A DNA stretch of 64,000 nt from Frankiaceae bacterium. GTDB taxonomy: Bacteria; Actinomycetota; Actinomycetes; BP-191. Position 1 is the stretch's first letter; each line of letters begins with the position of its first letter. Positions 1 through 64,000 of this stretch are shown here, one piece after another. The stretch lies in assembly GCA_035940575.1 (NCBI GenBank), contig DASZER010000046.1, positions 3,439 to 67,438 of the forward strand, written 5' to 3'. A program made the translations under genes and the position numbers. A model generated the notes under the pieces. The model made no database searches, was not told where the DNA came from, and saw nothing but the letters and a program-made list of their open reading frames with translations.

Positions 1-862
1 TCTTTCCGTCGATCGTCAGAGACGTTGATTCGCCGGGTTGGTTCGGAAGTTCGCTCTCTGATTCCCCTATGCGAAATTGCCACTGGACTTTACCAGACGC
101 TTTTGAAGGCACGACGGGCTTATCGTCCATTGTCAGGGCAAACGTGGGGTTCAGTGGCAATGCTGTCGAAAGGACCCAGCGCAAGCGGCCGCGTTGAATG
201 TTCTGGGCCGTCGGCCTCAGCCGGGTAAGGATGGCGGCCGTCCAATGCGCTGTGCCCCCGTTCGCAAACAGTTGCTTGAGCACTTGCGGGTCGCGGGCGC
301 TGTCCGGGAGAGCCCGCGTCAAGGTTTCCTGTGCTTCATCCCTCGTCAGCGACGCCACCGAAAGCGTTAGGTCCGCGGGTTGACTCATTGAGCCCTGGAC
401 GCGCTCATAGTCCATCGTCATCGCAAGGTACTCGTCGCCACGATGTACGACGTAGGTTAGCTCCCTAGCGAGGACATACGTTGCGAGCTTGCCAATTCCA
501 AACTTCCCGATGGGGAGTCGGCCGCGTATGGGCTCGGTGTCTCGCTTCGTAGATTCGCCGATCTGCCATAGGTCGCGCAGACCGGCCAGGTCCATCGACT
601 CGCCGTCGTCAACGACAACGATAGTCGCCGTCGGGGCAGCCAGGTCGCTAGACAGGTAGACCCACACCCGTTCGGCACCAGCATCATAGGAGTTGGATAC
701 CAACTCCTCGAACGTCTTATTGGGCGAACTATAGAGGCCCTCCGAGAACCGCTCGATGATGCGCAGCGAGATGCGGACCGTGACGGCATCAACCGCACGG
801 TCGCCGCCGTCGACGAAGCCAGCGACGGGGACCGCGGTCGACGTCGGCGGGGTCGCGGTCAC
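1..862 (-). CDS. GHKL / HSP90-like ATPase domain protein (HATPase_c_3, MORC-like); N-terminal 287 aa only, 3' end runs off the window
   Basis: Own translation of the minus strand (edge-truncated, so absent from the ORF track). GTG at 862 is preceded by GGAGG. Product VTATPP...RISLRIIERFSEGLYSSPNKTFEELVSNSYDAGAERVWVYL...IVVVDDGESMDLAGLRDLWQIGESTK...GRLPIGKFGIGKL carries the Bergerat-fold N-box (ExxxNxxDA), G1 (DDGxxM) and G2 (GxFGxG). No in-frame stop down to base 1. Confidence 0.75.
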   Translation of the reverse strand, partial: MTATPPTSTAVPVAGFVDGGDRAVDAVTVRISLRIIERFSEGLYSSPNKTFEELVSNSYDAGAERVWVYLSSDLAAPTATIVVVDDGESMDLAGLRDLWQIGESTKRDTEPIRGRLPIGKFGIGKLATYVLARELTYVVHRGDEYLAMTMDYERVQGSMSQPADLTLSVASLTRDEAQETLTRALPDSARDPQVLKQLFANGGTAHWTAAILTRLRPTAQNIQRGRLRWVLSTALPLNPTFALTMDDKPVVPSKASGKVQWQFRIGESESELPNQPGESTSLTIDGK

Positions 863-1307
863 CAGTCACCTCCAAGCGGTCTGTCCGCGCGAACGCAACG
901 GACGAAGCGTGCTAGACGATCAGCCTAGCCGGGCGGTGCGACAAGAACGCTTCGTGCCTCGGGTCAGATCGCGCCGTTGGCGCGTCGATGCATGCGCGCA
1001 ATCTCCTCGCAGCGTTGTCGGACTGATGTTGTGGGCCAGATGTGGGCCGGAGCCACGCGGCGCGACGGCGCGTAGGCGCACAGCACGGCCCTGACCTGCG
1101 GTTTCGTCCACAACTTGGCCGTGGCTGCTTGACCAGGGCTAGGTGAGGAACTGGATATGACCGACGCGGGGCCGCCGCGGCCCCTGCTCGCTCGGAGGCG
1201 TTTGCACAGGTCAGAGGCTAGATCACGTCCCGTCGGGTGTCGTCTCGTGCTATCGAGAGTGCCTGACGCCTGCCCACGCCCGGAGGTGAGCGATCAATAC
1301 GGCGACG

Positions 1308-1745
1308 ATGGCGGCTGTGGTCGCGGCCGTCATGGCAGTGCTGATGTTCGCGTACATGCTCGGCGAGCGACGACGAGAGGACCGGCCGCGTCTTCATGTC
1401 GCCGTCGGTGCCGACGGATCAGGCCTTGTCGTGTGGAACGTGGGGCCCGGGCACGCGACCGACGTCAATGTCGTCGTCTCGTACTCGGGCCACGACCTGC
1501 CGACCATCACACGGACCGAGCTCGACCAGCTCGTCGCGATCGCGCCGCAGGCTCTGATCGCGTTGCGCCTCCGACCATTCGGCGAGGAGCTGGCCCTTCA
1601 CCAGATCGAGTCGACGTTCTACGAGCTCGCCTTCGAGATCGCGTGCCGGGACGTCCGTGGTCGCCTACGTCGGTTCACGCAGTCGCTGGTCCTGCCGTTG
1701 CCGTCCCGCCCGCCTCACCCAGGAGGTGAGCCACGAGACCCGTGA
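1308..1745 (+). CDS. hypothetical protein with hydrophobic N-terminal anchor
   Basis: 145-aa ORF with hydrophobic N-terminus MAAVVAAVMAVLMFAYML, balanced composition and G/C-rich third positions. Its 3' end overlaps the convergent CDS 1675..2544 by 71 nt, so one of the two calls is uncertain. Confidence 0.45.
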   Translation: MAAVVAAVMAVLMFAYMLGERRREDRPRLHVAVGADGSGLVVWNVGPGHATDVNVVVSYSGHDLPTITRTELDQLVAIAPQALIALRLRPFGEELALHQIESTFYELAFEIACRDVRGRLRRFTQSLVLPLPSRPPHPGGEPRDP

Positions 1746-2544
1746 GCTCGCGGAGCGACAGCTGGTTCTCCTGGGCGAGCGCCGCGGCACGGTCGAGGTG
1801 CCGTTCCGCATCGGCGGGCCGGGAGCGGAGACACCAGCGCGCGGAGACGAGGTGCAGGTTGTAGTGCGCGGCGCCGTACACGGCCGCACCGGCGGGAAGC
1901 AGGAGGGCCTCGGCCTCCAAGACCAGTGACTCGATCCGCCCGTCGTCGCCACCGCTGTCCAGCAGGTGCCGTCCGAGATCGAGTCGGCGGACCGCCCGCA
2001 TCCCCGTGCTGTCGTACCTGTCGGACGCGACGATCAGCCGGTGCTCGTCGTACGCGGCGCACGCGGCGACCGCATCGCCCTCGCGGGCTGCCAGCTGCGC
2101 CTCCATCGTCCGCTGCTCGATCCGGAGGCGACCGTACGGCGAGCCGGCCAGGGCCGCGTTGCGCCGTACGAGGTACCGCGCGCTCCTCAATGGCCCGTGC
2201 TTGACGAAGGTCGACGCGACCGCGATGTCCAGCCGTCCCGCGCGGTACGCGAGGTTGTGCAGCCGCGTACGCGCGAAGAGTCGCCGCGCCGCCGCCGCGT
2301 ACGCGGCCGTCGCGGCGGGAGCCCCTTGATGCCGTGCGACACCGGCGATGTTCTCGTAGCCGACCGCCGCGACCTCCGTGACGACCTCCTCGCGCACGGC
2401 GCCTTTCGACGTCAGCACGTGCAGCGTTCGCAGGGCCTGTCTCGTCGTCGTATCGACGCGAGCGAGGTCGCGGCACACCCACAGGTCGACATTGGCGTCA
2501 CGAATCGCGCGAACCGCCTCGTCCACGGCCTTTCCGCTTCTCAT
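1675..2544 (-). CDS. hypothetical alpha-helical protein, downstream partner of the GT8 gene
   Basis: C-terminal 289 aa of ORF 1675..3084 (MRSGKAVDEAVRAIRDANVDLW...). ATG at 2544 lies 1 nt after the GT8 stop (2546-2548). The upstream part of the long ORF is a Ser/Thr/Cys/Arg-rich shadow frame. Confidence 0.55.
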   Translation of the reverse strand: MRSGKAVDEAVRAIRDANVDLWVCRDLARVDTTTRQALRTLHVLTSKGAVREEVVTEVAAVGYENIAGVARHQGAPAATAAYAAAARRLFARTRLHNLAYRAGRLDIAVASTFVKHGPLRSARYLVRRNAALAGSPYGRLRIEQRTMEAQLAAREGDAVAACAAYDEHRLIVASDRYDSTGMRAVRRLDLGRHLLDSGGDDGRIESLVLEAEALLLPAGAAVYGAAHYNLHLVSARWCLRSRPADAERHLDRAAALAQENQLSLRELTGLVAHLLGEAGGTATAGPATA

Positions 2545-2545
2545 C

Positions 2546-3229
2546 TCACCAGCTCCCGCGAGGCGTCGGAACGTCGCTCTCCTGGACCGCGGCACCCGCC
2601 AGCGAGGCAAGCGTTCGGTGCGCCTGGTCGATACCGCGCGTGAAGTGGGCGAGTACGACGTGGTCGTGGGCACGACGGCCGTAGTGGAGAAAGTTGTACC
2701 GCTGCGGCAGCCAGCGAATCCTGACCGCACCGCGATGAGCCGCCACGTTGAGCAGCGACTGGTCGAGCAGCCGGAACTCCTGCGGCGCGTCGCGCCACAG
2801 CGCGCGTGCGTAGCGGAACATCCCGGCGTGTGCGGCACGGTTCGCGATGAACATCCCCGCGTTGAAGTACCGGACCCGTGGCACGCCGAGACCGTGCTCC
2901 CGATCGCCGATGAACCTGTCGCGAACGGCCACCAGCGCCGGCTCGTCGAGCAGCTGCGCCAAGTCCCACTCCCGGAGCACGACCACGTCCGGGTCGAAGA
3001 AGACGATCCGATCGCTGCCGACGATGTCGAACAGGTACAGCTTCGCGAGGGTGGGGTGGGCCAGCTCGATTCCCCTGACGTCACGGTCGTCGAGAACCCG
3101 GGTGCGTACGCGTGTCATCTGCTCGAATCGCGCCGCCGCCATCTCGGCGGTGTTCCGGTAGCGCCCGATTCCCAGAGTTACCGCGACGACCGAAGAGTCC
3201 ACGTGAGCCCCGTTCACGAGGGCGCACAT
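2546..3229 (-). CDS. glycosyltransferase family 8 (LPS galactosyl/glucosyltransferase-like)
   Basis: ORF 2546..3316 with internal ATG at 3229 (MCALVNGAHVDSSVVAVTLG...). GT8-type motifs are DRIVFFDPDVVVL (DxD region) and VRYFNAGMFIANR. Start chosen so the gene does not overlap the MFS gene. Confidence 0.7.
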   Translation of the reverse strand: MCALVNGAHVDSSVVAVTLGIGRYRNTAEMAAARFEQMTRVRTRVLDDRDVRGIELAHPTLAKLYLFDIVGSDRIVFFDPDVVVLREWDLAQLLDEPALVAVRDRFIGDREHGLGVPRVRYFNAGMFIANRAAHAGMFRYARALWRDAPQEFRLLDQSLLNVAAHRGAVRIRWLPQRYNFLHYGRRAHDHVVLAHFTRGIDQAHRTLASLAGAAVQESDVPTPRGSW

Positions 3230-3281
3230 GGCGCCGCACGTTCTCCCGATTATGTGGCCGGTCCGCAGGGGCGACAACAGG

Positions 3282-4487
3282 TCATCCGGAGACGCCGCGG
3301 GAGAGCGCGGCGACAACGGCGAGTGATGCCGCCGCGGCTGCGAGGCCGCCCGTGAGGAGAACGGCTGCGACGCCCGCTGAGGCGGCCAGTGCGCCTACGG
3401 CGGCGATGCCGACGGGCAGGAGGCTCCCGCTCACGAGCCAGTCGACGGAGGAGACGCGGCCTAGGAGGTTGGGCGGGACGTTCTCCTGGAGGGCGGACGT
3501 CCAGTAGACGTTGCCGAGCTCCAGGAGGAAGCCGGCCGCGGCGAGGGCCGAGGCGGCCAGGACGAGGGACGAGACAAGACCGAGGGCGGCGACGGACGCG
3601 CCGGCCACGGCGAACGACACGTGCGTCGCGACGACGAGGCGGCGGGGCGTTCGCGACGACGCGGCGACGACCGCCGCGACGGCGCCGCCGACGCCCTCCA
3701 CCGCGAGCAGGAGACCCAGTGCGCGGGCGCCGAGGCCGAGGTGCGAACGCACGTACACGGGAACGAGCACGGCGAGCGGAGCGCTGACGCCGAGGTTCAG
3801 CACGGCGAACGACGCGAGCGAGATACGCAGCCAACGCCGCCGAGCGCAGAACGCCACCCCCTCGCGCAGCCCCTCGAACGCCGAGGCCGACGCGCCGACG
3901 GGGCGGCGCGCGACGCGCAGCAGCGAGAGGCACGCCGCGCTGACCAGGAACGACACGGCGTCGGCGGCGAAGGCGGGCGCGGTGCCGTACGACGCCACGA
4001 GCAGGCCGCCGAGCGCGGGTCCCGCGAGGCGGCCGGCGGTGAGCTTGCCGATGGTGTTGAGCGAGTTCGCCCGCACGAGCAGGTCGCGCGGGACGACGTC
4101 GGGCAGCAACGCCGCCGACGCCGGAAGGAAGAAGCCGGACGCCGCGCCGGCGACGGCGCCGGCCAGGGCGAGGTGCCAGACGCGCAGCACGTCGAGCGTC
4201 GCGAGCAGGGCGACGCCGCCAACGGCAACGGCCTGGACGAGGTCGCAGACGACGAGGGTGGCGCGGCGCGAACGCCGGTCGCTGACGACGCCACCGGCGA
4301 GCAGCAGCGCGGTCGACGGTACGAACGTCGCGACGAGCACGAGGGACAGCGCGCGCGACCCGCCGAGCGACAGCGCCTCCCACGCGAGGGCGACGGTGAA
4401 CACGCCGTTGCCGACGAGGGAGACGGTCTGGCCGGCCCACAGGAGCGCGAAGCTCCTGACGCGCAACGGCGCGAGGGCGCGGGTCAT
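3282..4487 (-). CDS. MFS transporter (EntS/MFS_3-like)
   Basis: 401 aa beginning MTRALAPLRVRSFALLWAGQTVSLVGNG. About 12 hydrophobic segments, with the typical DRRSRR loop after TM2. Confidence 0.8.
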   Translation of the reverse strand: MTRALAPLRVRSFALLWAGQTVSLVGNGVFTVALAWEALSLGGSRALSLVLVATFVPSTALLLAGGVVSDRRSRRATLVVCDLVQAVAVGGVALLATLDVLRVWHLALAGAVAGAASGFFLPASAALLPDVVPRDLLVRANSLNTIGKLTAGRLAGPALGGLLVASYGTAPAFAADAVSFLVSAACLSLLRVARRPVGASASAFEGLREGVAFCARRRWLRISLASFAVLNLGVSAPLAVLVPVYVRSHLGLGARALGLLLAVEGVGGAVAAVVAASSRTPRRLVVATHVSFAVAGASVAALGLVSSLVLAASALAAAGFLLELGNVYWTSALQENVPPNLLGRVSSVDWLVSGSLLPVGIAAVGALAASAGVAAVLLTGGLAAAAASLAVVAALSRGVSG

Positions 4488-4547
4488 GCGACAAGGGGTA
4501 CCACCGCGAAAGGCGGAGGGAGCGCGCGTTCGCCGAGGGCGGAAGCG

Positions 4548-5963
4548 CTAGCGGCGCGGGACCTTCACGCCGGGCGAACGGTTGTCGACCGAGAGGCGCT
4601 TCTTCGACGCGAGCCAGTCGGTGAGCTCGGCGTACGCGAGCAGCGCGCCCGTCCACTCCTCGCGGCCGAAGTAGCCGTCCTCGGACATCGGGCCGTACGT
4701 CTGCCCGGTCGTGAACCGCGCCTGCATCCTGCGCGTGTGCCCGAGGTGCAACGCCGCCCACTTGCGGGCCGGCACGCGGAAGCCGCGGTCGAGGCCGAGG
4801 GCCGACATCTGCAGGTCGAACACGCCGTACACGACCTGCCTGTCGGTGCCCCAGTCGGCACCCATGGGGTAGTAGATGGCGCTGCTGTTGGGGCGGTACA
4901 CGGTGCCGCCCGGCGCGGCCCAGCCGCGGCCGAACTGGTGCGAGGTGAGGGCGCCGTACGTCGCGCGGTGACCGTGCACGGCGACGGCGGGAACGCCCTC
5001 CCCGACGAGGCCGGACACGACGGCGGCGTGCAGCGACATGGAGGCGGTGTAGTCCGGGCTGATGCGGCCATGGTTGACGACGACGCCGCTCGGCTCGACG
5101 TTGCTGCCGCCGAGCCAGCGCGAGAGCGGGCGGGCGTTGAGGACGACGTTCGACGTGACGTCGGCGGGACGCGCGTACGCCGCCGCGAAGCGCCGGTACG
5201 CGTGGTCGGCCCAGAACGTGCGCCGCGGGTGGCTCGGCATCAGCTCGACGGCCGTGAACAGCGCGAGCGCCTCCCAGGCCATCTCCTCCGAGCCGGAGTC
5301 GCCGTGGCTGACGATGGCGCCGGCGCGGTTGCGCAGGTACTTCACGGGCTTGCTCGTGACGTAGTCGGCCTCGACCTCGAGCATCCGCGCGAGCAGGACC
5401 TGGTCGGGGACGGGCAGCGCGGGGCCGACGAGCCAGCCGGCGAGCGCGGCCTGCGACGCCCACAGCGGCGACTGCCACGACTCACCCCAGCCCGAGCGGC
5501 CGAGGACGCCGGTGTGGGTGCGTACGAGCATCTGCACGAGCAGCACGGCGCGGTCGGTGGCGGTGGAGGCCGGAACGCCGGTGGCGCGGTAGTCGTACGT
5601 CCGCGTCGCGAGCGGCGCGGCGATCGACAGCGCGACGGAGGCGTAGCGGCGGACGTCCTCGGAGTTGATGGTGCCGCGGTGCTGCAGGCGGTCGGCCGAC
5701 CGCTGGTACGGCGTGAGCGACGTGACGCGCTCGTTCCACCAGGTGTTGAGGAAGTAGCGGTTGGCGTTGCCGAGGGCGCCGCGGACGGTCCTGGTGACGT
5801 CGTCGAGCGCGGCGACGCGGGTCATGGTGGGCACCTCGGCGAGCGCGAGGTCGCTCAGCGGCGGGGGCCCGCTCGTGACGCCGCCCACGCCTGCGCCGGC
5901 CGGGGCGGCTACCAGCGCGGCGGCACACACGACGGCACTCACGACAGCACGTACGGAACGCAT
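4548..5963 (-). CDS. secreted hypothetical protein
   Basis: C-terminal 471 aa of ORF 4548..6794. ATG at 5963 is preceded by GGGAGGGAG. Signal peptide MRSVRAVVSAVVCAAALVAAPAGAG. The upstream part of the ORF is an Arg/Pro-rich shadow frame. Confidence 0.7.
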   Translation of the reverse strand: MRSVRAVVSAVVCAAALVAAPAGAGVGGVTSGPPPLSDLALAEVPTMTRVAALDDVTRTVRGALGNANRYFLNTWWNERVTSLTPYQRSADRLQHRGTINSEDVRRYASVALSIAAPLATRTYDYRATGVPASTATDRAVLLVQMLVRTHTGVLGRSGWGESWQSPLWASQAALAGWLVGPALPVPDQVLLARMLEVEADYVTSKPVKYLRNRAGAIVSHGDSGSEEMAWEALALFTAVELMPSHPRRTFWADHAYRRFAAAYARPADVTSNVVLNARPLSRWLGGSNVEPSGVVVNHGRISPDYTASMSLHAAVVSGLVGEGVPAVAVHGHRATYGALTSHQFGRGWAAPGGTVYRPNSSAIYYPMGADWGTDRQVVYGVFDLQMSALGLDRGFRVPARKWAALHLGHTRRMQARFTTGQTYGPMSEDGYFGREEWTGALLAYAELTDWLASKKRLSVDNRSPGVKVPRR

Positions 5964-6115
5964 GACTCCCTCCCTGCGGACGTCAACGAGCGGCCCCAGG
6001 GACGGTGGCGGTCGTGCCGCGGGTTCGTTCCGATCCAACAGGAACGAACCCGCCCAAAGCCAGTCGACCCGCCCGCCGGCGAGTGCGGCGAGCGGGTCGA
6101 TCGGGCGGACGAGGG

Positions 6116-6877
6116 CTAGAAGTTGGCGCCGAGGTAGGTGTTGCCACAGCGGTTCACCTGGACGTTCGTGAACTGCTTCGTGACGCCGTTCTTGGTGATG
6201 CGCACGACGTAGACCTGGCCGGCCTGGAGGTTCGGGATCCGGTAGTAGCCGTCGTCGCGGCCGAAGCCCATGTTCCAGCCGAGGATCGGGCTGAGGTTGT
6301 TGTTGTCGCCGGCCATGGACCACGCGACGGCGCGGTCGACCTTGGTACGGACGCCGCGCACCGTCGCCCACCCGTGGATGCCGCCGGTCGTGCCGCCGGA
6401 GACGCCGCAGACGAGCGGCAGCGCCATGCGGATCGTGTATGCGTACGGCAGCGTGATGCGCGTACGCAGCGCGTGGCCGTACCTGCTCTGGTTGTCGCCG
6501 GTGTTGCCGGGACCCTTGGAGTACGCCTCGACGAACAGCTTCGCGGCGTTGACGGGGACGACGACGCGCCACGACTTCGAGCCGCTGGTCGCGCCGGTGG
6601 CGGCGACCGTGGGGTTGAGGCGCAGGGTCTGGCTGTACGCCCCGGTGAAGGGGCAGCCCCACGTCGACGAGCCCGGGCGGGCGTCGATCTTGCGGCCGTA
6701 CCTGTCGTGGACGTCGAAGCCGAGCATGGTGTCGACGACACGGCCGTCGGCACCCTGGATGTGGCCGTAGTAGGTACGGCTGTTGCCGACGCACGGGGCG
6801 GCGTGCGCGGACGGAGTCGCAAGGAACGGCGCGACCACGGTCGTGAGCGCGCAGACGAGGAAGAGGCGGAAACGCAT
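6116..6877 (-). CDS. secreted hypothetical protein
   Basis: 253 aa with signal peptide MRFRLFLVCALTTVVAPFLATPSAHA. Gly/Thr/Asn-rich, beta-type composition. Confidence 0.7.
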   Translation of the reverse strand: MRFRLFLVCALTTVVAPFLATPSAHAAPCVGNSRTYYGHIQGADGRVVDTMLGFDVHDRYGRKIDARPGSSTWGCPFTGAYSQTLRLNPTVAATGATSGSKSWRVVVPVNAAKLFVEAYSKGPGNTGDNQSRYGHALRTRITLPYAYTIRMALPLVCGVSGGTTGGIHGWATVRGVRTKVDRAVAWSMAGDNNNLSPILGWNMGFGRDDGYYRIPNLQAGQVYVVRITKNGVTKQFTNVQVNRCGNTYLGANF

Positions 6878-6947
6878 GGGTCCAGTGTCGGAGACTTCGG
6901 GCGCCTCGTTGAGTGCCGAGCGGGTGACTGTTGGCGACGGAGAGCGA

Positions 6948-7913
6948 CTAGGAAGTCACCGCGCGGCGGACGCGAAACGGGGCGAGATGGGAATAACCGC
7001 GCACGCTCTGCCGCCGCAGCGGGGACACCTCGAACGCCGCGTCGTCGCGTAGCGCGGAGGCCGCGCCGCGGTCGAGCAGGACGGTCCCGGGACGGGCCAG
7101 CGCGGTGAGCCTGCTGGCGATGTTCACGGTCGGGCCGAACACGTCGCCGAGCCTCGGCACGACCGGCCCGAACGCCACCCCGACCCGCACCTCGACGCCC
7201 GTCGCCTCGGGCGTCCGCTCCGCCAGGTCGAGGCCGAGGCGTACGGCGCCGTGGACGTCGTCGGCGACGAACAGCACCTCGTCGCCGAGCGTCTTCACGA
7301 CCCGCCCGCCGACGTCGCCGACGAGGTGCGCGGCCAGGTGCTCGAACGTCTCGACCAGCGCCGACAGCTCCTCCGGCGTCATCGACCGCGACGTCTCGGT
7401 GAAGCCGACGAGGTCCGCGAAGCCGACCGCCGTCTCGACGCTCGCGGCCGGCGCGGCCGTGAACGCCGACTCCGCCGCGACCGCGAGGTGCCTGCGCCAG
7501 ACGTACTCCAGCAGCGAGGCGACGTCGTCGAGCAACGTCTCCGCCGCCGTGTGCACGGCCTCGTCGGCGAGCGGGTCCAACGGCGCCGCGAGGCCGCCGA
7601 GGTACGACGCCGCGATCGACGCGTGCGAGTGCGCGAGCCGCGAGAGCGCCTGCGCCATCGTGCGCGTCAACGCCAGCAGCCCCGCCTCGTCGACGACGCC
7701 GAGCTCGCGCAGCAGCGACGCCGTACGCAGCGCGCGCACGTCGCGCTCGCTGAACACGCGGTCGCCGTCGCGCACCTCCGCGAAGCCCATGGCGCGCCAC
7801 AGGGCGACCGCGCTGTCGACCTCGACGCCGGCCGCGGCCGCGGTCTCGGCGCGGGTGTAGGCGGCGTCGCCGACGACGATCGCGCCGATCTCGCCGGCCA
7901 TGTCCTCGGTCAC
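6948..7913 (-). CDS. class III adenylate/guanylate cyclase
   Basis: 321 aa. The C-terminal catalytic domain reads AVGFADLVGFTETS...GGRVVKTLGDEVLFVADD...RVGVAFGPVVPRLGDVFGPTVNIASRL. Confidence 0.8.
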   Translation of the reverse strand: MTEDMAGEIGAIVVGDAAYTRAETAAAAGVEVDSAVALWRAMGFAEVRDGDRVFSERDVRALRTASLLRELGVVDEAGLLALTRTMAQALSRLAHSHASIAASYLGGLAAPLDPLADEAVHTAAETLLDDVASLLEYVWRRHLAVAAESAFTAAPAASVETAVGFADLVGFTETSRSMTPEELSALVETFEHLAAHLVGDVGGRVVKTLGDEVLFVADDVHGAVRLGLDLAERTPEATGVEVRVGVAFGPVVPRLGDVFGPTVNIASRLTALARPGTVLLDRGAASALRDDAAFEVSPLRRQSVRGYSHLAPFRVRRAVTS

Positions 7914-8044
7914 GACGGCACTCTCCCGCCTTTGGCGGAGACGCGCGACACGTCAAACGGGCTGTTTGACCGACCGATACGTATTGGGAGTAGTTTTCCG
8001 CGAGGTCACGGGGGACGTGACACCGTCACGAACGGGGGCGCGCG

Positions 8045-8494
8045 ATGACGCGCAGGCATGCCGCGGCGATGGCCGCATCGATCCTTCTCACGCTGGCGAC
8101 GGGGTCCGCGCACGCGGACACCGGGGTCGGGGCGGGCGCGACGCCCGCGAACCGCTGCGGCGGATCCCACTGCTGGGCGGGCGTGAACACCGTCAACGCG
8201 TACCCGCTGCCGCGCTCCGGCGCGGTCCTGGTCGTCTGGAACTGCCAGGCGACGTCGACGCCCGACGCGACGCTCACCTCCATCACGGAGTGCTCTTTCG
8301 GGGACTACGACGCGCCGGCGGTGACGGTGCCCGGCGGCTACGCGGCCACGGCGTCGTGGGCGATCGTGCCGACGCCGTTCGACGTCGAGGCCTGCGTCGG
8401 CGGCTTCGGCGTCTTCGCGGAGAACGCCGTCGGGGACCACGTCGTCAACGCCGCCGCCTGCAAGCGGATCGTCGCGGCCGACCTCCCGCTGTGA
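8045..8494 (+). CDS. small secreted Cys-containing protein
   Basis: 149 aa with signal peptide MTRRHAAAMAASILLTLATGSAHA and 6 Cys in the mature part. Its stop overlaps the next start (GTGA). Confidence 0.6.
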   Translation: MTRRHAAAMAASILLTLATGSAHADTGVGAGATPANRCGGSHCWAGVNTVNAYPLPRSGAVLVVWNCQATSTPDATLTSITECSFGDYDAPAVTVPGGYAATASWAIVPTPFDVEACVGGFGVFAENAVGDHVVNAAACKRIVAADLPL

Positions 8495-9414
8495 GGACGC
8501 GGCTCGCGCTCGCGCTGGCGACGCTCGCGGCCGCAACGGTCGCCGCTCCGGCCGCCCACGCCGCACCGGCGGCGTACGGCACCACGACGTTCGGCAGCAC
8601 GAACGGCGGCACGACGACGTTCGTGCTGCCGCGCGCGTCGACGTTCCACCTCGGCACGTCGATGCGGATGCCGGAGGTGTCGGTCATCGGAGGCGGTCGC
8701 ATCGCGGGCATCGTGATCGCCGCCGAGGGCGCGACGCTCGAGCGCGGAGCGGTCCTCTACGCCTTCCGGTTCAACTGGTGCTGGTCGCGCGGCTGCGAGA
8801 CGCCGCGCGACACGAAGCTCCCACCGGCGTCGTACGCCGGCACGCTGCACGCCGGCGAGGTGCACCGCGACGACGGCGTGACGGTGGCGACGCTGCCCGC
8901 GGGCCGGTACACCGCGCACGTCGTCGCGGACGGCGCGCCGGCGACGGTGACCGTGCGGTTCGACGGCGCGCGGGGACGCGGGCGCCTCGGTGCGTCGCGG
9001 CCGCTCGGCACGACGTTCGCCACGGCGGAGTCGACGCTGCCCGACCACGGCGCGCTGCCGGTGTCGGCGTACTCGGCGGGCGGCACCGCGAGGGTACGCA
9101 GCCCGATCGGCGTGCTCCTGTCGATGAACGAGGCACGCCTGCGAGGCAACGTCACCGACGCCGAGGGCACGTGTCTCTACGAGAACAGCGGGCCGCCGAA
9201 CGGCGTGTTCGGGCCCGGGTGCCCGGGCGGGCAGGCGTCGCCGCTGTTCGTCCTCAACGGCTTCCTGAGCTTCCACGTCGGGTCCGCGACGATCGCGCTC
9301 GTGCGCGGCGAGCGCGACGGCGTCGAGTGGACGCAGGGCGCGTACCGCACCGGCGTCCACGAGGACGAGTGGCTGTCGCCGACCGTCCTGCTGTGGGTTG
9401 AGGCGGGCGGCTAG
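8491..9414 (+). CDS. secreted hypothetical protein
   Basis: C-terminal 307 aa of ORF 7900..9414. GTG at 8491 overlaps the upstream stop. Signal peptide VRTRLALALATLAAATVAAPAAHA. Confidence 0.6.
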   Translation: MRTRLALALATLAAATVAAPAAHAAPAAYGTTTFGSTNGGTTTFVLPRASTFHLGTSMRMPEVSVIGGGRIAGIVIAAEGATLERGAVLYAFRFNWCWSRGCETPRDTKLPPASYAGTLHAGEVHRDDGVTVATLPAGRYTAHVVADGAPATVTVRFDGARGRGRLGASRPLGTTFATAESTLPDHGALPVSAYSAGGTARVRSPIGVLLSMNEARLRGNVTDAEGTCLYENSGPPNGVFGPGCPGGQASPLFVLNGFLSFHVGSATIALVRGERDGVEWTQGAYRTGVHEDEWLSPTVLLWVEAGG

Positions 9415-10568
9415 GCCCAGACGGGCTGGGGCTCGGCGCGGCGCTCGGCCAGCGGCACGGGCCCGTCGAACGTCCTGATGACCTCGTAGCGCGTGTTGCG
9501 CTCGACGGGCGTGAAGCCGGCGTCGCGGATGACGTCGAGCAGGTCCTCGCGGGTCATCTTGTCGGGCGTGCCGAAGCGGTCGGCGTCGTGGGTGATCTTG
9601 TACTCGACCACCGAGCCGTCGTGGTCGTCGGCGCCGAACGACAGCGACAGCGCCGCTGTCTGCAGGCCGTGCATGACCCAGAAGTTCTTGAGGTGCGGCA
9701 CGTTGTCGAACAGCAGCCGCGACACCGCGAACGTCTTGAGCACGTCCGCGCCCGTCGCCATCGTCGTGCGCGACTGCAGGCGGTTGCGCGGGTCGCCGTC
9801 GCGGTCGTGCTGGTAGCGCAGCGGGATGAAGACCGCGAAGCCGCCGGTCTCGTCCTGCAGCGAGCGCAGCCGCAGCACGTGGTCGACGCGGTGGCGCGGC
9901 TCCTCGATGTGGCCGTAGAGCATCGTCGCCGGCGTCCGCAGCCCCTTCTCGTGCGCGAGGCGGTGGATGCGCGACCAGTCCTCCCAGTGGGTGTCGTGGT
10001 CGACGATGTGCTGGCGCACCTCCCAGTCGAAGATCTCGGCACCGCCGCCGGTCAGCGACTCGAGGCCCGCGTCGATCAGCTCGTCCAGCACCTCCGAGGC
10101 GGACAGGCCCGACAGCTTCTCGAACCACTGGATCTCGGTCGCCGTGAAGCACTTCAACGACACGCCGGGCAGCGCCGCCTTGAGCTCGCGCAGGACGCGC
10201 GGGTAGTACCGCCACGGCAGCGTCGGGTGCAGGCCGTTGACGACGTGGAGCTCCGTGAGGCCCTCGCCCTCCATGGCCTTGGCGAGGCGTACGGCCTCCT
10301 CGACGCGCATCGTGTACGCGTCCTTCTCGCCGGGCTTGCGCTGGAACGAGCAGTACGCGCAGGACGCGACGCAGACGTTCGTGAGGTTCAGGTGGCGGTT
10401 GACGTTGAACATCACGCGGTCGCCGTTGAGCCTCGTCCGCACCTCGTGGGCGAGCGAGCCGAGCCACATCAGGTCGTCGGAGTCGTAGAGCGCGACGCCG
10501 TCCTCGTAGGTGAGCCGCTCACCCGAGCGGACCTTGTCCTCGAGCTCCCGCTTCAGTCCCGCGTCCAT
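9411..10568 (-). CDS. mqnE: radical SAM enzyme of the futalosine pathway, most likely aminofutalosine synthase MqnE (MqnC not excluded)
   Basis: 385 aa with radical SAM site NVCVASCAYCSF. Overall MqnE/MqnC-type layout. The neighbourhood (Lrp regulator plus UbiX/UbiA/UbiD-type genes) matches the Streptomyces mqn locus as I recall it. Confidence 0.7.
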   Translation of the reverse strand: MDAGLKRELEDKVRSGERLTYEDGVALYDSDDLMWLGSLAHEVRTRLNGDRVMFNVNRHLNLTNVCVASCAYCSFQRKPGEKDAYTMRVEEAVRLAKAMEGEGLTELHVVNGLHPTLPWRYYPRVLRELKAALPGVSLKCFTATEIQWFEKLSGLSASEVLDELIDAGLESLTGGGAEIFDWEVRQHIVDHDTHWEDWSRIHRLAHEKGLRTPATMLYGHIEEPRHRVDHVLRLRSLQDETGGFAVFIPLRYQHDRDGDPRNRLQSRTTMATGADVLKTFAVSRLLFDNVPHLKNFWVMHGLQTAALSLSFGADDHDGSVVEYKITHDADRFGTPDKMTREDLLDVIRDAGFTPVERNTRYEVIRTFDGPVPLAERRAEPQPVWA

Positions 10569-10608
10569 GACGCGAGCCTACGGCGCCCGCGCACCCGCCG
10601 CAGAACGC

Positions 10609-10653
10609 GGCAAAGCCCCGCGACTCCCCTCCTGCTCGTCGCGGGGCTTTGCC
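10609..10653 (-). terminator. stem-loop terminator after the surface-protein gene
   Basis: Perfect 16-bp stem ggcaaagccccgcgac / gtcgcggggctttgcc with a 13-nt loop, 17 nt past the stop at 10670. Confidence 0.6.
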
Positions 10654-10669
10654 GAAGTGCCGTGCTGCC

Positions 10670-12376
10670 TTACGCCTCCGAGCGCGTCATGCGGCGCGCG
10701 CCGAACGCGAGGGCCGTACCGATCACCGCGACGATGCCCAGGCCGGCCGGGACACCGGTCGCGGGGTGCGAGCCCGGGGTCGTCGGGGTCACGCCGGTCG
10801 TCGAGGCCGGGCGGAACTTCGCGGACTCGCCGAGCTCGCCGACCTTGAGCGACAGCGGGGCCGTCTTGAAGCCGGTCGCCGTGGGCAGGATCGCCGGGAG
10901 CGACGCCGCGTCGGTCAGCGCGAACTGCGTCGGGATCGTCGCCGAGCCGAGCTCCACCTGGAGCGCGGTGACGAGCGCCTTGGCGGTGCCGAACGCGCCC
11001 TCGGTGCCGGTGGACGTGGACTTCACCAGGAGCTTCACGCTCGGCGCGGGAACGGTCAGGCCGGTCGCCGTGGCGAGCACGGACGACAGCGCCTGGGTCG
11101 CGCCGGCGATCGTGGTGTTGACCTGCGAGGCGACGGTGCCCGCGAGACCCGCGACGTCCAGCTTCGTGTTGTTGGTCACGGTCTGGAGCACGTCCTGGCC
11201 GAGCACCTTCACGCCGCTGACGTAGCCGGTGACGTTCGCCGACTTCGTGGCGCCGGCGAGGGCACTGGTGCCCACCTGCGCCGCACCGATCTCGACGAGC
11301 GGGATGTCGGCGAGGACGCCGTCCACCAGCTCCGCGAGGTCGTCGATGAGCGGCTGGATCGCCGCGAGCGCCGTGGCGAGCGCGCCGGTGGCGGTGCCGT
11401 ACGCGGCCTTGGCGGCGACGTACGCGCTGAGCGGGTCGTCGATCGTGTCGAGCGCGTCCGCGGTCTTGAGCGCCTCCTGCACGGCCACGCCCGCGGGGGT
11501 CGCGCTGAGCGAGTCCCACTCGGAGTGCGTGATCGGCAGGTCGATGCCCTCCGGCAGCGTCTCCACCGGGACGGTGAACGGCGCGAGCGCGGCGTCGAGC
11601 GCGGCGGCCTTGGACTGGAGGTCGGCGGCCTTGGCGGCGAAGTCCGCCGAGGCGGCCTCGTACGCGTCGTCCGCGGCCTCGATCTGCGTGTTGACCGCGG
11701 CGAGCGCCGTCTCCGCCATGGCGGGGACGTCGATCGGGAGCGAGTCCACGAGACCGTTCAGCGTGTCGATCGGGAGCTTGCCGAGGTCGATGCCGAGAGC
11801 GGCGAGCACGTCCGCGATGCTCGGCAGCGAGACGTTGGAGATCGTCAAGGTCTTGCCCGCCTGCGACTTCGCGGCCTCGGTGGCCGAGCCGACCTTGACG
11901 CTGCCGTCGAGGCCGAGCGGGAGGCCGAGGAGCGACGCCTGGCCGAGCGACGCGGAGAGCGACGACACCGGGCCCGCGGCGGACTTCGCGGCGGACAGCG
12001 TGGCCGTCGGGCTCGACGCGGAGAGCACGTTGAGCGGGAGCGCGCCACTGGTGACGCCGCCGACCGTCTTCGGGCTGTTCTGCGGCGTGACCGTGACCTC
12101 GCCCTTCTTCACGCCGTCGAGCGTGATCGGGACGAACGACACGGCAGGCGCGTCCTGAGACAGCGTCTGCGCGATGGCGGAGAGCGTGCCGACGGAGATG
12201 GTGTGTCCGTCGATCGTCTGGCCGGCGACCGCGAGGTCGCCGACGCTGATGGTTGCCAGCGTCGCGCTGGACACGGCGCTTCCCGCAGCGGCTACGCCGG
12301 TGGCGGCGGAAGCGGCGGAGACGGGAAGTACGGTGCCCAGCGCGAGAGCGACGAGTACCGGGCGGTGCAGACGCAT
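10670..12376 (-). CDS. Ala/Thr/Ser-rich cell-surface protein with C-terminal sorting-signal-like tail (HPATG + TM + RRMTR)
   Basis: 568 aa with signal peptide MRLHRPVLVALALGTVLPVSAASA. C-terminus is ...GSHPATGVPAGLGIVAVIGTALAFGARRMTRSEA. Same architecture as 57752..59176. Confidence 0.7.
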   Translation of the reverse strand: MRLHRPVLVALALGTVLPVSAASAATGVAAAGSAVSSATLATISVGDLAVAGQTIDGHTISVGTLSAIAQTLSQDAPAVSFVPITLDGVKKGEVTVTPQNSPKTVGGVTSGALPLNVLSASSPTATLSAAKSAAGPVSSLSASLGQASLLGLPLGLDGSVKVGSATEAAKSQAGKTLTISNVSLPSIADVLAALGIDLGKLPIDTLNGLVDSLPIDVPAMAETALAAVNTQIEAADDAYEAASADFAAKAADLQSKAAALDAALAPFTVPVETLPEGIDLPITHSEWDSLSATPAGVAVQEALKTADALDTIDDPLSAYVAAKAAYGTATGALATALAAIQPLIDDLAELVDGVLADIPLVEIGAAQVGTSALAGATKSANVTGYVSGVKVLGQDVLQTVTNNTKLDVAGLAGTVASQVNTTIAGATQALSSVLATATGLTVPAPSVKLLVKSTSTGTEGAFGTAKALVTALQVELGSATIPTQFALTDAASLPAILPTATGFKTAPLSLKVGELGESAKFRPASTTGVTPTTPGSHPATGVPAGLGIVAVIGTALAFGARRMTRSEA

Positions 12377-12475
12377 GATGCGCCCCCTGTCACGAGACCG
12401 AGTGATTGATGCGACTCGGGCAAGACTTCGCGATCTGCCCGTTTTGGTCCATGACGAGATGGGGCTATTTCCTGC

Positions 12476-12937
12476 CTAGTCCTCGACGCGGACCCGGCCC
12501 TCCCAGCGGGTGGAGAGGACCACGGTGGTCCGCGTGCGGGCGACCCCGGGGATGCGCCGGAGCACGGCGAGCGTCTGCTCGAGCGTCTCCACGTCGGGCA
12601 CGCGGACCTTCACGACGAACGCCTCGTCGCCCGCCACGAACCAGCAGTCCTCGATCTCGGGGACGTCCGCGAGCCGCGTCGCGACGTCGTCCTGCTCGGC
12701 GTCGTCGCGCTGGTAGATGCCGACCAGGGCGCTGACGCCGAGGCCGAGCGCGACCGGCGCGACGGCCGCGTGGTAGCCGGTCACGATGCCCGCCGACTCC
12801 AGGCGGCGTACGCGGTCGTGCACGGCCGGCGCGGACAGCCCGACGACGCGGGCGAGCTCGGCGTACGTCGCGCGGGCGTTGGCGCGCAGGGCCGCGAGAA
12901 GCGACCTGTCGACGGAGTCGACGTTCGGCTTCGGCAT
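12476..12937 (-). CDS. Lrp/AsnC family transcriptional regulator
   Basis: 153 aa. HTH region LDRSLLAALRANARATYAELARVVGLSAPAVHDRVRRLESAGIV followed by an AsnC-type ligand domain. Confidence 0.85.
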   Translation of the reverse strand: MPKPNVDSVDRSLLAALRANARATYAELARVVGLSAPAVHDRVRRLESAGIVTGYHAAVAPVALGLGVSALVGIYQRDDAEQDDVATRLADVPEIEDCWFVAGDEAFVVKVRVPDVETLEQTLAVLRRIPGVARTRTTVVLSTRWEGRVRVED

Positions 12938-13016
12938 GGGAATACCTTTGCTCCGTAGGCGTTACAGGTGCTAGAGTTTCGATCTGTAAGGCAGGAACGT
13001 CAAGGAGGGGAACAAG

Positions 13017-13151
13017 ATGAGCGTCTACTCGGAGCTGTTCGAGGCGCGGTTCAACGAGGTCCGTCACGACTTCCAGGTGGCGAACGAGGGCCGCGGCTAC
13101 GCCAGGCCGTCCGCGCTGCGCACGCTGATCCGCCGCATCGCCTCCCGCTAG
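13017..13151 (+). CDS. 44-aa small protein (too short for the ORF track)
   Basis: ATG is preceded by AAGGAGGGG at 7-nt spacing. Product MSVYSELFEARFNEVRHDFQVANEGRGYARPSALRTLIRRIASR. 42 of 43 codons after the ATG end in G/C. The overlapping track ORF 12968..13420 is Arg/Gly junk. Confidence 0.55.
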   Translation: MSVYSELFEARFNEVRHDFQVANEGRGYARPSALRTLIRRIASR

Positions 13152-13455
13152 GAGGCTTCTGCGAAGCCCAGCCCGTCGCGAGCCGAGGGCCGCACGGCGA
13201 TCGGGCAAGGCCGCAGGGCGCCTGCGGGCTGGGTGATGCCCGCAGGCGAGGAGAGAACGCAGCCGGGCGTCGCGCGGGCTCGGCGCCGCAGGGCCGGGTC
13301 TCGCAGAGCCCTCCTGACCCGCAAGGGCCGCGGGGGCGGCGCCGGGGGGCGCCGCGTCCGGTTTGGTCGGTCGCGAGAACTTTCGTGCTGCCCGTCACCT
13401 CTGGGGCGGACCTTCGTTGAGGGGGACGAAGAGCCGTCCAGGCGAGGAGGACACC

Positions 13456-13644
13456 ATGGAGCGCGACCGCTTGATGACCCCCGGCGAGGTCGCGACGCTG
13501 TTCCGCGTCGACCCCAAGACCGTCACCCGCTGGGCCGTCGCGGGCCGCATCGGCAGCGTCCGTACGCCCGGTGGCCACCGCCGCTTCCGCGAGTCCGAGG
13601 TCCGCGCGCTCCTGCGCGGCGAGACCCGCGCCATCGCGGTCTAG
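13456..13644 (+). CDS. bldC: BldC-like small MerR/excisionase-type DNA-binding protein
   Basis: 62 aa MERDRLMTPGEVATLFRVDPKTVTRWAVAGRIGSVRTPGGHRRFRESEVRALL. It closely matches the Streptomyces BldC core (LLTPAEVATMFRVDPKTVTRWAKAGKL..IRTLGGHRRYREAEVRALL, from memory). GAGGAGG lies upstream of the ATG. Confidence 0.85.
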   Translation: MERDRLMTPGEVATLFRVDPKTVTRWAVAGRIGSVRTPGGHRRFRESEVRALLRGETRAIAV

Positions 13645-14264
13645 CCCTCCGAACGTTCGCGACGGGCGGCACCGAGGTCGCCCGTCCACCGCCGGTAGAG
13701 GTCGTGCTCCACGCCCAGCGCGTCGAGCACCCTCCCGGCCACGAAGTCCACGAGCTCCTGGACGGTCGAGGTCCCCGCGTAGAACGCCGGGCTCGCCGGC
13801 AGCACCACGGCCCCCGCGTCGTGCAGGGCCAGCATCGCCACCAGGTGCCCGCGGTCGAGAGGCGTCTCCCGCGGCACCACGACGAGCCTCCGCCGCTCCT
13901 TCAACGTCACGTCGGCGGCCCGCTGCACGAGGTCCTTCGACAGCCCTCCCGCGATGCCCGCGACGGCCGCCGTGCTGGCGGGGACGACGGCCATCCCGCG
14001 CGTGACGTACGAGCCGCTGCTCGGACCCGCGCCGAGGTCGCCTGGCCCCCAGTGTCGCACGTCGCCCTCGACGCCGACCCAGGCGTGCAGCGACGCCGCG
14101 TCGTCGTGCCACTGGATGCCGGTCTCGTCCAGCAGCGTGAGCCGCGCGGCGCGCGACACGACGAGGTCGACCGCGTGCCCGCCCTCGACCAGCGCGCGGA
14201 CGACGGCGGCGGCGTACGGCGTGCCGCTCGCGCCGGTGACGCCGACGACGTACGGCGCCCTCAT
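13641..14264 (-). CDS. ubiX: flavin prenyltransferase UbiX family
   Basis: 207 aa MRAPYVVGVTGASGTPYAAAVVRAL...VVPASTAAVAGIAGGLSKDLVQRAADVTLKERRRLVVVPRETP. ATGA overlap with the upstream gene. Confidence 0.85.
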   Translation of the reverse strand: MRAPYVVGVTGASGTPYAAAVVRALVEGGHAVDLVVSRAARLTLLDETGIQWHDDAASLHAWVGVEGDVRHWGPGDLGAGPSSGSYVTRGMAVVPASTAAVAGIAGGLSKDLVQRAADVTLKERRRLVVVPRETPLDRGHLVAMLALHDAGAVVLPASPAFYAGTSTVQELVDFVAGRVLDALGVEHDLYRRWTGDLGAARRERSEG

Positions 14265-15142
14265 GCCGCGCGGTCCAGCAGCGCGAACGCGAACAGGCCG
14301 ATGCCGACGTAGCCGTTGACGGTGAAGAACGCGCGGTTGACGCGCGACAGGTCGCCGGGCTTCACGATCGCGTGCTCGTACGCCAGCGCCCCGGCCGTCA
14401 GCGCGACGCCCGCCCACCACGCCCACCCGAGGCCCGCGTCGAGCCCGAACGCCACCAGCAGCGCCAGCGTCACGACGTGCGTCGCGACGGAGACGCGCAG
14501 CGCGGTCGCGACGCCGAAGCGGGCTGGCAGCGAGTGGACGCCGTTCGCGCGGTCGCTGTCGACGTCCTGGCAGGCGTAGACGAGGTCGAAGCCGGCGATC
14601 CAGGTGCCGACCGCGAGCCCGAGCCACAGCGCGGGCCGCGCGCCGTCGAACGTCTTCGACATCGCCACCCACGCGCCGACGGGCGCGATCGCCTGCGCGA
14701 GGCCGAGGACGTAGTGGCAGAGCCAGGTGAACCGCTTGGCGTACGGGTACAGCGTGAGCGGCGCGAGGGCGACCGGCGCGAGCGCGAGGCAGAGCGGGTC
14801 GAGCGCGAGCGCGGCGAGCAGGAAGATGGCGAGCGCGACGGCCATGCCGCCGTACGCCACCGAGACCGGCAGCGCGCCGGTCACGAGCTCGCGGCTCGCG
14901 GTGCGGGGGTTGCGCGCGTCGATCTCGCGGTCGATCACGCGGTTGGCCGCCATCGCGAACGTGCGCGCGGCCACCATCGCGACGGTGACGAGGAGCACGT
15001 CGAGCCAGTCGACGTCGGCGACGGCGGTCAGCGCGGCGATGTAGGCGAACGGCAGCGCGAACACCGAGTGCTCGATGACGACGAGCCGCAGGAAGCCCTT
15101 CACGCGCCCCTGGTGGACGACCGGCTCGGCGACGGTGCTCAC
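14261..15142 (-). CDS. mqnP: UbiA-family aromatic prenyltransferase (MqnP-like)
   Basis: 293 aa polytopic protein. UbiA motifs are NRVIDREIDARNPRT and the second Asp-rich region YACQDVDSD. GTGA overlap with the UbiD gene. Confidence 0.75.
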   Translation of the reverse strand: MSTVAEPVVHQGRVKGFLRLVVIEHSVFALPFAYIAALTAVADVDWLDVLLVTVAMVAARTFAMAANRVIDREIDARNPRTASRELVTGALPVSVAYGGMAVALAIFLLAALALDPLCLALAPVALAPLTLYPYAKRFTWLCHYVLGLAQAIAPVGAWVAMSKTFDGARPALWLGLAVGTWIAGFDLVYACQDVDSDRANGVHSLPARFGVATALRVSVATHVVTLALLVAFGLDAGLGWAWWAGVALTAGALAYEHAIVKPGDLSRVNRAFFTVNGYVGIGLFAFALLDRAA

Positions 15143-16578
15143 AAGCCCAGCTCACCCCAGCGGCGCGTGACGCGCTCGACGACGGCCGGGTCCTGCTCGA
15201 TCTCCGGCGGCCAGCCGCCGGCGCGCGCGTAGCCCTCGGTGGGCAGCTTGCGGGTCGCGTCGATGCCGGCCTTGCCGCCCCAGAACTGCTGGTACGCCGC
15301 GTGGTCGAGGTGGTCGACGGGGCCCGTCGACAGCAGCAGGTCGTGGGCGTAGTCGACGTTGCCGAACGCCCGCCACGCGACCTCGGAGTAGTCGTGCACG
15401 TCGCAGTCGGCGTCGACCACGACGACGAGCTTCGTCAGGGAGAGCAGGCCCGCGCCCCAGATCGCGTTCATCACCTTCTGCGCCTGCTTCGGGTAGCGCT
15501 TCTCGACCGAGACGATCGCGCAGTTGTGGAACACGCCCTCGACCGGCAGGTCGTAGTCGACGATCTCGGGCACCGTCATCTGGATCAGCGGTAGGAAGAT
15601 GCGCTCGGTCGCCTTGCCGAGCCACTCGTCCTCCTGCGGGGGACGCCCGACGACGATCGTCTGGAACACCGGGTCGCGCCGCATCGTCATCACGTCGACC
15701 GTCAGCGCGGGGAACGGCTCGACCGGCGTGTAGAAGCCGGTGTGGTCGCCGAACGGCCCCTCCGGCAGCCGTACCCCCGGCTCGAGCCAGCCCTCGAGGA
15801 CGATCTGCGCGTCGGCGGGGACCTGCAACGGCACCGAGAGGCAGTCGACCAGCTCGATCCGCTCGCCCTTGAGGAACCCGGCGAACAGGTACTCGTCGAT
15901 GCCCGGCAACGGCGCGCTGGCCGAGTAGGTCACGACCGGCTCGCAGCCGAACGCGATCGCGACCGGCAGCCGCTCGCCGCGCCGCTCGGCGACGGCGTGG
16001 TGGGCGTTGGAGTCCTTGTGGATCTGCCAGTGCATGCCCACCGTGCGCTTGTCGTGGCGCTGGAGCCGGTACATGCCGAGGTTGCGCGTGCCCTCGGTGG
16101 GGTGGCGCGTGTGGGTGAGGCCGAGGTTCAGGAACGCGCCGCCGTCGAGCGGCCACGTGTGCAGCGCGGGGAGGTCGTAGAGGTCGATCTCGTCACCGCG
16201 ACGGACGACCTCCTGGCACGGCGCGGTCTTGACCTTCTTCGGCGGGACCGAACGCAGCGAGAGCAGCTTGCCGAGGGACTCCCTGATGCCGGAGAGGCCG
16301 ACCGGCAGCTCGGGCCGCACGAGGTCGCGGATGCGGTCGCCGATGTCGTCCAGCCGCGCGACGCCGAGCGCGGCGGCCATGCGGCGCTCGGTCCCGAAGA
16401 CGTTGATGGCCAGGGGCATCGAGGAGCCGGTGACGTTCTCGAACAGCAGCGCCGGGCCGCCCGCGCGGGTCACGCGCTGGACGATCTCGGTCACCTCGAG
16501 GTGCGGGTCGACCGGCGCCTTGACCCGCTTGAGGTCGCCGTCCTTCTCGAGACGGCGGAGGAACGCGTCGAGGCTCAC
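15139..16578 (-). CDS. ubiD: UbiD-family (prFMN-dependent) decarboxylase
   Basis: 479 aa starting from GTG 16578 (VSLDAFLRRLEKDGDLKRVKAPVDPHLEVTEIVQRV...). Full-length UbiD-like. The upstream part of ORF 15139..16974 is Arg-rich shadow. Confidence 0.85.
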   Translation of the reverse strand: MSLDAFLRRLEKDGDLKRVKAPVDPHLEVTEIVQRVTRAGGPALLFENVTGSSMPLAINVFGTERRMAAALGVARLDDIGDRIRDLVRPELPVGLSGIRESLGKLLSLRSVPPKKVKTAPCQEVVRRGDEIDLYDLPALHTWPLDGGAFLNLGLTHTRHPTEGTRNLGMYRLQRHDKRTVGMHWQIHKDSNAHHAVAERRGERLPVAIAFGCEPVVTYSASAPLPGIDEYLFAGFLKGERIELVDCLSVPLQVPADAQIVLEGWLEPGVRLPEGPFGDHTGFYTPVEPFPALTVDVMTMRRDPVFQTIVVGRPPQEDEWLGKATERIFLPLIQMTVPEIVDYDLPVEGVFHNCAIVSVEKRYPKQAQKVMNAIWGAGLLSLTKLVVVVDADCDVHDYSEVAWRAFGNVDYAHDLLLSTGPVDHLDHAAYQQFWGGKAGIDATRKLPTEGYARAGGWPPEIEQDPAVVERVTRRWGELGL

Positions 16579-17108
16579 TGCCCCACCCTGCCGTCGATCG
16601 CCTGGCGCAGCAGGTCGGCGTGGCCCATGTGCCGCGCGTACTCCTCGATCATGTGCAGCATCACCCAGCGCAGGGAGACCCGCTTCTCCACGCCGACGAG
16701 GTCGAGGTCGTTGCGCTCGAAGAAGTCCTCGGCGTACGCCACCTCCTCGCGCCACGCGGCCCACGCCTCGTCCACGCCGTCGGCGCTCGCGCGGTCCCAG
16801 GCCGCGTCCACGTCGTCGTCGCGCTTGAACGGGCGCGGCGCGTCCTCGCCCGCGAGGCCGCGGCGGAACCATCCGCACTCCACGTCGGCCATGTGGCGTA
16901 CGAGGCCCAGCAGCGACATCGACGTCATCGGGACGGGGCGCGACGCGAGCTGCTCGGGTGTCAGCCCCTCGCACTTGAGGACGAGCGTCTCGCGCTGCCA
17001 GCGCAGGAAGCCGGCCAGCAGCTCGCGCTCGGTGCCGGCCCTCGGGACGTCCGTACGCGGGTCGTCGCCGGGGTCGACGAAGACGTCAGCGAACGGGGTC
17101 GTGCTCAG
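16575..17108 (-). CDS. DinB/DUF664-family protein, probable non-canonical CTG start
   Basis: Family region ERELLAGFLRWQRETLVLKCEGLTPEQL...SLLGLVRHMADVECGWF...HMIEEYARHMGHADLLRQ. There is no ATG/GTG/TTG between the far-upstream ATG 17378 and the internal MTSMS. CTG at 17108 overlaps the upstream stop as CTGA. Confidence 0.55.
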   Translation of the reverse strand: MSTTPFADVFVDPGDDPRTDVPRAGTERELLAGFLRWQRETLVLKCEGLTPEQLASRPVPMTSMSLLGLVRHMADVECGWFRRGLAGEDAPRPFKRDDDVDAAWDRASADGVDEAWAAWREEVAYAEDFFERNDLDLVGVEKRVSLRWVMLHMIEEYARHMGHADLLRQAIDGRVGQ

Positions 17109-17323
17109 TGCGCCTCGGCGCTCTCGGAGGCGCCGACCTGCTCGGTGGGGAACCGGTGCGGCGACGACTCGCGCGGCCCGTCGGAGAACGCCGCGAGGTA
17201 GTACGCCGCGATGCCCAGGATCAGCAGCGCGAGCGCGAGGTACCAGCGCGGCGCGGGGTTGTGGTCGACCTCGTCCCCGTCGCCGGTCGCGATCGGGTCG
17301 ATGAACAGCGGCCGCTCGGTCAC
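17105..17323 (-). CDS. 72-aa single-TM membrane protein
   Basis: MTERPLFIDPIATGDGDEVDHNPAPRWYLALALLILGIAAYYLAAFSDG... ATGA overlap with the CcoO-like gene. Confidence 0.55.
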   Translation of the reverse strand: MTERPLFIDPIATGDGDEVDHNPAPRWYLALALLILGIAAYYLAAFSDGPRESSPHRFPTEQVGASESAEAH

Positions 17324-17832
17324 TCGGACTCCTCGCAGGTGTGCTCGACGAGGAACGCCGCGAGCCGTTCGAGGTCACGGTGCACGAGGTGGCGGTACGA
17401 CGGCATCGTCGAGCCGGGATGCGCGGCGGCCGGGTCCTTGAGGTACTCGACCATCGCCGCGACCTTCTGCTCCTTGGTCGCGCCGTCCTCCGCGCCGGGC
17501 ACGCGGTCGCCGGCGCAGGCGAGGTCGGGGCCGTAGCGCGCCTGGCCCTGCAGGCCCGGCACGTCGTTGAGACCCTCGCCCGCGCTGCTCGGGCCCGCGG
17601 CGAGGTCGGCGTCGGTGAAGGCGTCGCGCACCTGGCGGGTGTGGCAGTAGACGCAGCCGTTGGAGCCGTAGAGGCCGCGGCCCTTCGCGCCCGCGACGCT
17701 GTGCTCGCGCGTCGCGTCGGTACGGGTCGTGGTGACGTCGGCCGTGGCGGGCGCGACGACCGTGGCGCCGTAGCCGAGGGCCACGAGCAGCGCGGGCCCG
17801 GCGAGCACGGGGAGCAGCGTCATGCGGCGCAT
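17320..17832 (-). CDS. CcoO/FixO-type monoheme cytochrome c (cbb3 oxidase subunit II-like)
   Basis: 170 aa with N-terminal TM MRRMTLLPVLAGPALLVALGYG. Heme site GRGLYGSNGCVYCHTRQVRD compares with canonical G.xxYxxEGCxxCHSQxxR. Distal region RYGPDLACAGDR...HPGSTMPSYRHL compares with GPDL...MPxY. Confidence 0.75.
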   Translation of the reverse strand: MRRMTLLPVLAGPALLVALGYGATVVAPATADVTTTRTDATREHSVAGAKGRGLYGSNGCVYCHTRQVRDAFTDADLAAGPSSAGEGLNDVPGLQGQARYGPDLACAGDRVPGAEDGATKEQKVAAMVEYLKDPAAAHPGSTMPSYRHLVHRDLERLAAFLVEHTCEESE

Positions 17833-17834
17833 CG

Positions 17835-19253
17835 TCACGACTCCTCGGGCGCCAGCGGGTCGCCGGCGGTCGACGTGGAGAACACCTGCTGGAACGCCGT
17901 CACGAGCGCGAACGTCACGAGCACCTCGCCCACGACGCGCAGCCAGAGCAGCGGGCGGATCGCGTCGGTGACGCGTACCCACGCGTCGCCGGTCGCGACC
18001 GAGGAGCCGTCGCGGACGCCCTGCGCGAGCAGCACGCCCTGGACGTAGCCCGCGACGAGCAGCGACAGCGCGACGAGCAGGACGCCGACGACGAGCGGCC
18101 AGGCGGCGTTGGCCGCGAGGCGCGGGTTGGTGATGCGGTTGCCCGACGCGGCCGGCAGCACGTGGAACACGCCCGCCAGGATGCCCGCGGCCGCGACGCC
18201 GAGCAGCGCGAGCTCGGACAGGCCGTCGGAGGCGACGCTGGCGTGCAGGAAGTCGCCCGCCGTACGCCCCGCCGTCGTCCCGGCGAGCAGCGCCCACGCG
18301 CCGAGCAGGCCGGCGGCGGCGAGGCCGAAGCGGAGGTCGGCGCCGTGCGCCAGCGCGGTGCGGCGCGCGTAGGTGCTCGCGACGAGCGTGACGTAGGCCA
18401 GGACGCCCGCGCCGAGCGCGATCGTCGCGGCGATGCCGACCGACTCGAGCCAGTCCTGCGCCGGCCCCCCGGCGAGGCGGGCCGCCCCCGCGAACGGCGC
18501 GAACACGAACCAGCCCCAGAACGCCGCCACGGCGAGCTGGCGGCTGTGCAGCGGCGCGCGCGACGACACCGGGATCGCGTAGAGCGCGAGGCCGAGCGCG
18601 AGCGGGACGAGCCAGAGCAGCTTGAGCCCGGACAGGCCGAACGCGAGCACCATCTCGTCGTTGACGCCGCGCACGCGCGGCAGCGCGCCGAACAGGATCA
18701 CGACGGGCGCGCAGAACAGCGCGCCGACCACGAACCACAGCGACGGGTGGACCTCGTCCTCGCGGCGCTTCGAGACCGTGCGCAGCACCGAGCAGAGCAG
18801 CAGGAGCTGGCCGAGCGCGATCAGCACGGCGAGCGGGCGCGGCATCTCGAAGCCCACGCGGCCGTTGCCGTGGCCGGTCAGCACCGCGAGCACCGAGCCG
18901 ACGACGCCGACCGTGACGATCGCGCCCGCGGCCTTGGAGAGGTTGTCGAGCTGGACGGGCGCCTTGGCGAGCCGGCGCGCGACGTCGAGGGCGGCGCCGT
19001 TGCCGAGCATGCCGAGGCCGCCGTAGGTGACCAGCAGGAACGCCGCCGGGCGCAGCCTGCCGACGTTCGTCGCCGCGCCGACCGTGAACACGTCGGCCGC
19101 GACCGTCTGCACCGAGACGAGCAGCAGCAGGAACGCGCCCAGGGCGAGGAACACCACGCCCGCGAGCAGCCAGGTCAGCGTCGACGCGGAGGGCTGCTCC
19201 CACGTGGGGGCGCTGGACTCCGACGCCGTCGACGGCGACGTCGTGACAGCCAC
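17835..19253 (-). CDS. cbb3-type oxidase subunit I (CcoN/FixN) homologue lacking the canonical His metal ligands
   Basis: 472-aa polytopic protein. It retains CcoN signature stretches (VGRLRP, EVHPSLWFVVGALF, QDWLESVGIA, AGYVQGVLL). Where CcoN has LHT, WWYGHNAVGF, WAGPHHLHY and GHVHSGALG, it has AAF, LAFGLSGLKL, FAGAARLAG and SDGLSELALLG. The comparison is from memory of Pseudomonas stutzeri CcoN. Confidence 0.6.
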   Translation of the reverse strand: MAVTTSPSTASESSAPTWEQPSASTLTWLLAGVVFLALGAFLLLLVSVQTVAADVFTVGAATNVGRLRPAAFLLVTYGGLGMLGNGAALDVARRLAKAPVQLDNLSKAAGAIVTVGVVGSVLAVLTGHGNGRVGFEMPRPLAVLIALGQLLLLCSVLRTVSKRREDEVHPSLWFVVGALFCAPVVILFGALPRVRGVNDEMVLAFGLSGLKLLWLVPLALGLALYAIPVSSRAPLHSRQLAVAAFWGWFVFAPFAGAARLAGGPAQDWLESVGIAATIALGAGVLAYVTLVASTYARRTALAHGADLRFGLAAAGLLGAWALLAGTTAGRTAGDFLHASVASDGLSELALLGVAAAGILAGVFHVLPAASGNRITNPRLAANAAWPLVVGVLLVALSLLVAGYVQGVLLAQGVRDGSSVATGDAWVRVTDAIRPLLWLRVVGEVLVTFALVTAFQQVFSTSTAGDPLAPEES

Positions 19254-19340
19254 GCGGCAACCTCCGGGGACGCGGACGCAGGATCGGCCCAGATGTTAGT
19301 GGGGCGGGCACGCACGGCGCGAAACGCGCGCCGCGCGACC

Positions 19341-19703
19341 TCAGTCGTGCGCGGTACGCGGCTTGCGAATCCGCTTGGCGGGCGGAGCGTCCACGGTCTT
19401 GGCCGGCTTGGCGTCCGGGGCCGCACCGTCGTTCGAGTTCAGGAAGGCGTTGAGGGCGTCGCGTGTCAGGTCGGACACCGACCGTCCCGTCCTCTGGGCG
19501 AACGCCACGACCTTGCCGTGGAGGTCCGAGGGGATGCGCGTGTTCAGCGCCTTGCTCGTCCCGCCCTCGGCGGACAGCGACGGGCGGCCCGCCTTGCGCA
19601 GCGGGTTCGGGACCGCGGGACCGACCTCGCGCGCATCGAGCCCCTTCTCGGCCTTCGCGAGCGCGGCGGCCTCGCGCTCGGGGGTCCACGGCTTCTTCGT
19701 CAT
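19341..19703 (-). CDS. ribbon-helix-helix (CopG/BrnA-like) antitoxin
   Basis: 120 aa starting at ATG 19703. RHH segment is GRPSLSAEGGTSKALNTRIPSDLHGKVVAFAQRTGRSVSDLTRDALNAFL. Lies 5 nt downstream of the small toxin-like gene. Confidence 0.6.
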   Translation of the reverse strand: MTKKPWTPEREAAALAKAEKGLDAREVGPAVPNPLRKAGRPSLSAEGGTSKALNTRIPSDLHGKVVAFAQRTGRSVSDLTRDALNAFLNSNDGAAPDAKPAKTVDAPPAKRIRKPRTAHD

Positions 19704-19708
19704 CGTCG

Positions 19709-19981
19709 TCACCTGGTCGTCTGGTCGTAGAGGGGCCGGTACTTGGGGCGCATCGGCATCACGTGGAAGATCCGTACGGCCTCGGCTCCCAGGAGCCGCA
19801 CCATGACCTCCAGCGGGACGCCGTTCGGGTCGTCGCCGAGGAACAGCAACAGGTCGGGGTCGGGCTCGCCGTCCTCGTCCACGACCGGGAACGCCGTCGG
19901 TGCCGTGTCGAGCACATGCCGCGCACGGGCGCGAGAGACGCCGTGCCTGGCCGCCGACTGCGCCCACTCGTACCGAGGCAT
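19709..19981 (-). CDS. putative toxin of a toxin-first TA pair (BrnT-like arrangement)
   Basis: 90 aa MPRYEWAQSAARHGVSRARARHVLD...VRIFHVMPMRPKYRPLY. The small size, toxin-then-RHH order and W..x..HGVS / I.H.M..R motifs recall BrnT-type toxins. The family assignment is tentative. Confidence 0.45.
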   Translation of the reverse strand: MPRYEWAQSAARHGVSRARARHVLDTAPTAFPVVDEDGEPDPDLLLFLGDDPNGVPLEVMVRLLGAEAVRIFHVMPMRPKYRPLYDQTTR

Positions 19982-20031
19982 GCCCCGGAATTCTGTCACA
20001 CAAAAAGGTGGGCGGCAACGGGCCGGCCGGT

Positions 20032-20961
20032 CTAGACCCCGGCGTAGGAGTGCAGGCCCGACACCCAGATGTTGACGACGTAGTACGTCACCATCAGCGA
20101 GGCGAAGCCGGCGACGGCGATCCAGGCGGCGCGGCGGCCGCGCCAGCCGGCGGTCGAGCGCGCGTGCAGGTAGCCGGCGTAGACGACCCAGGTCACGAAC
20201 GACCAGGTCTCCTTCGGGTCCCAGCCCCAGTACCGCCCCCACGCGGCCTCGGCCCAGACGGCACCGGCCATGACGGTGAACGTCCACACAGGGAAGCCGA
20301 ACGCGTGCACGCGGTACGACACCCGGTCCAGCGTCGCCGCGGACGGCAGGCGCGAGGGCTTGTCGGGCGCGCGGCGGTCGCGCCAGGAGCGCCACAGGTA
20401 CAGCGCGGCGGCGACGAAGCCGACCATGAAGATGCCCGACGACGCCATGGCGCCGACGACGTGGATCTTGATCCAGTACGAGTTGAGCGCGGGGACGAGC
20501 GGGGCGGCGGGCGCGTAGAGGACGAGCGCCGCGACGCCGAGGTAGAGGATCACCGGCAGCATCACGAAGCCGCCGAGGTGGCGCAGCGGGTGGCGGCGGA
20601 TCACGCCGAGCCACGCGACGACGGCGAACAGCGACACCATCGACGAGAACTCGTACATGTTGCCCCACGGCACGCGGTCGACCGCGAGGCCGCGCGTGAC
20701 GGCGGATGCGACGTGCAGCAGCAGGCCCACGACGGTTGCGACGACGGCGACGCGGCCGGCGAGGCGCGGCACCCGCGAGGGCGCGGCGACCGCGGCGGCG
20801 ACGGGCGCCGGCACGGTGTCGACGGCGCCGCCCGCGATGGGGCGCGGCGCGAGGCGGCCGAACGACAGCTCCACGAAGTAGCCGAACATCGCGACGACGT
20901 ACGCGATCACCGCCGCGAACAGCAGCGTGTCGCTCGCCCGCGCGAGCCCCTCGTCGATCAC
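20032..20961 (-). CDS. ccsB: cytochrome c biogenesis protein CcsB/ResC (system II heme handling)
   Basis: 309 aa starting at GTG 20961 (GTGA overlap). Trp-rich WWD-type region is WAEAAWGRYWGWDPKETWSFVTW. Polytopic. Confidence 0.85.
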   Translation of the reverse strand: MIDEGLARASDTLLFAAVIAYVVAMFGYFVELSFGRLAPRPIAGGAVDTVPAPVAAAVAAPSRVPRLAGRVAVVATVVGLLLHVASAVTRGLAVDRVPWGNMYEFSSMVSLFAVVAWLGVIRRHPLRHLGGFVMLPVILYLGVAALVLYAPAAPLVPALNSYWIKIHVVGAMASSGIFMVGFVAAALYLWRSWRDRRAPDKPSRLPSAATLDRVSYRVHAFGFPVWTFTVMAGAVWAEAAWGRYWGWDPKETWSFVTWVVYAGYLHARSTAGWRGRRAAWIAVAGFASLMVTYYVVNIWVSGLHSYAGV

Positions 20962-22502
20962 GGCTTCTCCAGCGACGCTTGCAACGACTCGGCCACGCTC
21001 GCGAGCTCCGGCTCGTACCCCGCCGGGTCCTGGCGCGCGAGCCCGCCGACCTCCACGAGGGTACCCGCCTCGGTCGCGGTCGCCTTCACCCAGAGCCGCC
21101 GCCTGCGGATCCGCAGCGACAGGATCAGGCCGGTCAACGCCAGGATCGCCGCGACGAGCACGACCCGCTTGCCCGGGTCGGAGTTGACGTGCAGGACCGC
21201 GAAGTCCTTCACGCCGTCGAACTCCACGGTCAGCCCGCCGGGCAGCCGCTCGATCGTCTCGCCGAGGAACGCCACGCCCCCGCCCGCGCGCACCATCCCC
21301 TCCGTGTCGAGCTCGTAGACGTTCTGCGGCAGGCCGCTGTCGAGGCCGAGGCTGCCCGCCCACGTCTCGTAGACGAACGCCGGGATCAGCGCCTCGGGCG
21401 CGGCCGAGAACACCGTCTGCCCCCGCCGCGCGTACGTCGGCACGAACCGCCCGCGCAGCCCCACGTCGGGCAGCCCGCCGCCGAGGTCGGAGACCTTGAC
21501 GACGCCGTCGGAGACGAGGTTGGCCGCGCCCCTGTCGGGGAGGAACGGCTGCCACTGGTCGTAGACGACGGTGCCGTCGGGCAGGCGCGCGGTGAAGTGC
21601 AGCGCGTAGCCGTGGTCGAGCAGGTAGACCCGCGCGCCGCGCACGGTCAGCGGCTCGTTGACCCGGACGGTCCGCTTCCGGTCTGGCGCGCCCACCGAGG
21701 GGCGCCAGCGCACGTCGACCTCGTACGACGACGGCGCGCCGTTGGGCAGGAACCGCGCCCTGAAGTCGTCCACCGTCACCTCGAACGGCGGCAGGTCGTC
21801 GCCGGTGTTGAGGCGGCCGGGGTGCAGCTCGTCGTACGCCGCCGGCGTGTTGACGAACGTGTCGCCCTCCACGACGAGCACGTCGCCGCGGTACCCCCAC
21901 GCGGCGCCCATCGCGACGCCGGCGAGCAGGCCGAGCAGCGCGAGGTGGAACGCGATGTTGCCGGTCTCGCGCACGTAGCCGCGCTCGGCGGACAGGCCGG
22001 TGTCGTACGGCCGCACGCGCCAGCGCCGCAGCGACCGCCGGGCCGCGTCGTAGACCTCGGTAGGCGACGCCGACGTCGTGAACGACCGCGAGACGGGGAG
22101 GCGCGAGAGGTTGCGCGGCGGCGCCGGCGGGACCGAGCGCAGCGCGCGCACGTGCAGCCGGATGCGCGGGGTGAGGCAGCCGACGAGCGACACCATCAGC
22201 GCGAGGTAGATCGCGCCGAACCACGGCGAGGCGTAGACGTCGAACGCGTACAGCCGGTCCAGCCACGGCGCGAGCGACGGGTGGTCGCCGTAGTAGCCGG
22301 CGACGCCCGACGGGTTGAGCGAGCGCTGCGGCAGCAGCGAGCCCGGCACCGCCGCGACGGCGAGCAGGAACAGCAGCAGCAACGCCGTCCGCATCGACGT
22401 CCACGTACGCCACGCCCTGCGCATCGCCGCGCCGGGCCCGACGCGGGGCGGCGCGGGCGCGCGGTCCTCTGGCGAGGTGGAGAGCTCGGTCGTCGCGGTC
22501 AC
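20958..22502 (-). CDS. resB: cytochrome c biogenesis protein ResB/Ccs1
   Basis: 514 aa starting at GTG 22502 (GTGA overlap). N-terminus is WRTWTSMRTALLLLFLLAVAAVPGSLLPQR, followed by a large extracytoplasmic domain and a C-terminal TM. Confidence 0.85.
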   Translation of the reverse strand: MTATTELSTSPEDRAPAPPRVGPGAAMRRAWRTWTSMRTALLLLFLLAVAAVPGSLLPQRSLNPSGVAGYYGDHPSLAPWLDRLYAFDVYASPWFGAIYLALMVSLVGCLTPRIRLHVRALRSVPPAPPRNLSRLPVSRSFTTSASPTEVYDAARRSLRRWRVRPYDTGLSAERGYVRETGNIAFHLALLGLLAGVAMGAAWGYRGDVLVVEGDTFVNTPAAYDELHPGRLNTGDDLPPFEVTVDDFRARFLPNGAPSSYEVDVRWRPSVGAPDRKRTVRVNEPLTVRGARVYLLDHGYALHFTARLPDGTVVYDQWQPFLPDRGAANLVSDGVVKVSDLGGGLPDVGLRGRFVPTYARRGQTVFSAAPEALIPAFVYETWAGSLGLDSGLPQNVYELDTEGMVRAGGGVAFLGETIERLPGGLTVEFDGVKDFAVLHVNSDPGKRVVLVAAILALTGLILSLRIRRRRLWVKATATEAGTLVEVGGLARQDPAGYEPELASVAESLQASLEKP

Positions 22503-23260
22503 AGCGCGGTCTCGAACCCGCCGATCCAGACCTGCATCCGCGCCACGATCCGCGTCCACTCGCCGGTGACGAGCAGCACGCCGATCAGCACGAGGAACCC
22601 GCCGCCGATCCGCGTGACGAGCGCGTAGTGGCGCTTCACGACCGCGAACGCCGCCATGGAGCGCTCGAACGCGAGCCCCGCCAGCACGAACGGCAGGCCG
22701 AGGCCGAGGCAGTAGAACAGCGAGAGCAGCGCGCCGCGGCCCGCCGTGCCGGTGGAGTAGGCGAGGGAGTTGACGGCGGTCAGCGTCGGCCCCGCGCACG
22801 GCGTCCAGCCGACGCCGAACAGCACGCCCAGCAGCGGCGCCCCCGCGAGCCCGGTCTTCGGCAGCGCATGGATGCGGAACTCCCGCGAGAACAGCGACAC
22901 CCGCGACAGCGCGCCCATGAACGCCAGGCCGAGCACGATGGTCACGACGCCGAGCACCCGCGTGATCGCGTCGGCGTGGTCGGCGAACACCCGCCCCGCC
23001 GCGCCGAACGCCGCGCCCGCCGAGACGAACACCACCGAGAAGCCGAGCACGAACAGCAGCCCGCCCACGACCACCCGCGAGCGCTGCCGCGCGGTGACGT
23101 CGGCCTCCGCGAGGTCGGCGCCGGTGAGGCCGGTGACGAAGGACAGGTAGCCCGGCACGAGCGGCAGCACGCACGGCGAGAGGAAGGACACGAGCCCGGC
23201 CAAGACCGCGATCGGGATGGCGGCCAGCAGCGACCCGGAGAGGACGGTGTCCTGGATCAC
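22499..23260 (-). CDS. ccdA: cytochrome c biogenesis thiol-reductant transporter CcdA (DsbD family)
   Basis: 253 aa starting at GTG 23260. Conserved Cys motifs are FLSPCVLPLVPGY and GWTPCAGPTL. Confidence 0.85.
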   Translation of the reverse strand: MIQDTVLSGSLLAAIPIAVLAGLVSFLSPCVLPLVPGYLSFVTGLTGADLAEADVTARQRSRVVVGGLLFVLGFSVVFVSAGAAFGAAGRVFADHADAITRVLGVVTIVLGLAFMGALSRVSLFSREFRIHALPKTGLAGAPLLGVLFGVGWTPCAGPTLTAVNSLAYSTGTAGRGALLSLFYCLGLGLPFVLAGLAFERSMAAFAVVKRHYALVTRIGGGFLVLIGVLLVTGEWTRIVARMQVWIGGFETAL

Positions 23261-23823
23261 GGCGCCCGCTCCGCGAGCACCCGGTCGACGAGCGTCCGCA
23301 GCGGCGCCTCGTCGAGCACGCCGAACGCGTACGCCGCGACGCGGCCCGACCTGTCGACGACGTAGGTGGCGGGCGGCGACTTCGGCACGGTCTCGAACAG
23401 CGTGAGCAGCCGCCCCGGCTCGTCGTGGAAGGAGGGGTACGTCACGCCGTAGCGCTCGACGTGCCGCCTCGCGGCGACGGCGTCGTCGCGGATGTCGATG
23501 CCGACGAACGCCACGCCCCGCGAACGCGTGTCGCGCCAGACGCGTTCCAGGTGCGGCTGCTCGGCGCGGCACGGGACGCACCAGGCGCCCCACACGTTCA
23601 CCACCGCGACGCCGCCGCCGCGCAGCTCCGCGAGCGAGAGCGGCCTGCCGTCCAGGCCCTCGCCCGCCAGCGCCGGGGCGGGCTCGCGAGAGCCCGTGGA
23701 GACGTACGTCACCACGGCGTCGCCGGCGACGTAGCGCTCCGCGCCGTCGGGCGCGCCGCCGCGCGTGCAGCCCGCCGCCGCCACCAGGGCGAGCGCGAGC
23801 GCCACGGCGCGGAGGCGGGGCAC
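23257..23823 (-). CDS. resA: TlpA/ResA-type thiol-disulfide oxidoreductase lipoprotein
   Basis: About 188 aa. Lipobox LVAAAGC and thioredoxin motif VNVWGAWCVPCRAE. The GTG 23823 start is approximate. Confidence 0.75.
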   Translation of the reverse strand: MPRLRAVALALALVAAAGCTRGGAPDGAERYVAGDAVVTYVSTGSREPAPALAGEGLDGRPLSLAELRGGGVAVVNVWGAWCVPCRAEQPHLERVWRDTRSRGVAFVGIDIRDDAVAARRHVERYGVTYPSFHDEPGRLLTLFETVPKSPPATYVVDRSGRVAAYAFGVLDEAPLRTLVDRVLAERAP

Positions 23824-23997
23824 GGGAGAGGACCCTCCGGGGGGATCGGGGGACGAGGCGCGGCGCGCACGTGGCGCGGCCGTTGGATTCGCGGGCGCGA
23901 AGCCCAGGGACGTAGTATCGCCCGTGCCGGGCAAGCCCGCTCCGGCACGTCCGGCACGCGCCGGTCAGAGCACCCGAAGACCCGAGGAAGGCGGCGC

Positions 23998-24312
23998 ATG
24001 GCCAACCCGCTCCAGCGGTCCCAGTGGCTCCGCGTGGCCTTCGGGTCGCTGCTCTGCACGATGCTGTTCATGGTGTTCTTCGCGGCCGTCCCCTCGGCGA
24101 TCATCAACTGGTCCGACGGCTGGTCCTGGGTCCAGGCGCCCGAGACGTTCGGCGTCCTCGGCCTCGGCAAGCGGCTCCGCGACCTGATCATCGTCGGCTG
24201 GTACGGCGCCATCACCCCCGTCACGTTCGTCGCGTTCTCGCTCTGGCAGAAGCTGCACCCGGTCAACGCCGATGCGGACGAGCCGAAGCGCGACGCGGGC
24301 GGCTACCGCTAG
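23998..24312 (+). CDS. 104-aa membrane protein, first gene of the b6-type operon
   Basis: ATG 23998 is preceded by GAGGAAGG. Product MANPLQRSQWLRVAFGSLLCTMLFMVFFAAVPSAII...IIVGWYGAITPVTFVAFSLW has 2-3 hydrophobic segments. Confidence 0.6.
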   Translation: MANPLQRSQWLRVAFGSLLCTMLFMVFFAAVPSAIINWSDGWSWVQAPETFGVLGLGKRLRDLIIVGWYGAITPVTFVAFSLWQKLHPVNADADEPKRDAGGYR

Positions 24313-24328
24313 ACGGAGGCGCGCCCAC

Positions 24329-24682
24329 ATGACCGACAACCGCGTCGAGATCTACGACGACTACGTCCTCGGCACCGTCGACCCCAACTGGCTCCAGGAG
24401 CGGGTCAAGCCGAAGCGTCACATCGCGCTCTCCCCCGAGCTGTGCATCCTCTGTCGGGCGTGCGAGGACGTGTGCCCGTGGGAGTGCATCTACATGATGT
24501 CGCCCGACATCGTCGCGGGCGCGGAGAGCAGCGACCTCAAGACGCTCTCGGAGACGGCGGGCGCCGTCTTCATCATCGACGACAACGAGTGCACCCGGTG
24601 CGGCATCTGCGTCGACCGCTGCCCGCCCGGCGCGCTGTTCTACTCGAAGATCGGCGAAGCCGCCGCGAAGAAGAAGCACTAG
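24329..24682 (+). CDS. 2x[4Fe-4S] ferredoxin-type protein
   Basis: 117 aa with two motifs, CILCRACEDVCP and CTRCGICVDRCP. 16 nt after the previous gene and 12 nt before cytochrome b6. Confidence 0.8.
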   Translation: MTDNRVEIYDDYVLGTVDPNWLQERVKPKRHIALSPELCILCRACEDVCPWECIYMMSPDIVAGAESSDLKTLSETAGAVFIIDDNECTRCGICVDRCPPGALFYSKIGEAAAKKKH

Positions 24683-24694
24683 GAGGTCGGGCCG

Positions 24695-25492
24695 GTGGCC
24701 GAGAAGGACGGTCGTCTCAACGAGGCGAAGGACGCCCTCGTCGAGATGGTGAAGCCGAAGGACCCGCGCGAGGGCGCGGTCTGGAAGTCCATCTTCCGCC
24801 CCGGCTCGATCTACCGCCCCGGGTACAGGGACACGTCGCGCGACCGCGCGCTCGCGACGATGAACAACGTCCTGTACCACCTGCACCCGGTGAAGCTGAA
24901 GCGCCACGGCCTCAAGCTCACCTACACGTACTGCCTCGGCGGCCTGTCGTTCTTCCTGTTCATCGTGCTGACGGTGACGGGCATCTACCTGATGTTCTTC
25001 TACCGGCCCTCGGCCGGCTTCGGGCAGGAGCTCGCGTACCGCGACATCCAGAACCTGTCGTCGGGCATCGCGTTCGGCCAGCTCGTCCGCAACATGCACC
25101 GATGGTCGGCGCACGGCATGGTCTTCACGGTCTTCCTGCACATGGCGCGCGTCTTCTACCACGGCGCGTACAAGGCACCGCGCGAGTTCAACTGGGTCGT
25201 CGGCGTCATCCTGCTGCTGCTGACCCTGCTGCTGTCGTTCACGGGCTACCTGCTCCCGTGGGACCAGCTCGCGATCTGGGCCGTCGCCGTCGGCACGCAG
25301 ATGATGGGCTACACGCCGGTCTTCGGTGCCGAGGTGCGCTTCGTGCTCCTGGGCGGCGTCGAGATCGGGCCGCCCACCCTCCTCCGCTGGTACGTCCTCC
25401 ACGTCCTCGCGCTGCCATTCGTGGCGGTCATCTTCATGGCCGTCCACTTCTGGCGGATCCGCAAGGACGGCGGAATCTCCGGACCTCTGTAA
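24695..25492 (+). CDS. cytochrome b6-type subunit (N-terminal four-helix half of cytochrome b)
   Basis: 265 aa. His pairs lie in VRNMHRWSAHGMVFTVFLHMARVF and LRWYVLHVLALPFVAVIFMAVHFWRIRKDGGISGPL. The YCLGG Cys is present. The C-terminus is almost identical to plastid/cyanobacterial b6 (...IRKQGISGPL). Confidence 0.85.
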   Translation: MAEKDGRLNEAKDALVEMVKPKDPREGAVWKSIFRPGSIYRPGYRDTSRDRALATMNNVLYHLHPVKLKRHGLKLTYTYCLGGLSFFLFIVLTVTGIYLMFFYRPSAGFGQELAYRDIQNLSSGIAFGQLVRNMHRWSAHGMVFTVFLHMARVFYHGAYKAPREFNWVVGVILLLLTLLLSFTGYLLPWDQLAIWAVAVGTQMMGYTPVFGAEVRFVLLGGVEIGPPTLLRWYVLHVLALPFVAVIFMAVHFWRIRKDGGISGPL

Positions 25493-25501
25493 GGGGCGTC
25501 G

Positions 25502-26398
25502 ATGGCTGAAGAGATCACCCCGGACCCCGAGGTCTACGCCGCCGCGATCGCGGCCGGCGACTCGGAGCGGATGGCGCGCGCCAAGGCCAAGTCAGCCGCG
25601 GTGAAGAAGGCGCGCAAGGCGGCGGGCATCCCGTCGCCGGCCGAGCAGGCCGCGGCGGCCGCCGCCGCACCTGCCGCCGCCGCCGCGCCCGCCGCGAGCG
25701 ACGCGCCTCCCCCGGCCACCGCCGCTGCCGTCGCCGCCCCCGCCGCCACGGCGGGTGCCCCGGCCGCGGCTCCCGCGGCCGCCGCGGGTGGCGGTGGCAC
25801 GGCGACCCTGACGCGTTCGACGCCGCTGTCCCCCGCCGAGCGCGCGGCGCGCGTGGCCGCCGCGACGCAGGGCAAGGCCGGAGGCGGGCGCGGGCTGTCG
25901 GGCGAGATGACCCACCGCCTGCTGGCGATGGTCCCGCCGGAGGGCATCCAGCGCGTCGAGCGCACGCAGGACGACAAGGTCAACGTCTGGCCGCACCTGC
26001 TCCTCGAGGAGTTCGTCGCGGTCCTCGCGTGCACGGCGTTCCTCGTGCTGTTCTCGACGTTCGTCAACGCGCCGCTGCTGGACCTGGCGAACGTCAACCT
26101 GACGCCGAACCCCTCCAAGGCGCCGTGGTACTTCCTGGGCCTCCAGGAGCTGCTGCGCTACTACCACCCGATGATCGCCGGCGTGCTCATCCCCGGCATC
26201 GGCCTGGGCATCCTGATGGCGTTCCCCTACATCGACAAGAACCCGTCGATGCGGCCCGCCAACCGCAAGTTCGCGATCATGCTGTTCACGTTCTTCATGA
26301 TGTTCTCGGCGATCCTGTCGACGATCGGTTCCCTCTTCCGCGGGCCTGGCTACAACTTCATCTTCCCGTGGCAAAAGGGCCTCTACTTCGAGTTCTAG
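25502..26398 (+). CDS. subunit IV-like protein (C-terminal half of cytochrome b) with a ~150-aa Ala/Pro-rich N-terminal extension
   Basis: 298 aa. The C-terminal 3-TM domain contains NPSKAPWYFLGLQELLRY (PEWY-box equivalent). The N-terminus is low-complexity AAAAAPAAAAAP... Confidence 0.8.
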   Translation: MAEEITPDPEVYAAAIAAGDSERMARAKAKSAAVKKARKAAGIPSPAEQAAAAAAAPAAAAAPAASDAPPPATAAAVAAPAATAGAPAAAPAAAAGGGGTATLTRSTPLSPAERAARVAAATQGKAGGGRGLSGEMTHRLLAMVPPEGIQRVERTQDDKVNVWPHLLLEEFVAVLACTAFLVLFSTFVNAPLLDLANVNLTPNPSKAPWYFLGLQELLRYYHPMIAGVLIPGIGLGILMAFPYIDKNPSMRPANRKFAIMLFTFFMMFSAILSTIGSLFRGPGYNFIFPWQKGLYFEF

Positions 26399-26412
26399 CG
26401 AGAGGCAGGACG

Positions 26413-26973
26413 GTGGCGAAGAAGAAGGGCATGTCCCGGCGGGACTTCTTCCGCACGGGGATGCTCGGCAGCGCGGCGGTGTTCGGTGGCGGCTTCACCG
26501 CCGCCACCCTCGGCATGCTCTGGCCCAGCCTCAAGGGCGGCTTCGGCGCCAAGATCAACCTGGGCCGCGCGGACGACCTCAAGGCCGAGCTCGCCGCGAT
26601 CCCGCACAACTGGAAGTACTACGCCGAGGCGCGGTCGTACATCATCCTGTACACCCCCGCGGCCGGGCAGGAGGCGTTCTACAAGGGCGTCGCCGAGGGC
26701 GGGTTCCTCGCGACGTACCAGAAGTGCGCGCACCTCGGCTGCAAGGTCCCGCAGTGCGAGTCGAGCGGCTGGCTCGAGTGCCCGTGCCACGGCTCCCGCT
26801 ACAACAAGGCCGGCGAGTACGAGTTCGGCCCCGCGCCGCGCGGGCTCGACCACTTCCCGATCATCCTCGACGGCGACAACATCATCGTCGACACCGCCAC
26901 GCGCAAGGAAGGCCCGCCGCGCGGCACCAACACGATCAACCAGAACCCCGCCGGCGCGCACTGCCAGGGCTAG
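26413..26973 (+). CDS. Rieske [2Fe-2S] protein with Tat signal
   Basis: Cluster boxes are CAHLGC and CPCHGS. Twin-arginine motif is SRRDFFRTG. The start is GTG 26413 or ATG 26431. Confidence 0.85.
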   Translation: MAKKKGMSRRDFFRTGMLGSAAVFGGGFTAATLGMLWPSLKGGFGAKINLGRADDLKAELAAIPHNWKYYAEARSYIILYTPAAGQEAFYKGVAEGGFLATYQKCAHLGCKVPQCESSGWLECPCHGSRYNKAGEYEFGPAPRGLDHFPIILDGDNIIVDTATRKEGPPRGTNTINQNPAGAHCQG

Positions 26974-27012
26974 CCAGCCCTACCTGATCCGAGAAGGAGA
27001 CCCCTCCGAGCG

Positions 27013-27699
27013 ATGAGCGACATCTCCCCGCGCGAGCGGCGTTCCGACGCCGTAGCCCGGCGCAAGAAGCTCTCGGTCCCGATCGGGTTCCGTCCGGCGC
27101 CGTCCGACGACGAGCTGGAGACCAACGTCCTGGAGCGGTGGCAGGGCTGGGGCCTGCTCCTGCTGCTGTTCCTGGCGCTGTTCCTGCCGCTGTACTTCAT
27201 CTTCTTCGAGAACCAGCGCTCCAACGACGCCGCGCTCGAGCAGCGCGCGGAGTCGATCAGGCGGGGCGCCGCGATCTTCGCGCAGGGCAAGCCCGGCGCC
27301 CACGGCTTCCAGGCCGGGTGCGCGCGCTGCCACGGGACGTACGCCGGCGGCGGCGTCGTGCCGCAGTGGAAGGCCAACCCGACCGCCCAGCCCGCCGACG
27401 TCCCCGCGCCGTCGCTGACCGAGGTGTTCAAGCGCCAGATCGTCGACCTCAAGAAGACGCCGCGCGACGCCTACCGCTTCGTCTACGAGACGATCGCGCA
27501 GGGCCGCCCCGGCACGCCGATGCCCACGTGGGGCCTCGGCTACGGCGGCCCGATGAACGACCAGCAGATCGAGGACGTCATCAACTACCTGCTGTCGGTC
27601 CAGACCGGCCTGCCGGAGGAGGTCGCCAGCGAGATCGCGCTCGGCGACGGCTCCGGCGGCGCGTTCTCCCACCTCATCACCTTCGCCGCCTCGCGGTAG
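27013..27699 (+). CDS. membrane-anchored monoheme cytochrome c
   Basis: 228 aa with one TM (WGLLLLLFLALFLPLYFIFF), a single CARCH heme site and GRPGTPMPTWG as the Met-ligand region. Confidence 0.8.
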   Translation: MSDISPRERRSDAVARRKKLSVPIGFRPAPSDDELETNVLERWQGWGLLLLLFLALFLPLYFIFFENQRSNDAALEQRAESIRRGAAIFAQGKPGAHGFQAGCARCHGTYAGGGVVPQWKANPTAQPADVPAPSLTEVFKRQIVDLKKTPRDAYRFVYETIAQGRPGTPMPTWGLGYGGPMNDQQIEDVINYLLSVQTGLPEEVASEIALGDGSGGAFSHLITFAASR

Positions 27700-27711
27700 G
27701 AAAGGTTCGAC

Positions 27712-28545
27712 GTGCCGAACGTGTACGCCCTCGCCGCCCACCCGCTGGTCCAGCAGGTGGCGCAGGAGGAGGTCAAGACCAAGGGGCCCCGCGCCGTCTT
27801 CGGCGTGATCCTCATGTTCCTCATCCTCTGCGGCGGCGTCTGGATGCTGCTCCAGTCGTCGTTCGGGCCGTGGCAGGCGTACCTGATCTCGAGCGTCGCG
27901 TTCTGGGGCTCGTGGCTGGTGCTGTCCACGATCTGGCTCGTCGGCGTCCCCGGCGTCGGCGGGTGGATCCCGCGCTCGACGCCGCGCTTCAACGGCCCGC
28001 AGGGCGCCGAGGCGTCGTGGGTCGTGGTCAACCCGCACGGCGAGGACGAGAAGCTGAAGAAGGCGTTCGACGAGTTCGCGAACGGCGGCGACGCGGCGTT
28101 CTTCACGGTCGACGAGTCGCTCCAGGACCCGACCACGCAGTCGCAGAAGTCGTCGGCCGAGTCGGCCGCGAACGAGCGCATCTCCGAGGAGTACGCCCGC
28201 GACCTCGGCGTCGGCGCGGCCGACGTGACGTCGCCGAACGTCATCACGGTCACCGAGACGCAGCTCGGCAAGGAGGACGGCAAGTTCAAGTACGCGCGGA
28301 TCACGTTCGGCCCCGCGAAGCCGAACGCCACCGACAACGAGCCGACGAAGGCGCTCATCGCGCGGATCAAGCCGAAGACCATGGAGCTCGCGCTGCACGA
28401 GGGCTCGCTGGCGAGGCCGACGTACGTCGCGATGCCGCTGTTCGGCGTGCTGTTCCTCCTCCACGCGCTGCTGCTGGCCAGGTACGAGACCAAGCACGTG
28501 GACACCCCGCAGGGCGCGCCGGAACGGGTGACCGCGGGCGTCTGA
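27712..28545 (+). CDS. membrane protein of unknown function, last gene of the b6-type operon
   Basis: 277 aa with two N-terminal TMs, an acidic soluble domain of about 150 aa and a C-terminal TM (YVAMPLFGVLFLLHALLLA). 12 nt after the cytochrome c gene. Confidence 0.6.
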   Translation: MPNVYALAAHPLVQQVAQEEVKTKGPRAVFGVILMFLILCGGVWMLLQSSFGPWQAYLISSVAFWGSWLVLSTIWLVGVPGVGGWIPRSTPRFNGPQGAEASWVVVNPHGEDEKLKKAFDEFANGGDAAFFTVDESLQDPTTQSQKSSAESAANERISEEYARDLGVGAADVTSPNVITVTETQLGKEDGKFKYARITFGPAKPNATDNEPTKALIARIKPKTMELALHEGSLARPTYVAMPLFGVLFLLHALLLARYETKHVDTPQGAPERVTAGV

Positions 28546-28557
28546 CGCCGTACGTGC

Positions 28558-28592
28558 CGAAGGGGCGCCCCGTTCGCGGGAGCGCCCCTTCG
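28558..28592. terminator. bidirectional stem-loop between convergent genes
   Basis: 11-bp perfect stem cgaaggggcgc / gcgccccttcg with a 13-nt loop, between stops at 28545 (+) and 28603 (-). Confidence 0.55.
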
Positions 28593-28602
28593 TCGTTGCT
28601 GC

Positions 28603-28773
28603 CTAGTCGAAGCAGATCCTGAAGTGGTGGATCTCGCCGGTCGTGTCGCCGTACGAGCCCTCCACGCCGATGCCCTCGTCGCAGGGGTGGGCCTCGGCGG
28701 CGTAGGCGGGGGCGGCCACGGCCAGCGAGGCGGCGGCGAGGGCGGCGGCGGCGAGCAGCCGGGTGGCGGGCAT
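28603..28773 (-). CDS. 56-aa secreted peptide precursor (2 Cys)
   Basis: ATG 28773 is preceded by GAAGGAGC. Product MPATRLLAAAALAAASLAVAAPAYA|AEAHPCDEGIGVEGSYGDTTGEIHHFRICFD. Confidence 0.6.
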   Translation of the reverse strand: MPATRLLAAAALAAASLAVAAPAYAAEAHPCDEGIGVEGSYGDTTGEIHHFRICFD

Positions 28774-28884
28774 GGGTGCTCCTTCGTGTGGTGAGGGTGC
28801 CGCCACGGCGGCGGCGAGGACGGTGAGGGTGCCCCCTCGCCGCGCGCGCCGCCATGTCCGATCGGGACGATCCCGGACGCGCGC

Positions 28885-28911
28885 AGGCCCCGGCCGCGAG
28901 GGCCGGGGCCT
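28885..28911 (-). terminator. stem-loop after peptide gene B
   Basis: aggccccggcc gcgag ggccggggcct, an 11-bp stem, 58 nt past the stop at 28969. Confidence 0.5.
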
Positions 28912-28968
28912 GGCGTCGTAGCGGTTGGCGGGCGGAGGCGGATCAGGCCGCCCGCGACGAGGTCGCGA

Positions 28969-29130
28969 CTACGGCAGCGGGATGCACTGCGTGACCGTGA
29001 CGGGCATGCCGTTGATGATGGTCGTGTGGGTGATGCAGATCATGCCGGCGTCGGGCTGCGCGACGGCGGCGGGCGCCGCGGCGAACAGCGACGCCGTCAC
29101 AGCGGTGGCGGCGAGCATCTTGCGCATCAT
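28969..29130 (-). CDS. 53-aa secreted peptide precursor (2 Cys)
   Basis: ATG 29130 is preceded by GGGGAG. Product MMRKMLAATAVTASLFAAAPAAVA|QPDAGMICITHTTIINGMPVTVTQCIPLP. Confidence 0.6.
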   Translation of the reverse strand: MMRKMLAATAVTASLFAAAPAAVAQPDAGMICITHTTIINGMPVTVTQCIPLP

Positions 29131-29217
29131 GGAACTCCCCGTTCTGTTGGCGCCGCTCCTGCGCGGCGCGACCGGGGCAGGCTCGTTGCGCACGGCCCAC
29201 GCGTCAAGGCGTAGGCC

Positions 29218-29427
29218 TCACCCCTGGATTCGGTCGACCGTGACGCAGACGGTCGGCCCGTCGCCTACGCACAGCAGCGGCGGGCCCTCGGGGCGCGCGG
29301 GGCAGACCGCGATCACGGGCCCGGGAACGATCACGTCGACGCAGGGGGCGGCGCTCGCGGGGGCGGCGAGCGACACGACGGAGGCCGCGGCGAGGGAGGC
29401 GGCGGCGAGGATGCGGGGGAGGGTCAT
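29218..29427 (-). CDS. 69-aa secreted peptide precursor (4 Cys, Pro/Val-rich)
   Basis: MTLPRILAAASLAAASVVSLAAPASA|APCVDVIVPGPVIAVCPARPEGPPLLCVGDGPTVCVTVDRIQG. An alternative TTG start lies at 29448. No clear SD. Confidence 0.5.
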   Translation of the reverse strand: MTLPRILAAASLAAASVVSLAAPASAAPCVDVIVPGPVIAVCPARPEGPPLLCVGDGPTVCVTVDRIQG

Positions 29428-29460
29428 GGCGCGCAACGCTCGCGGCAACGCCGCGCCACG

Positions 29461-30099
29461 TCAAGCGCCCGGCGGCACGTCCTTGCGCGCCAGCGCGCCG
29501 GCGGGCTCGGTGTAGGTCACGCTCGCCAGCCGCGTGCCGTGCCATGTCAGCGTCGTGACGCTCGCGAGGCCGCACTGCCGGCTGCGCGGGTCGTGCCACA
29601 GGCGGCGGCCCTCGAGGTGGCGGCGCAGGACGTAGATCGGGAGCTGGTGGCTCACGCAGATCGCCTCGTGCCCGGCGACCTCGTCGCGTACGTCGGTCAC
29701 GGCGTCGAGCATCCGGCGCGCGGTCTGCGCGTACGGCTCGCCCCACGACGGCAGGAACGGGTTGCGCAGGTACCGCAGGCTCGCCCACGACGCGAACGAC
29801 CGCCATCCCCGGTCGACCGCCCGCCCCTCGAAGTGGCTGGCGCTCTCGATCAGCCGCTCGTCGGCGCGGGCGGCGCGGGCGTACGCCTCCTCCAGCGGCC
29901 GCGCGGTCTCCCGCGCGCGCTGCAACGGCGACGTGAGCAGCAGCACGACGTCGCGCCCGGCCAGCGCCTTCGTCGCGACCTCGGCCATCCGGTGCCCCGT
30001 CTCCGAGAGGCCGTAGCCGGGCAGGCGGCCGTAGAGGATCTTCTGGGGGTTGTGCACCTCGCCGTGGCGCAGCAGGTGGACCCGCGTGACCGTCGTCAT
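29461..30099 (-). CDS. histidine phosphatase (phosphoglycerate mutase) family protein
   Basis: 212 aa [18 protein letters not shown]... (RHG catalytic motif). ATGA overlap with hemL. Same position as the phosphatase downstream of hemL in mycobacteria and streptomycetes (from memory). Confidence 0.8.
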
Positions 30100-31376
30100 G
30101 CGGCGGCCGCCGCGCGCGCGGCGTGCGGCACCGCGTCGGCGATCCGCTGCAACGCCTCGTCGCCGTGCGCGGCGCTGACGAACCACGCCTCGTACGCGCT
30201 CGGCGGCAGGTAGACCCCGCGCCGCAGGCACTCGTGGAAGAACGCGCCGTAGCGGCCGGTGTCCTGCGTCGTGGCGGTGGCGTAGTCGACGACGGCGTCG
30301 TCGGTGAAGAAGAACGAGAACAGGCTGCCCGCGGTGTTGAGCCGGTGCGCGACGCCCGCCTCGGTCAGCGCGTCCGTGACGAGCGCGGCGACGGCGGCGG
30401 CGGTCTTGTCGACGTGCGCGTAGACGTCGTCGGTGCAGGCGCGCAGCGTCGCGAGCCCGGCCGCGACGGCGACGGGGTTGCCCGACAGCGTGCCCGCCTG
30501 GTACACCGGCCCCGCCGGCGCGAGGTGGCCCATCACGTCCGCCCGCCCGCCGAACCCGGCGGCCGGCAGCCCGCCGCCCATGACCTTGCCGAACGTCGCG
30601 AGGTCCGGCGCGACGCCCTCGAGGCCGTACCAGCCGCTCGGGCCGACGCGGAAGCCGGTCATCACCTCGTCGAGGATCAGCAGCGCGCCGTGCCGCGTGC
30701 AGAGGTCGCGCAGGGCGGCGTTGTAGCCGGGCAGCGGCGGGACGACGCCCATGTTGGCCGCGGCCGCCTCGGTGATGACGCAGGCGATGTCGTCGCCGTG
30801 CGCCTCGAACGCCGCCTCGACGGCGGCGACGTCGTTGTACGGCAGCACGATCGTGTCGGCGGCGCTCGCGCCGGTCACGCCGGGGGTGTCGGGCAGCCCG
30901 AACGTCACGACGCCGCTGCCCGCGCTGGCCAGCAGCGCGTCGACGTGGCCGTGGTAGCAGCCGGCGAACTTCACGACCTTGGACCGGCCGGTGAACCCGC
31001 GCGCGAGGCGCACCGCGCTCATCGTGGCCTCCGTGCCGGAGCCGACGAGGCGCACCTGCTCCACGAACGCCACCCGCCGCACGATCTCCTCGGCGAGCTC
31101 GACCTCGCCGGGCGTCGGCGTGCCGAACGACGTGCCGCGCGAGACGGCCTCGTTGATCGCCTCGATCACCGACGGGTGGCGGTGGCCGAGGATCATCGGC
31201 CCCCACGAGCAGACGAGGTCGACGTACGTCACGCCGTCCGCGTCGGTCAGCCACGGCCCGTCGCCCGAGACCATGAAGCGCGGCGTGCCGCCGACGGCGC
31301 GGAAGGCGCGGACGGGGGAGTTCACGCCGCCGGGGGTGACGCGCTGCGCGCGCGCGAACAGGTCCTCTGAGGTCAC
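30096..31376 (-). CDS. hemL: glutamate-1-semialdehyde 2,1-aminomutase
   Basis: 426 aa starting at GTG 31376 ([30 protein letters not shown]...). Full-length HemL with [11 protein letters not shown] and the GKVMGGG PLP-Lys region. Confidence 0.9.
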
Positions 31377-31726
31377 CCGTCCATCTTCGCAGCCACGCGC
31401 CCTTCGGCGCGTTCGGCGAACGCGCGCCAGGTCGCGGCCAGCCCGTCCACGACGGAGTCGCACCGGATGCTCGTCCGCAGCCCGTGCGCGTGCGCGGACA
31501 CCAGGTGCCACTGCTCGGTCCGGACGCCGACCTCGGTGACGCCGAGATGGATCGCGAGCGAGAGCAGGATCTCCGACGCCTCGTCGCCGCCGGGCGCGAC
31601 GCCACGCGCGCGGATCCGCTCCCTGACCTCCGCGCGCAGCGCCGCCGCGGCGGCCGCGCCCGCGTCGTCGCACGTGCAGACGAAGTCGTCGAACGCCTCC
31701 GCGCCGGGAGGGCCGGCGCCCGTCAC
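31373..31726 (-). CDS. hypothetical protein
   Basis: 117 aa starting at GTG 31726. GTGA overlaps at both ends. No family recognised. Confidence 0.5.
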
Positions 31727-33336
31727 CGCATCCGGGGCGGCAGCCGGAACGTCGTCTGGTTCGCCGAGATCGTCTCGGCCGACAGCGCGAACGCCGCCGC
31801 CGGGGCGCGGACCTCGCCCACGAGGAACGCGCGGCGGTCGCGGCGCAGCGCGGGGATCGAGACCGAGCCCGCGCTGACCGTCACCTGCCCGCCGCTCGCG
31901 GAGGGGACCCAGAAGTCGTCGTTCGCCAGCACCTCGACGCCGACGCGGTGGCCGCGCTCGAAGCGCCAGTCCTGCGGGTACAGGTCGAACGCCACCTTGC
32001 CGGAGACGCCCGCGTGCACGCCCTTCGTGACGAGGACGGCGTTGCCGCCGGCGTCGACGTCCCACAGCCGCACCGCGACCTGCGCGGGCCCGACGCCCTT
32101 CGCGTCGACGGTGACGCGCGGTACGCCGGAGAGGTGCACGGCGTACGGCAGCGCCTGGCTGAAGGACCACGCCGAGCCGCCCCGCTCGCGGAGCTGCGAG
32201 CCGTCGGCGCTGGGGTAGGCGACGTAGGAGCCCTCGCGCAGCGTCAGCAGCGCCGGTCGCGCGTCGCTCGGCGGCCAGCGGTCGTCCGTACGCCAGCGGC
32301 CGTCGCCCTGCTGGACCACCGCGCCGGGCTGGCGCTGGACGGCGCGCAGCGCCTTGGCGTCGCGCTTCACGTACGCGTCGAGCCACGCGTAGGCCTCGGC
32401 GACGTAGCGCTCGCGGACCTCCTCGTAGTCCGGGTCGATCGGCGCGCGATGGATGAACTGGCCCGTCCACATCCGCTTCGGCCCGCGCAGCAGCGGATAG
32501 AGCTGGCTCATGTTGTCGGGCTTCACCTGGAAGTCGAGGAAGCCCTGCGAGTACAGCACCGGCACGGTGCTCGTCGCGGCGCGCGCGACGAGGTCGCGCT
32601 CCTTCCAGTAGGCCGTCGTCGGGTCGCCGACCTTGGTCATGCCGACGTTGGTGGCGTAGCAGTGCGGCGCGCTCGCGGTGCCGGAGACGGCGGTGACGAT
32701 CCCGTCGGGGCCGGTCGACTGGTGCGGCGGCATCAGGTCCATCTGGGCGTAGAGGCTCGACGTCGCGAGCCAGCCGCCCTCGTAGTGCGCGCCGTTCATC
32801 CAGAAGCCGGAGTACCCGCGCGTGATCGGTGCCTGCACGACGAGCGCGGCGAGGCCCTTGGGGCGCGTGGCGAGCGCCATGATCTGCGTCCAGCCGTCGT
32901 AGGAGATGCCCCACATGCCGACGCGGCCGGTGGACCACGGCTGCGCCGCCGACCACTCGACGGCCGCCTTCGCGTCCATCTGCTCGCCGGGCCCGCCGAG
33001 GTCGCCGCAGCCGCCTGAGGCGTTGTAGCCGCGCAGGCTCACCTCTACGACGGCGTAGCCGCGGTAGAGCAGCTCCTCCATCTCCTCGTACTCGGGGATG
33101 CCGGGGCCGCGCGGCGAGTGCGCCGGGCTGATGCCGTTGAGGTACGGCGACACGAGCAGCACGACGGGCACCCGCCCGCCGCGCGCGGGGCGGTAGACCT
33201 GCGCGTGCAACGGCGTGCCGTCGCCGGACGCGATGTACGTCGTGGAGAACGTCCAGTCGTCGTCCGCGTGCGTCGCGGGAGCGACGGGACCGGCGAGGAG
33301 GAGCGCCGCGAGGGCGGCGACGATACGGGTGCGCAC
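31723..33336 (-). CDS. secreted CocE/NonD-family (X-Pro dipeptidyl-peptidase S15-like) hydrolase
   Basis: About 537 aa with signal peptide [24 protein letters not shown]. Nucleophile-elbow region is [12 protein letters not shown]. The start is approximate. Confidence 0.7.
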
Positions 33337-33368
33337 GAGTGGCAAGAGCCGCGAGGCGGCCCGCGGGT

Positions 33369-33782
33369 TCAGTCGGCGTGCCCGGCGGCGCGGCGTACGG
33401 CCGCCCGCAGCAGGTCGTCGACCTCCGCCGTCGGCTCGACGTCGTGGCGCCGCAGCAGCGCGGCGAGCTCGGCGGCGGGGCCGCCAGGGTCGAGCTCGGT
33501 CACCTCGGCGACCTTCTGCGCGGCGGCGTACGGCGTCAGGCGCCCGTCCATCTCGGCGCACGCCCAGCGCACGACCGGGTGCGCGTCGCTCTCGGCGTGG
33601 CCGAGGGAGGCGAGGACGGCGGGGAGCAGCGCGCGGGCCTCGGCGGCGTCGCGGCGGGTGAGGCCCGCCAGCGCGCGCAGCTCGCCCGAGTCGTGGCCCT
33701 CCGCGAGCCAGCCGGCGGCGAGCATCGGCAGGTCCTCGTCGCGTACGGCCCCGGGGTCGCGGGCCACGTCCTGCGGCGTCAC
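33369..33782 (-). CDS. hypothetical protein
   Basis: 137 aa starting at GTG 33782 (GTGA overlap with the hemB stop). No family recognised. Confidence 0.5.
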
Positions 33783-34762
33783 CGCAGGCGGCGGGCGACC
33801 TCGGTGGCCCAGTACGTGAGCACGAGGTCGGCGCCCGCGCGGCGGATGGAGGTGAGCGTCTCGTCGACCGCGCGGTCGCGGTCGATCCAGCCGTTGGCCG
33901 CGGCGGCCTCGACCATCGCGTACTCCCCCGACACCTGGTACGCGGCCACCGGCACGGTCGCGACCTCGCGCACGCGGCGTACGACGTCGAGGTAGGCCAT
34001 CGCGGGCTTGACCATCACCATGTCCGCGCCCTCGGCGAGGTCGAGCAGCACCTCGCGCACGGCCTCGTCGGAGTTGGCCGGGTCCTGCTGGTACGCGTTG
34101 CGGTCCCCGAACCGAGGCGCGCACTCCGCCGCCTCGCGGAACGGGCCGTAGAACGCGCTCGCGTACTTCGCCGAGTAGGCGAGGATCGCGACGTCGGGGT
34201 GGCCGTCGGCGTCGAGCGCCTCGCGGATCGCGCGGACCTGCCCGTCCATCATCCCGCTGGGCGCGACGACGGCGCTGCCCGCACGGGCCTGCGCGACGGC
34301 GGCGGCGGCGTAGCGGGCGAGGGTGGCGTCGTTGTCGACGGTGCCGTCCTCGCGCAGCAGGCCGCAGTGGCCGTGGTCGGTGTACTCGTCCAGGCAGCAG
34401 TCGGTCATCAGGACCGTGGAGTCGCCGAGCTCGGCGACGAGGTCGCGCAGCGCGACCTGCACGATGCCGTCGGGGTCGTCGGCGCCGGAGCCGCGCGCGT
34501 CCTTGACCTCGGGGATGCCGAACAGGATCAGCCCGCCGACACCCGCCTCGACGGCCTCGACGGCGGCCTTCCGCAGCGAGTCGCGGGTGTGCTGGACGAC
34601 GCCCGGCATCGAGCCGACGGGCGCGGGGTCGGCGATGCCCTCCTTCACGAACAGCGGCAGCACGAGGTCGGCGGGGTGCAGCCGCGTCTCGGCCGCGAGG
34701 CGGCGCAGCGCGGGCGTACGGCGCAGCCGGCGCGGGCGCGCGGCGGGGAACTCCGCGCTCAC
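33779..34762 (-). CDS. hemB: porphobilinogen synthase (delta-aminolevulinate dehydratase)
   Basis: 327 aa starting at GTG 34762: [14 protein letters not shown]...[14 protein letters not shown]...[10 protein letters not shown]. Confidence 0.9.
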
Positions 34763-36420
34763 CGCCGGGCCGCCTTGCCGGGCGCCTTCTTCGCGGGTGC
34801 CTTCGCGACGACCTTGGCGACCTTGGCCGGCGCCTTCTTCGCGGTCTTGCGCGCCGGCTTCGCGGCGGCCGCCGTCAGGGCCTCCTCGCGCGCGGCGACG
34901 ACGTGGTCGGCAAGCGCCTTGGTGACGGCGGCGACGGAGGCGACCCGCGACTGCACGTCCACGCGCAGCCCCGCCTCGCGCGCGGCGGCGGCGGTCTGCG
35001 GGCCGATGGCGGCGACGAGCGTGCGCTCGTGCGGCTTGCCGCAGAGCGCGACGAGGTTGCGGACGGTCGACGACGACGTGAACACGATCGCGTCGACGTC
35101 GCCGTTGCGGACCGCCTGCTTCACCTCGTCGGGCGGCGCGGCGGCGCGGACGGTGCGGTACGCCGTCACCTCGTCCACGGCCCAGCCCTTCGCCTTCACC
35201 GCGCCGACGAGCGTCTCGGTCGCGATGTCGGCGCGCGGCAGCAGCACGCGATCGAGGAAGTCGAGCTGCGCGTCGTACGGCGGCCAGACCTTGCCGAGCC
35301 CCTCGGACGACTGCTCGTCGTCGGGCTTGAGGTCGCAGAACAGGCCCCACTCCCGCAACGCCGCCACGGTCGCGTCGCCGACGGCCGCGATCTTCACGCC
35401 GGCCAGCGCGCGGGGGTCGAGGCCGACCTCCTCCATGCCCTCGCGGATCGCGCGGACGGCGTTGGCCGAGGTGAACGCCACCCACTGGTAGCGCCCCTGC
35501 ACGAGGCCACTGACCGCGCGGCGCATCGGCTCGGGGTTGCGCGGCGGCTCGATCGCGATGGTCGGCACCTCGATCGGCTCGCCGCCGAGGGCGCGTACCT
35601 CCGACGACAGCGTCCCGGCCTGCTGGCGGGTGCGCGGCACGAGCACCGACATGCCGAACAGCGGGCGGCCCTCGTACCAGTTGAGGCGCTGGCGCAGCGA
35701 CACGACCGAGCCGATGACCGTCACGGCGGGCGCGGTCATCTTCGCGGCGGCCGCGGCCTCCTCGATCGTGTTCAGGTCGGCGACGACAGTGCGCTGCATG
35801 GCCGTGGTGCCGTAGCGCGTCATCGCGACGGGGGTGTCGCCGGGGCGGCCGTGCTCGATGAGCTTCGCCGCGATCTTGCCGATCTTCTCGGCGCCCATGA
35901 GCAGCACGATCGTGCCCGGGCCGTTCGCGAGCGCGCGCCAGTCGACGGTGCTGCCCGGCGCCTGCGGGTCGACGTGGCCGGATACGACGACGAAGTCCTG
36001 CGTCTTGCCCCGGTGCGTGACCGGGATGCCGGCGTACGCGGGCACGGCGATCGCCGACGTGACGCCGGGTACGACCTCCCACGGGACGCGCGCCTTGACG
36101 CACGCCTCCGCCTCCTCGCCGCCGCGGCCGAAGACGAACGGGTCGCCGCCCTTGAGCCGCACGACGTTGAGGCCCTGCTTGGCGCGGTCGACGAGGACGG
36201 CGTTGATGTCCTCCTGCGTCATGCCCTCGCCGTGCGGCGCCTTGCCCGCCTCTACCACCTCGACGTCGGGGCGGCAGTGCCGCAGCAGCTCGCGCGAGGC
36301 GAGCCGGTCGACCACGACGACGTCGGCGCGTTCGAGCAGCTCGAGGCCGCGCAACGTGATCAGCTCGGGGTCGCCGGGACCCGCACCGACGAGCGAGACG
36401 GTCCCCTTCGGCTTCCTCAT
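34759..36420 (-). CDS. cobA/hemD: fused uroporphyrinogen-III C-methyltransferase / uroporphyrinogen-III synthase with Lys/Ala-rich C-terminal tail
   Basis: 553 aa. N-terminal SUMT region is [18 protein letters not shown]...[16 protein letters not shown], followed by the HemD domain. Tail is [36 protein letters not shown]. Confidence 0.85.
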
Positions 36421-37319
36421 CGCGCCTCCCCCATGAGCTCGGCGGCGCCGTCCTCGAGCAGGATCGCGGCGAGACGTTCGCCCAGCGCCTCGGGCTCGTC
36501 CACCGGTCCGGTGAGGCTCTGGCGCAGCACGTCCGAACCGTCCGGCGCGCACACGGTCGCGCGCAGGTAGATCTCGTCCTCGGCCAGGTCCGCGAGCGCG
36601 CCCACGGGCGCGGTGCAGCCCGCCTCCAGCGCCCGCAGCAGCGCCCGCTCGGCGAGCACGCACGCGCGCGTCGCCGGGTCGTCCAGGGCGGCGTAGAGGT
36701 GCTCGTCGCCGGTACGGCACTCGATCGCGAGCGCGCCCTGGCCGGGCGCGGGGAGCACCTGGATCGGGTCGAGCGTCTCGCTGACCGCGTCGAGCCGGTC
36801 GAGCCTGGCGAGGCCCGCGCGGGCGAGCACGACCGCGTCGACCTCGCCGTTGGCGGCCTTCTTGAGGCGGGTGTCGACGTTGCCGCGGATCGGGACGACC
36901 TCGATGCCGAGGCCGAGCGCGAGGAGCTGCGCCGCGCGGCGGGGCGACCCGGTGCCGACGCGCGCGCCCTCGGGCAGCTCGCCGAGCGTGAGCCCCGCGG
37001 GCGAGCAGAGCACGTCGCGCGGGTCCTCGCGCGCGGGCACCGCCGCGAGCGACAGGCCCTCGGCGGGTGCGGTCGGGAGGTCCTTGAGCGAGTGGACGGC
37101 GAGGTCGATCTCGCCGGCGAGCAGCGCCTCGCGCAGCGCGCTCACGAACACGCCCGTGCCGCCGATCTGCGTGATGGCGGACGGGTCGACGTCGCCGCGC
37201 GTGGTGACCTCGACCAGCTCGACGTCGCGGCCGGTCAGCGCGATCAGCGTCGCGGCGACGCCGCCGCTCTGCGCCATCGCGAGGGCCGACGCGCGGGTGC
37301 CGAGTCGGAGGGCCTTCAC
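36417..37319 (-). CDS. hemC: hydroxymethylbilane synthase (porphobilinogen deaminase)
   Basis: 300 aa (V)[17 protein letters not shown]...VHSLKDLPT... Confidence 0.9.
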
Positions 37320-38620
37320 GGCGACTCCTCGGGCGCGGTCACAGCCTCGGGCACCTGCGGGTCGAGCCCGAACAGCTCGCGCAGCGCCTCGGCGTAGTGG
37401 TCGCCGCCGGGCGCCTCGGCCAGCTCCTTCACGCGCACGGTCGGGGCGTGCAGCAGCTTCTCGACCACGCGGCGTACGGACTGCTCGACCTCGGCGCGCT
37501 CGCGCGGGTGGAGGTCGACGCGGCCGGTGAGGCGTTCGAGCTCGGCGGCGATGAGCGCGTCGGCCTTAGCGCGCAGGGCGACGACCGTCGGCGCGACGCG
37601 CATGGCGCGTTGCCAGCCGAGGAACACGCCCACCTCGTCGGCGACGATCCGCCTGCACTCGTCGAGGTCCGCGCCGGTCGGCTCGGTGTCGAGCACCGCG
37701 CGCAGGGCGTCGAGGTCGGCGAGGCGGACGTTCGGGAGCGCGCGGACCCCGGGGTCGACGTCGCGGGGCAGCGCGAGGTCGAGCAGGAACAGCGGCCGCT
37801 CCGACGCCCGCAGCGCCAGCGCGGCCTCGACGTGCGCGTGCTCGACGACGATGCCCGAGGCGCCGGTGGAGGACACGACGACGTCGGCCTCGGCGATGGC
37901 CTCGACCAGGGTGTCGAGCGAGGCCGTGGTGCCGCCGAGGGTCTGCGCCAGCGTCGCGGCGCGGTCGGCGGTGCGGTTGGCGACCACGATGCGTTCGACG
38001 CCCTCGCGCTTGAGGGTCGCGCCGGTGAGTGCGCCCATCGCGCCGGCGCCGACGATCAGCGCGCGCGTCTCGGCACCGAGCGGGCCGAGCGCGGCCTCGG
38101 CGATGCGCAGGCCGACCCCGACGAGCGAGGCGCCCGCGCGGCCGATCTCGGTCTCGGTGCGGACGCGCTTGCCGACGCGCAGCGAGTGGCGGAACAGCTC
38201 GCCGAGCACCCGCGCGACCGCCCCCTCCTCCTCCTGCGCGACGCGGAAGGCGTTGCGGAGCTGGCCGAGGATCTGGCCCTCGCCGACGACCATCGAGTCG
38301 AGCCCGCTCGCGACGGTGAACAGGTGGTGTACGGCCCGCTCCTCGTAGTGCACGTAGAGGTGGTCGGACAGCTCCTCGAGCGGCACGCCGGACATGCGCG
38401 CGAGCAGGTCGGAGACCTCCTGGACGCCGCCGTGGAAGCGGGTCACGTGCGCGTAGACCTCGACGCGGTTGCACGTCGACAGGACGACGGCCTCGACGAC
38501 GTTGGTGCCCTGGAGCAGGTCGTGGAGGGCCTTCGGGACGTGGTCGGCGTTGATGGCGGCGCGTTCGAGCAGCTCGACCGGCGCGCTGCGGTGCGAGAGG
38601 CCGACGACGAGGACGCTCAC
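37316..38620 (-). CDS. hemA: glutamyl-tRNA reductase
   Basis: 434 aa starting at GTG 38620: VSVLVVGLSHRSAPVELLER...VLSTCNRVEVYA...GAGAMG. Confidence 0.9.
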   Translation of the reverse strand: MSVLVVGLSHRSAPVELLERAAINADHVPKALHDLLQGTNVVEAVVLSTCNRVEVYAHVTRFHGGVQEVSDLLARMSGVPLEELSDHLYVHYEERAVHHLFTVASGLDSMVVGEGQILGQLRNAFRVAQEEEGAVARVLGELFRHSLRVGKRVRTETEIGRAGASLVGVGLRIAEAALGPLGAETRALIVGAGAMGALTGATLKREGVERIVVANRTADRAATLAQTLGGTTASLDTLVEAIAEADVVVSSTGASGIVVEHAHVEAALALRASERPLFLLDLALPRDVDPGVRALPNVRLADLDALRAVLDTEPTGADLDECRRIVADEVGVFLGWQRAMRVAPTVVALRAKADALIAAELERLTGRVDLHPRERAEVEQSVRRVVEKLLHAPTVRVKELAEAPGGDHYAEALRELFGLDPQVPEAVTAPEESP

Positions 38621-39315
38621 CGCTCCACCGCCTCGGCCAGGTCCGCGAGGTCGGCCAGCGGCGCGGTCGTACGGAGCCTGCTCATCGCCGCCTTGCGCTG
38701 CTCGTGGAACGACAGGATCTGCAGCTCGATCGAGAGGTCGACCTTCCGCAGGTCGACGCCCGCGGGCACCGTGAGCACGACGGGCGCGAAGTTGAGGATG
38801 CTCGTCACGCCCGCCGCGACGAGGCGGTCGCAGACCTCCTGCGCGGCGTGCGCGGGCGTCGCGATGACGCCGATGCTCGCGGCGGTGTCGCGCACGACGC
38901 CGTCGAGGTCGTCGAGGTGGCGTACGCGCACGCCCGCCAGCTCCTCCCCGACCCTGCGGCGGTCGGCGTCGAGCAGGGCGGCGATGCGGAAGCCGCGCTC
39001 GGCGAACCCGCCGTAGTTGGCGAGCGCGTGGCCGAGGTTGCCGACGCCGACGATGACGACGGCCCAGTCCTGGGTCAGGCCGAGCTCGCGGCTGATCTGG
39101 TGGACGAGGTAGTTGACGTCGTAGCCGACGCCGCGGGTGCCGTAGGAGCCGAGGTAGGAGAGGTCCTTGCGGACCTTGGCGCTGTTCACGCCTGCCGCGA
39201 GCGCGAGGGCGTCGGAGGACACGGTCTCGTGGCCGCCGTCCGCGAGCCCGGCGAGGGCCCTGAGGTAGACGGGGAGCCGGGCGACGGTCGCCTCGGGGAT
39301 GCCGCGATCCTTCAC
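38617..39315 (-). CDS. rex: redox-sensing transcriptional repressor Rex
   Basis: 232 aa starting at GTG 39315: IPEATVARLPVYLRAL...SYLGSYGTRGVGYDV...VIVGVGNLGHALANY. Confidence 0.85.
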   Translation of the reverse strand: MKDRGIPEATVARLPVYLRALAGLADGGHETVSSDALALAAGVNSAKVRKDLSYLGSYGTRGVGYDVNYLVHQISRELGLTQDWAVVIVGVGNLGHALANYGGFAERGFRIAALLDADRRRVGEELAGVRVRHLDDLDGVVRDTAASIGVIATPAHAAQEVCDRLVAAGVTSILNFAPVVLTVPAGVDLRKVDLSIELQILSFHEQRKAAMSRLRTTAPLADLADLAEAVER

Positions 39316-39417
39316 GCGCCACCCCGCTGCCGGCCCACGGAACACACCCCTCACGCGAGACCTCAGTCCCGGCGCCGACGCGTCCGGGCCGCTCGCTTGT
39401 GCCTTTGAGAATACGCC

Positions 39418-39435
39418 TTGTGAACGCAAGCACAA
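39418..39435. promoter_or_regulatory. candidate Rex operator (ROP-like inverted repeat)
   Basis: TTGTGAACGCAAGCACAA compared with the remembered consensus TTGTGAA-N4-TTCACAA. The left half is perfect and the right half matches 5/7. About 100 nt upstream of the rex start. Confidence 0.5.
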
Positions 39436-39577
39436 ACTCGGCTCGGAGGCCGCACGCGCCACGGTGACCAATGCCCCGCGGCGCCCAGGGGCGTCCTGGC
39501 AAGGCCGCAGGGAGCGCCGCGTGCCGGGGCACGCAAGCGACCGAGAACGCCGCCAGGGCGCACCTGGGCGTCGCGGC

Positions 39578-39802
39578 CTAACGGACGAGGTCCCGGCGCA
39601 GCCGGGCCTCGTCCACATCCCAATAGCTGTGCTCGCGGCCGTCGAGCAGCACGACCGGGATGCGGTCGCCGTACTCGTCGTAGAGCGCGGCGTCGGTGGT
39701 GACGTCCCGCTCGTCGAACGGCTCCCCGATCCGTTCGAGCACGGCCCGCGCCTCGTCGCAGTGGGGGCACCCGGGCTTCGACAGCAACGTCACGCGCGGC
39801 AC
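39578..39802 (-). CDS. glutaredoxin-like small redox protein (CPHC)
   Basis: 74 aa MPRVTLLSKPGCPHCDEARAVL... Same position upstream of hemA as the glutaredoxin-like gene in mycobacteria (from memory). Confidence 0.8.
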   Translation of the reverse strand: MPRVTLLSKPGCPHCDEARAVLERIGEPFDERDVTTDAALYDEYGDRIPVVLLDGREHSYWDVDEARLRRDLVR

Positions 39803-39821
39803 GCCACCCAGTAAAGACGAC

Positions 39822-39851
39822 GGCGCCCCCGGCTCGGAAGCCGGGGGCGCC
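39822..39851 (-). terminator. stem-loop terminator after the giant surface-protein gene
   Basis: ggcgcccccggc tcggaa gccgggggcgcc, a 12-bp perfect stem. On the minus strand it is followed by GUCGUCUUUACU. Confidence 0.6.
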
Positions 39852-39870
39852 GTGTCGTGCTGTCTTGGCG

Positions 39871-42800
39871 TTACTTGCGCGACGCGTCCCAGTTGGCCGG
39901 GATCGGGTCGAGCGTGCCGACGCCCCAGATGCCGCCCGTGCCCGGGAGGACGATCTTGGAGGCCGAGTCACCCGCGAGGTTGGTGACCTTCACGACGACC
40001 GACGTGATCTTGTAGCGGTCGATCGCCGCACCGGTGGTGAAGCCGGTGGCGGTACGCGGCAGGTAGCTCGGCGAGTACGGCCAGGCGTTCGACGTGTTGA
40101 AGCCCATCGTGTTGAACGTCGTCGGGTTCGCGAAGGTCCGCAGGACCGTCCGCGACACGACGCCGTACGTCGTCGAGTTGACCTTGACCATCACGCCGTC
40201 GCGGTAGCCGCGCATGAACGTCGTGTCGTACGGCACCGCCCGGTCGTAGCTGTTCGCCGAGTAGATCTGCGCACCCGGGACGAGCGTGCGGAGGGCCCAC
40301 GAGGAGGTCACACCGCGGCGCACGACCTGGCCGAGACGGTTCTTGGTGATCTGGTTGACCGAGCCGTCGGGGAAGCGGACCCAGGTGCCGAGCGCGTGCG
40401 CGCCGTAGGCGAAGCCGGCACCCGTGGGGTGGGCGTTCAGCTCGCCGGAGCTCACGTTGTACACCTGGCTCAGCGGCATCTTCCACGCCGCCAGCTGGCC
40501 CGAGCTGATCGGGCGCTTGATGCTGTCGTACACGTAGTAGTAGCCGCTGCCGCTGGTCTTGATGACGGCACCGTCACGGAAGCCGACGCGGGTGAGGCGC
40601 GGGTAGCCGTTCAGGACCGACACCGGGACCGTGATGACCGAGCTGTCCGTGATCTGCCAGCTCCGGCGGGCGTTGACCGACACGAACTGGCGGCGAGCCA
40701 GCGTGCCGTTGGCGCCGTCCACGATCAGCCAGCCCGGGTCGTTGGCGGACTGCTTCAGCACGGTGCCCACCGGGTAGCGGGTCGTGCCGACCACCTTGAC
40801 GAACGGGAACGTCATCGTCCGGCTCTTGCGGAACGTCGTCGTGCTGAGGTCGCAGGAGAACGGAGCGACGGCGCCCAGCGACTTGTTCGCGGTGATGCCG
40901 CGGTAGTCGATGGACATGCGGGCCGAGGAGCAGACGCCGTTCGGCGCCCACTGGTCCGCGTCGTTGCTGTAGCCGACGGCCTTGACGTTGAGGTTGTCGC
41001 CGTCGACGACCGTGTCGGTGCGGCCCCACGTGCCCGTCGCCGGGCGCGTGGTGTTCACGAGGCTGACGGTGCCGATCTCCGGCGCGCGCAGGATCGTGAT
41101 GGTGTCGCTGACGGTCGGCGTGACGCCGGCCGTGCGGCCGTAGTCGTCCTTGCCGGACAGGTACAGCGTGAGCGAGCCCTCGGGCAGCGTGGTGTTGCCC
41201 TGCGGGTACACGGACGGGTAGTCCGCGGTGTACTCGCCCGCCGGCGTGGTCGCCGTCGGCGCGGTCGTGCTCAGGCGCCAGTACCGCACGAGGCCCGTCG
41301 TGGCGACCGCACCCGTGTTGACCTTGGTGGCACCGCAGAACGTCGTGGAGTTGCTGACCGGGCAGCTCAGGTCGAGCTTCACGGTCGGCGCGGCCGGGGC
41401 GAGCACCGACGCCGTCTGCGAGTTGCCGACGTTGCCCGCCGAACGGTCGTCCACGACGTTGGCGGCGGAGAAGCGCACGAGGGCGTCCTTCGTCGCGTCG
41501 ATCGCCTTCTCCGCGAGGGTCAGGTCGGCCGACTTGCCGTCGGTGGCGGTCGTGACCGCGGTGACCGCCTTGTTCGTGCCGGCGGGCTGCTCGACCAGGA
41601 TCTCGCCGACCGCGAGGCCGTCGACGGCCTCGGAGAAGAAGACCTTGATCTTGTCCTCGGCCGTGGTGTCGAGCGGGCAGCTGCCGTTGTTGGCCGCCGT
41701 ACCGGCGCACGCGCCGGTGATGGCCGGGCCGGCGCCGTCGGTCGTCGGCTGCGCCGCCGCGTCGATGCGGACCGCGTTGCGCTGGTCGCTCGCGTCGGTC
41801 AGGCCGACGTTGTCGGTGCCGCCGTGGTACTGCACGGTCGGCGTCGAGTCGGTGTCACCGACCACGCCGGGAGCGATCGGCGCGAGGTTGAGCCGCACGC
41901 CGGTCGAGCCGAGCAGGTCGATGCTCGTGATGGTCCTGTTGCTGACCGTGAACCGCGCGGTCTCCACGGAGAAGCCGTTGAGGGCCTCGCCGTAGACGAT
42001 GTCGATCGCGTCGATGCGGCCGTCGCTGTTCAGGTCCTTGGTGGTGCGGGAGACGACCACCGGCGGGGCCTTGTCGAGCACCCGGTTGAAGACGAACGGC
42101 GTGTCGTTCGCGCCGGTGCCCCAGCCGGTGCCGGAGACGTTCTGCGTCTGCGACAGCGGGTTGGAGCCCACCTTCGGGTCGGCCGGGCGGTAGTCGTTGA
42201 TCGTCGCCGTCGTCGGCGTCGCCGCCGTGTCGGGAACGTCGCCGACGCACAGGCCGATCAGCGTGACGTTCGGCGTGTCGCCCTCGGACGCGGTGTTCTC
42301 CTCGTCCGTCAGGAGGCAGCCGGACGGGTGGTTCTCGTAGCCGTTGACGCGGTACGAGCCGTCGGCCTCGCCGTCGAGCGCGCTGCGGTAGATCGCCTCG
42401 CTGTACTTGGCGACGACCGTGTCGAGCTGGCCGTCGGCGTCGGAGTCCGACGTCGTGACCATCTGCACCGCGGGCGCGGCCTTGTCGGTCGCCGTGACCG
42501 TGAAGTCCGGCACGTCCACGCCGCCGGCCTTGAGGCCACCGGTGGCGGGGCGGGTGTAGACCAGGCGCGGCTGCTCACTGGTGAGCATGACGCCGCCGAA
42601 CGTGAGGGTGAACGTCGTGTTGCTGGTCACCGTCACGGCCGTCGGGGTCTGCACGTCCGAGCCCATGATCTTGAAGTTCGCCAGGTTCTCGGCGACCTTC
42701 GTCTGGTAGTCCTCGATCGCGAACGGGAACGTGACCGTCATCCGGTCCAGGTAGCCGTCGCGGCCCTGGTTGTACAGGTTCCGGCCGGCGACGTCGCCGG

Positions 42801-44697
42801 TCGTGACGGCGCTGCTGGCGGGCTTCGGCGGGATCGCGCCGATGAAGCGGTCGCTGAGCGTCGGGTCCGTCGCGGAGTTGCCGACCGCGTCCTGGACCGC
42901 CGGCTCCATGCGGACCTTGTCGTTGACCTTGGGCAGGCGCTTCGAGCCGCTCGGCGGCGTCGGCTCGGTCGTCGGGCCGAGCTCGATCGTCAGCGAGGTG
43001 AGGTCGGCCGACCACGTGACGGTCGGGTTCGAGCCCCAGCTGATGCCGCCGTCCGGGAACGTCAGGCGCTCGTTGACGCAGGCCGCCGCGAGCGCGCAGG
43101 TGTTGCTGTCGCCGGTCTCGGAGATCGAGTCCTTGTACATCTTCTCGCTGAACGTCACCTGCACGACGTCGCCGGCCGCGCCGACGCCGTCGTTGCCGCC
43201 GTCAGAGAGGAACGACACCGACGCGAGGCGCGGCGGGATCGTGTCCTTGGTGTACGTGCTGGCGGAGTTCCAGGAGTCGGTCGTGTTGCCGAACGGGTCG
43301 AGCAGGCGGCCCTGGATGGTCATCAGGCTGCCGGTCGTGCCCACACCGGTGGTGTCGACGCGGACGACGTCCGGGGACGTGTTGTCGGAGGCGACCGGCG
43401 TCCACGCCGTGGCGTCGCCGGGAGCCGTGGAGAGCGCGCCACCGGCGGTGACGACGAAGCGGGCCTCGGTCGTGCTGACGCTGTTGTGGCCGCCGGCGCT
43501 GGTCGCCTGGCCGGAGAACGCCACGCGGGCGGGCGCCTGGGTGACGTTCGCCGCGTTGATGCCGCGGTGGGCCGCGGAGCCGTCGTGGAGGTCGATCGCG
43601 CCGTTCGTGGTGGTCGGGGCCGTGACGTCGTTGCTGCGGTCGACCTTGTCGCCGCTGCCGTTGCGGTTGTCGAACAGGCGGACGGCGGCGGTGAGGTTGC
43701 CGAGCCGGTCGAATGCGCGGACGAAGACGTCGTCGCTGACCTGGCCGTTGCGGGCGGTCTTCGACGTGGCCGTGATGCCGGTGCCGTCACCGATGAACAG
43801 CTCCTGCGTGGCGCCGGGGAGCGCGGGCAGCGTGAACATCGCGGGCGAGCCGTCTGGACGCTTGAGGAAGTTGGCCTCGGTGACGTTGTTGCCGTCGTTG
43901 AGGAACAGCAGCGTCTTGTCGGGGTCGTTGTGCTCCGAGGCGCCGACGGCGTACGCGTCCTCCTTCGGCGTGCCGGTCTGGCGCTCCATCGGCGGGCGGT
44001 TGATCGGCGCGAAGCTCGTGGACTTCGGGTCGACCGGCGGCTTCGAGTCGATGGTCAGCTTCTGCGTCTCGACGGCGGCCGCGGGGCTGGTCGTGCTGTC
44101 GGAGAAGCGGATGCCGTTGGCCGGGACCGCGAGCTTGAAGTCGCGGTTCTCGATCGTGCCGGCGCTGCTGCCGGGGTGGACCGTGACGAAGTAGCCCGTG
44201 CTGCCGGTCGCGCGCACGCCGTCGACCGCGATGCGGATCGGGATCTGCCCGCCGCTCGGCGAGCCGATGACGTAGCCGGTGCTAACGGGGGTCTGCGTGA
44301 AGTCGATCTCGCCGAACGCGCCGTCGGGGCCGCCGAGCGAGGCGCTCGTGCCGCTGACGTCCTTGTAGACGGCGAAGCCGTCGCCGGGCGCGAAGTCGCG
44401 GTCCGGGACGATCGCGGGACCCGTGGGGTAGCCGCTGAGACGAAGCTCGACGCCGTTGATGGCGGCGTTGGCGGCGGTGTCGACCTTGAAGACCGCCGTG
44501 TTGCCGCGCACACCCTGGGAGGTGTTGCGGAAACCGGCGTTGGGGCCGACGGTGTTGCTCTCGCCGATGTTGTTCGAGTAGACGGCGACGGTCGCGGTCG
44601 CGGCGGACGCCGGAGCCACGAGCGGGCCGGCTGCAGCGATGAGCGGCACGGTCGCCGCCACCACCGCGAAGCGGCTACGTGCACGGGTAGAACGCAT
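39871..44697 (-). CDS. 1608-aa secreted surface (S-layer-like) protein
   Basis: Signal peptide MRSTRARSRFAVVAATVPLIAAAGPLVAPASA. Thr/Ser/Gly/Asp/Asn/Val-rich and poor in Lys/Arg/Glu. GAGGAG lies before the ATG, with a 430-nt upstream spacer and a strong terminator. No catalytic motif recognised. Confidence 0.75.
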   Translation of the reverse strand: MRSTRARSRFAVVAATVPLIAAAGPLVAPASAATATVAVYSNNIGESNTVGPNAGFRNTSQGVRGNTAVFKVDTAANAAINGVELRLSGYPTGPAIVPDRDFAPGDGFAVYKDVSGTSASLGGPDGAFGEIDFTQTPVSTGYVIGSPSGGQIPIRIAVDGVRATGSTGYFVTVHPGSSAGTIENRDFKLAVPANGIRFSDSTTSPAAAVETQKLTIDSKPPVDPKSTSFAPINRPPMERQTGTPKEDAYAVGASEHNDPDKTLLFLNDGNNVTEANFLKRPDGSPAMFTLPALPGATQELFIGDGTGITATSKTARNGQVSDDVFVRAFDRLGNLTAAVRLFDNRNGSGDKVDRSNDVTAPTTTNGAIDLHDGSAAHRGINAANVTQAPARVAFSGQATSAGGHNSVSTTEARFVVTAGGALSTAPGDATAWTPVASDNTSPDVVRVDTTGVGTTGSLMTIQGRLLDPFGNTTDSWNSASTYTKDTIPPRLASVSFLSDGGNDGVGAAGDVVQVTFSEKMYKDSISETGDSNTCALAAACVNERLTFPDGGISWGSNPTVTWSADLTSLTIELGPTTEPTPPSGSKRLPKVNDKVRMEPAVQDAVGNSATDPTLSDRFIGAIPPKPASSAVTTGDVAGRNLYNQGRDGYLDRMTVTFPFAIEDYQTKVAENLANFKIMGSDVQTPTAVTVTSNTTFTLTFGGVMLTSEQPRLVYTRPATGGLKAGGVDVPDFTVTATDKAAPAVQMVTTSDSDADGQLDTVVAKYSEAIYRSALDGEADGSYRVNGYENHPSGCLLTDEENTASEGDTPNVTLIGLCVGDVPDTAATPTTATINDYRPADPKVGSNPLSQTQNVSGTGWGTGANDTPFVFNRVLDKAPPVVVSRTTKDLNSDGRIDAIDIVYGEALNGFSVETARFTVSNRTITSIDLLGSTGVRLNLAPIAPGVVGDTDSTPTVQYHGGTDNVGLTDASDQRNAVRIDAAAQPTTDGAGPAITGACAGTAANNGSCPLDTTAEDKIKVFFSEAVDGLAVGEILVEQPAGTNKAVTAVTTATDGKSADLTLAEKAIDATKDALVRFSAANVVDDRSAGNVGNSQTASVLAPAAPTVKLDLSCPVSNSTTFCGATKVNTGAVATTGLVRYWRLSTTAPTATTPAGEYTADYPSVYPQGNTTLPEGSLTLYLSGKDDYGRTAGVTPTVSDTITILRAPEIGTVSLVNTTRPATGTWGRTDTVVDGDNLNVKAVGYSNDADQWAPNGVCSSARMSIDYRGITANKSLGAVAPFSCDLSTTTFRKSRTMTFPFVKVVGTTRYPVGTVLKQSANDPGWLIVDGANGTLARRQFVSVNARRSWQITDSSVITVPVSVLNGYPRLTRVGFRDGAVIKTSGSGYYYVYDSIKRPISSGQLAAWKMPLSQVYNVSSGELNAHPTGAGFAYGAHALGTWVRFPDGSVNQITKNRLGQVVRRGVTSSWALRTLVPGAQIYSANSYDRAVPYDTTFMRGYRDGVMVKVNSTTYGVVSRTVLRTFANPTTFNTMGFNTSNAWPYSPSYLPRTATGFTTGAAIDRYKITSVVVKVTNLAGDSASKIVLPGTGGIWGVGTLDPIPANWDASRK

Positions 44698-45127
44698 GTG
44701 ATCTCCTCGCCAGCCTGGCTGGGCTTGGCTAACAGGGGTTGAACCGATTGTGCGCGCGGCCCTCCGCCCCTGGGGGGATTTTCAGACCACGAGCCTGGCT
44801 TCGACGCCTTGATGACGTCTCCTGCCGGGGTCCCGCGCCGCCACGAACGATGGCTTGAGCGCAGGGACCGGTACGCAATAGACGGTAAGGAGCGAAGTGC
44901 CCGATTCGTTCCCGGGTAACGCGACTGTCGCCTCGATGGGGAAGTAGGCCGCCCTCACCGCCGGGTGAGGACGTTCCGGGCGAAGCGGGGCGAAGCCGGT
45001 GTTGTCGGGCACGGTCGGGCCGGGGGACAGTAGCGCGACGGCGTACGGGGCGCCGAACGGGGAGGCTGCCGTGGCGGCTGCTGAGGAACGCCGTGCCGAG
45101 CGCTCGGGTGACGCCGGCGCGACGGGG

Positions 45128-46138
45128 ATGACGTTCGACGAGCTGTGCGAGGCGTACTACGACCGCGTCGTCGGCCTGGCGGTGCGGGCGTTCGGGCGCC
45201 GCGAGGCGGAGGACGTGGCGCACGAGGCGCTGTCGCGGGCGCTGGCGTCGTACGACACCGTGGACCGCGACCGCGACGTGTGGCCGTGGCTGGCGACGGT
45301 CGTGCGCAACGCGGGACGGGACGCGTTGCGACGGCGGCCCTCGGTGCCGCTGGAGGAGGCGTCCGTCGCCGGCGAGGCCGACCCGGCGTTCGACGCGGCG
45401 GCGTCGGCGGAGGAGCGGCGGCTGCTCGCGCGGGCGCTGGCGCGGGTGCCGGAGGACGACCGCGAGGTGCTGCTGATGCGCGTGCGCGAGGGGCTGCCGT
45501 ACGCCGACATCGCGGCGCGCACCGGGCGCTCGGCGGGGGCGTTGCGGGTCCAGGCGCTGCGGGCGCGGCAGCGGCTCGCGGCGGAGTTCGCGCGGGTCGG
45601 CGGGACGGCGTACGGGATCGGCGCGGCGCTGTCGCTGCGGTTCGCGCGGGTCCGGGAGCGGGTGGCCGGCGTCGCGGCGGCGGTGCCCTCGGCGGCGCAG
45701 GTGGTGACGGCGGCGGTGATCTGCGGCGGCCTCGCGACGGGCGGCGCCGGCCCGACGGCGGCGGGCGTCGCGTCGCCCGGCGGCGCGGGGGTCGCAGGCG
45801 TCGCGGCGCGAGGGGCCTCGGGAGCGGGCGGCGCGGCGTGGGCGGCCGGCCCGGCGCGCCGCGCGGGCGGCATGGGTGCCGGCCGGGAGGTCGGCGGGGC
45901 CGGCGGCGGGGTGGCGCGGCCGTCCGGCGGGCCCGGACCCGAGGTCATGGACCCGCCGGAGCCGGCGGGGGCGCCGGTCGTCGGGGCGGTACGGGCCCCG
46001 CACAGCGCGGGGCGGCAGCGGCGGGAGGCCGGCGTCGCGACGCACGACCGCGAGGTCGGGGTCGCGACGGACGCGTACGGCGCGCCTGTCCACGCGCCGT
46101 GCCTCCCGGCGGTGCCCTCCTGCGAGGCGTCCCGCTAG
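45128..46138 (+). CDS. ECF sigma factor with ~190-aa C-terminal extension containing a hydrophobic segment
   Basis: Region 2 is EDVAHEALSRALASYDTVDRDRDVWPWLATVVRNAGRDALRRR. Region 4 is DREVLLMRVREGLPYADIAARTGRSAGALRVQALRARQRL. These are followed by AAQVVTAAVICGGLATGG and a Gly/Ala/Pro-rich tail. Confidence 0.7.
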   Translation: MTFDELCEAYYDRVVGLAVRAFGRREAEDVAHEALSRALASYDTVDRDRDVWPWLATVVRNAGRDALRRRPSVPLEEASVAGEADPAFDAAASAEERRLLARALARVPEDDREVLLMRVREGLPYADIAARTGRSAGALRVQALRARQRLAAEFARVGGTAYGIGAALSLRFARVRERVAGVAAAVPSAAQVVTAAVICGGLATGGAGPTAAGVASPGGAGVAGVAARGASGAGGAAWAAGPARRAGGMGAGREVGGAGGGVARPSGGPGPEVMDPPEPAGAPVVGAVRAPHSAGRQRREAGVATHDREVGVATDAYGAPVHAPCLPAVPSCEASR

Positions 46139-46407
46139 GCGGGGCCCCACGGGATGATCGTCGGCGTGCAGGTGTGCCAGACGACGTAGCCCTCGGGCTT
46201 CACCCCGGCCCAGCCGTGCTCGCAGTACATCCCGTTGTCGTAGACGTTGACGGTGCAGAACGTCCCGGTCGTCACGTGCGGCAGGACGTCGCCCTGCGTC
46301 TCGTAGTTGAAGCAGATGTCCTCGGCGGCCGAGGCGGGAGCCGCGCCCGGGACACCGAGGGCGGTGGCGAGGGCGAGCAGGAGCAACGGACGGCGCATGG
46401 TGCGCAC
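46135..46407 (-). CDS. small secreted Cys-rich protein
   Basis: 90 aa with signal peptide MRTMRRPLLLLALATALGVPGAAPASA. The mature part has 4 Cys (EDICFNYETQ...FCTVNVYDNGMYCEHGW...HTCTP). Confidence 0.6.
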   Translation of the reverse strand: MRTMRRPLLLLALATALGVPGAAPASAAEDICFNYETQGDVLPHVTTGTFCTVNVYDNGMYCEHGWAGVKPEGYVVWHTCTPTIIPWGPA

Positions 46408-46465
46408 CCCTTTCGTCGGAGGTCCGCAAGACCTCCGGGGTGCCGTGCCGTGACGTCGGTTGGCG

Positions 46466-47151
46466 CTACGACGCCGTACGCGGCGGCCGTGACGCGAGCA
46501 CGAAGCCCGCGTACATCACGGCGACGCCGACCGTGAGGGTGGTCGCCTGGCTCGCGACCTCGGAGAGGAACGCGAGCGCGCCGCCCAGCGCGGCGATCGC
46601 GACGCCGAGCGCGATGACGAGCGTGCCGCGGAAGCGGGCGCGCGCGGCCGCCCCACTCCTGCGGGCGCGCAGCCCCGACCAGACGGTGCCGCCGAGGACG
46701 ACGAACGTCCCCACGACGTTGGACACGACGACGAGCACGCGGGGCAGCACGGCGAAGAAGTCCTTGCCGTGCGGCACGGCGTAGCCCGCCACGGGGACCG
46801 CCGTCACGAAGTCCGACGCCGCCAGCACGAGCGCCGCGTCGACGGACAGGATCGCGAGGAACACCGCGAGCACCCGCGTCGCCCGCCCGGGCCAGAGCAG
46901 CTCGACCTCGCCCATCGCGAGCCACGGCACGGACAGCAGCGCGCCGAAGACGTAGTAGCCGCGCAGGCTCGCCCCCGACCAGCCGAACGCCGTGCCGTAG
47001 GTGAGGAACGCCGCGCCCGTCGCGAAGAACAGCAGCGACAGCGCCCAGGACCGCAGGTACGGCCGCCGCGAGCGCCACCACCGCCGCAGCAGCGCCAGCG
47101 AGAACTCCCAGGCGATGACCGTGGCGACGAACGGCAGGACAGCCTCTGGCC

Positions 47152-47155
<4 letters not shown>
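46466..47155 (-). CDS. polytopic membrane protein, unknown function
   Basis: 229 aa starting at GTG 47155 (GTGA overlap with the acyl-CoA synthetase stop). About 6 hydrophobic segments. Confidence 0.6.
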
Positions 47156-48675
<1,520 letters not shown>

Positions 48676-48761
48676 GAGCCCGCCCTTCGGTTCCGCCTCA
48701 CCCGGGCGAAGTGTGCCATGTGGCGGTCAAGATCCGCGCCGCCACCGCCGATGGGCTCACC

Positions 48762-49040
48762 ATGGCGCACGGCGCGAAGGGGATCCCTCCGATACCGCCC
48801 GGCTTCGTCGTCGGCGCGAAGGCCGTGCTGCGGGCCGTGTCGTCGGCCCGCGGGGACGTCGCGCGGGTCATCGTGGCGAAGGACGCGCCGAGCGAGACCG
48901 TCGAGCCGGTACGCCGCAGCGCGCGCGAGTCGTCGTTGACGCTGGTCGAGGTCTCCTCCTCGGAGGAGCTCGGGCGCCACTGCGGGCTCCCGAGACCCGT
49001 CGCCGCGGCGGCGCAGCTCCGCGGAGCGTCGGGACTTTAG
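48762..49040 (+). CDS. L7Ae/L30e/YlxQ-family RNA-binding protein
   Basis: 92 aa: VVGAKAVLRAVSSARGDVARVIVAKDAPSETVEPVRRSARESSLTLVEVSSSEELGRHCGLPRPVAAAAQL matches the YlxQ pattern G.xAVxxAIxxGxxxLVxxAxDA...ELGxxxG... Confidence 0.65.
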   Translation: MAHGAKGIPPIPPGFVVGAKAVLRAVSSARGDVARVIVAKDAPSETVEPVRRSARESSLTLVEVSSSEELGRHCGLPRPVAAAAQLRGASGL

Positions 49041-49283
49041 TCCCTGCGGGGTGGCAAGAAAGGCTCAAGTTCCTGCCGGACCCGCCGATACATCTGCTGT
49101 CAGCAACCGTTCCGAGACGGCCGCCGACCTCGACAAAGGCACACCGCGCGCGAGCGCGGGCCGCAAAGGCATGGGACTGCCCCGGCAGTCAGCCAGCCCG
49201 CCGAAGGGTCAACGGCCAAGAGCGTTGGACCGCCGACTTCAAGCACGTGGAGACGGCAGCCGCCTCGGGGTTCGCACCCGGAG

Positions 49284-50006
49284 GTGCTGTCCGTGCTTCG
49301 CCGATTCGCCTCGGTCCTCGTGGCCTCGACCATCGCCCTCACCGGGCTGGCCGCCGCCGCGCCCAGCGCGTCCGCCTCGACGCAGGAGTCGCAGTTCGTC
49401 TCGCTGACGAACGGCGCCCGCTCCAACAAGGGCCTCCGCACCTACGGCGTCGCCTCCGACCTCGTCTCCGTCGCCCGCCGCCACGCGCAGCGCATGGCGT
49501 CGCAGAAGTCGCTGTACCACAACCCGAACCTCGGCTCCGAGGTCTCCGGCTGGCAGGCCGTCGGCGAGAACGTCGGCATGGGCGGCTCGGTGTCGTCCAT
49601 CCACAACGCGTTCATGAACAGCACCGCGCACCGCGCGAACATCCTCGACACGGACTTCACGCAGGTCGGCATCGGCGTCGCGTTCGACTCCGACGGCGTC
49701 ATGTACGTCACCGAGGTCTTCCGCAAGCCGAGCGGCTCGACGTCCGTCACCCCGGCCCCGCGGCCCCGCCCGGTCGCCACGGCCCGCCCGCGCACGACGT
49801 ACAAGCCGGCCGTCGCGCCGAAGCCTGTCGCCAAGCCCGTCGCCCGCAAGCCCGTCGCCCGCAAGCCCGTCGTGAAGCGCCCCGACCCCCGCGCGCAGCT
49901 CGCCGCCCGCCTCGCCCACGCCCGCCAGGTCGCGTCCGCCCGTGCCGCGGAGAGCGCCCTCGAGCACGCCGTCGTGTACGTCGACGTGATGGGCTCGCTC
50001 GCGTAG
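49284..50006 (+). CDS. secreted CAP/SCP (PR-1-like, YkwD-type) domain protein, paralogue 1
   Basis: 240 aa with a signal peptide. CAP core is SQFVSLTNGARSNKGLRTY...ARRHAQRMASQKSLYHNPNLGSEVSGW...GENVGMG...HNAFMNSTAHRANIL...FTQVGIG. A Pro/Lys/Ala linker contains a 15-bp tandem repeat (KPVAR). Confidence 0.8.
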   Translation: MLSVLRRFASVLVASTIALTGLAAAAPSASASTQESQFVSLTNGARSNKGLRTYGVASDLVSVARRHAQRMASQKSLYHNPNLGSEVSGWQAVGENVGMGGSVSSIHNAFMNSTAHRANILDTDFTQVGIGVAFDSDGVMYVTEVFRKPSGSTSVTPAPRPRPVATARPRTTYKPAVAPKPVAKPVARKPVARKPVVKRPDPRAQLAARLAHARQVASARAAESALEHAVVYVDVMGSLA

Positions 50007-50264
50007 CACCTCCCCGTCAGGCTCCCGCCCCGGTCCGTTCGTACGGACCGGGGCGGTGTCGTGTACGCCGAACGGAGTAGTGCCAGTCTGCTTACCGGCG
50101 GGTGGTTTTCGGCCCCGGTGCTGGCATTTGGGCTAATCCTCTGGCAGGGTCTTGCCCGCAGGGGTGGGACCGGGCGCGTCGTCTTCCCTGGACGCGGCCG
50201 TCACGTGTACGCCCGCCGGCTTCCGAGCTCGATCGGTCGGCCTGATCCCTCGAGGTACGTCTTC

Positions 50265-50978
50265 TTGCTGCGCCGCGTGCTCGTACTGCTCCTCCTCGTC
50301 CTGCCGCTGTCCGCCGTCTCCGCGACGCCGGCGTACGCGTCGGCGACGGAGTCGGAGTTCGTCTCCCGCACCAACTCCGCACGGACGTCGCGCGACCTGC
50401 GCGCGTACGTCGTGCGCAGCGACCTCGTCTCCGTCGCCCGCCGCCAGGCGGCGCGGATGGCGGCCGCGCGGCGGATCTCCCACAACCCGAACCTCACCTC
50501 CGAGGTCACGAGCTGGCGCAACGTCGGCGAGAACGTCGGCAGCGGCAGCACCGTGTCGCGCATCCACACGGCGTTCATGAACTCGTCGGGCCACCGCGCG
50601 AACATCCTCAGCGCGACGTTCACCGAGGTCGGCATCGGCACCGCGCGCGGCGGGGACGGGCTCATCTACGTCTCCGAGGTGTTCCGCCGCCCGACGTACG
50701 CCACGACGTACGCCCCCGCGCGCAGCACCACGACGACCAGGCGGCGTACGACGACCGCCCCCCGCACCAGGACGACCGTCCGCGCCTCGCGCTCGGCCGC
50801 CCGCCGGCCGCTGCCGCCGGCCCGCCCGGCGACCGTACGTCGCGTGACGGTCCGCGTCGTCGACCGTACGGCGGGGCGCCTGCGCTACGCGTACGGCATC
50901 TACCGCACGCCGCGGCCCGTCGGGTCGCTCGACCGCGCGGTGTCGTACGTGCGCGCGTCGCAGATCCTCGCGGGCTAG
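50265..50978 (+). CDS. secreted CAP/SCP domain protein, paralogue 2
   Basis: The TTG 50265 start is approximate. Signal peptide LLRRVLVLLLLVLPLSAVSATPAYA. Same CAP core (ARRQAARMAAARRISHNPNL...HTAFMNSSGHRANIL). Confidence 0.75.
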   Translation: MLRRVLVLLLLVLPLSAVSATPAYASATESEFVSRTNSARTSRDLRAYVVRSDLVSVARRQAARMAAARRISHNPNLTSEVTSWRNVGENVGSGSTVSRIHTAFMNSSGHRANILSATFTEVGIGTARGGDGLIYVSEVFRRPTYATTYAPARSTTTTRRRTTTAPRTRTTVRASRSAARRPLPPARPATVRRVTVRVVDRTAGRLRYAYGIYRTPRPVGSLDRAVSYVRASQILAG

Positions 50979-51181
50979 AGCCCTCCTACTAGTCCCTTCC
51001 GCTCTCTCCTCCCGGCAGGTGCCGGGCGTTCCGTGACGAAATGTCACGGTCCGCCCCGCCCCCTCGTGGTCGTCCGGCGTCACTTCGTCACTGACGGGGT
51101 AGGCGCGCGTTAGTGCGTTCGGACCAGCACGTCAGGGCCATAGGGCCCGAGGTCCGACGCACTAGCCGAGGGAGGGCCACC

Positions 51182-51874
51182 GTGCTCCGCAAGGTCGCCG
51201 CGCTGCTGCTGGCCCCGCTCGTCGTCGCGGGCGTCGCCTTCTGGGGCAGTGCCGCCTCGGCGGCCGACGCGCACGCGGGCTCGTTCGTCAGCAAGGCGAA
51301 CGCCGAGCGCACCTCGCGCGGGCTGCGCGCCTACACGGTCGCGTCCGACCTCTCCGTCGTCGCCCGCCGCCACGCGGAGCGGATGGCGGCCAAGCACTCG
51401 CTGTACCACAACCCCAACCTCGGCTCCGAGGTCTCCGGCTGGCAGGTCGTCGGCGAGAACGTCGGGATGGGCGGCGACGTCCAGTCGATCCACCAGGCGT
51501 TCATGGACAGCCCGGAGCACCGCGCGAACATCCTCGCCCGCGACTACACCGAGATCGGCGTCGGCACGGTCGTCGACGCCGACGGCGTGCTGTGGGTCAC
51601 CCAGGTCTTCCGGCTCCCGATGAAGGCCGTCGCGCCGGTCCCCGCCAAGCCGCGCGTCGTCGTGGCGTCGCGGTCGCGTACCGCGCCCGTCGTGCACCAC
51701 GCTGCGGTCCGCCCGGTCGCGAAGCCCGCGCCGGCCCGCAAGGTCGTCGCGGCCCCCGCGCCGGTCGCGGTCGACGCGAACGCGCTCGCCGGCGCCCTCG
51801 CCGACGCGACGGCGGTCGACCCGGTCGCGCAGGCGATGGCGTACGCCGACGCCATGGCGGCGATCGGCCGCTGA
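51182..51874 (+). CDS. secreted CAP/SCP domain protein, paralogue 3
   Basis: GTG 51182 is preceded by GAGGGAGGG. Signal peptide VLRKVAALLLAPLVVAGVAFWGSAASAADA. Same CAP core (ARRHAERMAAKHSLYHNPNL...HQAFMDSPEHRANIL). Confidence 0.8.
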   Translation: MLRKVAALLLAPLVVAGVAFWGSAASAADAHAGSFVSKANAERTSRGLRAYTVASDLSVVARRHAERMAAKHSLYHNPNLGSEVSGWQVVGENVGMGGDVQSIHQAFMDSPEHRANILARDYTEIGVGTVVDADGVLWVTQVFRLPMKAVAPVPAKPRVVVASRSRTAPVVHHAAVRPVAKPAPARKVVAAPAPVAVDANALAGALADATAVDPVAQAMAYADAMAAIGR

Positions 51875-51904
51875 CGCCGACCGCCGCCACAGGCGGCACG
51901 GTCC

Positions 51905-52114
51905 CTAGCAGGCGGCTCGGTGGAACGTCGGGATGCCCTGGCAGCACTCGGTCGGCGCGACGGCGCTGTACTCGACCATGACGTTGCAGTCGCAGTCGGT
52001 AAGCCCCGTGTAGCACGTGAGGTGCGTGCCCGGGCCGCCCGCGACGGTACGGAGCTCGTCGGGCGTGAGCGCCGCGAGCGTCTCCTTCGCGAGGGTGAGC
52101 CGGCGGGTCAGCAT
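51905..52114 (-). CDS. 69-aa Cys6 peptide with double-glycine-type leader (RiPP/bacteriocin-precursor-like), copy 2
   Basis: MLTRRLTLAKETLAALTPDELRTVAGG|PGTHLTCYTGLTDCDCNVMVEYSAVAPTECCQGIPTFHRAAC. The start overlaps the stop of copy 1 (ATGCTGA). G/C-rich third positions. Confidence 0.7.
   Translation of the reverse strand: MLTRRLTLAKETLAALTPDELRTVAGGPGTHLTCYTGLTDCDCNVMVEYSAVAPTECCQGIPTFHRAAC
51918..51957. repeat. 40-nt exact direct repeat, copy A (3' end of peptide gene 2)
   Basis: cggtggaacgtcgggatgccctggcagcactcggtcggcg is identical to 52127..52166. Confidence 0.9.
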
Positions 52115-52326
52115 GCGGCACCCGCCCGGTGGAACGTCGGGATGCCCTGGCAGCACTCGGTCGGCGAGAACACGCTCGGGTGGAACACCGGCGTGATCGC
52201 GCACTCGACGCACGTGTAGCACGTGCCGACCGACGCGTCGGCACCGGCGCCGACGGCGCCGAGGTCGTCCGACGTGAGCGCGGCGAGGGTCTCCTTGGCG
52301 AGGGTGAGCCGTACGGAACGCTTCAT
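52108..52326 (-). CDS. 72-aa Cys6 peptide with double-glycine-type leader, copy 1
   Basis: AGGAG lies 6 nt before ATG 52326. Product MKRSVRLTLAKETLAALTSDDLGAVGAG|ADASVGTCYTCVECAITPVFHPSVFSPTECCQGIPTFHRAGAAC. Confidence 0.7.
   Translation of the reverse strand: MKRSVRLTLAKETLAALTSDDLGAVGAGADASVGTCYTCVECAITPVFHPSVFSPTECCQGIPTFHRAGAAC
52127..52166. repeat. 40-nt exact direct repeat, copy B (3' end of peptide gene 1)
   Basis: Identical to 51918..51957. Encodes PTECCQGIPTFHR in both genes. Confidence 0.9.
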
Positions 52327-52441
52327 CTGGGCTCCTGGGGAACGAGGGGGACGAGCCGCGCTCTGGGCGCGCGACTCCGCGTCGCCACGTTCCCCGCGGC
52401 GGCTCCCCCACACCCGCGACCTCACCCCCCACGCGCCGACG

Positions 52442-52465
52442 GCCGCAGGACGCTCCGCCTGCGGC
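52442..52465 (-). terminator. stem-loop downstream of the PBP gene
   Basis: gccgcagg acgctccg cctgcggc, an 8-bp stem, 57 nt past the stop at 52522. No U-tract. Confidence 0.35.
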
Positions 52466-52521
52466 ACGGGCGTCCGACGGCGGCGCGCCGCCGGCGGCGG
52501 GCGCGAACCGCGCAACGCGCG

Positions 52522-54750
52522 CTACGGCGGCGCGGGGCCGCCGGTGCCGCCGCCGGGGGGCGGGTTCGAGGTGGGGGGCGGGTTCGACGTCGGAGGCGGC
52601 TCGGTGGTCGGCGGCGGCTCGGGCGTCGTAGTCGGCGTCGGCTCCGCGGTGGCCGTCGGGGACGGCGCCGCGGTCGTGGGCCGCACGGTCGACGTCGGCG
52701 GCGGCGCGGCGGGCGAGGGCGTGCGCGTACGCGGCCGCCGGCGCGTCGGCGACACGGACGGCGACGGCGAGGCGCCGATGCCCGCCTCCTTCGCCGCCTC
52801 GGCCTTCACGAGCTCGGCGTGGTGCTTCCAGAACCGGCTGAAGATCGTCGCCGGCAGCGTGCCGCCGTACACGGGACGTACGCCGTGCACGCGCCCGAGC
52901 GGCTTCACCGCGCCCTTGTGGCCCATCCACGTCACGACGCACAGCTCGGGCGCGCAGCCTGCGAACCACGCGTCGGTGTTGTTGTTGGTCGACCCGGTCT
53001 TGCCGAACACGCGCTTGCCCGGCACCCGCGCCGCCCGCGCGGTGCCCTTCTCGACCACGTCGTACATGGCCTCGACGACCTGGTCGGCGACGTTCTTCGG
53101 GATGACCTGCGTGCCCGCGGGCTCGGGCTCCGCGCGCATGACCTCGATGCCGCTGAACGTCCTCGCGGTGTCGGCGTTGCGACGCTCCTCGAGCACGAGC
53201 CGCATGTCGCGGCGCACGCCGCCGGCCGCGAGCGTCGCGAACGCCTGCGCGACCGACAGCGGCGAGACGTTGATCGCGCCGAGCGACATGGCGGGGTTGG
53301 TCCCGATGCCGGACGCCGGGCCCATGCCCGCGGCGACGGCGACGTCCTTGACCTTCTGGGTGCCGACGTCGACGGCGAGCTTGGCGTAGACGGTGTTGAC
53401 GGAGCTCGCGAGGCCGCGGCGCAGCGTGTACGACCGCCCGCCGCCGCCCTCGGCGTTGCACGGCCGGTAGTACGGCTTGCGCGACACGACGAGGCACGAG
53501 GGGCCCGGGTAGACCGTGTCGAGCGTCTTGCCGTTCTGCAGCGCGGCGGCGAGCGTGAACGGCTTGATCGCCGAGCCGGTCTGCACGCGCGCGTCCTCGG
53601 CGAGGTTGAAGCCGTTGCGGACGTAGCGCGACGAGTAGATCGCCTTGAGGTCGCCGGTGCGCGGGTCGATCGCGACGACGGCCGCGTCCGGCTCGTCGGC
53701 GTCCGGCGTGGCCGGGTTGAGGCCGGGCAGCGTCTGGAACACCGCCCGCTCGATGGCGCGCTGCACGATCAGGTCGAGCGTCGTGCGGACGCGCAGGCCG
53801 CCGCCGTAGAGCTCGTCGTCGGTGAGCGTCTGCTTCAGCTCCGCGGTCACCATGTCGGTGAAGATCGGCGCCTCGGTCGCCTCGGCGGCCGGCTTCTCCT
53901 TCGCGAGGGCCAACGGCTGCCGGTACGCCCGCGACGCGTCGATCGGCGAGATGTAGCGGTTGGCGCTCAGCCGGTCGAGCGCGTAGAGCTGGCGGGCCTT
54001 GGCGTTGTCCATCGACTTCACGGGGTTGTTCGCCGACGGTGCGTTGATCATCCCGGCGATCATCGCGGCCCGCGCGAGCTCCAGCACCGGCGAACGCCGC
54101 CCCGACGCCTTGTCGAGCGCGAGGTCCTTCACGGGCACGCCGAAGTAGTACTTGGCCGCGGCCTGCACGCCGTACGTGCCGTTGCCGAGGTACACGCTGT
54201 TCAGGTAGCGGTGCAGGATCTCGGCCTTGCCGAACTTCCGCTCCGCGCGGTACGCCACCACGGCCTCGCGCATCTTGCGCAGCGCGGTCTTCTCGCGGCC
54301 GACGTAGATGTTCTTGACCCACTGCTGCGTGATCGTCGAGCCGCCCTGGGTGCGCCCCCCGCCGAACACGTCGCGGTACGCCGCGCGCCCGATCGCCATC
54401 GGGTCGACGCCCTTGTGCCGGAAGAAGCGCTCGTCCTCGGCCGCGATCACGGCGTCCTTGAGGACCTTGGGGATCTCCGACTCCGCGACGTCCTCGCGGA
54501 TCTCGGGGGCCCTGATGGAGGCGTAGAACCGCTCGGAGGAGTCCAGCAGCAGCGCCGTCGGCAGCCGCGCGGGCACCGTCAGGTCGATCGGCGCGACGAG
54601 CAGCCCGGCGACGAACGACACCAGCCCGACGAGCGCCGCGAACAGCGTCCAGCGGACGAACGGGAACCGCCTGCGCCGCCGCACGCGCACGCTCGGCGCG
54701 GCGGCGGGGTTGCCTCCGCCGCCGCGACCCGGGAGAGTCGTCGCCGTCAT
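52522..54750 (-). CDS. class A penicillin-binding protein (GT51 transglycosylase + transpeptidase) with Pro/Thr-rich C-terminal tail
   Basis: About 742 aa starting at ATG 54750. GT51 motifs are AAEDERFFRHKGVD and GGSTITQQWVKN. The transpeptidase region has TGSAIKPF and KTGSTN. The tail is PTTTPEPPPTTEPPPTSNPPPTSNPPP. Confidence 0.85.
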   Translation of the reverse strand: MTATTLPGRGGGGNPAAAPSVRVRRRRRFPFVRWTLFAALVGLVSFVAGLLVAPIDLTVPARLPTALLLDSSERFYASIRAPEIREDVAESEIPKVLKDAVIAAEDERFFRHKGVDPMAIGRAAYRDVFGGGRTQGGSTITQQWVKNIYVGREKTALRKMREAVVAYRAERKFGKAEILHRYLNSVYLGNGTYGVQAAAKYYFGVPVKDLALDKASGRRSPVLELARAAMIAGMINAPSANNPVKSMDNAKARQLYALDRLSANRYISPIDASRAYRQPLALAKEKPAAEATEAPIFTDMVTAELKQTLTDDELYGGGLRVRTTLDLIVQRAIERAVFQTLPGLNPATPDADEPDAAVVAIDPRTGDLKAIYSSRYVRNGFNLAEDARVQTGSAIKPFTLAAALQNGKTLDTVYPGPSCLVVSRKPYYRPCNAEGGGGRSYTLRRGLASSVNTVYAKLAVDVGTQKVKDVAVAAGMGPASGIGTNPAMSLGAINVSPLSVAQAFATLAAGGVRRDMRLVLEERRNADTARTFSGIEVMRAEPEPAGTQVIPKNVADQVVEAMYDVVEKGTARAARVPGKRVFGKTGSTNNNTDAWFAGCAPELCVVTWMGHKGAVKPLGRVHGVRPVYGGTLPATIFSRFWKHHAELVKAEAAKEAGIGASPSPSVSPTRRRPRTRTPSPAAPPPTSTVRPTTAAPSPTATAEPTPTTTPEPPPTTEPPPTSNPPPTSNPPPGGGTGGPAPP

Positions 54751-54783
54751 CGCCGAGCAGCGTACGACGGAGGTGTGACAGGA

Positions 54784-55164
54784 ATGGCCGTCAGGGTCAT
54801 GGTCGTCGACGACACCGACCACGTGCGCACGATGCTGGCCGAGATGCTGGAGCTCGACGGGTTCGAGGTCGTGGCCAGGGCGGCGAGCGGCGAGGACGCC
54901 GTACGCGCCGTCGCCGCGAGCGACCCGGACGTCGTCGTGATGGACCTCAAGATGCCGGGCATCGACGGCCTCGAGACGACGCGGCGGATCAAGGAGGCAC
55001 GGCCCGACCAGCCGGTCATCCTCTACACCGCCTACCTCGACCCGACCATCGAGGCGGCCGCCCGCGAGGTGGGCGTCACGCTGTGCCTCGGGAAGATCGA
55101 CGGCCTGCCCGAGCTCGAACGGCAGATCTCGCGGCTGACCCTGGAGCTCGCCGGAGACTCTTAG
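54784..55164 (+). CDS. stand-alone CheY-like receiver-domain response regulator
   Basis: 126 aa MAVRVMVVDDTDHVRTMLAEML...DVVVMDLKMPGIDGLETTRRIK...ILYTA. No output domain. Only the last part of track ORF 52129..55164 is credible. Confidence 0.8.
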   Translation: MAVRVMVVDDTDHVRTMLAEMLELDGFEVVARAASGEDAVRAVAASDPDVVVMDLKMPGIDGLETTRRIKEARPDQPVILYTAYLDPTIEAAAREVGVTLCLGKIDGLPELERQISRLTLELAGDS

Positions 55165-55242
55165 GCACCGTCACCGTCTCCGGCGTGGCGCGTTCAAGAG
55201 TGAGAGCCGGACACCCGACACTCTGAGTTGTCCGATTCTGGA

Positions 55243-55269
55243 CGGAACGTGACAAGTGGCCCCACGATG
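55243..55269 (+). promoter_or_regulatory. candidate ECF-type promoter (CGGAAC-N16-CGATG)
   Basis: An AAC-containing -35 and a CG(A/T)T -10 at ECF-like spacing, about 35 nt upstream of the uORF ATG. A related motif sits at 57637..57664. Confidence 0.35.
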
Positions 55270-55301
55270 GGCTGCTCGCACCCCACCCCCGGAGCCGCCG
55301 C

Positions 55302-55391
55302 ATGCGTACGCAGACCGCCGTCGGCGTGCTGCTGCTGCTGCTCGCCATCGTGGTCTCGGCCGGGGTCACGGTCGCGCAGGTGATGCGGTGA
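55302..55391 (+). CDS. 29-aa hydrophobic upstream ORF coupled to the sigma-factor gene
   Basis: GGAG lies 7 nt before the ATG. Product MRTQTAVGVLLLLLAIVVSAGVTVAQVMR. 27 of 28 codons end in G/C. Its TGA overlaps the sigma GTG (GTGA). Confidence 0.5.
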   Translation: MRTQTAVGVLLLLLAIVVSAGVTVAQVMR

Positions 55392-56170
55392 CGCGTCCCC
55401 ACGGCCGGCTGAGCGGGTTCGACGCGCTGCGCGCCGAGCTCGTCCGCTACCACACCGACCCGCACGCGTTCGGCGACGGGACGCTCGGCGTCCCGCGCGG
55501 CAGCCTGGGCAACGTCATCCCGTTGCGGCCCGAGCTGGCCGGAGCGGTGCCCGCTCCGGCCGACGAGCACGCCGCCGCCGCGGAAGACGCGGCCCCGGAA
55601 GGCGACGAACCGTTCGAGGCGGAGCCGGCCGTCGTCGAGCTGGTCGCGCGGGCGCAGGGCGGCGACGCGGAGGCGTTCGGGCTGCTCTACGACCGCTACC
55701 TCGACCTCGTCTACCGCTACGTGTACTACCGCGTCGGCTCGAAGGCCCTCGCGGAGGACCTCGTCAGCGAGACGTTCCTGCGTGCGCTGCGGCGCATCGG
55801 GTCGTTCGAGTGGCAGGGCCGCGACTTCGCCGCCTGGCTCGTCACGATCGCGCGCAACATCGTCGCGGACCACTACAAGAGCGGCAGGTTCCGCCTCGAG
55901 GTGTCGACCGCGGACATGCTCGACGCCGACCGCGCGACCGACGGGCCCGAGAACGAGGTCCTCGAAGGCATCACGAACGTCACGCTGCTCGAGGCCGTCA
56001 AGCGGCTCAACGGCGAGCAGCAGGAGTGCGTGGTGCTGCGGTTCCTGCAGGGCATGTCGGTGCTCGAGACCGCGCAGGCCATGGGCAAGACCGAGGGCGC
56101 CATCAAGGCGCTGCAGTACCGCGCTGTACGCACCCTCGGCCGGATGCTGCCGAAGGAGCTCGTCCTGTGA
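55388..56170 (+). CDS. ECF sigma factor with N-terminal extension (BldN/SigD-like by sequence and context)
   Basis: Region 2 is AEAFGLLYDRYLDLVYRYVYYRVGSKALAEDLVSETFLRALRRIGSFEWQGRDFAAWLVTIARNIVADHYK. Region 4 is QQECVVLRFLQGMSVLETAQAMGKTEGAIKALQYRAVRTL. About 85 aa precede region 2. The GTG 55388 start is approximate. Confidence 0.8.
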   Translation: MTRPHGRLSGFDALRAELVRYHTDPHAFGDGTLGVPRGSLGNVIPLRPELAGAVPAPADEHAAAAEDAAPEGDEPFEAEPAVVELVARAQGGDAEAFGLLYDRYLDLVYRYVYYRVGSKALAEDLVSETFLRALRRIGSFEWQGRDFAAWLVTIARNIVADHYKSGRFRLEVSTADMLDADRATDGPENEVLEGITNVTLLEAVKRLNGEQQECVVLRFLQGMSVLETAQAMGKTEGAIKALQYRAVRTLGRMLPKELVL

Positions 56171-56258
56171 CGCTCCGTCGATATGCGAAGGATTCGGGCG
56201 GCCGCGCCCGTAACCGTCCGTACCCGGCCTCGTTGGGGAACGGGAAGGAGGCACTCCG

Positions 56259-57509
56259 GTGATGCGCCGTTCGGCAAGGCTCGCTGAGGAGTTCGCCGCC
56301 GCCCTCGAGGGCCGCGGCGTCGCCTCCGCGCGCCGTGACCCGGCTCTCGCCCCCCTCCTGAGCGTGGCGCAGGGCCTGGCTTCGGTCCCCGTCGCCGCCT
56401 CCCCCGACTTCCGCGACGCGCTGCGCCGCCGCCTGCTCGCCGTCGCGACCGTGCCGCCCGTCGCCGTCCCCGCCCCGAGCCCCGTCGAACGGGCCAAGGG
56501 CTGGGTCGAGGGCTGGCGCGTCCAGAAGGCGATGGCCGCCGCGGCCGCGTCCATGGCCGTCGTCGTCGGCGCCTCCGGCGTCAGCGTCGGCGCGAGCCGG
56601 TCCGTGCCCGGCGACGCCCTCTACGGCCTCAAGCGCAGCGCCGAGGGCGTGCAGCTCTCGCTGGCGCGCAACGACGTCAACCGCGGCAAGCGCCACCTCC
56701 AGCACGCCGAGACCCGCCTGCACGAGATCGCGAAGCTCGTCGACACCGACCTCGCCCTCGCGCCCGGCGCACCGGCCGCGCCCGGCCAGATCACGGTCGC
56801 GTTCGGCGGCTCCCGCTCCGAGCGGGTCGGCGAGGCGTTGCGGCTGATGGACGAGGACACCCGCGACGGCACGCGCCTGCTGTTCGAGGCGTACGCCGAG
56901 GAGCACGACGACGACGTGCTGCGCGTCGTACGCCGCTTCACGCAGCGCCAGCGCGACCACCTCGGCCAGGTCCTCGACAAGCTGCCCACCGCCGCGCACG
57001 CCAAGGCCGAGGAGTCCCTCGCGCTCGTCGCGAGCCTCGACCTGCGCGCGACGCAGCTCCTGTCGGTCGGCACGTGCGGCGACGACTGCGCCGCCCCGGT
57101 GCCGACCGCGCCGACGCCCGGCGCGACGCAGGTCCCGACGCCGGCGCCGTCCCCGTCGTACGACTCCCTCGGCCCGCTGCCGTGCACCTGCCCCGAGGAC
57201 CCGAACGCGTCCCCGACGCCGGAGCCCACGCCGACGCCGACGCCGTCCGAGCCGACGCCGTCCCCGACGCCCTCGCCGGAGCCGTCCTCGACGTCGCGCC
57301 CGCCGGTCACGGCCTCGCCGACGCCCGAGCCGACGCAGACGCACTACCCGGTGCCGACGTACGTGCCCGGCCCGGTCGCGACCCCGGTCCAGACCGTGGC
57401 CGACGAGGTCAACGAGGTCCTGCCGACGCCGCTGCCGACGTTGCCGCCGACCCTGCCGGTCCCTGTCGACGCGCCGGTCGTCCCCGGCATCCCCGTCTCC
57501 CGCCCGTAG
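56259..57509 (+). CDS. anti-sigma factor, DUF5667/RsdA-RsbN-like, single TM, Pro/Thr/Ser-rich C-terminus
   Basis: 416 aa with N-terminal sigma-binding-like helix RLAEEFAAALEG and TM AAAAASMAVVVGASGVSVGA. The extracytoplasmic segment PGDALYGLKRSAEGVQLSLARNDVNRGKRHLQHAETRLHEI resembles the Streptomyces RsbN-type domain (from memory). Confidence 0.65.
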   Translation: MMRRSARLAEEFAAALEGRGVASARRDPALAPLLSVAQGLASVPVAASPDFRDALRRRLLAVATVPPVAVPAPSPVERAKGWVEGWRVQKAMAAAAASMAVVVGASGVSVGASRSVPGDALYGLKRSAEGVQLSLARNDVNRGKRHLQHAETRLHEIAKLVDTDLALAPGAPAAPGQITVAFGGSRSERVGEALRLMDEDTRDGTRLLFEAYAEEHDDDVLRVVRRFTQRQRDHLGQVLDKLPTAAHAKAEESLALVASLDLRATQLLSVGTCGDDCAAPVPTAPTPGATQVPTPAPSPSYDSLGPLPCTCPEDPNASPTPEPTPTPTPSEPTPSPTPSPEPSSTSRPPVTASPTPEPTQTHYPVPTYVPGPVATPVQTVADEVNEVLPTPLPTLPPTLPVPVDAPVVPGIPVSRP

Positions 57510-57636
57510 CGCTCAACCGCTGGGCCGAACGTCCGATACAGGACGTAGGTCACCGGCTGCGCTACCGTGCGCCGTCGGCGATGTCCGATTGGTCCGAACT
57601 GACCACTCTTGACCAGGAAAAATCTTCAAGGAAGCC

Positions 57637-57664
57637 CGTAACCCCGTCGATCTACTAGTCGTTG
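57637..57664 (+). promoter_or_regulatory. candidate ECF-type promoter (CGTAAC-N17-CGTTG)
   Basis: About 90 nt upstream of ATG 57752 of the LAXTG surface protein, directly downstream of the sigma/anti-sigma pair. Confidence 0.35.
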
Positions 57665-57751
57665 TGGGCTACGTCGTACACCACCCGTACGAACACACAG
57701 ACAAGCGAAGGGCCGGCCAACGTGGCGGGCCAACACTCGGAGGTCGGGAGC

Positions 57752-59176
57752 ATGACCAAGTACAACAGCCGGGGGGCGCGGCTCACCGCTCTCGCCCTTG
57801 CCACCGGCACGCTCGTCGTCTCGGCGACGGCGCCCGCGGGCGCTGACGCCGTACCGGTGCCGGACATCTTCGGCGGCCGCGCGCAGGGCACCGCGATCCA
57901 CCTGGAGGTCAACCTCCCGGCGCCCGTGAACCTGCCCGGCATCGGCGACATCACGTCGCTCGTGCAGGACATCTCGTTCACCGAGGGCAACACGGCGAAG
58001 GACCTGGTCGCGAAGCCGACCTCCGTCGCCAAGGCCGTCCTCGGCAACGGCAACGTCGTCGTCCTCTCGGACGTCCTCGGCAAGGCCGTCATCTCCAGCC
58101 TGGACGGCAAGTCCTCCGCGAACGACTCGATCCTCGCGCAGGACCTGGGCCTCCTGAAGATCGGCGTCGGCGAGATCACCTCCGCCGTGTCGCCCGACTC
58201 CGCCACCTCGGCGCTCACGAGCACCTCGTCCTCCTCGCTCGCCAGCCTCCGCATCGGCCTCGCCGGCCTGCCGGACCTGCCGCTGAAGACGGACCTGAAC
58301 GCGGTCGTCAACCAGCTCAACGACACGGTCGACGGTGCGCAGAGCACGGTCGGTGCCGCGGTCGAGAACGCCCTCGGTGTCCTCGACGAGGCCACGCAGG
58401 GTGCGGCCGCCCCGGTCGTCGCGCAGGTCGAGGCCGTCAAGGCGCAGCTCACCTCGCTGCTCGACTCGCTCCAGAACACGATCGCCAACCTCTCGGCCGA
58501 CACGGACCTCGTCCGCCTGTCGCTCCTGGAGTCCACGGAGACGATCACCCGCGCGGGTGCCATGGTCACGGCCAAGGCGACCTCGGGCGTCGGTGGCCTC
58601 GACATCCTCGGCGGCCTCGTGCACCTCGACGCCGTCAAGACCGAGTCGTTCTCCTCGGCGAACGGCAGCAAGGGCGCGGCCGCGGCCGACACCCTCACCA
58701 CGATCCTGGGCCTCAAGGTCGCGGACGTCCTCGACCTGAAGCTCACGTCCGAGGGCCTCTCCGGCACCGTTCTGGGCAACGCCCTCCCGGCTGAGGCGCA
58801 GGACGCGATCCAGACCGTGATCTCGCAGGTGAACGGCGTTCTCGCCCTCGCCGGTGTCACGATCGTCAACGGCCAGACCACGAAGGCCGTGGACGCCAAC
58901 GGCAAGTTCGCGAGCAGCTCGTCCGAGGGCGTTGGCATCGTCGTCAACCCGCTCAAGGCCGCCAAGCCGCTCGTGAAGGTCCAGCTGGTCCCGGCCGGCA
59001 CGGCCGTCAACGCGGCGATCGCGCCCCGCGCGGTCACCCCGCCGAAGGTCACCACCCCGGAGACCAAGACCCCGCTGGCCCGCACCGGCGTTGAGCTCCC
59101 GCTCTTCGCGGTCATCGGCACCGGCCTCGTGGGCGTCGCCCTCGTCGCCCGCCGCCGCCGCACCGTCGAGGCGTAA
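57752..59176 (+). CDS. LAXTG-anchored (sortase substrate) Ala/Ser/Thr-rich surface protein
   Basis: 474 aa starting at ATG 57752 (GGAGG 8 nt upstream). Signal peptide MTKYNSRGARLTALALATGTLVVSATAPAGADA. C-terminus is PLARTGVELPLFAVIGTGLVGVALVARRRRTVEA. Confidence 0.8.
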   Translation: MTKYNSRGARLTALALATGTLVVSATAPAGADAVPVPDIFGGRAQGTAIHLEVNLPAPVNLPGIGDITSLVQDISFTEGNTAKDLVAKPTSVAKAVLGNGNVVVLSDVLGKAVISSLDGKSSANDSILAQDLGLLKIGVGEITSAVSPDSATSALTSTSSSSLASLRIGLAGLPDLPLKTDLNAVVNQLNDTVDGAQSTVGAAVENALGVLDEATQGAAAPVVAQVEAVKAQLTSLLDSLQNTIANLSADTDLVRLSLLESTETITRAGAMVTAKATSGVGGLDILGGLVHLDAVKTESFSSANGSKGAAAADTLTTILGLKVADVLDLKLTSEGLSGTVLGNALPAEAQDAIQTVISQVNGVLALAGVTIVNGQTTKAVDANGKFASSSSEGVGIVVNPLKAAKPLVKVQLVPAGTAVNAAIAPRAVTPPKVTTPETKTPLARTGVELPLFAVIGTGLVGVALVARRRRTVEA

Positions 59177-59201
59177 CCAGTAGCACCAAGCTCGACCTCC
59201 C

Positions 59202-59233
59202 CCGAAGGCCCCCGCGAAAGCGGGGGCCTTCGG
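59202..59233 (+). terminator. stem-loop terminator
   Basis: ccgaaggcccccgc gaaa gcgggggccttcgg, a 14-bp perfect stem with a GAAA tetraloop, 26 nt after the stop. Confidence 0.7.
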
Positions 59234-59292
59234 CATGTCGGCCACCGCCGCTCGACGCGGCGGTGGGCGACGTCTGGAGAGGGGGGCAGGGG

Positions 59293-59374
59293 GTGGGCGC
59301 GGTACGGCGTGCCGGTCCGCCGACTAAGGCGACGCAGGAGCCCTAGGCGGGCCGGCACGCCGTACCCCGCCCAC
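59293..59374. repeat. 29-bp imperfect inverted repeat (27/29) with 24-nt spacer
   Basis: Left arm gtgggcgcggtacggcgtgccggtccgcc (59293-59321). Right arm ggcgggccggcacgccgtaccccgcccac (59346-59374). Ends 12 nt before GTG 59387. Confidence 0.8.
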
Positions 59375-59386
59375 TAGGGTTGGCCC

Positions 59387-60283
59387 GTGTTCGGGAAGCG
59401 CAAGCGTCGCGACGACGAGGTGACGCACGTCCTGACGGGCGCGGCGAGTGCCGCGGCGGCGGAGGTCGAGCAGGCGCTCGAGGTGCCGCCCGACCCGACG
59501 GCGGCGGCGTTCTTCGACTGCGACAACACCCTGATGGTCGGCGCCAGCATCTACCACTTCGCCAAGGGCCTCGTCGCGAGGAAGCTCTTCACGACCAGGG
59601 ACATGGTCGGCTTCATGTGGGACCAGCTCCTGTTCCGCGTGCGGGGCACCGAGGACCGCGGCGCGATGGTGGAGGCGCGGGAGGCGGCGCTGTCGTTCGT
59701 GAAGGGCCGCGAGGTCGCGGAGATCGTCGCGTACGGCGAGGAGATCTACGACGAGCTGATGGCGGAGCGCATCTACAGCGGCACCCGGGCTCTCGCGCAG
59801 CAGCACCTCGACAACGGCCAGCGGGTCTGGATCGTCACGGCGACGCCCGTCGAGCTGGCGAGCATCATCTCCCGCCGCCTGGGGCTGACCGGCGCGCTGG
59901 GCACGGTGTCGGAGGTACGCGACGGCCGCTACACGGGCAGGCTCGTCGGCGAGCCGCTGCACGGGGCCGCGAAGGCCGAGGCGGTACGCGCGCTGGCCGA
60001 GCGCGAGGGCCTGGACCTGGCGCGCTGCACGGCGTACAGCGACTCGGCCAACGACATCCCGATGCTGTCGACGGTCGGCCACGCCGTCGCCGTGAACCCC
60101 GACGGCGAGCTGCGCGACGTCGCCCGCGAGCGCGGCTGGGAGGTCCGCGACTTCCGGACCGGGCGCAAGGCCGCGATGATCGGCATCCCCGCCGCGGCGG
60201 GCGTCGGGGCGGTCGCGGGAGGCGTGATGGCCGGGTTGGCGTACCGGAGGCGGCGCAACGCCGTCTACGCTGGTACGCGATGA
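59387..60283 (+). CDS. HAD-IB family hydrolase (SerB-like phosphatase) with C-terminal hydrophobic segment
   Basis: 298 aa with motif I FFDCDNTL and later IVTATP...[11 protein letters not shown]. The start codon is uncertain because the upstream hairpin abuts it. Confidence 0.75.
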
Positions 60284-61260
60284 CCACCACCACGCTCGCC
60301 GCGAACGACCTCTGCTGGTGTGGCAGCGGCCGGCGCTACAAGCGCTGCCACCGCCTCGCCGACCTCGACCCGGCCGCCGCCGCCGCGAAGGCGGCCGCCG
60401 CCGAGCCCGTGCGCCGGGTGAAGCCCGGCCGGCTCTCGCCGCCGCGCGAGGTGCCTGCGCACATCCCGCGCCCCGACTACGCCGTCACGGGCACCCCGGT
60501 GCGTACGCGCGCGAGCGGCAAGCCGAAGACGCCCGACGAGATCGAGCGGATGCGCCGCGCCGGCCGTGCCGCCGCCGAGGTGCTGCAGGTCGTGGGCGCC
60601 GCCGTACGTCCCGGCATCACCACCGACGAGCTCGACGCGATCGCGCACGAGGAGTGCCTCAAGCGTGGCGGCTACCCGAGCCCGCTCAACTACAACGGCT
60701 TCCCGAAGTCGTTGTGCACCAGCGTCAACGAGGTCATCTGCCACGGCATCCCGGACTCGTCGGTCCTCGACGACGGCGACATCGTGAACCTCGACGTCAC
60801 GATCTTCCTCGACGGCGTGCACGGCGACACCAACGCGACGTTCCTCGTCGGCGACGTGGACGAGGAGTCGCGCAGGCTCGTCCGCGTGACGAAGGAGTGC
60901 CTCGACCGCGGCATCGCGGTCGTGCGTCCCGGCGCGCAGGTGCGCGACATCGGCAGGGCGATCCAGGACCACGCGGAGGCGAACGGCTTCGGCGTCGTGC
61001 GGGCGTTCGTGGGGCACGGCATCGGGACGACGTTCCACGCCGACCCGCAGATCCCCCACTACTACGACCCGCGCGCCACGACGCGGCTCGAGGCGGGCAT
61101 GACGTTCACGATCGAGCCGATGATCACGGCCGGCTCGTGGGAGCACCGCATGTGGGACGACGACTGGACCGCCGTCACGGCGGACCTCAAGCGCACCGCG
61201 CAGTTCGAGCACACCCTGCTCGTCACCGACGACGGCGCCGAGATCCTCACATGCTGCTGA
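60280..61260 (+). CDS. map: type I methionine aminopeptidase with N-terminal SEC-C zinc motif
   Basis: 326 aa. ATGA overlap with the HAD gene. SEC-C motif [13 protein letters not shown]. Metal-ligand regions are [23 protein letters not shown] and QFEHT. Confidence 0.9.
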
Positions 61261-61373
61261 CGCTCCTCCCGCAGGGCGACCCGGGGGCGGGGCTGCGGTC
61301 GCCGTTCGCCGCGGTCGTGGGCCTCGCGGCGTTGCTCGCGACGCTCGTCGCGCTGCTGCGGAACCGGCGTTAG
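61251..61373 (+). CDS. possible 40-aa single-TM peptide overlapping the map stop
   Basis: [40 protein letters not shown]. 39 of 40 codons end in G/C. No SD. It fills the otherwise empty map-plsC spacer. Confidence 0.35.
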   Translation: MLLTLLPQGDPGAGLRSPFAAVVGLAALLATLVALLRNRR

Positions 61374-62305
61374 CGCCAGACGGAGCGGCGCTGCATCAGC
61401 AGGCGGTAGAGCGTCTGCTGGATGACCTCGCGGACCTGGTCGGTGAGGTTGAACACCAGCATCGGGTCGTCGGCCGCGGCCGCGCCGAGGTGGTCGGTGT
61501 GGATCGGCTCGCCGAACTCGATGAGCCACTTCGACGGCAGCGGGATCGCGCCGAGCGGGCCGAGCAGCGGGAACGTCGGCGTGACCGGCACGTACGGCAG
61601 CCCGAGGACCCGCGCGAGGGTCTTCATGTTGCCGATCATCGGGTAGATCTCCTCGGCCCCGACGATCGAGACGGGGATGATCGGGACGCCCGTCCGCAAC
61701 GCCGCCGACACGAACCCGCCACGGCCGAAGCGCTGCAGCTTGTAGCGCTCGCTGAACGGCTTGCCGACGCCCTTGAAGCCCTCGGGCCACACGCCGACGA
61801 GCTCGCCGGAGGACAGCAGCCGCTCGGCGTCCTCGTTGCACGCGAGCGTGTGCCCGGCCTTGCGGGCCAGCGGCGCGAGGACCGGCAGCCGGAACACCAG
61901 GTCCGCGCCGAGCATCCGCAGGTGCCGGTGCGCGGGGTGCTGGTCGAGCAGCGGCAACGCCACGCCGATCGCGTCGAGCGGCACCGTCCCGGAGTGGTTG
62001 GCGACGATCAGCGCGCCGCCGGTCGAGGGGACGTTCTCCAGGCCGCGCGCCTCGACGCGGAACCACTTCTCGTACAGCGGCCGCGCGGCGGGCAGCAGCA
62101 CGTGGTCGGTGAGGTCGGGGTCGAAGCCGAAGTCGTCCACCGGGTAGTCGCCGGTGATCCGCCGCCGCACGAACGCCAGCGCGCCGGCGAGGCGGCGCTC
62201 CCACTCGGGGCCCTCCTCGGCGAGCTCCGCCGGGTCGAACGGCTCCGGCTCGGGCGCGGGACCGGAGTCGCGGATCGGGATGACGCGCGCGTCAGGCATG
62301 GACAC
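61370..62305 (-). CDS. lysophospholipid/1-acylglycerol-3-phosphate acyltransferase family protein
   Basis: 311 aa with acyltransferase box IVANHSGTVPLD (HxxxxD) and later VWPEG. Confidence 0.8.
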   Translation of the reverse strand: MSMPDARVIPIRDSGPAPEPEPFDPAELAEEGPEWERRLAGALAFVRRRITGDYPVDDFGFDPDLTDHVLLPAARPLYEKWFRVEARGLENVPSTGGALIVANHSGTVPLDAIGVALPLLDQHPAHRHLRMLGADLVFRLPVLAPLARKAGHTLACNEDAERLLSSGELVGVWPEGFKGVGKPFSERYKLQRFGRGGFVSAALRTGVPIIPVSIVGAEEIYPMIGNMKTLARVLGLPYVPVTPTFPLLGPLGAIPLPSKWLIEFGEPIHTDHLGAAAADDPMLVFNLTDQVREVIQQTLYRLLMQRRSVWR

Positions 62306-63341
62306 TCCCCGAGGGGCTACGGCGCGACGGCAGCCGCGACAGCACGGCCTCCTCGGCGACGGACACGACGTCCGGGTTGAGCAGGCGGTTGAGGCCGCGC
62401 GCGCGGACGAAGTCGTCGAAGGCCTCGACGGAGGTGTAGCGCGGCACGTAGCCGAACGACTCGTGCAGCCGCGTCGTGTCGGCCACCCGCCCGTGCTCCA
62501 GGAAGCGCATCTGCTCCGGCGAGAAGTCCACGACGCCGGCGCGGCGGAACGACTGCCCCACGACGTTGACCAACGGCTCGAGGACCGGGAACGACGCCCG
62601 CCCGGCCCGCCGGATCGCCTGCGAGAGAAGGAGGACGCCCGACCCGCCGACGTTGACGATCCCCGGCTTGTCCTCCAGCGTCGCGAGCCGCAGCACCTCC
62701 AGCGCGTCGTCCTCGTGCACGAACTGGATGCGCGGGTCGAAGCCGAACACCGTCGGCACGACGGGCAGCGAGAAGTAGCGGGTGAGCGGGGTGTCGATGC
62801 GCGGCCCGACGAAGTTCGTGAACCGCAGGATCGACAACGACACGTCCGGGCGCCGGCGACCGAAGCCGCGGACGTAGCCCTCGACCTCGACGGAGTCCTT
62901 GGCGTAGCCGGAGCGCGGGAGGTGGCGCGGCTCCATGTCCTCGGTGAACAGCGCCGGGTCCTTCGGCGACGAGCCGTAGACGGCGGTCGTGCTCTTGAGG
63001 ACGAGCTTGCGGACCGACGCCGACTTCTGGCACGCGGCCAGGAGCTGCATCGTGCCGATGACGTTGATCTCCTTCATCGCCGTGCGGCCGCCGACGGTGA
63101 GCGGCGTCGCGACGACGTTGAGGTGCACGACCGTGTCGACCTCGGACGAGGCGATGACCTTGGCGATCAGCGGGTTGCGGATGTCCGCGCGGACGAACTG
63201 CGTGCGCCCGAGGTCGCCGCGCGGCGGCACGGTGTCGACGCCGATGACCTGCTCGATCTCGGGGTCCGCCTGCAACGCCGCCACGAGCCGCGCGCCCAGG
63301 AACCGGGACACTCCGGTGACCAGCACGCGACGCGGACGCAT
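62292..63341 (-). CDS. NAD-dependent epimerase/dehydratase (extended SDR)
   Basis: 349 aa MRPRRVLVTGVSRFLGARLV (Rossmann GxxxxxG). The YxxxK region is present (YAKDSVE). Confidence 0.8.
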   Translation of the reverse strand: MRPRRVLVTGVSRFLGARLVAALQADPEIEQVIGVDTVPPRGDLGRTQFVRADIRNPLIAKVIASSEVDTVVHLNVVATPLTVGGRTAMKEINVIGTMQLLAACQKSASVRKLVLKSTTAVYGSSPKDPALFTEDMEPRHLPRSGYAKDSVEVEGYVRGFGRRRPDVSLSILRFTNFVGPRIDTPLTRYFSLPVVPTVFGFDPRIQFVHEDDALEVLRLATLEDKPGIVNVGGSGVLLLSQAIRRAGRASFPVLEPLVNVVGQSFRRAGVVDFSPEQMRFLEHGRVADTTRLHESFGYVPRYTSVEAFDDFVRARGLNRLLNPDVVSVAEEAVLSRLPSRRSPSGSVHA

Positions 63342-63351
63342 GCGGACGATC

Positions 63352-63984
63352 CTACGTCCGTGGCCGCAGGCCCTCGATCTGGAGGTTCAGCACGGCCTCG
63401 ACCAGCGACGGCACCGGCGGCCACGGGAAGCCCGGCTCGCTGACCAGCAGCGACACCAGGCCGTGGAACGACGCCCACAGCGCGATCGACGTGGCGAGCG
63501 GGTCGGGCGTCACGCTCGCGCCCGCCTCGACCGCGCCGGCGACGGCCTCCACGAGGTGCCCGAACGCCCGTGCCCCCGCCGTCGCGCCGTCGGGCGTGAG
63601 GTCGCCGAGCTCCATCGTGCGCTCGTGCCTGGTCATGAAGATGACGCGGTAGTGCTCGGGGTGGTCGAGCCCGAACGCGACGTACGCCTCGCCCCTCGCG
63701 CGCAGCGCCGCGATGGGGTCGGGCGCGGACGCCGCGGCCTTCTCGAGCGCCTCGTCGAACTCCGCGAACCGCTGCTCGCACACCGCCTCGATCAGCGTGT
63801 CCTTGTCGGGGAAGTGCAGGTAGATCGAAGGGGGCGTGACCCCGACGGCGTCGGCGATCATGCGGATCGAGACGGCGTTCTCGTCGCCCTTCTCGGCCAG
63901 CAGGCGACCCGCCGCGTCGAGGATCTCGGCCCGCAGCAGGTCGCCGTCGCCGCGCCTCGCGCGCGGCCTACGGGCAGGGCTCAC
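63352..63984 (-). CDS. TetR family transcriptional regulator
   Basis: 210 aa with HTH AEILDAAGRLLAEKGDENAVSIRMIADAVGVTPPSIYLHFPDKDTL. Confidence 0.85.
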   Translation of the reverse strand: MSPARRPRARRGDGDLLRAEILDAAGRLLAEKGDENAVSIRMIADAVGVTPPSIYLHFPDKDTLIEAVCEQRFAEFDEALEKAAASAPDPIAALRARGEAYVAFGLDHPEHYRVIFMTRHERTMELGDLTPDGATAGARAFGHLVEAVAGAVEAGASVTPDPLATSIALWASFHGLVSLLVSEPGFPWPPVPSLVEAVLNLQIEGLRPRT

Positions 63985-64000
63985 CCGGCGGGCTCCAGCT

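What the first reader, a model, noticed from the sequence alone, without database searches (positions are those of the whole stretch)
51905..52326. Two overlapping genes for Cys6 peptides with double-glycine-type leaders, with no maturase, protease or exporter nearby
The two products are 72 and 69 aa. They share a leader, RLTLAKETLAALT(S/P)D(D/E)L..V.G. In copy 2 this reads LTPDELRTVAGG, which fits the classic double-glycine leader consensus LSxxELxxIxGG position by position.

The leaders are not Sec signals, since they lack a hydrophobic core. The predicted cores (42-44 aa) each have six Cys and an identical C-terminal block PTECCQGIPTFHRA..AC, but their middles differ.

Gene 1 has a good SD. 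Gene 2 starts inside the stop of gene 1 (ATGCTGA). This is the architecture of RiPP or class II bacteriocin precursors. However, the neighbours are a class A PBP and CAP-domain proteins. No radical SAM, lanthipeptide synthetase, cyclodehydratase or C39-peptidase ABC transporter lies within at least 10 kb on either side. I do not recognise the core family.
Basis: partly seen in the sequence, partly recalled or inferred. Interest (0 to 1): 0.75.

Follow-up and report, generated by a model that had tools for sequence, protein, structure and literature searches.

The report
Unclustered class I lanthipeptide precursor gene pair
Two small overlapping genes in a Frankiaceae genome encode precursors of class I lanthipeptides (ring-forming modified peptides); they sit among housekeeping genes, so the enzymes that would modify them must be encoded elsewhere, which is uncommon for this class but not a new kind of system.

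Summary
Two minus-strand genes (52326..52108, 72 aa; 52114..51905, 69 aa) overlap by ATGCTGA. Each has a charged leader and a 6-Cys core ending in PTECCQGIPTFHRA..AC.

The leader is a known type, not an unknown one. It matches the class I lanthipeptide leader model NF038153 (25.2 bits, cut-off 22) and carries the published LxLxKx5L...GG motif. NCBI already names gene 2 "class I lanthipeptide".

A profile search found about 80 relatives, all metagenomic and usually in tandem overlapping arrays. At four independent loci, relatives lie beside LanB and LanC. At one of these (L022) a C39-peptidase ABC exporter is also present, which accounts for the double-glycine site.

The window has no LanB, LanC or C39 exporter in its 64 kb or in 9 kb beyond it. 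The same holds at seven other loci. Two of the insertion sites recur: PBP/CAP, and ctaA/tkt.

Best reading: these are LanA precursors matured in trans by a LanBC/C39-exporter cluster elsewhere in the genome. That cluster was not seen for this genome.

It is a new core family within a known kind. Interest is moderate.

The parts
52108..52326 (-). Gene 1 (pep1), 72 aa. It is a LanA-type precursor with a leader of about residues 1-28 (nt 52243-52326) and a core of about 44 aa (nt 52111-52242).
   Evidence: ORF. GC3 is 0.89. NF038153 gives 17 bits, below the cut-off of 22. Family profile E=1.9e-26. The orthologue is L007 8502-8720.
51905..52114 (-). Gene 2 (pep2), 69 aa. It is a LanA-type precursor with a leader of residues 1-27 ending in GG (nt 52034-52114) and a core of 42 aa (nt 51908-52033).
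   Evidence: ORF. GC3 is 0.91. NF038153 gives 25.2 bits against a cut-off of 22. PF28317 is precomputed, and NCBI names it 'class I lanthipeptide'.
52108..52114 (-). ATGCTGA start/stop overlap, implying translational coupling of gene 2 to gene 1.
   Evidence: Read directly from the sequence. The same AC*/MLT junction recurs in arrays in L001 and L007.
52332..52336 (-). Shine-Dalgarno AGGAG, 5 nt upstream of the gene 1 ATG.
   Evidence: Read directly from the sequence.
52244..52311 (-). Leader-coding direct repeat, copy in gene 1. The partner copy is 52035-52102 in gene 2; they are 82% identical.
   Evidence: the repeat finder family D1.
52035..52102 (-). Leader-coding direct repeat, copy in gene 2.
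   Evidence: the repeat finder family D1.
52124..52176 (-). Repeat coding the conserved C-terminal block (PTECCQGIPTFHR), copy in gene 1. It is 91% identical to the gene 2 copy.
   Evidence: the repeat finder family D2. A 29-nt core is identical in four genes of two organisms.
51915..51967 (-). Repeat coding the conserved C-terminal block, copy in gene 2.
   Evidence: the repeat finder family D2.

Best explanation
The two genes encode precursor peptides (LanA) of a class I lanthipeptide family. The family uses the LxLxKx5L...GG type of leader.

Proposed mechanism:
1. The N-terminal 27-28 residues act as a leader that recruits a LanB dehydratase. LanB is glutamyl-tRNA dependent and converts core Ser/Thr to dehydro-residues.
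2. A LanC cyclase adds the six core Cys to these residues, forming thioether rings.
3. A C39-peptidase ABC exporter cuts after the double-glycine-type site (after GG27 in peptide 2; at the aligned AG28 in peptide 1) while exporting the product.

In this genome the precursor pair is not clustered with those enzymes. It sits between a class A PBP gene and CAP-domain genes, so maturation would have to happen in trans from a LanBC/exporter cluster elsewhere. This resembles how scattered prochlorosin precursors are served by one class II enzyme.

Shown: the genes exist, the leader belongs to the curated class I leader family, relatives sit beside LanB/LanC/C39 exporter clusters, and no such enzymes lie within about 52 kb on one side and 21 kb on the other.

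Inferred: that this genome has such a cluster, that these two peptides are its substrates, the cleavage site, and thioether rather than disulfide chemistry.
For: - Leader model: NF038153 (lant_leader_L1a, class I lanthipeptide) hits peptide 2 at 25.2 bits (cut-off 22) and peptide 1 at 17 bits. It hits 63 of 78 family members at E<=0.01. PF28317 Lant_leader_dom is precomputed on peptide 2.
- Motif: both leaders carry L-x-L-x-K-x5-L (RLTLAKETLAAL). Walker et al. 2020 describe this motif for class I LanAs that end in GG and co-occur with a C39 protease (PMC7268733).
- Relatives beside the enzymes, at four independent loci:
  - L016/L018: LanB (Lant_dehydr_N, 1.7e-151) and LanC (6.3e-38) lie divergent from an array of 7 overlapping peptide genes. 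These include P0058, whose core ends CDKIPTHHYRGLAC, and a neighbour ending CPGIPSVHVICH.
  - L022: 2 peptides, LanC, LanB, a 143-aa protein, a C39+ABC exporter, then 3 more peptides.
  - L015: LanC next to 3 peptides.
  - L008: a peptide about 2 kb upstream of LanC/LanB.
- Core composition: 8 and 7 Ser/Thr against 6 Cys, enough for six rings.
- Selection: the C-terminal 17 residues are under purifying selection (dN/dS about 0.3), while the middle of the core and the leader evolve almost neutrally (about 0.6-1.0). The fast-changing middle of the core is typical of RiPP precursors; the fast-changing leader is not (see evidence against).
- Conserved orphan placement: L007 has the same PBP-[peptides]-CAP synteny. 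L005 (same MAG) and L006 both carry peptides between ctaA and tkt.
- Same-sample pairing: L010 (an orphan trio) and L022 (the full cluster) come from the same metagenome, Ga0190268. Their leaders share ...ELxxxxLxxVVG(G/A), with the VVGG ending in one of the three L010 leaders.
Against: - No LanB, LanC or C39 exporter was found for this genome. None is in the 64-kb window or 9.3 kb beyond it.
- None of the 120 best LanB homologues lies on a contig of 107162, 138410 or 262616 bp.
- The Frankiaceae LanBs that were found belong to other assemblies.
- Peptide 1 falls below the NF038153 cut-off. It has AG rather than GG/GA at the aligned cleavage position.
- No member of the exact ...CCQGIPTFHRAAC subfamily was seen directly next to LanBC. 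The nearest clustered relatives (L016) share only a degenerate version of the motif.
- In this comparison the leader evolves about as fast as the variable middle of the core, whereas RiPP leaders are usually the conserved part.
- Six Cys could equally form three disulfides.
- No chemical or expression data exist.
Confidence: 0.7

Rival explanations
1. The peptides are unmodified or only disulfide-bonded. They would be class II-bacteriocin-like or signalling peptides with double-glycine leaders, cut and exported by a C39 ABC transporter, with three disulfides formed outside the cell and no lanthionine chemistry.
For: - The double-glycine register is perfect in peptide 2.
- Each core has an even number of Cys (six).
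- No LanBC lies within reach.
- The family's full cluster contains a C39 exporter that could act on its own.
Against: - The leader matches a lanthipeptide-specific curated model, not a class II bacteriocin model.
- At four loci, relatives lie next to LanB and LanC, not only next to an exporter.
- Many family members have odd Cys counts of 5 or 7, which fits thioethers better than paired disulfides.
- No immunity or accessory gene is adjacent.
Confidence: 0.1
2. The genes are stranded precursors. They would be remnants of a lanthipeptide system in a genome that has lost, or never had, the LanBC cluster. They would be unprocessed and either decaying or put to another use.
For: - No cognate enzymes were detected for this MAG.
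- The leader and the middle of the core have dN/dS close to 1 against the L007 orthologues.
Against: - Both ORFs are intact, with a Shine-Dalgarno site and the coupling overlap preserved.
- The C-terminal block is under purifying selection, with dN/dS about 0.3.
- The pair is kept at the same site in a second organism whose neighbouring genes have diverged to dS 0.3-0.4.
- Arrays are expanded to as many as 9 copies in L001, not decayed.
- Only 1 clearly frameshifted and 1 truncated member were seen among 80 (P0072 and P0065).
Confidence: 0.1
3. The peptides are substrates of a different maturase class. One example would be a radical SAM/SPASM enzyme making Cys-derived thioethers (ranthipeptide or sactipeptide-like), using a GG leader similar to the Bacteroidetes TIGR04149 family.
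For: - Four family members weakly hit TIGR04149 (GG_sam_targ_CFB, rSAM-modified RiPP; best E 5e-4).
- The cores are Cys-rich, six Cys in about 43 residues, which recalls SCIFF.
Against: - The only radical SAM gene in the window (9411-10577) is of the CofH/MqnC type. It sits beside UbiA/UbiD/UbiX-like genes, so it belongs to menaquinone synthesis.
- No rSAM/SPASM gene lies next to any of the 12 related loci examined.
- Neither window peptide hits a SCIFF or ranthipeptide model in NCBIfam, and no such model is among the six families hit by the 78 aligned members.
Confidence: 0.05

Closest known systems
Class I lanthipeptide precursors with LxLxKx5L...Gly-Gly leaders and a cluster-encoded C39 protease (Walker et al. 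2020, PMC7268733). One example is PedA15.2 of Pedobacter lusitanus, cited in PMC12328550.
   Same: - The leader motif LxLxKx5L is the same.
- The leader ends in a GG-type site.
- The cognate machinery seen at related loci is LanB + LanC + a C39-peptidase ABC exporter (L022).
- Clusters carry several precursors.
- The same curated leader model applies (NF038153).
   Different: - Those were described for Bacteroidetes; this one is in Actinobacteria (Frankiaceae).
- The precursors here are not in the cluster. They sit at housekeeping loci.
- The core family (...CCQGIPTFHRAAC, 6 Cys) is not described.
- The core is two-part, with a variable middle and a fixed C-terminal block.
Prochlorosins (ProcA precursors and ProcM; class II lanthipeptides of marine cyanobacteria)
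   Same: - Many precursor genes share one conserved leader and have highly variable cores.
- Many precursors are encoded away from the synthetase and are presumably served in trans.
- The leader ends in GG.
   Different: - Prochlorosins use a LanM enzyme and Nif11-type leaders.
- Here the leader and the associated enzymes are class I (LanB/LanC).
- Trans processing is inferred here, not shown.
Class II (unmodified) bacteriocins with double-glycine leaders
   Same: - The leader register matches: L(-12), E(-8), L(-7), V(-4), G(-2), G(-1).
- A C39 ABC exporter is used in the family's full cluster.
   Different: - The leader HMM is lanthipeptide-specific.
- Relatives co-localise with LanB and LanC.
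- No immunity or accessory genes are adjacent.
SCIFF / ranthipeptides (six Cys in forty-five residues)
   Same: Short peptides with about six Cys in about 45 residues and a Gly-Gly-containing leader.
   Different: - No radical SAM maturase lies nearby at any locus.
- No SCIFF model is hit by either window peptide.
- The taxon and the leader family differ.

Membership tests
Class I lanthipeptide precursor, LxLxKx5L/GG leader type (NF038153 / PF28317) | The leader matches the curated leader HMM above its cut-off. | tested here: met
   Peptide 2 scores 25.2 bits against a cut-off of 22. Of 78 family members, 63 match at E<=0.01. Peptide 1 reaches only 17 bits, below the cut-off, but it is 58% identical to peptide 2 and fits the family profile at E=1.9e-26.
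Class I lanthipeptide precursor, LxLxKx5L/GG leader type (NF038153 / PF28317) | The LxLxKx5L motif is present in the leader. | tested here: met
   Both leaders read R-L-T-L-A-K-E-T-L-A-A-L. The motif is as defined in PMC7268733.
Class I lanthipeptide precursor, LxLxKx5L/GG leader type (NF038153 / PF28317) | A double-glycine-type cleavage site (GG, GA or GS) ends the leader, in register with L-12, E-8, L-7 and V/I-4. | tested here: inconclusive
   Peptide 2 fits fully (L16, E20, L21, V24, G26, G27). Peptide 1 has A27-G28 at the aligned positions; GA would require a shift of one residue. AG and AA variants occur in other members.
Class I lanthipeptide precursor, LxLxKx5L/GG leader type (NF038153 / PF28317) | The core contains both Ser/Thr and Cys, so it can form (methyl)lanthionine. 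| tested here: met
   The cores have 8 and 7 Ser/Thr, and 6 Cys each.
Class I lanthipeptide precursor, LxLxKx5L/GG leader type (NF038153 / PF28317) | LanB and LanC are encoded beside the precursor. | tested here: not met
   There is no LanB or LanC in the window or in 9.3 kb beyond it. The feature is met for homologous peptides at L008, L015, L016/L018 and L022.
Class I lanthipeptide precursor, LxLxKx5L/GG leader type (NF038153 / PF28317) | LanB and LanC are present somewhere in the same genome. | not testable with these tools
   Only about 73 kb of one 107-kb contig and 20 kb of a second contig of the MAG could be read. The Frankiaceae LanBs that were found belong to other assemblies.
Class I lanthipeptide precursor, LxLxKx5L/GG leader type (NF038153 / PF28317) | Dehydrated residues and thioether rings are present in the mature product. 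| not testable with these tools
   This needs mass spectrometry or NMR. Predicted masses are given.
Unmodified class II double-glycine bacteriocin | A dedicated C39 ABC exporter, accessory protein and immunity gene lie next to the structural gene, and the family has no modification enzymes. | tested here: not met
   No exporter lies in the window. Family members lie beside LanB and LanC.
Prochlorosin-like systems with many scattered precursors | Many scattered precursors share a conserved leader and have highly variable cores. | tested here: met
   This MAG has at least 3 precursor genes on two contigs. L001 has 9 in one region. Core diversity is shown.
Prochlorosin-like systems with many scattered precursors | A Nif11/NHLP-type leader and a LanM synthetase. 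| tested here: not met
   Neither window peptide hits a Nif11 or NHLP model, and none is among the six NCBIfam families hit by the 78 aligned members. The associated enzymes are LanB and LanC.
SCIFF / ranthipeptide | A match to the SCIFF precursor model and an adjacent radical SAM/SPASM maturase. | tested here: not met
   Neither window peptide hits such a model in NCBIfam at E<=10. No rSAM/SPASM gene lies at any locus. The window's only rSAM is of the MqnC/CofH type.
Lanthiphage (anti-phage class I lanthipeptide clusters of Actinobacteria, bioRxiv 10.1101/2024.06.26.600839) | LphD/LphE accessory enzymes (extra PF14028, PF01135) and the core motif TxDxCxxxCxxxC. | tested here: not met
   The L022 cluster has LanC, LanB, a 143-aa protein and a C39 exporter only. 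The core motif is absent from both peptides, by inspection.

The most novel reading that the evidence does not exclude
Frankiaceae and related Mycobacteriales may run a class I counterpart of the prochlorosin system. One LanB/LanC/C39-exporter cluster would serve dozens of fast-evolving precursor genes. These genes are spread as tandem, translationally coupled arrays at recurrent sites among housekeeping genes (PBP/CAP, ctaA/tkt).

The arrays would diversify by duplication and by recombination between DNA blocks that stay nearly identical: the leader, and the 29-nt stretch coding CCQGIPTFHR. The result would be a combinatorial library built on a fixed C-terminal module.
Probability: 0.35. Interest if true: 0.55.

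Novelty: new member of a known kind. Interest (0 to 1): 0.35.

Why it matters
If the reading is right, the pair adds an uncharacterised 6-Cys core scaffold (...PTxCCQGIPTFHRAAC) to the class I lanthipeptides.

It would also show that LxLxKx5L/GG-leader class I systems, described mainly from Bacteroidetes, occur in uncultured Frankiaceae. There the precursors are scattered far from the enzymes.

This has a practical consequence. Genome-mining tools that look only in the neighbourhood of LanB and LanC would miss these precursors. The family could offer a naturally permissive LanBC pair for peptide engineering.

It does not overturn any concept. The leader family is curated, and NCBI already labels one of the two genes.

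Tried and rejected
- Pfam (the copy held here) gave no hit for either peptide even at E<=10. The hit to PF28317 is known only from precomputed annotation.
- A scan of GTDB species genomes with the leader pattern confirmed only one locus, the Holophaga L008.
- The JGI metagenome scan confirmed only 7 loci, mostly contigs of about 1 kb.
- The look-up for the window protein 9411-10568 found nothing on record, probably because the gene caller chose a different start. The look-up for 27712-28545 returned only a 2.5-kb Logan contig.
- I tried to find the MAG's own LanB through the last homology search. Frankiaceae LanBs exist (P0233, P0242), but their accessions show they come from other assemblies.
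- Tetranucleotide correlation could not decide whether L010 (orphan peptides) and L022 (full cluster) come from one organism. All the actinobacterial loci compared correlate at about 0.98-0.99.
- Consensus scans found no sigma-70 promoter or intrinsic terminator. These scans are not informative for high-GC actinobacteria.
- I rejected the window's flavoprotein (13641-14279) as a LanD-type decarboxylase that might act on the C-terminal Cys. It sits with UbiA and UbiD, which marks it as UbiX-like.
- I rejected any functional tie to the PBP and CAP genes. The only support is synteny with one closely related organism, while other arrays sit beside unrelated genes.
- Bothwell et al. 2021 (PMC9845027) is not held, so it could not be read.

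Full report
**1. Observation**

The window is 72.8% GC. On the minus strand, gene 1 runs 52326..52108 (72 aa) and gene 2 runs 52114..51905 (69 aa). They overlap by ATGCTGA, so the last codons of gene 1 (GCA TGC TGA) contain the start of gene 2 (ATG CTG ACC). AGGAG lies 5 nt upstream of the gene 1 ATG.

Each predicted core has six Cys. The 14-residue block PTECCQGIPTFHRA is identical in both.

ORFs of this size are common by chance in such GC-rich DNA. These two are nonetheless real genes. Their GC3 is 0.89-0.91, like the neighbouring genes. They have many homologues. They are kept at the same chromosomal site in a second organism.

The window is the reverse complement of JGI contig Ga0334906_000067 (107,162 bp) of a Frankiaceae MAG. 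NCBI names gene 2 'class I lanthipeptide' and gene 1 'hypothetical protein VGX28_11175'.

**2. The leader is a known type**

NCBIfam NF038153 (lant_leader_L1a, 'class I lanthipeptide') matches peptide 2 at 25.2 bits (cut-off 22) and peptide 1 at 17 bits. It matches 63 of 78 aligned family members. Precomputed Pfam annotation gives PF28317 Lant_leader_dom. My Pfam copy returned nothing.

Both leaders read RLTLAKETLAAL, which is L-x-L-x-K-x5-L. Walker et al. 2020 report exactly this motif for class I LanAs. They note that many such leaders end in Gly-Gly and that a C39 protease is often in the cluster (PMC7268733). That paper describes the motif for Bacteroidetes.

**3. The family**

A single-sequence search found only 5 proteins among 5.8 billion. 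A profile built from 13 paralogues found 80. All but one (a 35-aa fragment) are 54-74 aa, and none comes from a cultured isolate: all are from metagenome assemblies or MAGs.

An exhaustive HMMER search with a 78-sequence profile found 2314 cluster representatives at E<=1e-3 but only 21 at E<=1e-10. The leader superfamily is therefore large, while the close family is small.

The cores fall into sub-families:
- the target type, ending ...CCQGIPTFHRAAC;
- a 7-Cys type, TCYTCTCRSCLECL...PEITFRTICR;
- several others.

No hit suggests that these peptides are fragments of larger proteins.

**4. Context elsewhere links the family to LanB, LanC and a C39 exporter**

- L016/L018: LanB (Lant_dehydr_N, 1.7e-151) and LanC (6.3e-38) lie divergent from seven overlapping peptide genes. 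Several of those cores resemble the window peptides (GTHLTCY..., GPTCYTC......CDKIPTHHYRGLAC...CPGIPSVHVICH).
- L022: this is a Frankiaceae-type cluster. Its LanB is in the same 90% cluster as NCBI HWL35039. The gene order is two peptides, LanC, LanB, a 143-aa protein with no Pfam match, an exporter, then three more peptides. The exporter has Peptidase_C39 (1.4e-27), ABC_membrane and ABC_tran domains.
- L015: a LanC next to three peptides.
- L008 (Holophaga MAG): a related peptide about 2 kb upstream of LanC/LanB.

It explains the double-glycine site.

**5. Orphan placement is real and recurrent**

In the window and 9.3 kb beyond its right end there is no LanB, LanC, LanM, rSAM/SPASM, YcaO or C39 exporter. 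This rests on precomputed Pfam, my Pfam scans of most predicted genes (those of at least ~100 aa) from 1675 to 59176, and tblastn with LanB, LanC and exporter sequences from three loci at E<=1e-2.

The window's genes are housekeeping:
- heme synthesis, cytochrome bc1, oxidase and cytochrome c biogenesis;
- menaquinone genes, including an MqnC/CofH-type radical SAM and a UbiX-like flavoprotein;
- an ECF sigma and anti-sigma pair;
- a class A PBP;
- three CAP-domain paralogues.

Seven other loci also lack maturases within the DNA available:
- L007 has the same HAD/474-aa/DUF5667/ECF-sigma/response-regulator/PBP/[4 peptides]/CAP synteny as the window.
- L005 (same MAG, one peptide) and L006 (four peptides) both sit between ctaA and tkt.
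- L001 has nine peptides among the DUF2277 and OsmC genes.
- L010, L019 and L021 sit beside other unrelated genes.

No neighbour recurs across these sites, so there is no hidden dedicated maturase beside the peptides. L010 (orphan trio) and L022 (full cluster) come from the same metagenome, and their leaders share sample-specific features such as ...EL...VVGG. Composition cannot prove they are one organism.

**6. Evolution**

I compared the window with L007.

| Gene | Amino-acid identity | dN/dS |
|---|---|---|
| PBP | 85% | about 0.34 |
| CAP | 79% | about 0.35 |
| Response regulator | 94% | about 0.10 |
| Peptide 1 | 63% | 0.64 |
| Peptide 2 | 54% | 0.90 |

Within the peptides, the C-terminal 17 codons give dN/dS of about 0.3. 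The middle of the core gives about 0.65-1.0, and the leader about 0.6-1.0. The numbers of sites are small.

A 29-nt stretch coding CCQGIPTFHR is identical in four genes of the two organisms. The IPTFH codons are identical in nine genes of three organisms. The core of window peptide 1 is closest to the core of the third L007 peptide, although its leader and position match the second one. This points to recombination among tandem copies.

**7. Mechanism and its limits**

The best-supported reading is that these are LanA precursors. LanB would dehydrate them, LanC would cyclise them, and a C39 ABC exporter would cleave and export them, all encoded elsewhere in the genome.

The steps from 'this genome has the cluster' onward are inferred. 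No LanB of this MAG was found. None of the 120 best LanB homologues lies on a contig with the length of the window's contig, of L005's or of L001's.

The rivals are:
- peptides that are only disulfide-bonded and exported;
- stranded, unprocessed precursors;
- substrates of another maturase class. Four members weakly hit the rSAM-linked TIGR04149 leader model.

These rivals remain possible but are less well supported.

**8. Comparison and novelty**

In mechanism and leader, the closest known systems are the class I lanthipeptides with LxLxKx5L/GG leaders and C39 proteases (PMC7268733; PedA15.2 as cited in PMC12328550). In genome organisation, the closest are the prochlorosins.

The pair is not a lanthiphage-type cluster. 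It lacks LphD/E, and its core motif differs.

This is a new core family in a new taxon, with an uncommon unclustered layout, inside a known kind. One of the two genes is already labelled correctly in GenBank. Interest is moderate.

Noticed in passing
window 51925-51953 and 52134-52162; L007 8672-8700 and 8884-8912; L001 (five genes): The 29-nt block TGCTGCCAGGGCATCCCGACGTTCCACCG, coding CCQGIPTFHR, is 100% identical in four genes of two organisms whose flanking genes have dS 0.3-0.4. The codons ATC CCG ACG TTC CAC are identical in nine genes of three organisms. This could reflect gene conversion, a recombination anchor, or a constraint at the nucleotide level.
   Followed up: partly
window 52111-52242 compared with L007 8714-8926: The peptides look mosaic. 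The core of window peptide 1 (CAITPVFHPSVFSPTECC) is closest to the core of the third L007 peptide (CAITPAIHPSVFSPTNCC). Its leader (MKRS...) and its position match the second L007 peptide. This suggests cores are shuffled between tandem copies.
   Followed up: partly
L008 4408-8223 (+): In the Holophaga MAG, a LanC-like domain (aa 39-416) and LanB domains (Lant_dehydr_N from aa 411, matching model positions 145-646, plus Lant_dehydr_C) lie in one uninterrupted 1271-aa ORF. This looks like a LanC-LanB fusion that lacks the first ~145 positions of the LanB N-terminal model.
   Followed up: no
window 49041-51874 (+): Three tandem CAP-domain (PF00188) paralogues lie directly beside the peptide pair. 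One CAP gene is also next to the peptide array in L007.
   Followed up: partly
window 39871-44697 (-): A 1608-aa protein that appears to carry a signal peptide, rich in Thr, Ala and Gly, has no Pfam match at all.
   Followed up: no
L022 1314-7264 (-): An 1805-aa RHS-repeat protein with a C-terminal Ribonuclease domain, followed by a Barstar-like immunity gene, lies about 1 kb from the lanthipeptide cluster. This is a polymorphic toxin module next to a RiPP cluster.
   Followed up: no
window 9411-10577 and 13641-16596 (-): A radical SAM gene of the CofH/MqnC type lies near a UbiX-like flavoprotein, UbiA and UbiD. This is a quinone (menaquinone) biosynthesis set. It could be mistaken for a RiPP maturase plus a LanD decarboxylase.
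   Followed up: yes
window 55253-59176 (+); L007 1534-5274: A conserved block of ECF sigma, a DUF5667 protein and a ~474-aa protein with no significant Pfam match (the JGI gene call; my own scan translated 501 codons of this frame) lies on the far side of the PBP and response-regulator genes from the peptide site in both organisms. A 29-aa ORF is called next to the sigma gene. I did not examine whether this sigma factor controls the peptide genes.
   Followed up: no
L001 7410-10383: Nine family peptides of at least three core types lie within 3 kb, interrupted by the DUF2277 and OsmC genes. One copy is on the opposite strand. Within the tandem runs, each gene after the first starts MLTRRL inside the previous gene's ...AC/GC stop (ATGCTGA).
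   Followed up: partly
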